A DNA stretch of 44,237 bases from Stramenopiles sp. TOSAG23-2 (GCA_900128395.1 LT649293.1:1-44237), one strand, 5' to 3'. Counted from the first letter of the stretch, positions 1 to 44,237 are shown. The notes: a model not told the origin generated them from the letters alone. A program made the numbers and translations.

Positions 1-266
1 CGAGTGTAAATAATTTAATGTTTTTTATTATTATATTAACACACGTATAATTTAATTTACGCATAATTTATTTTTAATTTACTCATGATAATTCCTACTC
101 TTCAAAAGAATAACAGAGAATATCAAAAATGATATATATGTACATAAAAATTAATATTAAAACACTGTAGTAATATGCGCCGCCCAGTAACTTTTACTAA
201 AAACATTCTTCCACCACACACACGCCTGTTTTTTCCACGAATAATATATATTTTTCTCTTTTCTTT

Positions 267-1160
267 TTAATCCTTCTTCGTTTCAACATATCTAGTACCA
301 CATAAAAAATCCATCATGCCACCGACTCCGAAATTGTATTTAAATTTCTCATGATGAATATCATGTCCTTTCGCAGCAAATACATGATAACCAGAATGTG
401 CCCCAGCGGTATTAAACAACGATAAAAAAAACCAAAAGAAAGCGGTATATGGATGGCAATTTGAAAATACAGGTCCAAGTGCAACACCTAAATGATTACC
501 GATCGTAAATTCAATTGGATTGGCATACATACATGCAACCGCTGTCGGTGCTTTAAATCGATGATGTAATTTATGAATCAGTTTGTAAAGAAATGGATAA
601 TGCAAGATTCGATGAGTTATATAAAACCAAACATCCACAGTGACAATATGTACCAACATATCGAACGGAGCCCTGTACATATTAAACTCTCTCTCTGCAT
701 AATTCATCACTATATTCTCGCCACGATATCTCTGCAAGTGAAACCAAAAATACATTAATGGTAACGTAATAACCCAAGAAAACACAATCAAATTAATATT
801 TGACAAACTCACTGCTTGTAACCATTCACTAAGAGTAAAATAAGATCTGCTATCTTGAGTCTTCCAATGTTTTAATGGCAATAAATCCATAAATGTACAT
901 AGTAATGACATAGACCAATATCCAAAAAAAGCGCTGAAAAAACATATATTGACTACATGATTTTCCAACGGGTTGTAGTGAAAATTTGCATTTGTATAAT
1001 TTGCAATAGGTTCAATACTTTGAGAGTTTTCATTGATAAATTTTGGTTGAAAATAATTTTCATAAAATGGTATAACAAAATATTGCGTTGCTAATATTGA
1101 AGTAGCAATGCTAAATGGTTGAAATCCAAACATTTTTGTGGTTATCTCTGATGTTTTCAT
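267..1160 (-). CDS. Fatty acid hydroxylase / sterol desaturase family membrane protein (C4-methylsterol oxidase-like)
   Basis: His boxes HRILH, HKLHH, H...HDIHH followed by YNFG; hydrophobic segments. Start placed at ATG 1160 (MKTSEI); the upstream ORF extension looks non-coding. Confidence 0.85.
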   Translation of the reverse strand: MKTSEITTKMFGFQPFSIATSILATQYFVIPFYENYFQPKFINENSQSIEPIANYTNANFHYNPLENHVVNICFFSAFFGYWSMSLLCTFMDLLPLKHWKTQDSRSYFTLSEWLQAVSLSNINLIVFSWVITLPLMYFWFHLQRYRGENIVMNYAEREFNMYRAPFDMLVHIVTVDVWFYITHRILHYPFLYKLIHKLHHRFKAPTAVACMYANPIEFTIGNHLGVALGPVFSNCHPYTAFFWFFLSLFNTAGAHSGYHVFAAKGHDIHHEKFKYNFGVGGMMDFLCGTRYVETKKD

Positions 1161-1712
1161 GGTTGATACAGGTGGGTCGTTGTTGTTGTTGTTATTGTTG
1201 TTGTAATTCTTGTTGTAGCTGTGAGGGCACCGTGTAAGTTCTTTTGTATTTGCAAAAGCACACACACGCGTGCAAAAACAAAAAAACATTGAATAATTGT
1301 TCTGTGATGTGATATAAAAAAAAAAGTTCTCCATCACAATTCCTCGTATTAGAGGGTAGCACTGCGTACCCTTCTCCTTAACTTCGCTTCTCTCCTCATT
1401 CCATTTCAACTGGAGTAAATCATATAATTAAGGTATTGTTGTTTTTGTACAAGAAGACGAACTTAATATCATATTTTTTCGTACCATTAATTAGCTCGTA
1501 GACACTAGTATACTGTAAGTATTATAGATCTACCACAACCAACACTTCTTTTTTTTTTATTTAAATAATCTCCTCGCACCCTCCATATATGTATATTGTG
1601 ACAATAACGATAAACATAGGAGTATAATTCATTTTTATCTCCCCACAAAGTTCTTCAAAATACAACATCGATATCACTAGATAAATCTGCAAATCAAAAT
1701 AATATTTACATT

Positions 1713-4532
1713 ATGGATGATATTAAAAAACAGGTGAGTAAAAAAAAAAAAGAAGGCGATTCTGATTTTAAACGTGGTAAAATATCTTTTGCTGCGGAAG
1801 CATATCGTTCAGCATTACGTTTGATCAATTCAACACCAGAATCTAAAAAGAAGCTAAAAGCATGGACAGCAATCATATCAGGCATGTTAAGTACATGTTA
1901 CGTGAAACAAGGTTCATGGAAAGAAGCAATTCAATTTGCTGACGATGCTATTGAATTAAGCAAAGGTAAAAATGTTAAAGCATATATAGCAAAAACTGTT
2001 GCTAGTGATAAGATAGGGGAGTTAAATGTAGCATTAGAAACAGGGACGAAAGCACTTGAATTGGATAAGTCGTTACATGAAATACAATTAATTACACATC
2101 GCTGTTCGATACTTTTAAACGGTGTAATAAAAGGACCGAAACCTCGCTCGAGTGATTTTGGACAACTATCTACTCTTGGCGAAGGTAATTACTCAGATGT
2201 TTTTAAAGTTAAGTCTATTTGGACAAATCAAATTTTTGCATTAAAAGTTTTATCTTTAGATAAAGTAAAGAAAAAAGAAAAACGTCATAAAAATATTAAA
2301 AATGAAATTATGATGGAACGAGAGGTATTATTAAATCTAAACCATCCAAACATAGTAAAATTATATCATACTTTTGGTGATGTTGCTGCGTTGTATTATT
2401 TATTTGATTATACGGAAAATATGGAAGAATTATGGAGTTTAATGTTAGGTAGTAAATCGAAAAAATATCAAATTGGTTTACAAGAAAGTTATGCTAGGTA
2501 TTTATTTGCACAATTAATTAACGGGATTGAATATTTACATCGTGAAGGTATTGTACATCGAGATTTAAAACCTGAAAATATTATGGTAAAGCCAAATGGG
2601 CATTTAATCATCATAGATTTTGGTACTTGTAAAAACTTAATAAATACAAAGTTCAATGGTCCAGAATTTGTTGGTACGGCTGAATACATGTCGCCAGAAG
2701 CTATAGATAATATAGGAACAGATACAAATTCAGATTTATGGAGTATTGGATGCATATTATACCAAATGTTACTTGGACCAGTGCCATTTAAAGGTGGTAG
2801 TGAATATTACACATTTTTAAGAGTTCAAAATGGTCTTCCATTTGATATTTATCCAGGTACAGTATCACAAGAAGGTTTAGATTTAATTATGTCGTTATTG
2901 AAGCGAGATCCGAAAAATCGTATTGGTTACCATGAGCCACCTCCAAGTCCATGTACGAGGGAAACATATAGGAACGCTATTAATTACGATATGATAAAAA
3001 AGCATTCCTTCTTCAGCACTTCATACGCTGGCCATACACCAATTAATTTCAATACGATAGAAAAAGTTGATGTGTTGAAAAATGGAAAACCACCATTGCA
3101 AACATTAACTGAATTGTATTTAGAAGGTGTTTGTGAAAGTGCAATGAAAGGTTTACGACCAAAATTATATAAATTAAACAATAAAATACGTAACAAAGTA
3201 AAGCATTACTTTAGGATAAGGCGTAAATTGAAGGAGCCTGACGTTGTCCGATTATTTTATAAAAATAGAATGGACGCAACCTTTGCAAAAATTGAAGATC
3301 GTAGCGTTCTTGGTTACAGTCAAGCCGAAGGGTGTAATTTTGTCCGTCCATTTTATTTTGTACAAGTATCACATCCATCCATTGGTATCTCATTAGATTC
3401 GCCTCAAGCTGAACGATTAAAACATTTAATTGAAGCAGTAAATAACATTAAGCCACGTCCAGCTTTTTTCATATGCATTGGAGATTTAACTGAACATAGT
3501 TGCGAAGCGGAAGATGATGAAGATAATGTTAGGTATCAGCTAGAAGTTGCTAATTACAAAACATTGCTATGTAAACTAGCACCTACAATTACTGTTATAT
3601 CCGTTGGAAGCGAGAAGAATTATGGAAAAGCTCCATTAACAGAGAACAAAATTATGCGATATCGAAAAGATTTCGGCGAGGATTATTTTAGATTTTGGAA
3701 AAGTGGTATATGTTTTATTGTTATCAACAGCGTTTTGTTAGAATCCATTAAAGATGATTTTATAGATGCAAATGATAATGTAGAAGAAACTGAAGTTGAT
3801 TCAAGCAAGGTAATGGTAAATCGTTGGAAACACTTCAATGAAAATTATAAAGATAAAACATTATGGGGGAAGCATGTCCAGTGGATTAAGCAAACGCTGT
3901 TTTTGGCACGAACAAATTCCAAACAAGCCGTTTTACTTAGTAATCATGTATTGAAAACAAACGAAGATAATAATTTGAATCCTCAATTGCCAAGTTATTA
4001 TACTGATTTTTTAATTGAAAAAATGAAGTGGAGTTATTGCAAGACTGCAATTAGTCCACATAAAACTCGAAATAGTCGGATTGTTGATAAAACAACTTCT
4101 GAAGGCTACGAGGCAAATGATATTTCATGTTTAACTACCATGGCCTCTGATGGATTCCGCTTAGTCCGTATGTTTGATGATTCTATTCGCACGGCATACC
4201 ATACGCTTGGTTCAAGTATGATAAAAACAGTCAGTCTGAAACCAGAGGATAATGTCGAAACTGTCGTCATAAATGAAGATGTTAGTAATAATAATTCATT
4301 ACAATTTAAAAATCAAACGGATTATGATGCACATTTAGATGCATTAGGAAATCAAATCGACAACGCTAAGGATGAAAAAGATATTGAAGTATCATTAGAA
4401 GGTTTAAATATCGCACCAAGTAATTTAGTTCAATTAGATAACGATATTACTAACGGTGAGGATAGTGATGATAGCGATGATGATGATGGGGAGCTTGTTG
4501 TAGAAGATGTAACCAACAAGCAGGAGAGTTAA
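1713..4532 (+). CDS. TPR repeats + PDK1-like AGC Ser/Thr kinase + degenerate CPPED1-like calcineurin-type metallophosphoesterase domain
   Basis: About three N-terminal TPR-like helix pairs. Kinase motifs LGEGNYS, FALK, HRDLKPEN, DFG, FVGTAEYMSPE, DLWSIG, and FKGGSEY (PDK1-type). C-terminal PFYF, PRPAFFICIGDL, DFGEDYFRFW, FIVINS and GFRLVRM are colinear with CPPED1 as recalled. Confidence 0.85.
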   Translation: MDDIKKQVSKKKKEGDSDFKRGKISFAAEAYRSALRLINSTPESKKKLKAWTAIISGMLSTCYVKQGSWKEAIQFADDAIELSKGKNVKAYIAKTVASDKIGELNVALETGTKALELDKSLHEIQLITHRCSILLNGVIKGPKPRSSDFGQLSTLGEGNYSDVFKVKSIWTNQIFALKVLSLDKVKKKEKRHKNIKNEIMMEREVLLNLNHPNIVKLYHTFGDVAALYYLFDYTENMEELWSLMLGSKSKKYQIGLQESYARYLFAQLINGIEYLHREGIVHRDLKPENIMVKPNGHLIIIDFGTCKNLINTKFNGPEFVGTAEYMSPEAIDNIGTDTNSDLWSIGCILYQMLLGPVPFKGGSEYYTFLRVQNGLPFDIYPGTVSQEGLDLIMSLLKRDPKNRIGYHEPPPSPCTRETYRNAINYDMIKKHSFFSTSYAGHTPINFNTIEKVDVLKNGKPPLQTLTELYLEGVCESAMKGLRPKLYKLNNKIRNKVKHYFRIRRKLKEPDVVRLFYKNRMDATFAKIEDRSVLGYSQAEGCNFVRPFYFVQVSHPSIGISLDSPQAERLKHLIEAVNNIKPRPAFFICIGDLTEHSCEAEDDEDNVRYQLEVANYKTLLCKLAPTITVISVGSEKNYGKAPLTENKIMRYRKDFGEDYFRFWKSGICFIVINSVLLESIKDDFIDANDNVEETEVDSSKVMVNRWKHFNENYKDKTLWGKHVQWIKQTLFLARTNSKQAVLLSNHVLKTNEDNNLNPQLPSYYTDFLIEKMKWSYCKTAISPHKTRNSRIVDKTTSEGYEANDISCLTTMASDGFRLVRMFDDSIRTAYHTLGSSMIKTVSLKPEDNVETVVINEDVSNNNSLQFKNQTDYDAHLDALGNQIDNAKDEKDIEVSLEGLNIAPSNLVQLDNDITNGEDSDDSDDDDGELVVEDVTNKQES

Positions 4533-4889
4533 TTATATGATAACACGCACACATAATATATTTTTGAGTGTAAATGTGGTGTTATATATTTAATACTCGT
4601 ACGAAGCAGTAGATAAAATAACACTTCTATTGCTGGTTTCCCCATTTTGAATGTATTTTTTTTTATTTTATTTAATATCCTTCCTCTCCAGCTCTCTCTA
4701 ATATCTATGTATATATATATTTGTAATATCATAATATATTATGATAATGAAATACCTACTTTTTCCTACATACTACACATAAAACGTAATCTTTTCTCCT
4801 TTTTTTTCTTTTCCCTTTTTAATTTCAATTATTGCTTTGCTCATTTTCTACTTATATATATGAGATTATAGCAAAAAAAGAAAATTAAA

Positions 4890-5684
4890 TTACATACTTT
4901 TTGGTGCATTGTAATCAAATCCAAATCTTAATGGATCATTTGTAAAAGCCAATATATAAATAATTGCGCCGAAAAGTGCACCTATAACTGGAGCAATCAT
5001 GTAAATTACTAAATTTGCTTCAAAGTTCCATGCAACAACCACAGGTGAAAATGCCCGTACAGGATTGAATGATGCACCTGTGAATGGGTATGCAAAGATT
5101 TGTAATGCACACATGGCTAAGCCAATAGCCATAGGTGCTGATACATTTTTAGCGATTACAGAACGGGTTCTGCATGTATTTGTTAATATAACCCAAGTTA
5201 AAAAGAAAGTGCCAAAGACTTCAAATACGAAACCACTGCCAACTGTACTACCATAATTAAGTTGTGGCGCACCAATTTTTGTTACACCAGTTGCTGCATT
5301 TGGAATCGTAGCAACTACTAAAGCAGCGCCAAACAGCCCACCAGCAAATTGTGCTATCAAGAAAAAAATGACACGACTGATGTCTTTACCATTCTTTTCT
5401 GAACCCCATTGATAACGCCCATGTGATGCATTCGTCAAGCCAATAGCTAAAGTAACAGCTGGGTTCATATAACCAACACCATATCTTGTAGTAATTTGTG
5501 TTAAATAAAGTAATACTGTATACGCTAAACCTTGTGTTAACGCAATAACAACTAGTCGCGGTGAGTTCAATTCATCGAATGTTACATTACCAGTGGATGT
5601 AACTATACCACAACATATGAATACATATAATGCGGTTGCTAGAAATTCTGTAAATACAGCCCTCCATTCAGTTTGGTCTGGCAT
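4890..5684 (-). CDS. Aquaporin (MIP family)
   Basis: TEFLAT, MNPAVT, FEVFGTF, TGASFNPVRAF and APVIGA motifs; six hydrophobic helices. Confidence 0.95.
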   Translation of the reverse strand: MPDQTEWRAVFTEFLATALYVFICCGIVTSTGNVTFDELNSPRLVVIALTQGLAYTVLLYLTQITTRYGVGYMNPAVTLAIGLTNASHGRYQWGSEKNGKDISRVIFFLIAQFAGGLFGAALVVATIPNAATGVTKIGAPQLNYGSTVGSGFVFEVFGTFFLTWVILTNTCRTRSVIAKNVSAPMAIGLAMCALQIFAYPFTGASFNPVRAFSPVVVAWNFEANLVIYMIAPVIGALFGAIIYILAFTNDPLRFGFDYNAPKSM

Positions 5685-6460
5685 GTTTCTTAATTTTTTA
5701 TCTAGTATATTATACTATTTATGATTAAATATCTATATGATACTTAACTGTTAGACAATTATATAATCGTATATCTATATATATATGCCAATTAATTTAT
5801 CTTTTTTTATGAATGATAATTGTTACAACTAAATTTCTTTGAATTGTTTCCAATTGTGTTTGTGTAGTATCATACAGACAGACAGACATTGTATGTACAT
5901 ATCATATATATATATTTGGATCTGGTGCCAATTATTATTATTAATCTAATTAAACAACTTGTACAAAAATAATAAATAAATATGATGATGATGATGATAT
6001 TCACACAGTATTCCTGTGGTATTACATGGTACCAGGTAGTAGAATTAGAAAAAAGATTTAGATTGATGCTGGATTGCCAGATTGCCATCTATGGCCAGTT
6101 AGTTGTTACCTGGTATTAAATATCGAGTGAATAGCATTGTATATTAAAATGATGATAACCATGATAGCAAAAAAAATCGTCGTCTATGTACTTACCCCGT
6201 ATACTTATATTAGATTAAAAAATCGACATGTACATATAGGAGAGCTAACGAAACAACTATACAAAACAGTACAAAATATATCATTCCTCATTTTGATCTA
6301 AAAAACTACTAAAAAGGGAGGGGATTAATCAACAAATAGCGATTATATAAACATATTTACATTTGTAACACATATATATATAATAGTAAATACAATTTAA
6401 TTCTTTTATATATTACATATATATGTACAATTGAAAGGAGGATAGGAAAAAAGAATAAAA

Positions 6461-7594
6461 ATGATGAAATATATTGTATTCGCATTAATAGTATTGATAG
6501 GAACCACCCATGGTGCAGATACACGCACTGGTGCTGCACCACCAACCATGAGAGCTAAAGATTTAAACTTGATAGTTGACGCAGATGGTCTTGGAAAAGC
6601 AGATTTAACTTTTCAACTTGGTTCAGAAACGAAAAATATGTATAAGATAGTACATACTTCAGAAGAGAACGATGTGTTAAATGTCAAATTGGATGATGGT
6701 TCTGCAGTTTTGAAAATCATGGGTGCTTCATCTGGTAAAACATTAGGAGAAGCAGCAACTACTTTACTTGAAACGGAACGTCTAAACAAGGCGAAAAAAG
6801 CTTTAAATAAACTAAACAACAACAACCATAAACGTTCGTTGTTGCAAGCTGACGACAAGTTGGTGCAAACAGTTGCAGAAAAATCAGAAAATATTTCTTA
6901 CAGTCGTATGATCGTAGCACCAAAAGGGAAATTAAGTACCAATGGAAAAATTCAATCTTTACAAGATGGAAAAGTAACCGTGCAAAACGAGAATCAATGG
7001 AAAATGGTAGTGGAGGAAGATTTCACGAAAGGTACTGTTGAGGAGTGGGTACGTGAAACTGGCCAAGATATGAATATTAGTGTTAATGATCAAGTCTCCA
7101 CATGTGCTAAATTTCCACATGGCGACTCTGATTACTTTTTAGGTGCATTCTCGAACGTTCGTGTGAAGAAAACTTTCGCATTGCCATTTCATGAACAAGT
7201 ACGTATAACGGCACGTGTTCATTTCCTAGACATGTGGGAAGGTGAAATAATGTATTTAAAAACTGATAATGGTTTAAAATGGAGTAGAGCACATAAATGG
7301 TGTAAAGAATTCCCAGAGAAGAAATGCCAGCCAACATCTGTTATTGAAACAGGTGCATTAGATTCATGTGGCGACCCAAACTTTTCGGATACACTGTCCG
7401 TACCAGTAGATATTTCCTTCCCTGCTGAAGGTAAAAGTGGCGTAACACTCGAGTTCGGTGGTGTATTAACTGATGGTAATACATGTAAAACGAAACAAGA
7501 TTGTGCAAAAAATAGTTTTGAATGTAATCAAGGTTTTTGTGTAAATACAAAAGCAACTTGGGGGTTAGATGATGTGAGGATTTATATAAAGTAA
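6461..7594 (+). CDS. Secreted Cys-containing hypothetical protein
   Basis: 377-aa ORF with a signal-peptide-like start (MMKYIVFALIVLIGTTHGA) and a Cys/Trp-rich C-terminal domain ending WGLDDVRIYIK. Confidence 0.7.
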   Translation: MMKYIVFALIVLIGTTHGADTRTGAAPPTMRAKDLNLIVDADGLGKADLTFQLGSETKNMYKIVHTSEENDVLNVKLDDGSAVLKIMGASSGKTLGEAATTLLETERLNKAKKALNKLNNNNHKRSLLQADDKLVQTVAEKSENISYSRMIVAPKGKLSTNGKIQSLQDGKVTVQNENQWKMVVEEDFTKGTVEEWVRETGQDMNISVNDQVSTCAKFPHGDSDYFLGAFSNVRVKKTFALPFHEQVRITARVHFLDMWEGEIMYLKTDNGLKWSRAHKWCKEFPEKKCQPTSVIETGALDSCGDPNFSDTLSVPVDISFPAEGKSGVTLEFGGVLTDGNTCKTKQDCAKNSFECNQGFCVNTKATWGLDDVRIYIK

Positions 7595-7908
7595 AATAAT
7601 ATATATTACATATTCGTATATATTATATATATATATACACTTCGTATATTAATATTTATGCGCAGATCATTTTATATATATTCTCGTAATATTTACATTC
7701 GTATTACTTAACACGAGAAGTGTAAAATTATTATTATAAAAACTTATGGGCATAGATTTTAAGCTTAACCATCATTATTAATATTACACGAATATTATGA
7801 TACACACGAATATTTTATTTTTTTATAAAAACAGATATTTTAAAATATTAATCTTGTGATGCGCGCTCTTTCTTCTTATCATACGTAATTTTTTTCTTCT
7901 TGACCCTC

Positions 7909-10072
7909 TCAATGTTTGGAAAATTTCCTTCTTTTATTATTACGTTTTTTCTTATCATATCCACTTGTAGTACTAATCTGTTCACGCTTCGGTGCATATT
8001 TTTTCATGTATCTTTTTTCATTCTTATTCGTTTTTTTTAACTTTAACATCCAATCTGGCACATCATCACAACCACTTATTTTCATTACATTTGCAATACT
8101 TCTTAAATATTTCATGTCATTTTCCGTGAAAAAAGTAATTGCTTTGCCTTTACGCCCAGCACGCCCAGTACGTCCAATACGATGTACATAACTGACGGTA
8201 CTTTGTGGAAAATCATAATTAATAACACAATTCACTCCTTTGAAATCCATACCACGTGCCATTAAATCGGTGGCGATCAATACCCAGATTTCACCAATAC
8301 GAAATTTCTTAATGATGGTATCACGTTGATTTTTGGTTCTATCAGCATGTATTACATCCACATTTATGCCATCGTATACTAATTCTTTATATAATGCAGT
8401 TGCACGATCTTTACTTTGTACAAACATGATGACAGGCGGTGTCATACCACCTTCTTGAATAAGTTGTCTCATGGCAATTAATTTGCCTTCTTCACGACCA
8501 ACAAATACCAATTTCTGCTCGATAGTTTCAGTCGCAGCACCACGTTGTCCAATTTGCACACGCACTGGATCGATTAAAACAGATTTCACCAACTCTTCAA
8601 TACCTTCAGGCATGGTTGCACTAAACATACTACGTTGCAACTGCTTTTGTTCCTCCACTGTTGTACCACATGCATTTATAATCTCATCAACTTGTTCCAA
8701 AAATCCATCTTCAAATAATTTATCAGCTTCATCTAATATTAAACATTTTAAATCTTTCAATGATAATAAATTTTCTTTTAACACTGTTAATAAACGTAGT
8801 GGTGTTGCAATCAATAAATCAAATTGTTGCCTAGCTATTGGCTTGACGAATGCATCACATGGGCGTTATCAATGGGGTTCAGAAAAGAATGGTAAAGACA
8901 TCAGTCGTGTCATTTTTTTCTTGATAGCACAATTTGCTGGTGGGCTGTTTGCTATGATTCGATAATAATTTTACAGATGATAAAACCGATGCTTTAAACT
9001 TTTTTCCAAAACTTAATCTTTGAAAATCACGAAAAATTTGTCCAGCGAGTTCTCTAGTAGGTGTTAATACTAATGCTTTCGTTGTTGCTACGGTCATTGA
9101 ATCAACTGTTGATTGTTTATTTTTTCTAATAGATGCATTGATATTGCTTACAGGTCGCTTTAAAACATGACCGATTAATGGTATTAAAAACGCTGCGGTT
9201 TTACCACTACCAGTTGGTGCAACAGCTACAATGTCTCTTCCATCCATCATGACGGGTATTGCTTGCATTTGTATTGGAGTTGGTTCTTTATATCTAGAAC
9301 TTTCAATATTGCTTAATAATATTCTACGTACATGTTCATCTTTTTTTCCACCATGAAAGTAAATCGATTCAAATGTTTCAGCTGGTTTTGGTATCATATT
9401 ACCTTTGACATGAATGCGCATACGGCGCCTAAATGCATTTATTAATTCTAATTGATGTTTCAATTCATTTGTTTTGTCATTTATATTTCTAGATCCTGTT
9501 TTTTTATTTCCATTTTTGTTTACATTGTTATCACTATGGGATGGCTGATCTTTCCAACCACGAGATTCAGTTGTGTTGGCACTGTACATAGATATTTTAT
9601 TTAAACCATCATCATCATCATCATCATCAGAGCTATGCATATCACCAGCTTGATCACCTCCCTTTCGTTTCGATTTCTTCTTCTTCTTCTTCTTCTTTTT
9701 TGATTTTTTATGTTTACCACCACTATCTTTTTCCTCATCATCCGAGGGCCAACTTATAATTGATTTTCCCATACCATTATTTGTGTTCTGTTTCGAATTA
9801 TTTTGCTTCTTCTTCTCCTTTTTCCCTTTATTTTGTTCCGATGGTTCCCTGTTGTTAAAATTATTATCATCAAAAGTATCATTATTGAAAAAATCTATAG
9901 TTTCAGCTGGTGTAATTTCCTTTTGTCCATTATTATTATTGAAAAAATCAAGTTGATTTCTACTTTCTTGACTTCTTTTTTGACCAGAATTGAATAATTC
10001 AATTTGTTCACCAAATCTTTTCTTATTAAATCTGGCACCAGCATTTAATGAATTGAACAATGCATCTTCCAT
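7909..10072 (-). CDS. DDX52: DEAD-box RNA helicase DDX52/ROK1, split into two ORFs by an inverted aquaporin fragment at 8832-8951
   Basis: ORF 8879-10072 has the Q motif PTPIQMQAIP, APTGSGKT and PTRELA. ORF 7909-8814 has TPLRL, DEAD, SAT, ARGMDFKGV and HRIGRTGRAG, plus ROK1-type EEGKLIAMRQ, PPVIMFVQSKDRA and RSIANVMK. Confidence 0.88.
8832..8951 (+). repeat. 120-bp inverted copy of aquaporin coding sequence 5330-5449
   Basis: Identical by inspection to the reverse complement of 5330-5449; ORF 8471-8965 carries the aquaporin peptide LAIGLTNASHGRYQWGSEK...AGGLF. Confidence 0.97.
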
Positions 10073-10299
10073 GATATTTATGTAAGTGTATATATTGTTA
10101 ATGTCAAAAGATATTAGTCAATATTCCTTTGGATTCTTTTGGATGATGATGTATCAGTACCAATAGCAATAATATATCAAAACATAAAACTATAGAAAGA
10201 ATAATTTAAAAAACATTATTTTATACTTAGCATTTGAATATATATATACAATCTATCCATTCCATCGTTCATCAAACGTCTGTATCATATTGGCTTGAA

Positions 10300-13200
10300 A
10301 TGGCCACGTTAAAGCCATCAAAAACACAGACGCTCTCCACAACGAAATGTTGGGAATGGTTATGGAAACTTGGTGGACAAAAATGTAAACTAAAAATTAT
10401 TGATGTAGTATTATTTACAGAGGATGGTACTCTTGCACAATGGTTATTTACATCAAAAGAAGGTCTTGTAAAGCGAAAAAGCAGTGCATCATTGAAATTG
10501 CCAAATGTCTATAAAAGGTTTATACATTTAGGATCAGATGATCCAAAAAATAGTAAATCATTTGCTGCTGTTGCATATTTAAGCGATGGTGAGCAAGTTC
10601 CAATAACAGGCGCAACGTTAGCAGAAATTTTATTAGCAGGTCCGCGTATTGGCAGTTTGAAGCGCGGAGGTATGATTGTGGCGTTGCGTGCATATGTACA
10701 TCCCAAAGGAGGACATGGAAGTGGATTTCGTAATACATATAAAGTGAAAGATAGGGATTTTAAAAGTTATATAACAGCGACGCAACGCTTATTACCTTTG
10801 GATGAGCAAGTGAATGCTAATAAAAAAATAGTTTTTCGTGATTTAAAGTCGACTGCTACTAAATTAAATCAAAGTTTAGATGCATCAACTTATAGTATGG
10901 TTAAATTTTTAGAAGACGAACAGCGAACGCGCTGTTGGTATGTTGAAGCTGATTATGTTATTGACCATCGTGATACTGTCTGGGTAGCACATTTTGAACA
11001 AGTTGTTTATTCAAAATTGAAATATAGAAATAATGAATTAGGTTTTAATGAAAAATATGGCAATAATAAAAAACAAAAACATGATAATAATAATAATAAT
11101 AATGAGGATGGTATGAAAATAAATGTTGATGAAAATAAAGATAATTATAATGATGGTAATTTGGAAGGAACAATACCAATGAATGGTAAAGCCCAACTAC
11201 AACGTTTGCCAACACCAGGTGCTTTTGTTTGCCCAGGTGATTTTTGCGATTTTAATGGTGAAAACGATGATCCGAATCAGAATGCTGGTCCATGGACTAC
11301 TGATAAAGCTATTGAAAAAGAACGCCAGGCATTGCAAGAAACTATCAGCGCATATAGGCGTACCATGTCACAAACGAGTGCATTAGGAAATGCAATAGCA
11401 AAAACACAAGATTCAAATGAAATTAACGTCGTTGCACAAAGATTTGCTATAATGAACAAATCCATTTTACATGCACACGAACCGAACGCCGTTTCATACA
11501 TGTCCAATGAGATGAAAACATGGCGGGAGCGACAAGCTATGGAATGTAAAACATTGTACAATATCGATATCATTTCACCTGAACCGGGCAAATCATTGTC
11601 TAGTGCCGGCCCTATTAATATCAAATGGAAAAACAAGGGGAAAATACCATATGTGAAAATACAATTATATTGCGGTTGGGCCGTTAGTAATATTGTTACT
11701 GATGGTTTACCAAACGAAGGTTTTGCTGTGTGGAGACCGGATGTACAATTTAGGCGAAAGGAAAGCGAAAACTTAAAAGCATTAATGGATGCTCATGTAT
11801 GGAGATTTAAAATATCATGTGCAAGCCGTCCATGGATTTATTCCTTTAGCAAACGATTTGGATTACGACGTTCTTTAGCAAAAATTGGACATCGTTTGAC
11901 TGGTGCAAAAAATGGAAATTCAAGATTACAAAAACATGAGTTGGAAATGCAAATGGAGGAAGAAGAACGGGTTAAAGCTAAAGGGAAACGTATAAATTCG
12001 AATTCGCCTTCAAATAATAATGATGAAAACAACGAAAGCAATATTGCAAATTTAAATGAAGTTTCGGAACATTATGCCAGTTCCACCGTACCTGGAAATC
12101 CAGTAATGGCGGGTGTATTAGCAAATGCACACCCAGTTGATTACTATTATCGCGAAGTCGAAGTATGCAAAAATTGTTACAATTGTTACACAGCAATGGA
12201 TCGTAGACGTGAGAAAGACAATCGAAGACAATACAAAGATAAAGGCGGTATGCGTACTGTATTTGCCAAACGGATAGAAAGGCATAAGCAACGTTTAGAA
12301 AATCAAGAAGATGATGGAGACGATTTAAGAAGTGCTATGTATGACGACACAGGAGATAACATGAATGGTTTTCAATCATCTTCGAACTATGGTAATAAGA
12401 AAAAGAAAAAAGGTCCGCATGTCAGTGATCGTTTGTATAGTTTGAGAAAAAAAAAAGATATGCCCAAGAATAAGAGCAACAAGAGTAAAGTATTATCGAA
12501 GGAACAGCAACATCAACAAAAATCTGAAAGACGAGAGCGATTAGAAAGACGTGTAAGGCAAGATTTAAACAATAACCCACCTCCATCATCATTTGGTTCA
12601 GAATATAAGAAATTTTATAATTCGCATCATCCCAATCCGTCTACGAAATTTAGACCACCATCACCTATTGTACAAAGTCCAAATAAAAAAAATGAAAACG
12701 ACGGTTATGGTAACTTTGATGATGATGATGGTGGTGGTGGTGGTGGTGAATACGATGATGACGACTATTTAAGCAATCAAGTATGGATAGATAGTGGCGA
12801 TAGTGATGATGAGGAAGAACCACTGATTCAATCATCTAGAGATGCATCTTCTTCTAATTTAATTAATGAGCGTCAATCTCCACCGCGACGTAATGTGAAA
12901 CACCGCCGTCAACACCCATTAAGTGCGACTACGCATAGATCTAGCGAGAAAAAAAAAAAGCAACGACAAAAAAACTACAGAGGATATGATAACGATACTA
13001 ATAGTCTTAGCCCCAATGGTAGGTCGCCCTTAAACAGGGCCCCGCATAGAATCATAGCAAATTTCGTCAATCGTGTTGTAACATTTGTGTGGGAACATTT
13101 TGAAGGTTTAATTCCAAATCGAGGACCATTGAAAGACATTGACCGTACGTTTGTTGCTGATGTTAACAAGCAATTGAGAATTTATTTAAAACGTTTACAA

Positions 13201-16200
13201 GAAGGTTGCGAACCGGATGAAGGCACGAGTAATGTGGTCAGTATGTGTCGTATTGGCACAAAGTTCTTAATGGATACATCTTATTGGCAATTATTACAAG
13301 ATAATAGAAGTCGGTGTGCAACTGTAGTCTGTCTCGCAATGGACTTAGTATTATTACTAGGCTTGACGTTGGAACCGTATGTTCCTTTATTAGCGGAAAA
13401 ATTGCAGCAGCAGTTGAATGTTAAAGCAACTGCAAAATGGATCCCAAAAACGTTTTCAAGTGGAATTGTTCCATCCGGCCATGAACTGAATCAACCGCAA
13501 GTACTCTACCAGGATATTCCGGAGGAAAACATCGATGAAGCGCGAGAGCGGGTTAAAAAGCGATTGATGTTGGCCGAGAAACGAAGAAAGAAAAGGGAAT
13601 TGAGAAAGAAACGTGCTGAAATTGATAAAAAAAAGTTAGAGCGTGGTTGGGGTGCTGGTGCAACCAAAAGTACTAGCAAAAAAAGTGCTGATAACATAAA
13701 CGTTGCAAAAACTAAAAGGTCAAATGCATACGAAAATAAAGAAAGCAGTGATAGCCCTGTTTATCGACCGACGTTTCCAGGCTGGGGTTTAAATCCTACG
13801 CCAACTCCTAGATCAAAAAAACGAGAGGAAATGAAAGAAAAACGCAAACAGCAAAAACAAAAGCAATTCGAAAAACGACAACAAGAGGGTCAAAGGCAGC
13901 AACGCACAACAAATTCCAACATGCATAAAAGCGCATCTGATCTTATAAATAGCCCAAATAACAATAATTCTCCTCCAAAATATATTGAAAAGCAAATGAA
14001 CGCAACATTTGTTGATCCACCAAATATGCCTCGACCAGATGTGCAAACGTATTCTAATAATAACAATGTACAGAATAGTAAAAGCGAAGAGAACTTTGAT
14101 TTTAAAAGTAAAAGTTCCCTCCGACAGGCATTATGGATGGGACGAAGCGCTATAGCAAAACACTCAGATGATAGTCAAGATATTGATGTAGGATTTGGAA
14201 GAAATCAACATAGCAAAATAAAAAAAAGTAAAAAAGCAATGAAAATGTCAAGATCTTTACCAGCATTGGATAGACCAACCCCGAATGTGACACCGTATTT
14301 AAAACGTGCATCATTAGCCGATCCTAAAAGCAATAACAGCAAGAAAAAACGCAAAAGCAAAGGACGAAACAGTGGGAACAATAAAGATGACTTATTTGAA
14401 ATCGGTCCCATGCCAAGGGAATTACATCGAAGAAGCGGGTTACGACAAGTCGCATCATTGTTAGTCATTGGTCAATTAAAGGACTTGAGATTAATTATTG
14501 ATGTTGCAAAGACGAATGGATTAAGAGTATTAGCACATAGTAGAACCGAGGGTGATCAATTAATTTTAGGCGTAGCTACAGTAACAGCAGGGAATAAGAA
14601 AGTGCCGGAAACGCCACCAAAAATTTCGAAATTATTACGTGATTTTTTAATTGCCGCCACTGCATTTAATGAAATATTTCGCCAAGTTGATGAAGGAAAA
14701 TCTTTTCTAGTCCATGGTGGGGGAGAATTAAGCCACGGCTTACGAGATGGATCACGCTCATCACGCCACATGCAAATCACTAATAAAGCAATAAGTAGTG
14801 TCGAACGATTGAAAGCATGGATGAATGTTGGTCACTCTCGTGGGGAAATATTGAAAGGTATAGCAGCTTGGCAAACTGGTCAAGCTGGAATTGCACATCA
14901 CCATTGGCTAAAAGCAATCGATGAAGCTGTAAATAGAGACGGTGAGTTGGCATACGATGTTGCGGTTGCAAGATTTTTAATTGGTAAACACAATCAATCT
15001 GCATCAGCATATGTCGCCGAACACGCATTGGAATATTTAAGTCAAGCTGACAGTCATTTTGCACGATTAGGGGAAGGTGCGGAGATGGAGTTAGAGGCGG
15101 TACGCGCTGAAATTGAAAGAGTGCGTGGTGGAAGACCAGAAAATCCTAACCATCCAATCGCTAAAGCAGGTAATGATGTGACGGGCCATTTAACAAAGAA
15201 AGAAATGGCAAGTTCTTTAAATGATGTTGGAGCTACTGAACAAGTGCAATTTATAACTAGACCACCAACTGCGATACAAGAAACATTAAATTGGGGAAGG
15301 AAGAGCTTGGATGTCATCAAGCGTAGACTCCATAGCGAGAAAATGCTGCCAATATATCACGATCCAGAGAAGGACAATATCGGTGGGGATCGCGCGGAGC
15401 AAATGAATGCGCGTAGACAAGCGTTGGCGAAGTCAGTAGTAATTGCTGAAGGACAATTAGCAGCTTTACAAGCAGAAGTAAAAAGTGCTATGTCGACTGG
15501 ATCTGTAGATGCAAGGCCAAATAGTGCAATGCAATTTACAATGGAACGTAAATTAATTAAATTAATCGACGAGGTAGGTGTGCGTGCTGCTGAATATTCT
15601 AAGATTGTAGATAGGGATAAAAAATATGTTGAGAAACAAGTAGAATTAAACTTAACGTCACAATTTCATAAAGCAAATAACCAAAAGTCACAACTGGAAT
15701 TGCAAAAGAAACAAGCCCGACAACGAGTAGAAACAATGGAACAACAGCATATAGAATCGCGAAGACCCATGGAAGAAGATAACTTTGCAGGTAGGAACAA
15801 GGTACCAAAATTTTGGGCGAAAAAAATGTTACAACAACAGCTACAGCAAGAAGGAGAAAGTGTAGAGGCTGGGATAAATCAAACTGATCAAGAGCGTATG
15901 AGAAATCAATATACATCAAATGCTGTAAAAGTACCTGATAAAGTAGCTATAACAAAAGAAGTAGATCCACAACAGCAGCAAATTGTGAATAAAGAATTCG
16001 ATGAAACACAAATTGCTGTCCCATATTCAAAAACAATATCAAAAGATCCTGTTGTTAATGCAATTGCAAAAGCTGCACATCAATCACATATACAAGATGA
16101 TTCACATAGTAGCATGGGAGGAGAAGATTTAATGGCTGTACTGAAAAGTCAAATACATGAAAGTTGCTCGTCTAACAATTTAGGTAAATTTGTTCAAGTC

Positions 16201-16515
16201 TTAGCTACTGGGATTATGAAAGTCAATTCAATTATTGATGACGAGCAAAATACGGCAATACATGTTGCATCTAGAAAAGGTTCGATGGAAATTGTTGAAT
16301 ATTGTTGTAGTCATGGTGGGGAAGAATTAATTGACTCGCAAAACATGGAAGGTAATACAGCTTTGCATTATGCGTATGAACGCAAAGATATGAAAATGGC
16401 TGATTTATTAATGGCACATGGTGCAAATTCGCATTTAAAAAATATGTACGGGTTAAAAGCACAAGGAGGTGCACATCCTAGAAGTTTCAGAGATTTTGCT
16501 GCCTTTGCTGTGTAG
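10300..16515 (+). CDS. 2071-aa multidomain protein: Ig-like segment, MetRS-like anticodon-binding domain, coiled coils, C-terminal ankyrin repeats
   Basis: ATG at 10300 (MATLKP). Ankyrin repeats QNTAIHVASRKG and GNTALHYAYE. MetRS-like segment ANFVNRVVTFV...LEPYVP...PSGHELNQPQVLYQDI. Confidence 0.85.
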   Translation: MATLKPSKTQTLSTTKCWEWLWKLGGQKCKLKIIDVVLFTEDGTLAQWLFTSKEGLVKRKSSASLKLPNVYKRFIHLGSDDPKNSKSFAAVAYLSDGEQVPITGATLAEILLAGPRIGSLKRGGMIVALRAYVHPKGGHGSGFRNTYKVKDRDFKSYITATQRLLPLDEQVNANKKIVFRDLKSTATKLNQSLDASTYSMVKFLEDEQRTRCWYVEADYVIDHRDTVWVAHFEQVVYSKLKYRNNELGFNEKYGNNKKQKHDNNNNNNEDGMKINVDENKDNYNDGNLEGTIPMNGKAQLQRLPTPGAFVCPGDFCDFNGENDDPNQNAGPWTTDKAIEKERQALQETISAYRRTMSQTSALGNAIAKTQDSNEINVVAQRFAIMNKSILHAHEPNAVSYMSNEMKTWRERQAMECKTLYNIDIISPEPGKSLSSAGPINIKWKNKGKIPYVKIQLYCGWAVSNIVTDGLPNEGFAVWRPDVQFRRKESENLKALMDAHVWRFKISCASRPWIYSFSKRFGLRRSLAKIGHRLTGAKNGNSRLQKHELEMQMEEEERVKAKGKRINSNSPSNNNDENNESNIANLNEVSEHYASSTVPGNPVMAGVLANAHPVDYYYREVEVCKNCYNCYTAMDRRREKDNRRQYKDKGGMRTVFAKRIERHKQRLENQEDDGDDLRSAMYDDTGDNMNGFQSSSNYGNKKKKKGPHVSDRLYSLRKKKDMPKNKSNKSKVLSKEQQHQQKSERRERLERRVRQDLNNNPPPSSFGSEYKKFYNSHHPNPSTKFRPPSPIVQSPNKKNENDGYGNFDDDDGGGGGGEYDDDDYLSNQVWIDSGDSDDEEEPLIQSSRDASSSNLINERQSPPRRNVKHRRQHPLSATTHRSSEKKKKQRQKNYRGYDNDTNSLSPNGRSPLNRAPHRIIANFVNRVVTFVWEHFEGLIPNRGPLKDIDRTFVADVNKQLRIYLKRLQEGCEPDEGTSNVVSMCRIGTKFLMDTSYWQLLQDNRSRCATVVCLAMDLVLLLGLTLEPYVPLLAEKLQQQLNVKATAKWIPKTFSSGIVPSGHELNQPQVLYQDIPEENIDEARERVKKRLMLAEKRRKKRELRKKRAEIDKKKLERGWGAGATKSTSKKSADNINVAKTKRSNAYENKESSDSPVYRPTFPGWGLNPTPTPRSKKREEMKEKRKQQKQKQFEKRQQEGQRQQRTTNSNMHKSASDLINSPNNNNSPPKYIEKQMNATFVDPPNMPRPDVQTYSNNNNVQNSKSEENFDFKSKSSLRQALWMGRSAIAKHSDDSQDIDVGFGRNQHSKIKKSKKAMKMSRSLPALDRPTPNVTPYLKRASLADPKSNNSKKKRKSKGRNSGNNKDDLFEIGPMPRELHRRSGLRQVASLLVIGQLKDLRLIIDVAKTNGLRVLAHSRTEGDQLILGVATVTAGNKKVPETPPKISKLLRDFLIAATAFNEIFRQVDEGKSFLVHGGGELSHGLRDGSRSSRHMQITNKAISSVERLKAWMNVGHSRGEILKGIAAWQTGQAGIAHHHWLKAIDEAVNRDGELAYDVAVARFLIGKHNQSASAYVAEHALEYLSQADSHFARLGEGAEMELEAVRAEIERVRGGRPENPNHPIAKAGNDVTGHLTKKEMASSLNDVGATEQVQFITRPPTAIQETLNWGRKSLDVIKRRLHSEKMLPIYHDPEKDNIGGDRAEQMNARRQALAKSVVIAEGQLAALQAEVKSAMSTGSVDARPNSAMQFTMERKLIKLIDEVGVRAAEYSKIVDRDKKYVEKQVELNLTSQFHKANNQKSQLELQKKQARQRVETMEQQHIESRRPMEEDNFAGRNKVPKFWAKKMLQQQLQQEGESVEAGINQTDQERMRNQYTSNAVKVPDKVAITKEVDPQQQQIVNKEFDETQIAVPYSKTISKDPVVNAIAKAAHQSHIQDDSHSSMGGEDLMAVLKSQIHESCSSNNLGKFVQVLATGIMKVNSIIDDEQNTAIHVASRKGSMEIVEYCCSHGGEELIDSQNMEGNTALHYAYERKDMKMADLLMAHGANSHLKNMYGLKAQGGAHPRSFRDFAAFAV

Positions 16516-16963
16516 GAAGATGGAAGATGTATTATCATATATAATATATTTTCGTATGATCTAAGGGTGTGTGTGTGATAAATATCATATCATATCAATA
16601 TGAAAAATAGAGAACACACAGTGTACGTGTAGTAAAATATATTTACACATGATGGTATAATTCTTTTCTCAGATTGAGAGGATTAACATTATTATTCCTG
16701 AGATTGAGTATTGAGCGTATCATAGTATTTTCCACGGGAAGTAAAATTATATTAATACAGACGTAACTTTTACGTAGATTTTAACCGCACATCATATTTT
16801 TTTTAAAATTAACAAATAAACATAAATATAAAAATGGCATATATATCATTTAATATGATTTATATGTACGAAGTACTATTTTAATATGTTACGGAAATTA
16901 ATCGACACATCTTGTGAGATATGATACGAAGTAGATAAGTAAATAAAATCTTTTTAAATTTTT

Positions 16964-17056
16964 NNNNNNNNNNNNNNNNNNNNNNNNNNNNNNNNNNNNN
17001 NNNNNNNNNNNNNNNNNNNNNNNNNNNNNNNNNNNNNNNNNNNNNNNNNNNNNNNN
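16964..17056. other. Assembly gap (93 N)
   Basis: Run of N. Confidence 1.
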
Positions 17057-17187
17057 TAGGAATAAAAAATTAAAATACGCGTACATTTACAATACAGATG
17101 AAAACATATTATAATTTTTTACGAAGCGTATATACTTGGTACTGTTTTCGTATTTCGCGTATACATAATACGAGTCGTACTTTTTTT

Positions 17188-18579
17188 TCATCTTTGTTGC
17201 AAATAATGTGGCAGTGGCAATGCTTGCGTATGAGATTGTTTATTTTGATCCAACAAATACCTACGGTATTGTTCCGTAATAAATAATTTTGGTATTTTTT
17301 TTTCCAATTTCTTTTGTGTTTCATCTAAAGCTGTAGACATTTCTTGTCTCATTTTTTCTGTCTCTGATGTACCTTTTCCTTTTATTGTTAATACTTTTTT
17401 TGCACGCCCATTTGCACAATCATTCCATTTATCAGGTTTAATATACCATGCACCATATTTATGCTTAAAATCTCTGTATTTTGGACGTCGTTTAATTTTT
17501 TCCAAGGTAGACATTGGCATTTTATTTTTCGCATTTGCTAATTGTTGCATTTCATGCTCTGGTTTTAAACGCGGTGATTTAGATTTAGACATTTCTTTAA
17601 ATGTCGAGGCTTTTGTTGTTACATTTTTACCACCGTCTGTCTTAGGAGAATGCGCAGCATGAAAAGATGACATGCGTCTAGACGATGCCAAAGTAGATGG
17701 TCTATGTCGTCCATCTTGTTCCAAATCTTCTTCATCATCATCATCCAATAAATCCTCTAATAACTCTGGAGGTACATCGGTAGCAACTTTTACTCTAGCT
17801 GCTGGTCGCCATATAATTATAGGTGATGGAGACCTAGATTCATCTAAATCATCATAAAATCCTGCATCTGTCGTGTCGTAATAATTTTCATTCTTATCAT
17901 CATCCAATTCATTTACATTTGTCATAGTTTTTCCTGGTTTGCGAACTAAATTTCCATATGAGTCCTCTCGAAACATACTATCAATATTTGTTCTTGCTTC
18001 TATCTCTTCACGGACTAATCTTTCTTCATGATGTTTACGTATAGTTTCACGATCGAGTGGGTCATCTTGTCCTTCCCATTCTTGTCTACGCTCTAACACT
18101 TTATTTTCAAAATCGTTCCTATCATCACTATTATCAATAGCATTACTATTGTCATTATATATCATTGTCATACTGTTTTTATTTTCATTAGTATTTGTAC
18201 CATTATTATCATAGGATAAATATTTTAATATTTGCGAAGGAAATTCACTTTGTGACAGCGCACTTTCTAACTGCTTCACATATTCTAATCTCTTCCTATC
18301 ATAATCATCACCTTTGAATTTTTGAAACGTACCAGATGATTTAGATGGCAATTCAAGTGCGGCAACATTATCATACCTTGAATTATTATTCATTACATTA
18401 CTTTGATAGTAATTTCCACTATTATTATTATTATTTTCATTTAACATAGAGTCCTTTTGAGACCAAATTGTTTCAACTTGTTGTGGTTGACTTTCATTTA
18501 AAAATTTCCATTGTACATTTTTCAAACTTTGACTAAATGCAGAATTTTCATCACCGACTTTATGTTTACTTTTATACAT
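17188..18579 (-). CDS. Hypothetical protein
   Basis: Long ORF, likely start MYKSKHK at 18579. Disordered and acidic, with a conserved-looking C-terminus (KYGAWYIKPDKW...LPHYL). Confidence 0.75.
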   Translation of the reverse strand: MYKSKHKVGDENSAFSQSLKNVQWKFLNESQPQQVETIWSQKDSMLNENNNNNSGNYYQSNVMNNNSRYDNVAALELPSKSSGTFQKFKGDDYDRKRLEYVKQLESALSQSEFPSQILKYLSYDNNGTNTNENKNSMTMIYNDNSNAIDNSDDRNDFENKVLERRQEWEGQDDPLDRETIRKHHEERLVREEIEARTNIDSMFREDSYGNLVRKPGKTMTNVNELDDDKNENYYDTTDAGFYDDLDESRSPSPIIIWRPAARVKVATDVPPELLEDLLDDDDEEDLEQDGRHRPSTLASSRRMSSFHAAHSPKTDGGKNVTTKASTFKEMSKSKSPRLKPEHEMQQLANAKNKMPMSTLEKIKRRPKYRDFKHKYGAWYIKPDKWNDCANGRAKKVLTIKGKGTSETEKMRQEMSTALDETQKKLEKKIPKLFITEQYRRYLLDQNKQSHTQALPLPHYLQQR

Positions 18580-18806
18580 CCTATCTTTTGATCGGTTCTT
18601 ATATATATATATATGTATATATCTATGTATACACCTATGTATATATGTGTTTGTTTTGATCAATTATGATATATTCTACATACTAACAATAGACACGACT
18701 AGATAAATGATATATTACATTTACATCTCGAAGTAACAAATAATTGCAGCATACAAATTTATCAATATATATATATATATATCAATATCTATTATTTTAA
18801 ATAACC

Positions 18807-21062
18807 ATGGAGAAAATACCAACGCCAGAAAGCGTTTTGAAAATATTTCATCGAATAGCAACGGTAGAAGGTGGTTATGTGCCAACGGCGGAACCAGAAC
18901 CAGAGGAAAAAGATGATAAAAAGAAAGGAGGTAGAAATAATGCATCGAAAAGAAACAACAATAGGAAACCAAATAATAATAATATTAATAGTAACAATAA
19001 AAATGATAACAAAACGGAAGAAAAAACAGGTACTGAAGAAAATAAAATGAGTCCAAATAATACACCAGGAAATAATGCACGAAAAGTAACCTTTGATAAC
19101 TTTATGGCAGCAACACATTTTTTATATGGTGACTCGTTTACACATTTCGATGCATATCGTGGTTTCACGTCTGCAATCCAGCAACAGCGCTTGACATCGA
19201 CATTTGACGAGGCAACAAACGAATTCATTGTAAATGAAGGGGAAATGACGTTGGAGGAAATTGCATCTTCACCTTTGGATAAAAATTTGTTTATTCATGC
19301 TTTAAAAATATGCGGTTTAGCAATTGTAGAATATAACGAAAAGCTGGAAGATGAAAAAGGTGGTAAAACAAACGAGTTACCACCACCGAAGAAAGATTTT
19401 AATAGTAATTTACAAAGGCAAAACGAGGAAGCACAAAAAGCGATGGATGCAGCCAATGTATTTGCAAATAAATTATTAGATGTATTACCAGATAATTGTG
19501 ATAGTAATCATTTCAATAAATCACCCAATTTTGCTCAAGCATTATACAATGCATTAGTTGAAAATATATCATTTGGTGCAAAATTATCAATTGATATTTT
19601 TGGTATAGGATTATTAAAAAATTATGAACATAGTTTACGTCAAGGGTATTTTAGTTTTCGAGATGGCGACCCATTGCGATGGCCAGCGGAATTGGAGGAA
19701 GGATTAGTTGATGTTGGTGATTTTACTGAATTTATAGATACAATGTGTGCAATTAGTGTTGATATTGGGCAAAGTAGCGATTTAACCATTGCATTGCAAG
19801 GCATAATTGAGTTGATGGGGATACATGAAGATTTGCCAGATAATGGTGGGGCCTCATGGATACGTGTGGACCCAAACCAAGATTTGAATGTATCAAATAT
19901 AAATCCAAATGCATCAATCGTTTCACCAATGGATGATAATAATAATGGTGATGATGGTGGAGGATTATACATGAATGATATGAATGTTCGTGACCCGGAA
20001 CTTGCACAAACTTTACATAATGAAGCAAAATTATCAAGTATTCGTTTAAACAAGCTGTTACGTGATTTAGAGATGGATGAAGAGTTACCAGGTAGCAAAC
20101 GTGGTTTTGTCGGCACAAAAGGGGTTAATATTAAATTAGATGAAACGGCTAATCCACATCAATGGCATCCAATGCCATGTATCATCCGCGAGGTATTACG
20201 TGCCCCTTCAGCACCGTTACCAGTGGAAAATTTAATGGAAGCAGCATTATCATATCACAATGTATCACATTACGATGCTGCTGCAAAGACATATGCTGCA
20301 GCTAGAGAAGTATGGATGGAGGAAGAAAATTATAATCGACAAGATTACATCGACATGATGAGAGAGGAAGATGCTGAATATAATCCTGATACTGATGCAA
20401 AATTAGACAAACCATTAATACCTCCGCGTAGTGAAATTTTCCTGTTATGTAGTATGGGTAGCGTACATGAAAGTAACGGAAATGATGAAATGGCTTTATC
20501 ATTGTACATGGAAGCGCGAAGGACTGCAATGACACATTTAGATCATAATGATCCAGATGTTGCTATACCATATAGTCATGTCGGTTCAATATGTTATCAT
20601 TTAGGACGCTATGCCTTAAGTTTTCGATGTTATAATGTTGCATTAAATATAAGAGAATCAGCATTAGGAAAACGACACCCTGATACGGCATCATTGTATT
20701 GCAACATTGGCTGTTGCTTGTGCATGATGGGACCAAAGTTATTGATTAAAGCTAGATATTATTTAAGATTAAGTGAAAAAATATTGAAAGATACATTAGG
20801 CCCATATCATATACGTACATCTACGTCAAGTAGAAATGTTTCAAGAGTACGAAGTCGCACAGGTATAATTACACAGCCAAGTGCTGGATATAAAAAAGTA
20901 AATCCAAAATATGATATGTATACACATAGTAAACCGCCTCCTGGAATTGAATTTTTACGAGAAGATACACGATTTTGGAAAGCAGGAATTGGTGGACAAT
21001 TGCCTGCGATCAAAGCCGTCAGAGGTGGAGGGAAAAAGAAAAAGAAGAAGAAGAAAAAATAA
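18807..21062 (+). CDS. TPR-repeat protein (kinesin-light-chain-type TPRs) with poly-Lys tail
   Basis: Repeats of about 42 aa: HNDPDVAIPYSHVG, RHPDTASLYCNIG, TLGPYHIRT. Confidence 0.85.
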   Translation: MEKIPTPESVLKIFHRIATVEGGYVPTAEPEPEEKDDKKKGGRNNASKRNNNRKPNNNNINSNNKNDNKTEEKTGTEENKMSPNNTPGNNARKVTFDNFMAATHFLYGDSFTHFDAYRGFTSAIQQQRLTSTFDEATNEFIVNEGEMTLEEIASSPLDKNLFIHALKICGLAIVEYNEKLEDEKGGKTNELPPPKKDFNSNLQRQNEEAQKAMDAANVFANKLLDVLPDNCDSNHFNKSPNFAQALYNALVENISFGAKLSIDIFGIGLLKNYEHSLRQGYFSFRDGDPLRWPAELEEGLVDVGDFTEFIDTMCAISVDIGQSSDLTIALQGIIELMGIHEDLPDNGGASWIRVDPNQDLNVSNINPNASIVSPMDDNNNGDDGGGLYMNDMNVRDPELAQTLHNEAKLSSIRLNKLLRDLEMDEELPGSKRGFVGTKGVNIKLDETANPHQWHPMPCIIREVLRAPSAPLPVENLMEAALSYHNVSHYDAAAKTYAAAREVWMEEENYNRQDYIDMMREEDAEYNPDTDAKLDKPLIPPRSEIFLLCSMGSVHESNGNDEMALSLYMEARRTAMTHLDHNDPDVAIPYSHVGSICYHLGRYALSFRCYNVALNIRESALGKRHPDTASLYCNIGCCLCMMGPKLLIKARYYLRLSEKILKDTLGPYHIRTSTSSRNVSRVRSRTGIITQPSAGYKKVNPKYDMYTHSKPPPGIEFLREDTRFWKAGIGGQLPAIKAVRGGGKKKKKKKKK

Positions 21063-21163
21063 ATTTATGATATGATATTAGTGCTATTTGGTGGACAATT
21101 GCCTGCGATCAAAGCCGTCAGAGGTGGAGGGAAAAAGAAAAAAAAGAAGAAGAAAAAATAAAT
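20989..21163 (+). repeat. Direct duplication (76 bp, offset 99) of the TPR gene 3' end including its stop codon
   Basis: 20989-21064 versus 21088-21163, one G/A difference. Confidence 0.95.
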
Positions 21164-21345
21164 GTACATGATAGAATATGAATTTATATTATATTTGAGA
21201 GATATATGTGATGTATGAGTAAGAGAACAATTTATATATGTGATTAATACGCCGAGGATATATAAAATATCATACGAGAAAACATATATTTTACGAAATT
21301 TGTTTAGTACAAAACTCTTACGACTCGTATATTTTATCACATACT

Positions 21346-21840
21346 TCACATAAGACTTTCAATTTGGCGTTGAATAGTTGGAAAAACGGTATATAAGATA
21401 TATCGTTTTATATACAAGATATTATCCATGCAACAACAATAAGTTGAAATTCTATTTCCAATATTTACATTATCATCACTCCGTTCTTCTTGAACTTTAA
21501 TCAAACTTTCGACTTCACCTTTTTCCTCCTCTATTGTATCACTATCATATTCATCATCATCAAAAGTGGCCATACGTTCCATACGACGGCGTTCAACTTT
21601 ATCATTATAATCCTCCAAAGCAGCAGCAATCGATCCATTATTTTGGACTTTACTTTGTTTTGATTTGTCCTTCAATAATTTTTCTAATTTTTCTATTTGG
21701 TTTACATTGTTATTCACAATATCTGGTGATGGTATAGTCCATTTGATATTATTTACATTATTATTTGTATGATCTACATCTTCTCCCCATATTTTATGGT
21801 CTATATCTTCAAACCACCGTTTCTTTTTCGTGGACATCAT
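21346..21840 (-). CDS. Hypothetical protein
   Basis: 164-aa ATG-initiated ORF with composition like neighbouring genes (Asn and acidic runs). Confidence 0.65.
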   Translation of the reverse strand: MMSTKKKRWFEDIDHKIWGEDVDHTNNNVNNIKWTIPSPDIVNNNVNQIEKLEKLLKDKSKQSKVQNNGSIAAALEDYNDKVERRRMERMATFDDDEYDSDTIEEEKGEVESLIKVQEERSDDNVNIGNRISTYCCCMDNILYIKRYILYTVFPTIQRQIESLM

Positions 21841-22045
21841 ATGATTCTATTTGTTTGCTGTTTTACCATGACGTATGGCATATGTTTGAATATTTTCTGT
21901 TGGCTATTTTAAATGGTCTTATTATCGAGTCTAGGACCTAGATTATTAGAGTGGTGATGCTAGAATTATTAATATTAAAAAATGTTGTTCAATATTTTCT
22001 TGTGTGTTTTGGTTTTTGGTTTTTTTTTTTTTAGAATAATTGAAA

Positions 22046-22340
22046 TAATAGAAGTTGTTTAGTGAATTTAGGCCCTGCTTTACTTATTGTTACAGTTTTA
22101 TACACTCTCATACGCTCACGCCTAAATAAGCCTTGTAGTTTATTTTCCCTTAACCAGATTCTAGTCATCTCTTAACCAGATTCTAGTCATCGTCGAAATC
22201 AAGTGGAAATCCCCTGTTATTCAGATAGGTAAAAAAGTATACAAAATGGTCGTGCTATTCCACCACAATTTAGGGCAAAATTGTGGTGGAATAGCATGAC
22301 CATTTTGTATACTTTTTTACCTATCTGAATTATTAAGGCA
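22046..22340. repeat. Dispersed hairpin element, copy 1 (two 21-mers + 53-bp stem, 6-nt loop)
   Basis: Homologous to 31342-31605. CTTAACCAGATTCTAGTCATC at 22149 and 22171. Inverted repeat 22219-22271 / 22278-22330 with one G.T pair and loop AGGGCA. Confidence 0.95.
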
Positions 22341-22854
22341 TACATGTATCTAGCTCTGTAAATAAAAGAATTACTAGGCAGTCCAACTTAAACTGCTTAA
22401 TAATAGTATTATCCGCAACTTTTGGTTTTTTTTGGTGCGCTTCTTATTCTTTTGTTGCTTTTATTTCAGTTCATTGCACCATTCAGAATTCAGAGTGGAA
22501 AATGGAAGCTGTGAAGCTGTGATGTTGTGGTGGTTAAGGTTTTTTTGAGACTTTGTAGAAGCTAAAATGGCATATAATAAATAAATCAGTTAAACAGTTG
22601 TTACATGTTACATGTACACATCTCTCTCTCTGATGTTTATTATAATAAAATGTATAGAGATTATAGAGATATACAGACGTTGTAAAGACAATCATCAAAT
22701 AGCAATAGTCGTCTATTCACTCGAATGGAAAACAAAATACAAAAAAAACCACAGGATCATATAATACATTTAAATATACATTGTGGAATCCCATTAAAAA
22801 AAAATTACAATACCATATTACTAGTATAATCATTACATATTACCATTAAAGTAA

Positions 22855-23884
22855 ATGCCATTTCCTAAACCCCCTTTTCATTCAGGACATCAAACGAATG
22901 AGGCATTATCACATGAAACAGTACGAAAGTATCATAGACATAATCCGCCAACTCCATTAGAAAAACATCGCATCAATCCACCAACACCACAATTTAATTC
23001 ATGGGGTTCAGATGTTCAATATACTACAAGAAAAAAAAGAGATAAGGTACCATGGTCAGAACAAGATGTAAAAAACGCTTGTTATCCAATGAATAAACAA
23101 GCCAGGCGTGTTTCGAATGATTTTAAAAAAGCCGTTGTGAAGCCAGGATATATTAGCGATTACAAAAAAAGCTTAGAACCACCACACTTTACGATGTCAC
23201 CACTTCGCTCTCATTACAGACGAACTGACTATGGAGCAAGAAGCTCAAATGAAACACAGGAGCAGTGAAGGTTATGCATATAATATCATTGATCCACAAC
23301 GAGTGGTACATGGTCAACGTTTGGAGGAGTTTGATACGACAGCCAATATAGGGTATCGGCGCGTTAAGAATCAATTGCCTCGGCAAGAGCGGCTTCACAA
23401 TGAAAAACTACAAAGAGCTCGTTTAGAGATTGAAAGACAATATAATAGAATAGCAAGAACGAAGCCACAAATTGATCGACATAAATTAGGATATAATTTA
23501 ATTACTAATGCTCGTAAACGAGGAAAAAGTCGCCAATCCATGGGATTTAGTCGAAGGGCACAACCTGTATGGGAAAGATTAGAGAAAAGCAATAAAGATA
23601 CAAACGTAGTTGAAAGATTTGGCGCATATGGTGGTTTAAAAAATCGTTTAGGAAAAGCAGCGCATTGCGTGATCCCCCCATATCAGGAAAAGCATCATCT
23701 TGATCGAATTTTTCCGAATCAAATAACAAGAAAAGAGACAATTAAAGAAATGTTCGGCAACGTACAAAAGCCACCAAGGTACAAAATAAATACAAATAAT
23801 AATAATGTTGGTTTATCTAAAACTACTGCTGGTAAATCATCCTTTGGCCGTGGTGGGAGTAACATCATTCGATCAACAATTTAA
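22855..23884 (+). CDS. Hypothetical basic protein, probably one gene with a frameshift (ORFs 22855-23268 and 23231-23884)
   Basis: Two overlapping same-strand ORFs of similar composition; the second frame is open from 23177. Confidence 0.6.
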
Positions 23885-24311
23885 AAATAATTTTTATTAA
23901 AAATTGTACAGGTAAAAATATGTTTGACAAAAAAGAACTTTTTTGTACATCTAAAATAATAAAATAATTTGCATCAACTTTTTTTATTATAGGGGTTTAT
24001 GAACGTACTCTATCAACTATACGTAATTACAACTACAAAACAACAAAACAAAAAGATATATTCGTTCACTCTGAGACGAGTAAAAAAAGCCAACTTAAAA
24101 CAAAAAAAAAACTATTATACTAGACTTTCTTCTTCTGAAGTAAAATCTGGCCAAGCTGTTGTGTGTTATAAACGAACAACTTATATACATAATTAGTCTA
24201 TAACATGACATTATGATAAGAAATAACACAAACAACAAAACAATTTCAACTGAATTTGCAATATCTTTAATTATACATCTACAAAGATATTTTGTTGTTT
24301 TGGTAGACACG

Positions 24312-24342
<31 letters not shown>

Positions 24343-24393
24343 AATATAGAGAAAAACACATATATATATAATATATATGTAACTATCCCGAAT

Positions 24394-27300
24394 ATGGCAT
24401 CTACTTCCTTTGCATTGCCTAATACTAATAAAATATTAGCAATTAGTAAAAGTGCAACTTTATCTTCCAATAACAATGATAATAATAGCAATAATAAAAC
24501 TAAAAACACACTTCAGATCTCATCACCAACTTCCTTTTTACCTTCTGTAGAGGATATGAAAGAAAAAACAATCCAAAATTTAAAAGCTGCCATAGAATTT
24601 AAAAACATGTTACATAGAATCCAACGAAGTGTTTTTGAGGCGTATACAAGAAAGTTTTTAGTTGAGTTTTTAGAAACTGATGATGGAAAACTGGCGATAA
24701 GACGCATTGATAAAGTTATAGTACCAATGTCAATTAAAGCTTCTAGTATGGCGGATGCACCTATTGTTGAAGATAGCAGTTTGAAACGTACATCCAAATT
24801 TCCATCATATATAAACAAAAGAGTAAACACAGCTAGGGAAAAGTTGGCATTAATGCATGAAAATCAATTGGAATCCTTACTAATGATACAAGCTGAAGCA
24901 AAAGCACAGTTACAAACTGGAACATCTATGGTTCAACTGTATACAATGTCAGAGACCGTATTGCATAAAGTTCGAGGAAATGTTGTTGGTGGTAGCGATC
25001 TTATGGATACAGCATTTTATGGTAGTAACAACAATAATAATAACGAAGGCCTTCGAGTCGATTTGAGCGATATAATTAGTGATGCCAGGAGGCAACAACA
25101 ACTGTTTCAGGAAAAACTTAAACGAGAGCTAGTACAAATGAATATATTGATTAGGTTGTCTGATGAACGACGGGAAAAATACCATAATTTCGACGCTGAC
25201 GAAGATAATTCAGCAAAACTATACCTTGGTGATAATTTAGCAAAAGATATTTTACCAGATGCAATAATTATAAAAAGCAAAAGTCGCAACATAGCTAATT
25301 TTGTTCATGATTGGCAATCAAATAATGACAATAAATTTAATCGTAGAAAGAAACGAAATAAATCAAATGAAAAGAAAACGTCGGATAGTAATGATCAGGT
25401 GGAAGAAAAAAATGATACCACTCTACAATTATCAAACAGTCCCAGTAATAACAACGATTCTACAACCAAGAATAATGATGGAAGAAGAAGAAGGAAGAAG
25501 AAGAAACGTCATTCAATGATTTTAGTTTCTTTAAAGGATGAAGTGAAAGTCGATTACAGCTCCACAAAAAAGGAACATAAAAAAAAATATAAAAATAGTA
25601 GAAGTGCATTTAAAGAAACTTTAAGTGGATCTGCATATAACGACGAGGCAGATACTAGCGAAACAGTTGAAGAAGAGAAAATAGCTCTTGAATTGAAAAT
25701 CGAATACTTAAACAGCGTGTTATTATCGTTAAATAGAACACGCACAACGGATAAAAAAGAATTAGAAGAGGTAAAGCGAGCGTTGTCAAAATGGGATGGT
25801 ATATCAACAATGAACTTACCGCAAAGTGTTGTGTCCATGATCGAAAAGGACGAGAAACATAAAACAATGATCAAACAGAAAAAGTTTGGATCACTAAGAA
25901 AGCTAAAAAAAGGTGACGACAAGAAGCCGAAAAATGATGATGTGAGAAAAAGCAAATCGAGCAAGCACAAGGAGCATCGTGTTAGCAAAGGATATACACT
26001 AAGCTCGAATCATAATCATACTGTACATAAACATAGAAAAATGCTCACTCCATCAAAAGTAATTAAAATAGCAAAACGTGAAATGGTCACCAAAAATGTT
26101 GCTGCTACTATTATACAAAAGCAATTTAGAGGAATCATAGCTCGTAATTATATTAGGCTCGTTCGTGCTAGAATTCAAGATGCAACGTTGCAACGCGAGA
26201 TTCATGGAATACAATTACGCTCAGTATTAAAAGTTGTTTCTAAAATGCGATTGTTTATCAAACGGCGAAGGGCAGAAAAACAGAAAAAAATAAAACATAT
26301 TTCGAACCTTGTAGTGGCAAAAGCGAAAGTAAGAAAGCATCGTGTAATTACACAAAAGAAACTATTGCAAGACATTTCCAATGGGGCGGCAGAAAAAGCC
26401 AGAGAAATGAGGCAAGCCAAGCACTTCTTGAGAAATACAGATGATAATAATCATATTGAAACAGCTATTAAACAAAGAAGGCAAAGTATAGCATTAATTA
26501 AGAAATCAGCTGCTTTAGTTGCAAAACGTGCTGTTGAAATAACAGAACTAAAAGGAAGTAAAAAATCAATCTTTATGGATGCCGCGCTTGGAGGTAAAAA
26601 GCGTGAAGTAAGATTGAAAGAGGTAGCCGAGAAACAATACTTAGATACTCACAAATTAATGTTAAAAAATGCTGCCGACCATGCCAAATGGAAGAAAAAG
26701 GAAGCTGATATCGCGGAAAAGCTTAGCCGTTTACGTAGTAACTTAAATTCTAATTCATCAAGAAAGTCACGACGTGGAAGTTGGATGCCAAATACTGCCC
26801 CGCAAGCTGCGAGTCTAAAAGACAATAATGATACAACGTTAACCAAAGGCACTCGGGTTGAAGTGTCCTTGCCATGTCCAGGAAGAAGTGCAGATGATGT
26901 TTTGACTGGATTCATCATCCAAGATGACAACGGCGATCCTTCGATAGTGACGTATGGAACCGTTGCTGAATTAAAAATTAAATTTGATGATGGACTGACT
27001 TCAAGCGTACCGAAAGATCTCGTACGAGCATCAACAGCTCCGTTGCCTTATCTAGTCCAAACCCGTAGGAAAGCACCATCAATAGCAGCACCGTTACCAC
27101 CATCAGCAGTGCACCCAAAAGAATACCTTTTATTAAAAGCTGCGATTGAAAGAATTTGGAATAAATATGATATTGACAATTCAAACTCAATTGATACAAA
27201 AGAAGCACAACAAATGATGATTGATGTCACAGGACATAAAAACGTATCAGAAAATCACGTAAAAACTTTCATCGCTCATGTTGAAAACAAGGCATATAAA

Positions 27301-30009
27301 GCAACTGGTCAAAAACCAAATGGAACATTGGAAAAGAATGAATTATTAAACTTTTTAGAACACGGTATTCATGGTAATGGTATTCATATGGATGAAGAGC
27401 AACAAGAAATATATGCAAAAAGAGGAGCATTCGAAAAAACACTAGTTGATTTTTTCGATGGATGTGAAGAATTAATATATGAAATAATGGATGAGCATAG
27501 GGACTTGTTGATAAAATATATTGATTCAATATGGCATAAGTACGATGTAGATAATAGTAATAGTATAAGTCTGACAGAAGTAAAACAATTAATATTAGAT
27601 ATCAGTGGCCATGATCACGTATCAGATGATGAATGTCTAGATTTCATAAAATATATTGAAAGTCAATCATCTGATAATGGTGACTATAATGGTGCTATAG
27701 AAAAAGAAGAATTATTATCATTTTTGGAAGTTACTACTTCAATGAGTGAAGATGAGCGTAAAATTTTTGGAAGTCGAAGTAAATTCCATGCAACATTAGC
27801 TGACTTTATTAATGGCGTAGATAAAGCAAGACATGGATTTAGGGACTTGTTGATAAAATATATTGATTCAATATGGCATAAGTACGATGTAGATAATAGT
27901 AATAGTATAGGTCTGACAGAAGTAAAACAATTAATATTAGATATCAGTGGCCATGATCACGTATCAGATGATGAATGTCTAGATTTCATAAAATATATTG
28001 AAAGTCAATCATCTGATAATGGTGACTATAATGGTACTATAGAAAAAGAAGAATTATTATCATTTTTGGAAGTTACTACTTCAATGAGTGAAGATGAGCG
28101 TAAAATTTTTGGAAGTCGAAGTAAATTCCATGCAACATTAGCTGACTTTATTAATGGCGTAGATAAAGCAAGACATGGATTTAGTAATAATAGTGATGCC
28201 GAAGAGGCAAAACAAATGACAATGGATATAACTGGTCATCCACCATCAATAGCAGCACCGTTGCAACTAACACAAAAATCGGAACCATCAATAGCAGATC
28301 CACCATCAATAGCAGCACCGTTGCAACTAACACAAAAATCGGAACCAGAAAAGAAAAAATCATGGACGAAAAAATCAAAAGGGACGCTGTCTAAAATTAG
28401 AAGCGCCATTAGAAAGTCTAAAAAGATTACAGGCAAAATCGATCCAAACGATACCAACATTGTTGAAAAAATATTTCGATCAAGCTTTGCATCCAAACCA
28501 AAACAAGCAATCGATTATAAAAACAGGTCTATTTCACCATTTAGTAAGCATCTAACAGAAGATGAGCTGAAAGAGAGAGAAGAATCCGACAGAAATTCCT
28601 TTATCGATCGTATATGGAGCAAATACGACGGAGATGGGAATGGAGACTTAGATGCTAGCGAAATGAAACGTTTAATTGATCGTTTTACTGGGGAAAAAGT
28701 AAGTGTCATAAATGTGGAAAAGTTCTTAAAGGAAATTGATCAAGATGGAGATGCGTTGATACAACAAGAGGAATTAAGGGACTTTGTCAGTTTTGGGTTG
28801 ACGTTATCAAAGCAAGATAGGGAGAACTATGCGGCAAGGGGGCCCCTACAAAAAATCATTGTAAAATTTTTCTATGGTTTAGATGGCGCAGCACGAATAC
28901 ATGCAAAAGAACAAAGAGCAATTGAACGCCAAAAAATCCAAGAGGCGGGGCTGATGGCACAAAAAGAAGAGAGACTTAGACAAAAGCGTTTGGTGGAGAT
29001 TCGTCGTAAAAAGGAAGCGGAAAAAAAGGAGGCATCAAAGGAGAAAAAATCAATATTTCGTAGACTTGGTCGTGGTGTTTCATTGATGAAACACAAAGTT
29101 ACCGAGGATGAAATACCATTAAGCGAGAAGGATGAGCTAGAGCGAACGGAATTTATAAATTTTGTATGGAAAGAATATGATAAGGATGGAAGTGGTCAAA
29201 TAGACGCGAATGAGACAAAACAATTGCTACAAGATTTTACTGGACATGAAGTCAGTTTTGAAGATGTAAATGATTTTCTATCAAGTATAGATGCAGATGG
29301 AGATGCACTAATTCAAAAGGGCGAATTGATAGATTTTATAAACGCGGGCATGGATTTAACTGAAAGCGAAAGAACAGATTATGCCACTCGTGGTTCATTG
29401 CATTCGACAATTGTAGAGTTTTTCTACGGTGTTGATACCCAACGCAAGCAATTTATGGAACAAAAAAGAACAGCTATGAAAGCAGCAGAGGCGGACATGG
29501 ACAAAATCTTGGAAGATAGACGAAAACGTTACAGGGAAGCAAGTGCTAGAAGTAAATCACCTGCAGCAATGAGAAAAAGAATGGATAGCAGGACGCCATC
29601 TCCTAAAACGAAGGGAAAGGGAGGAACTGCAGATGTAGGAGACTATGTTCAGATCATTTTGCCTTTCTTGAAATTCGAAGTCAACGATAAATTGGTTGGA
29701 ATTGTTCTTGAGATACAAAGCCATGGCGCTAGGACAGTAAGAATAGATACAGCTGGGTTGACTGGAGAAATTCAAAGCAACGAATATACAGTACCATCCG
29801 AAAAATTACAAGTAATTACTGAAGATGAGTATGACGATGAGATTTTATTGTTGCCATATATTCCAAAACAATCACGTCTTAATCGTAGTTCTTCTCGTAT
29901 TGATTTTGGAATCCAAAAACAAAAAACTATTGTAGGTAGTCCCCCCGAAGAATCAAAAAAGAAAAAACAGAATTCAAAATTTCGCTCAACTCGCCATCGA
30001 AATGTTTAA
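24394..30009 (+). CDS. 1871-aa IQ-motif and multi-EF-hand protein
   Basis: IQ motif AATIIQKQFRGIIARNY. EF loops DIDNSNSIDTKE, DVDNSNSISLTE, DGDGNGDLDASE, DQDGDALIQQEE, DKDGSGQIDANE and DADGDALIQKGE in five ~100-aa modules. Confidence 0.9.
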   Translation: MASTSFALPNTNKILAISKSATLSSNNNDNNSNNKTKNTLQISSPTSFLPSVEDMKEKTIQNLKAAIEFKNMLHRIQRSVFEAYTRKFLVEFLETDDGKLAIRRIDKVIVPMSIKASSMADAPIVEDSSLKRTSKFPSYINKRVNTAREKLALMHENQLESLLMIQAEAKAQLQTGTSMVQLYTMSETVLHKVRGNVVGGSDLMDTAFYGSNNNNNNEGLRVDLSDIISDARRQQQLFQEKLKRELVQMNILIRLSDERREKYHNFDADEDNSAKLYLGDNLAKDILPDAIIIKSKSRNIANFVHDWQSNNDNKFNRRKKRNKSNEKKTSDSNDQVEEKNDTTLQLSNSPSNNNDSTTKNNDGRRRRKKKKRHSMILVSLKDEVKVDYSSTKKEHKKKYKNSRSAFKETLSGSAYNDEADTSETVEEEKIALELKIEYLNSVLLSLNRTRTTDKKELEEVKRALSKWDGISTMNLPQSVVSMIEKDEKHKTMIKQKKFGSLRKLKKGDDKKPKNDDVRKSKSSKHKEHRVSKGYTLSSNHNHTVHKHRKMLTPSKVIKIAKREMVTKNVAATIIQKQFRGIIARNYIRLVRARIQDATLQREIHGIQLRSVLKVVSKMRLFIKRRRAEKQKKIKHISNLVVAKAKVRKHRVITQKKLLQDISNGAAEKAREMRQAKHFLRNTDDNNHIETAIKQRRQSIALIKKSAALVAKRAVEITELKGSKKSIFMDAALGGKKREVRLKEVAEKQYLDTHKLMLKNAADHAKWKKKEADIAEKLSRLRSNLNSNSSRKSRRGSWMPNTAPQAASLKDNNDTTLTKGTRVEVSLPCPGRSADDVLTGFIIQDDNGDPSIVTYGTVAELKIKFDDGLTSSVPKDLVRASTAPLPYLVQTRRKAPSIAAPLPPSAVHPKEYLLLKAAIERIWNKYDIDNSNSIDTKEAQQMMIDVTGHKNVSENHVKTFIAHVENKAYKATGQKPNGTLEKNELLNFLEHGIHGNGIHMDEEQQEIYAKRGAFEKTLVDFFDGCEELIYEIMDEHRDLLIKYIDSIWHKYDVDNSNSISLTEVKQLILDISGHDHVSDDECLDFIKYIESQSSDNGDYNGAIEKEELLSFLEVTTSMSEDERKIFGSRSKFHATLADFINGVDKARHGFRDLLIKYIDSIWHKYDVDNSNSIGLTEVKQLILDISGHDHVSDDECLDFIKYIESQSSDNGDYNGTIEKEELLSFLEVTTSMSEDERKIFGSRSKFHATLADFINGVDKARHGFSNNSDAEEAKQMTMDITGHPPSIAAPLQLTQKSEPSIADPPSIAAPLQLTQKSEPEKKKSWTKKSKGTLSKIRSAIRKSKKITGKIDPNDTNIVEKIFRSSFASKPKQAIDYKNRSISPFSKHLTEDELKEREESDRNSFIDRIWSKYDGDGNGDLDASEMKRLIDRFTGEKVSVINVEKFLKEIDQDGDALIQQEELRDFVSFGLTLSKQDRENYAARGPLQKIIVKFFYGLDGAARIHAKEQRAIERQKIQEAGLMAQKEERLRQKRLVEIRRKKEAEKKEASKEKKSIFRRLGRGVSLMKHKVTEDEIPLSEKDELERTEFINFVWKEYDKDGSGQIDANETKQLLQDFTGHEVSFEDVNDFLSSIDADGDALIQKGELIDFINAGMDLTESERTDYATRGSLHSTIVEFFYGVDTQRKQFMEQKRTAMKAAEADMDKILEDRRKRYREASARSKSPAAMRKRMDSRTPSPKTKGKGGTADVGDYVQIILPFLKFEVNDKLVGIVLEIQSHGARTVRIDTAGLTGEIQSNEYTVPSEKLQVITEDEYDDEILLLPYIPKQSRLNRSSSRIDFGIQKQKTIVGSPPEESKKKKQNSKFRSTRHRNV
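27498..28184 (+). repeat. In-frame tandem duplication, 2 x 342 bp (one EF-hand module)
   Basis: Units start at 27498 and 27840; two substitutions (S/G and A/T in the protein). Confidence 0.95.
28238..28347 (+). repeat. In-frame repeat with 60-bp period (PPSIAAPLQLTQKSEP)
   Basis: Units at 28238 and 28298; the core CACCATCAATAGCAGCACCGTT also occurs at 27074. Confidence 0.9.
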
Positions 30010-30359
30010 AAGAAATATGATATATATCTTGACCTATTTAGTAGAGTGCAGACCTGCATTAAGAGCTTTACTATACGAACGTATTTAAGTAACAGGAATA
30101 ACTTATACGAACGTTCGTATATTTTTGAGATAGAGGTTAATTAAACAAGCATTAAAATTTATTTTTTTTAACTACACTGGGAAGTAAAATTATTACGCGA
30201 TGTACTAGAAACTTTTTTAGATTTTAGACCACATATTTTTCATTTTTGTACGAAGTCGTACACATATTATATTTTTTATTTTATCATATAATCTTTTCAT
30301 ATTTTTTAAATATTACCAGTATTATCTCTAGCTTCTCATTCGCCGACGCGCGCAATTAT

Positions 30360-31130
30360 TCATTTTAAACTCCTTCTTATATTTACGTCATATAATCTTC
30401 TTTCATCATCAGAAGTAGCTTTTTTAATTTCTTCTTCAGTAGGTGGTTTAGCTTCATCAGGCACAGCAAAGGAATCTTGTGATGGATTTAGTGTTGAATA
30501 GATAATAATGCCTACAATACCTAGAACTACTAATAATAGCAAAATGACAGTCGCCCGATCTTGCATCATCCTTCTTCGATAGACATATAATATTTTACCA
30601 GCACGACGAATATCTGATTGCAAACCACTAGCTTTTTTATTTATTCGTTGCAACTGTTCTGTCTGATCTTCCAGTTGTCCAGATATAACTTCCCCAACTT
30701 TCACAGCTTCATTTACTTTGTTTAAGCCTTGCTTTAACAAGTCTTTATCTTGATTTTGGACCTTGAGCATGTGATTTGCAATTTGTTCATCAGTCACTGG
30801 TTTTTGATTTGACTCTTTTCCTAACAAGTCTTCTTTCTCTACGTGTGTCTTCGCCCATTTAAAGTCATCTTTCAATTTTTTAATATCAGCTTTGAATTCA
30901 GTTTGCCTTTTTCGAGCATCTGTTTTTTCCGTGGCATTTCCAATATTTAATAATTCTGTCCTGTATGACCGTTGCAAGCTTTTCAATCGACTGAACAACT
31001 TTTCAATATTTTCCAAACTATCTAGCTTATCTTGTTTACTTGTTTTTTCATTTTTGCATTTTGCCAGCAAATTTTTGACATTTGTGATAGCTGTAGTAAT
31101 CATATCATCCCAATGCGTTATGTCCGTCAT
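30360..31130 (-). CDS. NPSN/Vti1-like Qb-SNARE with C-terminal transmembrane helix
   Basis: Helical N-terminal domain, SNARE motif LEDQTEQLQRI, then RRMMQDR, TM segment VILLLLVVLGIVGIIIY and LNP, as in NPSN-type SNAREs. Confidence 0.8.
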   Translation of the reverse strand: MTDITHWDDMITTAITNVKNLLAKCKNEKTSKQDKLDSLENIEKLFSRLKSLQRSYRTELLNIGNATEKTDARKRQTEFKADIKKLKDDFKWAKTHVEKEDLLGKESNQKPVTDEQIANHMLKVQNQDKDLLKQGLNKVNEAVKVGEVISGQLEDQTEQLQRINKKASGLQSDIRRAGKILYVYRRRMMQDRATVILLLLVVLGIVGIIIYSTLNPSQDSFAVPDEAKPPTEEEIKKATSDDERRLYDVNIRRSLK

Positions 31131-31341
31131 GTTGTAGAGGATATAAAGATGGTATATGCTTTATAAATATGTCAATATATCTATATCTATTTATCTATCT
31201 TTTGATATGCAATATAGCTATAGTACATGTATGTACATGTATATGATGTTTGGAAATGTGTGTGTTTTGTGTGCTTACATTTATTCAATATTCATCATAG
31301 TACCTGTAATATGCACATATAATATTTTTTTTTTTTTTTTT

Positions 31342-31605
31342 TAATAGAAGTTTACTTATTGTTACAGTTTTATACACTCTCATACGCTCACGCCTATGTA
31401 AGCCTTGTAGTTTATTTTCCCTTAACCAGATTCTAGTCATCGTCTTAACCAGATTCTAGTCATCGTCGAAATCCCCTGTTATTCAGATAGGTAAGGAAAG
31501 TATACAAAATGGTCGTGCTATTCCACCATAATTTAGGGCAAAATTATGGTGGAATAGCACGACCATTTTGTATACTTTCACTACCTATCTGAATTCATTA
31601 AGGCA
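31342..31605. repeat. Dispersed hairpin element, copy 2 (two 21-mers + 54-bp stem, 6-nt loop)
   Basis: 21-mers at 31421 and 31444. Inverted repeat 31481-31534 / 31541-31594 with a 2x2 mismatch and loop AGGGCA. Confidence 0.95.
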
Positions 31606-31722
31606 CATAATATTTGTTTTTATGTACAATGGTATGTCTATGTTGTATGCTGGTATGCCAGTATGCCTCTATATTATAATACCGAACTGGTATTAGTATT
31701 ATATAGAATATGATGACCCCCC

Positions 31723-31916
31723 TCGAACACGCACATCGCATTGGTTTTGGGTATATATATAATTGAAATAATTAAAACAAAAGAAGAACAGCTAAGCACA
31801 AAACAAAAACCAAAATAATCGAACACGCACATCGCATTGGTTTTGGGTATATATATAATTGAAATAATTAAAACAAAAGAAGAACAGCTAAGCACAAAAC
31901 AAAAACCAAAATAATC
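31723..31916 (+). repeat. Tandem duplication, 2 x 96 bp, upstream of the SNARE paralogue
   Basis: Units start at 31723 and 31819. Confidence 0.95.
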
Positions 31917-31951
31917 AAAAACAAAAACAAAAAAAACATGACAATATAGCA

Positions 31952-32554
31952 ATGGAATACTTTGAAGGCGAATTTGATAAAAATATTGTTGAAAGTAAAA
32001 ATATTATACAACAAATTAAAATGGAAAGAAAAACTAAGAAGAATAATGTACAAAATAATGTAATTAACAAACCTGACAAACTAAAAATATTGAAAACTAA
32101 ATTGAAGAACGCAAAAAAATATTTACGATACTATAAGAAAGAGACACTGTTGATGTTTCCCAATTTCAAGGAAAAAGAACAAATTATGAAAATGAAAGCA
32201 GCACTATCATCATTACAAAATGAATTAAAATGGTGTCAATTATTTTCTTTTGAAGAAAAAGCAGAAGATGATGAGGAAAAAACTGATGATATTTCTAGGT
32301 CCCTTCTTTTTCTTCAACATATCGAAAAAGTTCAACGAGATGATAAGGAAAGATTGCAGCAAGCTTTTGAAAACGCACAGCAAATGTTGGAAATAGGCCC
32401 AGAAATAATTGAAACAATTAAAGACAATAATAATAAATTGGAACGTATAAACGCAAAAGTAGATTTAATTGACAATGATGTAGAACGTGGTAAAAAAATC
32501 ACGCGAGTATTAAGAATACGTAATACTGCAATAGGATTTATTTGCTGTTGGTAA
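31952..32554 (+). CDS. SNARE paralogue of 30360-31130 lacking the TM helix, ending in CCW
   Basis: Colinear similarity to the neighbour: ELKWCQ/DFKWAK, HIEKVQRDDKERL/HMLKVQNQDKDLL, LERINAK...DVERGKKI/LQRINKK...DIRRAGKI. Confidence 0.75.
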   Translation: MEYFEGEFDKNIVESKNIIQQIKMERKTKKNNVQNNVINKPDKLKILKTKLKNAKKYLRYYKKETLLMFPNFKEKEQIMKMKAALSSLQNELKWCQLFSFEEKAEDDEEKTDDISRSLLFLQHIEKVQRDDKERLQQAFENAQQMLEIGPEIIETIKDNNNKLERINAKVDLIDNDVERGKKITRVLRIRNTAIGFICCW

Positions 32555-33026
32555 AGATGTCAGTAAAATATGACATTTGATGTAATCACATATATATTAC
32601 GAGTATATATGCATAGACTATATATATAAAATATTCACATAGATTTATTTGCTGTTGGTAAAGATGTCAGTAAAATATGACATTTGATGTAATCACGATA
32701 TATATTATATATGCATAATCACATATATATTTTTATATATGCATAGACTAGATAAAATATTCACATACACTCTCTGCTGTACGAAGTATATGTGTAATTG
32801 TATCTCTAGCTTATCATAATATTTTTATATATTACGCGTTATAAGATTTATTTGCTGTTGGTAAAGATGTCAGTAAAATATGACATTTGATGTAATCACA
32901 TATATATTACGAGTATATATGCATAGACTATATATATAAAATATTCACATACACTCTCTGCTGTACGAAGTATGTGTAATTGTATCTCTAGCTTATCATA
33001 ATATTTTTATATATTACGCGTTATAA
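32535..33026 (+). repeat. Compound tandem repeat in the convergent spacer
   Basis: A ~55-bp unit GATTTATTTGCTGTTGGTAAAGATG...AATCAC at 32535, 32642 and 32845. A second ~78-bp module at about 32766 and 32950. Confidence 0.93.
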
Positions 33027-33090
33027 AAAAATGTAAAGCGCCGCGCCTTATTTTGCCCATCTCCTCACACTCTCTCTCTCCCCCTCGTTT

Positions 33091-35747
33091 TTACAAAGAT
33101 CCATTTCTTATTGCTCTTTCATACGTTTCCCTGACGTTTGATACAGGATCATCTTTTAACTTTGTTAATGTTTCTCTACATAAAGTTTCAAAAACATCTT
33201 TTTTGACCATTTCCCGTTTCAATATTACACATACTTCAACAAAAAGCAAGCGTAAATGATAAGTTTCAGCCTTGCCAAGCTCATTCACCAATCTTTCTAT
33301 AAATGTATCTCTCCAATCAAATTCACCATCTAAACGATTTGCAATGGTACCAACGCATAAGGCACCTGCCCTTCTAACATTTGCAACAGGATCGTTCAAC
33401 ATTTTAAAAGTTAACGACTGTATCACACTAACAGTTGCTGGTGGACTGAATAGTGTACCAAATGTACCTAATTGATTCGCTAACAATAAACGAAATCGCC
33501 TGCCCTTCTAACATTTGCAACAGGATCGTTCAACATTTTAAAAGTTAACGACTGTATCACACTAACAGTTGCTGGTGGACTGAATAGTGTACCAAATGTA
33601 CCTAATTGATTCGCTAACAATAAACGAAATCGCCAATTTCGACGACCTACCCCTTCTAAAATTTCACTCATAACAACTAAAAAGCTTTCACGGCATGGAT
33701 TATCCAATGCTTGTAAAAACGTTGCTAAATTTTCCACGACTCCAACACGCACCTCATCTACATCGTGAAGCAGGGTATCAAATGCATTTAAAAGCTCTTT
33801 TTCAGATTTAACAGGTCCTAATATTTGCGCTAAACGATGCAATGAATATGCCAATGTACGCCTCACACGTTGTTGTGGGTTCTCCACTAAAGTTAAAAAC
33901 ACATGGCGTAATGATTTTTCCCATTTATCAGGGCCTAGAACATATGCCACTCCCGGCAACGAATAAGCGCAAAACATGGCTAAATCATCCGGGTCAGGAT
34001 GCGGATCACTAGTAGACGCCGAGCCTTCAAACTCCATGCTGCTGCTACGTTGTCTATTATAAAATTCATTGCCATCACTAGTACTTCCAGCGTTACTTGA
34101 GCCATCACGGCCGTTGCCAAATTCTAGTTTATGATTATCTGCTTTCCGAAAATTGCCTAATGTAGGCAACATACGTTCCAATGGCGGTGACATGCGATCG
34201 CTGCTATCTGGGTACGCCATGCTTTGGTACACAGACAGTAAATTTTCATCTATTATGTTGGCATTTCTTTTATTTGATCTATTCTGATGGTGGGATAAAG
34301 GCGATAAACTTTTTATAATAGTTTCATTTTTTATATTTACATTTTCTGGTTTTTGTTGTTGTTGCTCGTTTTTACTATCTGATTCATTTTTCTTTTTCTT
34401 GTTCTCATTGTTACTACTAGTATCATTATTGTTTTTATTCTTTGGAGATTTACTTGGAGATTTTGAAGATTTGCTTGTCCTACTAGAATCAGTCTCTTTT
34501 CCATTTACTATGATAATTTCTTTTGTATTGAATTCAATTGATGTTATTGTTCCATTTTCATATCCAATAGTCATCCCTTCACATCCACCACCCATAACGG
34601 TTAAAAATTGACCTAAATATTGAAATGCAGTATTTCGTACCCATTTGGATGGATCCGACGTAACAAATCGGCGATAGACTTTCGTTAATGTCTGCTTTCG
34701 TTTGCCAATCAAGTTTTGACTTATTCGCAATTCTTCCGGTAAAACTTGAGCGATTTGCCACAAACTCTCCGCACAAGCTTTTCTTACACCCCATATTTCA
34801 TCCTCAGTTAAATTGAAAAAAGCGGGTAATAATCTTTCCGTAATATCTTCATGGCTTGATGTGCGAAATATATTTGCAATGTGCCTAGCGACGGCCATGC
34901 GGACACGAAACGAACCATCTTCTGCTAAATTTTGGACGGTCGGAGTAATAAATTGACCACATACTTCCTCCTTGCATAAAATCGGCGATAGCATATTTAA
35001 CAATTCAGCACCGGTTATTCTTAATTCCTCAACAGTGTCATTTCCAGCTAACTGAATGACAATAGTTAAGATATGGCTGGCTAAATCATCTAATTCCAAC
35101 AATGATGCAACCGATACAAGCGCTTCCGATGCAGCGGAACGAACCTCCACCGATACTGTATCCGCTAATAGCTTTGCTATAACTGGTAAAATATCATGCA
35201 AAACACATTGGTATCCTTTGATATATATTTCCTTTTCTTCTTCAACTTCGGTTCCATATTTATTATTAATATTATTATTATTATTTATATCCTCATTAGA
35301 TATCATTTGATCATCTTTCGAAACTACACAACAAGCTTCTGATATATCATACAATTGAAAGGCTAGATCCCGTCTTATTACTGCTTCAACGTCTACGGAC
35401 AATTCAGTTAATAATGGCACTAGACGTTCAATACTTGCTTCACTACCAGCAATTTTTGCTGTTTCACCTAACATTCTGACATGTACAGAACGTTGTAAAG
35501 CCATTTGTGCCGTTGAATATTTCACTACCCGCTCTAAAATGGGCAATGTATCATCAATTAATAAATCATCTGACGTAATAGGCTGCGATGGCGCTCTTTC
35601 TTGACGTGGAGTAGTATCTCTGGTATTCCTTGCGATAATATTATTCACTGCATCAATATCATTATCACCATTATTATTATTATTATTTGGGGGTGGAGAA
35701 AATACTTCATTTCCATTTGCAGACGCATTATTGGCCAGGGAAGCCAT
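33091..35747 (-). CDS. PPP4R1: Protein phosphatase 4 regulatory subunit 1-like HEAT-repeat protein, frameshifted by a 134-bp duplication
   Basis: Motifs IWGVRKACAE, DPSKWVR, CAYSLPGVA, VRRTLAYSLH, DEVRVGV and RNWRFR. Removing one 134-bp copy gives an 840-aa ORF from ATG 35747. Confidence 0.85.
33365..33634. repeat. Tandem duplication, 2 x 134 bp (frameshifting)
   Basis: Units start at 33365 and 33499; the peptide LANQLGTF...VRRAG appears in both ORFs. Confidence 0.97.
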
Positions 35748-36088
35748 ATTGTAAAGGCTTTGGTAAAAATATACGCCAAATGTATAAAAATATGGTTTTG
35801 TTATGTAATTATATATTTGTATTATATGCACTATGTATTATATATAATACATGTATGAATATATATTTCTTCTTTCTTTCTCTTTCTTCTTTTGGATAGG
35901 TATATCATATGTAATGTTGCTATATAATAATAAAATACATCATTCATTATACAGACACGTATAAAAGTCTCTATGTATGTATATATATATATATATATGA
36001 TCTATAATACATACAATACGATATAACAATATTTAAATTAAATTATAAGTAAAAAAAGTAGTAAGTGAAAAAGAAAAAAAAACAAAAC

Positions 36089-37915
36089 ATGGCATCGCTT
36101 GTCAATGAAAATGCAAAGGAAATGGAAGTAGAAGATGAAGTAGACGAAGAGTCATCCTCTGGTGAAGAAGAGGAAGAGTCAGAAGAAGAAGAGTCAGAAG
36201 AGGAGGAGGAAGAAGAAGAAGATGATGATGATGATGACTCAGAGGAGGAAGACGGCGATGATGATGATGATGAAAAAACTACCGAAAATGCTGAGAAAAA
36301 AGGTGATGGCGAGACCCCAGATGGTAATGCTCAGGAGGATAAACAAGAAAAAGAAATTGTAATTAAATTTCCGCCACCAAGTACCAAGTTAAATAAAGTT
36401 GGTGACTTAGTATATTGTCAATATGGAAATGATATCTTTAAATCAAAAATATTAAAAGTTGAAACTCGTCCAATGAGACGAAATGAACCCGCATGTAAAG
36501 CATACTTTGTTCATTATCAAGGGTGGTCGAAAAGGTTTGACGCTTGGGTGGAAGAACAGTACGTATATGATTTTACGGATGAAAATACAGAAATGAAGAA
36601 ACAAATTATCCAAGCAGTTAAAGATTTAAAAAAACGTGAAAAAGAAAAAGAAGCAGAGCAAGATATGATATACGAAGATTTAGTAATGGCCAATAGTAGT
36701 TTTAAAAAAGGCAAGAAACGAAAACTTGCGCTTTTAAAACGCTTAAAGCGCCCCAAGAAAGCGCCAAAAAAAGCAATGAGTGAAGACGTGAAAAAGGCAA
36801 GATCGTTTAATCGAAAAGTAAGATTTAATTCAAGGAAGGAAATGGATTTAACTGAATATGTCGAAACATTTAATTTGACTTTATCATTAGGTTTGAAAAA
36901 ACGAGCGGTGCAAGATTGGGAAATGATGGCATTGGATAAGCGTTTAATGATCTTGCCCCGTAAACCATCTGTACGTGATATATTGAATGATTATCTTGAA
37001 TTGAAGCGTAACCAACTAGGAAAAATCAGTGGTAAAACTGGAAATATTAGCGTTGAAAAAAAAAAAGATAGTACACCACAGGGATCTAGTAATATTAAAA
37101 GTAATGGTGCGATGATGATGATGATGGATGGTGGTGGTGGTGGTGGTGGTGGTGGTGGCAACGGTAGTACCAATAATAACAATATAAAAAATAATGATGA
37201 CAGCACTACTACTACTACTACTAGTACTACAATCAATACGACCACAACCAGCACCAAGACGACAACAACCAGTACCAATACCACGACTGTAACAAACAAA
37301 ACAGACAATATACTTGAAGATATGAATAATAATGACGAGAAAAAAGATGATCCAATGCAAGTATATCGTGAATTAATTAATGGTATCGAACAATTGTTTA
37401 ATCGTGCATTGGGAAAAAATTTATTATATCGTATCGAACGGAAACAATATGATGATTATATGTATGAAAACCCAAATGTATTGCCCGCTGATATATATGG
37501 AGTTGAACATCTATTGCGATTGTTTATTAAATTACCGATGTTTTTATCAATGTGCAATGATATGAATGATGAGGAAGATAGTGCAAAAAAGATACAAGCA
37601 TATTTACAAAGTTTTATACAATTTTTAGGTAGCACTAGTAGCAATAAATATTTTGGCACTGTTTATGAAAAGCCAGACGAGGAATATTTAAAAGTATTTT
37701 CAACTCAGCCTGTAATGGCTGCAAGCGATATTACAGCAGGTACAGCAACAACAATAAATGATGGAAAGGAGACAAATGGTTCTGATACTAGTATTAACAA
37801 AAATGCTGGAATTAGTAAATCTAGACGTACGAAAGAGGAAGAGATGAAATTGATGGATAAATTGTTGTCAGCCCCACCACCACAAAAGAAAGCTAAGAAA
37901 AACAACAATCATTAA
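36089..37915 (+). CDS. EAF3: MRG15/Eaf3 family chromatin protein (chromo-barrel + MRG domain)
   Basis: Chromo-barrel YFVHYQGWSKRFDAWV. MRG domain LPRKPSVRDIL, LLYRIERKQY, IYGVEHLLRLFIKLP. Acidic N-terminus; ATG at 36089. Confidence 0.92.
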   Translation: MASLVNENAKEMEVEDEVDEESSSGEEEEESEEEESEEEEEEEEDDDDDDSEEEDGDDDDDEKTTENAEKKGDGETPDGNAQEDKQEKEIVIKFPPPSTKLNKVGDLVYCQYGNDIFKSKILKVETRPMRRNEPACKAYFVHYQGWSKRFDAWVEEQYVYDFTDENTEMKKQIIQAVKDLKKREKEKEAEQDMIYEDLVMANSSFKKGKKRKLALLKRLKRPKKAPKKAMSEDVKKARSFNRKVRFNSRKEMDLTEYVETFNLTLSLGLKKRAVQDWEMMALDKRLMILPRKPSVRDILNDYLELKRNQLGKISGKTGNISVEKKKDSTPQGSSNIKSNGAMMMMMDGGGGGGGGGGNGSTNNNNIKNNDDSTTTTTTSTTINTTTTSTKTTTTSTNTTTVTNKTDNILEDMNNNDEKKDDPMQVYRELINGIEQLFNRALGKNLLYRIERKQYDDYMYENPNVLPADIYGVEHLLRLFIKLPMFLSMCNDMNDEEDSAKKIQAYLQSFIQFLGSTSSNKYFGTVYEKPDEEYLKVFSTQPVMAASDITAGTATTINDGKETNGSDTSINKNAGISKSRRTKEEEMKLMDKLLSAPPPQKKAKKNNNH

Positions 37916-38169
37916 AATATGTTTCGTAGTTCATACTGAGTCGTATGGCTTTCGTATGATATATATCAATTAAATCAAAAATTATATGATACGACACGCA
38001 TGTATATATATATTATGAAATTAAATATGATATTTATATATAACCTATGATGTCCGTTTTCCATCAGCTATTATGAGTAGTTGATACTATCTATTTACCT
38101 TCAATTGGTATTTTCGATTATGAGAATATCAACACACTAGTGTGAGATACGTAGATTATTTCAGTTATT

Positions 38170-38235
38170 TTATTCTTTTGAAGAGTAGGAATTATCATGT
38201 GAGTAAATTAAAAATAAATTATGCGTGTAAATTAA
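38170..38235 (+). repeat. Dispersed ~62-66 bp repeat, inverted copy of 52-113
   Basis: Equals the reverse complement of 52-113 apart from two GT insertions. Confidence 0.9.
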
Positions 38236-38407
38236 TAATATAACCATCATATGTATAATAGCATTTATATATTAATAAGAGAATTATTTTATGCCTATAT
38301 ATTTTATACTTAACACTACTAAGGCCTATTGCATGCTAAAAATACTATCTATGAGCTATATGTATCTCATATATATGATATATGTGCATATATATATATA
38401 TGATTTT

Positions 38408-40097
38408 TTAAATAGTCACGCTTTGGCGGTCATCATATTTAATGACATAACGCCCATTTTGGCCATCATCATTTTTATTTATAGATTGACTCATTATGTA
38501 CTTCATCGCCATATCACTTGCTATACCACTTACTATTCTAATTGTTGAGGGCCATCTTATTCGTGGCACTTTCTTGCTGTCTTTGTGGGAAGTATTATTC
38601 TCATCATTTTGATCGACATCGTTTGTATTATTATTATTATTATTATTATCATTTTCTTCTTCCTCCTCCTCGTTTTTATTCTTGCTGTCTTTGTGGGAAG
38701 TATTATTCTCATCATTTTGATCGACATCGTTTGTATTATTATTATTATTATTATTATCATTTTCTTCTTCCTCCTCCTCGTTTTTATTATTTCTTTGACT
38801 GACATATTGGGGCTTTCTAAACTTTACCATTCCGCTACGTCCATTTTTATTTAAATGTATTAATATTAAAGGTATTTCTAATTTATCGGAAAGGGAATAT
38901 AGCTGTTCACGAATTTCATTAGAATGTATCGTGCAGATGATTATATTTGGTGGCCGACGTTTTTTTCGCACTGAATTAATACGACTAGAAAATATGTTTT
39001 GTCTTTCATTGTACAAATTATCATTAAATTGATTTACATAATTATCTTCCTCCTTGATAAACAAATTATAATGTTCTTCCTGTTCCACCATCATAAGATA
39101 CTTTTGAAATTTATTAAAACCGATATTATTACTTAAATCTACATTGCATGGACGTATTGATATATGTTGATTGCTTTCATTTTCCATTTTCATATTATAG
39201 TAATTTAATGATTCTAATTCTTTCGTTACTGCTATTGCGCGATTGTAATTTAAAAATATTGGAGAAAACTGATGATGGAGAACATCCGTTGAATTAACAT
39301 TTTGTTTATCAACAAGTAACAAGTCTTCCACACCCATGCGAGTAAATATATCTGCAACAATTTTTCCAACAGCACCGGTGCCTAAAACGACAACATATGA
39401 TTGAAATATAGTTTGTAATTTATTTCTATCAATTTCATATTGTTCATTTATTTCCTTCATTGTCATATTTAAACTATTTCGTTTTGTTATTGTAATTGAT
39501 TCGAATAATTTACTATATTGTTTTGAATCTTTTTTTGGAATAATTTTCTTTTTCTCAGCAGCATCTTTATTTTCTACATTAGCACTATCATTTTCTACAA
39601 TATTGCCGCCTTTAAAATTTTCCTTTAAATTTTCACGTGCTTTTATTTGTTCCTCTGCGAAAATAAATGCATCCGCAACACGATCTGAATATATTTTCAA
39701 CTTTTTTATTTGTATTACAACTTTCCGTAACGCAATACTAGCTAAACAATTACCATGCATTACAGAGCGATCTGGTGCTGTCTCCCCTAACTTGATAATT
39801 TCACCATGCAGTTCCTCTTCATCTTTTATATGCAACAATTTCATAAATGGGTCAAACATCTCAGCGACACGTCGATTTTCTTCCTTATCAAAATCGAGCT
39901 TTTTTTCATGTGCAACGTCAATTGATAGTTGTAACTTACGCACCAGCAACACGTCGATTTTCTTCCTTATCAAAATCGAGCTTTTTTTCATGTGCAACGT
40001 CAATTGATAGTTGTAACTTACGCACAGTTTGGATTAAAGAACGAATGGTGGTTGCATAATCGTTTCCTTCATTACCATTGTTATTATTATTATACAT
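38408..40097 (-). CDS. Protein with degenerate ThiF/UBA5-like Rossmann domain; 5' end frameshifted by an 82-bp duplication
   Basis: VVVLGTGAVGKIVADIFTRMGVEDLLLVD. Removing one 82-bp copy gives a 535-aa ORF starting MYNNNNNGNEG at 40097. Confidence 0.75.
38571..38788. repeat. In-frame tandem duplication, 2 x 108 bp
   Basis: Units start at 38571 and 38679. Confidence 0.95.
39862..40025. repeat. Tandem duplication, 2 x 82 bp (frameshifting)
   Basis: Units start at 39862 and 39944, one mismatch. Confidence 0.95.
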
Positions 40098-40477
40098 GAT
40101 ATTATAAAGCGATTGGCGGGATTTCTCTGTTTCTTCTTATTTGATATCGTGATTAAGTTTATATATGGAACTCTTTTTACACCAGAAACAATATGTTTTA
40201 CTACAGTGCCGCGTGTAATTATTCTGTTGTTGATAAATGTGTATATGTAAGTAATAACAACAATATAAATATTATAAATATATCATATAGCTGGATATTA
40301 TAGCTAATAATATAAGAAGAAGAAAGACTGCTGTTGATATTTTCCTGTACTGTAGTATAAATTTTAATGCTGTGGTCTCGCTGGGTGTGGTGTGCTGCTA
40401 TTAATATTGTATGTTAAGTTTCTTTAATAAATTTTCGTATCCGGCGACACTTTTTTGAAGGGGTTATTCTATCGTAG

Positions 40478-40836
40478 ATAATAATTTTCAACAAGACGAT
40501 ATAATAACAGTCAAAGTTGAGAAACAATTATTGACGATTGAAAATGGAAAAATTAAAGATGATTATGAGCATGACCATCGTCAAAATAATACCTTTGAAA
40601 ACGAAGAAAAAAGAAAGAAGAAAATGAGGAAATCAATCAAACATAAACAAGCAACAAATAAAAGTATTGTTGATAAAAAAATGAAATTGTACAAGAAGAA
40701 CCAATATAAATATGTAAAAAAACTAGCTAATTCTGGATTAAGACTAGTAGCTTGGGGAACACAAGCTGATGTTATTGAAGATAATGGAACAATGCTTTAT
40801 GAGGAAGCCAGGGATATTTATTTAAAATCATTGTAA
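40478..40836 (+). CDS. Probable exon of a small hypothetical gene
   Basis: Protein-like open frame 40459-40836 with no early ATG; TAG acceptor-like site ending at 40477. Confidence 0.45.
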
Positions 40837-40846
40837 AGAAACATAT

Positions 40847-40849
<3 letters not shown>

Positions 40850-40880
<31 letters not shown>
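40850..40880. repeat. (GT)n microsatellite
   Basis: Dinucleotide run. Confidence 0.9.
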
Positions 40881-41060
40881 TTTGTGTTAGTGTGTGAGAT
40901 ACGGTATAGATATTATATAATGCCTCACAGATATTTTGTATTTCTCTTTTGATGAAGAGAGAATATAAGAATTTAGCAACTAAATTTTATACGCGTAATA
41001 TATAATATTGTGTGTTGTAAATTTTAAAATTTAAATATATATATAATACGTCGTCTGTAG

Positions 41061-41260
41061 ATGATGTCTCCAGTACCGTTGAGTCGATTACTGATGGCTC
41101 CAATCTGAAGAAGCGAAATTTACCCACTAATGGCACTTCGGGTTCAGAAAGTATAGCATCGCGAGTTAAAATGCTACGACGTCCAATCAACAAGAAACAA
41201 AAACAATCACGACCTCCAGGCACAGCTCTTGCTTCCGCTGGATCTAAACAATATGAGTAA
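41061..41260 (+). CDS. Possible terminal exon (DVSSTVES...KQYE*)
   Basis: GC-richer open frame directly after CTGTAG, ending TAA at 41260, with no ATG at its start. Confidence 0.4.
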
Positions 41261-41821
41261 TTCTTTCACAGGTCTTTCCGGTTTAGTTATATCTCTCATT
41301 TAATTATTATTTCTGGTAATTACATACATATATATATACAGTATGAGTAAATAAAATCTTTAAATTATAAATAAGAGAATTTTTTATATATAATATGATG
41401 TATATATATTCTTATTAAATGATTATCTCACGCACATTACATTGTAACACTTTTTTTTTTATCTCTCTCTGCTCTATATATATTATATACTTCGTACTCA
41501 AATAAAATATATGACATATAATTATATATTATATGTTGACTTATATGTGACTTAGATTTTAACCATCATTACTTACTCGTATTATATGTTGATATATACA
41601 TATATATATATATATATATACACGAGTAGGGAATACGTGTACTTTATTATAAAATTATTATATTTTATATGAACGCGTATAAAAATGTACGTGCAGAAAT
41701 AGTGAGTATTTTATGTAATATACATCATGTTGTATTTCATGTATATTACATATATACATGTATATATATATATACATGTATATATAATAATATATATAAA
41801 TAACTTCTTCTCCTCCTCTTT

Positions 41822-43396
41822 TTACTTTTCGTATTTAATTTTAGAGTGTAAATCTAAATGTAACCAATCCTTCGTCAAACCAAGGTAAAATTTATATTCT
41901 TTTGCTTTTTTTTTGGCTCTTTCTGTACAAGTAATGTTTAATAGGAATGATTCATCGTATACATCTTGTTCTTTTTTTATAATAAAATTTCCAATATATG
42001 CATTGATTTGTTCCAGCAAATTGATCATATCAGTAACATTATTTATATTGTATCGTTTGATCATCTTTGTTTGGTGAATTTCATTTCTTATATAATCACG
42101 ATTTAAATGTGGTTTTCGGCATCGTTGAGTCGGTTTAAACATTTGTCTATATTTTCGACTTATATGATTAATTGATCCATCTATTATACCTTTATCTGAA
42201 GGAGCAATCACATCAGGCAAATCTATTTCTTGTACGCGTTCTGACTTATTCAATTCTAAAAACAAATCCTTCACTTCATCATTGGTATTGACTGGGAATA
42301 TTTCAAGCGTGAATTGAAAATCTGTTACTGAGGCATTTTTATCGTTTAAAATTTCCGAAGCGGCATAGACTCTATGTTGCCCATCAAAGATACCACGGTT
42401 TTGAGGGATATCAAATCGTGGTTGCTCGACACCTATAATTTCAAATACAGAGATGCAACCAGGGAAAACTAAATTGTTTTTTTTTACACGTACGATTTCT
42501 GCAATACGAGATTTATCACACGGTCTTTGAAGGTGCCAAATTGGGATATTATTAATTACACTTCTGGCAGATGCAAGGTATAACTTTTTAAAACCTAAAT
42601 CACATAAAAGTTTTCCATATATTGGATGATACTCGTCGTCGTCGTCGTTTAAATTTAATACACTTTTCATGTTGGTAATGATTTCGATACTTGACGCTTT
42701 TTTTCCAATATTATTATTGAACTCGTCCATTGAAAAGTTATTACTATTCTTATATGTATTATTATTATTATTATTATGAGTTCCAAAATCGCTGAAACAA
42801 CAGTCGTCATCATGATCCTCCTCGTCCTCCTCTTTGATATCTAAATTGAAAGGTACGATGGACAATTCCGAAGATCCTCGTCTACTAATAATAGAAATTT
42901 CATCCATTGAATGTGCTGAACCACTAGATAAACGATTAGATTGATCAACGTTACTACTATTTGGAAGATGTTCAATTGATTTCTTTTTTTCCTTTGTTTT
43001 TTTTTTCTTCAATTTCTTCTTCTTTCTGTTTTTTCTAGTAGTTATCATGGACGATGATTGATAATGTAAGTCAATGCCACAGTTTACCAATTGATGGAAA
43101 TTTTTGTCTTTCATCTCTCTCAACCGCTTTGATACCTCGACGTTGTAACTCAGTTGTCGTATACGTTCTTGCGCTTCTAGTCGAAACGGGGTAACACCTT
43201 TCTTTTTAGGGACGTAATAATTTTTGTCGTTTAGATAACTCTCTGTATGTGGGTAAATGATCTCATCTTTTGCTGCAAAACTAATTCTGCGATTTGACCT
43301 TCCATCATTGTTATTCCTCTTATTATTGTTTTTTTTACCTTCCTTTTTATCTCTGCTCATAAATAATGAATCTTTTTTGTATGTTGTTGAATTCAT
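41822..43396 (-). CDS. DGQHR-motif ParB/Srx-fold domain protein with disordered N-terminus
   Basis: LQR, FPGCI, IFDGQHRV and LFLELNK; likely start MNSTTYK at 43396. Confidence 0.75.
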   Translation of the reverse strand: MNSTTYKKDSLFMSRDKKEGKKNNNKRNNNDGRSNRRISFAAKDEIIYPHTESYLNDKNYYVPKKKGVTPFRLEAQERIRQLSYNVEVSKRLREMKDKNFHQLVNCGIDLHYQSSSMITTRKNRKKKKLKKKKTKEKKKSIEHLPNSSNVDQSNRLSSGSAHSMDEISIISRRGSSELSIVPFNLDIKEEDEEDHDDDCCFSDFGTHNNNNNNTYKNSNNFSMDEFNNNIGKKASSIEIITNMKSVLNLNDDDDEYHPIYGKLLCDLGFKKLYLASARSVINNIPIWHLQRPCDKSRIAEIVRVKKNNLVFPGCISVFEIIGVEQPRFDIPQNRGIFDGQHRVYAASEILNDKNASVTDFQFTLEIFPVNTNDEVKDLFLELNKSERVQEIDLPDVIAPSDKGIIDGSINHISRKYRQMFKPTQRCRKPHLNRDYIRNEIHQTKMIKRYNINNVTDMINLLEQINAYIGNFIIKKEQDVYDESFLLNITCTERAKKKAKEYKFYLGLTKDWLHLDLHSKIKYEK

Positions 43397-44237
43397 ATTT
43401 GATTGAAAAAAAAATAATAATAATATGTTAATTGTACCTACTGTTTTGTATATACATACAAATTGTCTTTGTCTTTTTTGTATATATACTACGTACTTGT
43501 GTTTTGCTGAAAGAGAATAATATTTGTATAATATTAATGTTGTTGTAGTGTTATAAATAAATATTAGTGGTGTCACTCTTTAGCACTTTGCCAGAAAACC
43601 TAAAGAAGACCTAATGCTATTTTAATACTATTTTTTATCTATCAAATTAAGTATAAAACTTTGTATTTTAATTTATAAAAACTCTGGACTTTACAAAAAA
43701 AAGCTGTGTAAAAAGTAACAGCCACAGCAGGACAGCCTGGTGTGATGACCTGATGGATGACCAGATGACAGCCTTTTTTTTCTCTCTGTTATTTATACCT
43801 GTATAATAGCTAGCTATTAATATTTATTAATACTGTATTACATTACGACCGCGGTATAATATTAATAATATTCGTCGCACGTGGTTTACGTTATAAAAAA
43901 ATAATAATATTATGATAAATAAATAATATTAGTCTAATAATAATAATATTATTATTATTACTCATATTATATTATTATTATATATATATATATATTTATT
44001 ATATATACATACGATAATATAAATCTATTATAAATGATATATTTTTTAATATATTATAAATTCATTATATTGTATACATAAATATAAGACGACTATCGTA
44101 TATACCAAATGGTATAGATGTACATACTACATATATTAGATCTATAATAATAATAATAAATAATATACGATAATTTATCCATATAACCACCATGCCACGT
44201 AAAGATAGTGCTATGTTGGCAGAAATTAAGTCTTGGG

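Follow-up and report, generated by a model that had tools for sequence, protein, structure and literature searches.

Two copies of a non-coding element in divergent intergenic regions

The window (the whole 44,237-nt stretch of DNA analysed here) contains two copies of a short element in the same orientation, W1 and W2, both of which lie between head-to-head genes at the level of ORFs, as an earlier sequence-only reading of this DNA had described. W1 is flanked by ORFs at 21346-21840(-) and 22855(+) and W2 by ORFs at 30360-31130(-) and 31952(+), and no ORF of at least 100 aa overlaps either copy. The two-copy repeat itself was confirmed by alignment, 22079-22340 and 31351-31605 being 91.4% identical over 266 columns (E 6e-104). 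The copies extend beyond the limits first given: W1 occupies 22020-22419 and W2 31325-31605, a T-run at the left end is part of both, and W1 adds ~80 homologous bases at the right (Table 1). Judged from the alignments, W1 is full length and W2 is truncated just past a long hairpin.

The leader of ~70 bp that the reading had noticed was recovered as a conserved part of the W1 alignment, and its tandem motif as the 20-mer TTAACCAGATTCTAGTCATC, present twice per copy with a period of 22-23. The four occurrences of this 20-mer in the window (22150, 22172, 31422 and 31445) compare with a chance expectation of 0.01, and four matches were reached in 0 of 100 shuffles.

Table 1. Features of the two window copies and of their candidate flanking duplications (positions counted from the first letter of the window).
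Feature	Position	Strand	Evidence
W1 candidate target-site duplication, left (TTTTGGTTTTT)	22007-22017		11-mer identical at 22420-22430
W1 T13 run, poly(A) tail on the minus strand	22020-22032	-	sequence
W1 3' tail/leader module	22033-22148	-	alignments; 22079-22148 is the conserved ~70-nt leader
W1-specific tail variant, 14-nt and 23-nt segments added	22033-22078	-	alignments
W1 tandem 20-mer TTAACCAGATTCTAGTCATC x2, period 22-23	22150-22191	-	motif count
W1 internal hairpin, 53-nt arms (22219-22271 / 22278-22330), loop 22272-22277	22219-22330	-	inverted-repeat call and folds
W1 5' module of the full-length element, end ...TATCCGCAAC	22331-22419	-	homology to L003, L004/L006 and L001 past TTAAGGCA
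W1 candidate target-site duplication, right	22420-22433		junction-anchored test
W2 candidate target-site duplication, left (CACATATAATATTT)	31314-31327		recurs as CACATAATATTT at 31604-31615
W2 T18 run, poly(A) tail on the minus strand	31325-31342	-	sequence
W2 tail/leader, tandem 20-mers (31422-31441, 31445-31464) and linker	31343-31480	-	alignment, motif count
W2 internal hairpin, 54-nt arms (31481-31534 / 31541-31594), loop 31535-31540	31481-31594	-	inverted-repeat call and folds
W2 truncated 5' end (...TCATTAAGGCA), without the ~80-nt 5' module	31595-31605	-	alignment; L002 end within 2 nt
W2 candidate target-site duplication, right	31604-31615		junction-anchored test

A dispersed family with the anatomy of a retroposon

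A genome-wide copy check had been proposed and was run here on metagenome contigs, nine of which (L001-L009) matched the 20-mer. L009 is the W2 locus itself (99.5% over 3988 nt), L004, L006 and L007 represent one locus, and the flanks of L001, L002, L003, L005 and L008 differ from the window and from one another. The scan thus found six further, dispersed loci with unrelated flanks, which gives eight loci, or nine copies when a further L002 fragment is counted; as all of these loci were taken from metagenome assemblies, strains or species are possibly mixed. All loci have a GC content of 30-38% (window, 33%), and the ORFs that flank them are ordinary eukaryotic genes (kinesin, PIF1, DnaJ/Sec63, VHS-GAT, MORN and papain-type protease). 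Scans of viral contigs with the hairpin top, the 20-mer and the leader gave 0 matches, as did a scan of genome contigs. In one DNA run, the summed contig depth, which is a rough guide only, was 4.3-40.5 in bins of the element and 2.2-3.1 in covered flank bins.

A T-run of 10-20 bases opens all seven loci whose left end is present (W1 13, W2 18, L001 11, L002 7+G+7, L003 20, L005 10 and L008 13), and in L004/L006 the run and the leader are entirely missing. Logan contigs from three of four runs read T7-T21 and then GAATAGAAG at the left junction of W1. The right-hand copies of the repeats flanking W2 and L003 have no long T-run, so the run arrived with the insert. On the minus strand, the family consensus tail reads ...CAATAAGTAAACTTCTATTC(A)n, and 15-19 nt ahead of the A-run stand two hexamers, AATAAG and AGTAAA, that may be poly(A) signals.

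The far (right) end is variable. W1, L003 and L004/L006 share one endpoint, whereas homology breaks off at TTAAGGCA, shortly after the hairpin, in W2 and L002, and in the middle of the hairpin in L008; homology in L001 continues beyond TTAAGGCA and stops ~40 nt further on, and a Logan loose end at 22388 falls within the 5' module of W1. Junction-anchored direct repeats, one of them low-complexity, flank three of the five testable copies (W1, W2 and L003), and each opens with an A-run on the sense strand of the element; L002 and L008 gave no flanking duplication in the unanchored or the junction-anchored test. The L003 repeat spans ~22 nt, and 0 of 2000 shuffles score as high. For W2, 3 of 300 shuffles score as high in the anchored test and 127 of 2000 in the unanchored one. 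The corresponding numbers for the low-complexity, T-rich repeat of W1 are 7 of 300 and 341 of 2000, the latter not significant. Among 20 mismatched upstream/downstream pairs, none reached the W1 score and one reached the W2 score. No empty-site joint, skipping the whole element, was listed, but bins 22002-22055 and 22434-22487 were without cover.

Read on the minus strand, a poly(A) tail at the 3' end, truncation at the 5' end and candidate target-site duplications are the signature of a LINE-dependent retroposon. We consider it likely that W1 and W2 both arose by insertion of short, non-coding, poly(A)-tailed non-LTR retroposons that belong to a single family, measure ~400 nt without the tail and have the minus strand of the window as their sense strand. 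A source copy would be transcribed and its transcript polyadenylated. The polymerase would probably be Pol II, given that the internal T4-T7 runs would terminate Pol III and that the tail is preceded by AATAAG/AGTAAA hexamers. A LINE-encoded endonuclease/reverse transcriptase would nick a T-rich target, use the poly(A) tail for priming (target-primed reverse transcription) and copy toward the 5' end, often halting early. Insertions made in this way would keep the tail end, lose differing amounts of the 5' end and be flanked by duplications that differ in length. We infer these steps from the resulting anatomy alone.

Sequence variants divide the copies into subfamilies. In the A-type (W1, L002 and L008), the stem contains an A-run block, A6-7/T6-7, and the 20-mer junction lacks a G; an 11-nt insertion is further common to W1 and L008. 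In the G-type (W2, L001, L003 and L005), the block is AGTGAAA/TTTCACT. Each stem block is linked to diagnostic sites outside the stem, and L003 and L004/L006 are mosaic copies. These variants bear on the proposal that the loci are processed retrocopies, dead on arrival, of one polyadenylated hairpin ncRNA gene such as a hairpin-RNA/siRNA precursor elsewhere. Its copies would have an identical retroposition anatomy, the hexamers before the tail and the internal T-runs would equally argue for a Pol II transcript, and the arms do decay in copies. However, at least two subfamilies with linked sites in and outside the stem imply two or more source lineages, a pattern of self-propagating families, and the mosaic copies also speak against a single source, which we regard as unlikely.

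The proposed retroposon family resembles LINE-dependent poly(A) retroposons, SINEs broadly and processed retrocopies, which are also short and non-coding, with a variable poly(A) tail, a constant 3' end, variable 5' truncation and subfamilies; A-initial flanking duplications of variable length are a further feature of that class, for which W1, W2 and L003 have candidates. It differs from LINE-dependent SINEs in its 53-54 bp near-perfect internal hairpin and tandem 20-mer, in its internal T4-T7 runs and in having no tRNA-, 7SL- or 5S-derived Pol III head. ARAGORN found 0 genes, and Rfam gave no match to tRNA, 5S or 7SL in 21950-22480 even at E up to 10. A canonical Pol III SINE was rejected because no such head was found and because both strands of the hairpin arms contain TTTT, with T6-T7 in A-type copies; oligo-T is the Pol III terminator. 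LINE-dependent non-autonomous retroposons are the subject of reviews (PMC2881922, PMC3747384).

Oomycete SINEs, such as infSINE of Phytophthora infestans and its relatives, are likewise short interspersed retroposons in a stramenopile, to which any relation would be one of kind only. Their hosts differ from the host here, an uncultured marine lineage, which we take to be MAST-like; its nearest named relatives are oomycetes, whose PP4R1 is only 35-38% identical to its own. Work on Phytophthora treats such elements alongside small RNAs and the silencing of genes close by (PMC3429519, PMC3522703). The words "GC content", "repeat" and "transpos" are absent from the main text of a MAST single-cell paper (PMC5778133).

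Stem changes and the nature of the hairpin

The long stem with the loop AGGGCA was described correctly from the sequence. The 6-nt loop, read on the plus strand, is common to W1 and W2, and the arms measure 53 nt (98% complementary) and 54 nt (96% complementary). Three differences between the two stems also stand: C22266-G22283 in W1 is T31529-A31546 in W2, G22252.T22297 is a G-C pair, and A6/T6 is AAGGAAA/TTTCACT. The covariation seen in these differences is modest. Among the aligned copies, 5 of 54 stem pairs are altered on both sides and 45 are invariant, and the covariation score of the stem is reached by 20 of 500 shuffles. The pair that best displayed covariation exists in all four states, with C-G in two rows, T-A in two (W2 and L009, one locus), T.G in two and C.A in one. 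Most private changes break pairing; those of W1, L001, L002 and the W2 left arm are unpaired. Within copies, the arms carry 1, 2, 2, 2, 5 and 5 mismatches (the last two in L004 and L006, one locus), and arm differences between copies average 3.1-3.7.

Two changes have a mirrored or inverted form. L009 and W2 differ by a mirrored C>A / G>T pair, and the loop of the second L002 fragment is inverted. As de Bruijn assemblers can homogenise or mis-phase inverted-repeat arms, the mirrored W2/L009 change and the L004/L006 swap are possible artefacts.

Subfamily inheritance together with DNA template switching would be the best account of the stem. The hairpin would be an inverted duplication inside the element that the copies received from their source genes, rather than an RNA gene under selection of its own at every locus; differences that keep pairing would lie mostly between subfamilies, and the arms would mostly decay after insertion. 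The subfamily blocks, the mirrored change at a single locus and the flipped loop would be compatible with template switching from one arm to the other, by DNA (or reverse-transcriptase) synthesis. Arm-to-arm conversion, raised at the outset as a caveat, best fits the added copies. In L1, "twin priming" yields 5' inversions. Template switching is reported to yield arm homogenisation, spacer inversion and compensatory change of several bases (PMC8604942, PMC8794818). The block AGTGAAA/TTTCACT versus A7/T7, the mirrored W2/L009 change and the inverted loop resemble these outcomes. The systems treated there are rRNA genes and yeast coding DNA, with inverted repeats that are short (PMC8794818, PMC8604942), whereas here the arms are 53-54 bp long and lie inside a retroposon. 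Some pairing constraint may also have acted in the source genes, because changes on both sides exceed the shuffles.

A functional stem in the source transcripts of the retroposon seems improbable, whether as a Dicer substrate (siRNA hairpins scattered into bidirectional promoters) or as a structure required by the retrotransposition machinery. If true, it would explain the perfectly compensated 3-bp block in each of two diverged subfamilies; as a Dicer substrate, the stem would let the family silence itself in trans or tune neighbouring genes. An attempt to read the transcribed strand from G.U versus A.C mismatches was dropped, as there are wobbles for both strands, which is expected of neutral transitions.

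The sequence-only reading had also offered a pre-miRNA-like or hpRNA-like gene, that is, hairpin RNAs with selected pairing, independently transcribed in bidirectional promoters. On either strand the stem folds with high stability and almost perfect pairing (RNA fold z = -12.9 for W1 and -12.8 for W2, with 0 of 200 shuffles folding as well, and -11.5 for the W1 minus strand), and the number of pairs changed on both sides is reached in 6 of 500 shuffles. Contigs of six RNA libraries contain the element, and in one metatranscriptome the element bins have a summed depth of 24-403 versus 1.9-3.9 in covered flank bins; this is contig depth, however, and contigs from RNA libraries prove neither transcription nor strand nor level. 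The four runs mapped on 21300-22900 all consist of contigs, from which strand, transcript ends, small RNAs and expression level are not readable; the oligo-dT run X17 contributed a single contig on the element, of 151 nt. Hairpin RNA genes are further opposed by the invariant pairs, the C.A state of the main pair, the unpaired private changes and the five arm mismatches of L004/L006. L008, L003 and the second L002 fragment are truncated and without a complete stem, and an origin of the copies by retroposition is indicated by their poly(A) tail, their truncation and the candidate duplications beside them.

Rfam gave 0 matches at gathering score. The sub-threshold matches are to generic long-hairpin and 3'UTR-hairpin models only, on both strands, and the best score 50.5 bits against a gathering score of 110 and 50.1 against 122. 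MIR2655, MIR6217 and mir-4796 share the long, almost perfect stem and small loop; their scores of 42.7-50.5 bits on both strands, against gathering scores of 90-122, reflect generic hairpin geometry and no sequence relationship. With at least eight dispersed loci, arms that decay after insertion and no Rfam match, the reading of the element as primarily a hairpin RNA gene finds no support, and we consider independently selected genes of this kind distinctly unlikely.

Other element classes, gene context and meaning

A derivative of a DNA transposon (foldback, MITE or Helitron-like), with the hairpin as recognition structure, appears highly improbable. The "non-autonomous foldback mobile element" of the sequence-only reading was right in that the element is mobile and non-autonomous, but not in its class. 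Copies are short, non-coding and dispersed and contain a long inverted repeat, and W2 and L002 end 11-12 nt past the hairpin, loosely like a Helitron 3' end. Nonetheless, the inverted repeat lies inside the element, with ~200 nt on one side of it and 11-89 nt on the other, and the termini of the element are not mutually complementary. One transposase family produces duplications of fixed length, whereas the candidate flanking duplications here range from 11 to ~22 nt, and one end is a homopolymer run of variable length. MITE and foldback elements were rejected on these grounds, the termini not being joined by a repeat. Helitrons have a 5' TC, a 3' CTRR, a short 3' hairpin and insert at AT without duplication; the ends here, T(n)GAATAG... 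and ...GGCACTCTAAC or ...TTAAGGCA, are not TC...CTRR and come with candidate flanking duplications. The PIF1-like ORF beside L008 is no Helitron helicase, as its PIF1 domain starts at residue 189 of the ATG-started ORF, which leaves no room for a Rep domain. A solo LTR would have TG...CA termini and 4-6 bp duplications, and the element termini do not fit TG...CA.

The gene models were bare ORFs, at which level gene 5' ends account for 9 of the 11 flanks that could be scored, and all three loci with both flanks known (W1, W2 and L008) are divergent intergenic regions; by our own sum, divergent regions make up ~35% of the intergenic DNA in the window. The proposed promoter link is no more than suggestive at ORF level; L001 and L006 adjoin gene 3' ends. 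Under the retroposon reading, the enrichment at gene 5' ends would most simply mean that A/T-rich promoter DNA is preferred or tolerated as a target. A host cis-element (a cruciform-forming promoter, an insulator or a module of a replication origin) that was copied from one divergent promoter to another would account for the same enrichment, but is very improbable given the two loci beside 3' ends, a small sample with non-independent flanks at each locus, functionally unrelated flanking genes, truncated and internally deleted copies that do not conserve the hairpin, and a tail, truncation and duplications that suffice to explain how the copies arrived.

What appeared to be a new structured RNA with covariation would then be a mobile element of an ordinary class, set apart by the unusual length of its internal hairpin. 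Covariation among few copies of a long palindrome can mislead, as mirrored changes arise by subfamily inheritance, symmetric mutation hotspots and template switching. A literature search, which was not exhaustive and used no repeat library, found no description of such a retroposon family, and to that extent the family is previously undescribed, in an uncultured marine stramenopile. It would imply that LINE machinery is active or recently active in that lineage, and it offers a multi-copy metagenome marker for the lineage and a natural test case for palindrome evolution. In the Logan contigs, two different sequences continue from the common tail at 22110, a hint that other families use the same tail.

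The element in the window and on metagenome contigs

The two window copies aligned as a repeat pair with 91.4% identity over 266 columns (E = 6e-104), and each carried the tandem motif TTAACCAGATTCTAGTCATC twice, giving four occurrences in the window against 0.01 expected, a number reached by none of 100 shuffles. The hairpin arms were 98% (copy 1) and 96% (copy 2) complementary around the loop AGGGCA, the copy 2 hairpin having a total length of 114 nt. Plus-strand RNA folds gave z = -12.9 for copy 1 and -12.8 for copy 2 (as good in 0 of 200 shuffles), and the minus-strand fold of copy 1 gave z = -11.5. On alignment of the hairpins, all three stem differences named in the sequence-only reading were correct, and both copies were flanked alike by head-to-head ORFs, as had been described. 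The element is non-coding, as no ORF of at least 100 aa overlaps either copy.

Metagenome contigs were scanned for the element's 20-mer, which yielded nine loci (L001-L009). L009 is the copy 2 locus (99.5% identity over 3988 nt), and L004, L006, and L007 are a single locus (97-99.7% identical). L001, L002, L003, L005, and L008 have the element alone in common with the window and with one another, and their flanks differ. With the window copies included, the family comprises eight loci, or nine copies when a second fragment in L002 is counted. The loci have a GC content of 30-38%, and their flanking ORFs encode kinesin, PIF1-like helicase, DnaJ/Sec63, VHS-GAT, MORN, papain-type protease, and WD40 proteins; no reverse transcriptase or transposase was found among them. 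In a DNA run, summed contig depth was 4.3-40.5 over the element vs 2.2-3.1 in covered flank bins, which is not a copy number and agrees with a multicopy element.

Two loci have unusual structures. The second L002 copy (L002:150-262) lies inverted ~90 nt upstream of the main one and is more diverged, carries an internal deletion that extends from the right arm as far as the 20-mer, and has a loop flipped relative to its own flanks. The L004/L006 locus (L004:480-652) is devoid of the T-run and the ~70-nt leader and has unrelated A/T-rich sequence before AGTTTATTTTCCC, holding a ATATCCGG motif that resembles the element's far end; this may represent a rearranged or nested insertion.

Coordinates of the element copies and other features in the window
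Feature	Position	Remark
Copy 1 (W1)	22020-22419	
Copy 2 (W2)	31325-31605	same orientation as copy 1
Aligned repeat pair	22079-22340; 31351-31605	
Copy 1 hairpin	22219-22271; 22278-22330	53-nt arms
Copy 2 hairpin	31481-31534; 31541-31594	54-nt arms
Direct repeat, copy 1	22007-22017; 22420-22430	TTTTGGTTTTT, low-complexity
Direct repeat, copy 2	31314-31327; 31604-31615	CACATA(TA)ATATTT
ORFs beside copy 2	30360-31130 (-); 31952-32554 (+)	
96-nt perfect tandem duplication	31723-31914	directly right of copy 2, upstream of ORF at 31952
120-nt inverted repeat	5330-5449; 8832-8951	100% complementary
Aquaporin (MIP) ORF	4890-5684 (-)	holds one arm of the 120-nt repeat
DEAD-box helicase gene halves	7909-8628 (-); 8879-10072 (-)	other arm lies between them
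30-nt perfect inverted repeat	84-113; 38170-38199	far-apart points
Duplication	33365-33632	134 nt x2
Duplication	38571-38786	108 nt x2
Duplication	27498-28139	300 nt, spacing 342, in EF-hand ORF
Duplication	32531-32951	56-111-nt unit x3
Collinear with L009	27079-33246	
Continuation of L009	43030-41789; 40468-39430	order inverted

Insertion anatomy and the type of the probable retroposon

The anatomy of the insertions was drawn from the alignment of all copies, the junction printout, and the run lengths. Each copy whose left end is present opens with a T-run of varying length (13 in W1, 18 in W2, 11 in L001, 7+G+7 in L002, 20 in L003, 10 in L005, and 13 in L008) followed by (G/A)AATAGAAGTTTACTTATTGTTACAG, and where the two meet, contigs of three of four runs contained T7 to T21 followed by GAATAGAAG. 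At the opposite end, W1, L003, and L004/L006 extend ~80 nt past TTAAGGCA and lose homology at one common point, where the element reads ...ATATCCGGCACTCTAAC, or ...TATCCGCAAC in W1. W2 and L002 end at TTAAGGCA, L008 ends at the hairpin centre, and L001 ends ~40 nt beyond TTAAGGCA, near the end of its contig.

Junction-exact direct repeats flank three of the five testable copies (L003, W2, and W1), and none were found at the junctions of L002 and L008. The L003 repeat, AA(T/C)GTGTGTTA..TAGTATTTTT on both sides, has a local score of 16, which was reached by 0 of 2000 shuffles. When anchored at the junction, the repeats of W2 and W1 were equalled by 3 and 7 of 300 shuffles, respectively, and when unanchored by 127 and 341 of 2000. 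Among 20 mismatched upstream/downstream pairs, none reached the W1 score and one reached that of W2. In W2 and L003, unique sequence without a long T-run follows the right-hand repeat copy, which shows that the insert brought the T-run with it.

On the minus strand, the insertions take the form 5'-[variably truncated body]-tail-(A)n-3', set between candidate variable-length duplications beginning with A, and the ~60-nt tail ends ...GAGAGTGTATAAAACTGTAACAATAAGTAAACTTCTATTC(A)n. Target-primed reverse transcription by a LINE endonuclease/reverse transcriptase, an established mechanism, typically yields this structure. The element is probably a new family within a known class, namely a poly(A)-tailed, non-autonomous retroposon on the minus strand that depends on a putative LINE. 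The mobile element proposed earlier stands in its non-autonomous form, but the foldback type does not, since the tail, the 5' truncation, and the candidate duplications of variable length are those of a retroposon. The long internal hairpin is unusual for a poly(A)-tailed retroposon.

If the copies were random fragments of a long LINE, no shared start would be expected; that three loci have one 5' terminus in common favours a defined start of transcription. The source transcript would be a polyadenylated Pol II product of ~400 nt from the minus strand, expected to start with GTTAGAGTGCC... In RNA contigs, two different sequences (255 and 56 loose letters) run on from the common tail at 22110, suggesting that other families use the same tail. 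Several families on one tail would resemble the partners of one LINE, here putative.

A canonical Pol III SINE was ruled out. ARAGORN found no tRNA-like sequence, Rfam gave no match at the gathering score, and 21950-22480 had no tRNA, 5S, or 7SL match even at E up to 10, leaving the element without such a head. The sense strand has T4 runs in the hairpin arms (T6-T7 in one subfamily), and the consensus 3' end, ...CAATAAGTAAACTTCTATTC(A)n, has AATAAG/AGTAAA 15-19 nt ahead of the tail.

Variation in the hairpin

Seven complete hairpins from six loci were aligned; 97.9% of cells pair and 45 of 54 pairs are invariant. The covariation reported between the window copies was modest: five of the 54 pairs changed on both sides (reached by 6 of 500 shuffles; the covariation score by 20 of 500), the best example occurs in four states, and changes private to single copies are mostly unpaired. 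A single two-state block takes up three of these five pairs, with AGTGAAA/TTTCACT in L001 and the right arm of W2 and A6-7/T6-7 in W1 and L002. These states track diagnostic sites outside the stem, i.e., the 20-mer junction in all copies and an 11-nt insertion in W1 and L008, and therefore mark two source lineages, an A-type (W1, L002, and L008) and a G-type (W2, L001, L003, and L005). L004/L006 is hybrid, combining a left arm of the G-type with a right arm of the A-type, and has five arm mismatches.

The four-state pair lies five base pairs from the loop, with C-G in W1 and L001, T-A in W2/L009, T.G in L002 and L006, and C.A in L004; L005 has T in its left arm and its contig stops within the right arm. 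As the sequence context is the same on both strands of the palindrome, recurrent C>T at a symmetric site explains these states, and no selection is needed. The unpaired private changes (one in W1, two in L001, one in L002, and two in the left arm of W2) and the arm mismatches within copies (1, 2, 2, 2, 5, and 5), which are not clearly below the between-copy arm differences (means 3.1-3.7), indicate that the dispersed copies behave as decaying inserts and not as individually selected RNA genes. The apparent covariation is thus largely mutational and genealogical. It is improbable that the stem functions in source transcripts, as a Dicer substrate or a structure that retrotransposition requires.

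Copying between the arms could account for part of the variation. Such copying is suggested by the block of three bases that is mirrored in both arms, by a C>A / G>T change mirrored between W2 and L009 (one locus at 99.5% identity), and by the loop inversion in the second fragment of L002. The compared hairpins all come from metagenome assemblies. In de Bruijn assembly, the two arms of an inverted repeat can be homogenised or wrongly phased, so that single-locus cases may be artefacts. Template switching at inverted repeats is reported to homogenise arms, invert spacers, and produce compensatory changes of several bases (PMC8604942, PMC8794818). In RNA contigs there is a variant whose centre differs and is nearly palindromic (…AATTCTGATCAAAATT…), and L008 ends at such a centre, suggesting that the loop is not conserved across the wider family. 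The inverted duplication may have originated during reverse transcription, by snap-back or twin priming, or through replication template switching.

Gene context, host, and other rearrangements

All three loci scorable on both sides (W1, W2, and L008) lie in divergent intergenic regions, which make up ~35% of window intergenic DNA with the elements excluded. L003, L005, and L002 adjoin a gene 5' end on their sole scorable side and L001 and L006 a 3' end, so that 5' ends constitute 9 of 11 scorable sides, in a tiny sample where sides are non-independent and genes are bare ORFs. The promoter link proposed earlier is therefore suggestive overall (p around 0.03-0.04 by simple binomial, with the same limits of dependence, bare ORFs, and sample size), the divergent loci speaking for it and L001 and L006 against. 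The positions need no more explanation than an endonuclease preference for A/T-runs, or promoters that tolerate insertions better than short 3' regions do.

The window has 33% GC and dense, mostly uninterrupted long ORFs in nearly alternating orientation, with ordinary eukaryotic products (kinase, aquaporin, DEAD-box helicase, EF-hand, HEAT/PP4R1, MRG, ThiF-like, and TPR proteins). Environmental relatives of the PP4R1-like protein are 52-100% identical, and its nearest named relatives are oomycetes (35-38%). The element's words are present in 20 of the 24 public runs listed, from 14 studies, all labelled marine or seawater metagenome; six RNA libraries are among the runs with these words. Together, the PP4R1 relatives and these runs identify the host as an uncultured marine stramenopile, possibly of a MAST lineage.

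With multi-ORF genes counted once, gene order reads - + - + - + - + - + + - + - + - -. Intergenic regions are short (230-1000 nt), and the genome is compact and intron-poor. Both ORFs beside copy 2 resemble small coiled-coil, SNARE-like proteins and are possibly paralogues transcribed divergently; the plus-strand one matches V-SNARE_C weakly (E 0.00099, short of the Pfam cut-off). L009 appears one unit short of the 96-nt duplication, since the stretches of the contig that match 31723-31826 and 31819-31920 have ~100 nt in common; the shortfall reflects either polymorphism or a difference in assembly. Beyond its collinear stretch, L009 departs from the window order through either a strain structural difference or a misassembly in one assembly.

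The 120-nt inverted repeat could be a gene fragment inserted inverted or an assembly chimera; a 30-nt inverted repeat also occurs. The tandem or near-tandem duplications, perfect or 99% identical, are unusually frequent for 44 kb and are possibly real, possibly assembly artefacts.
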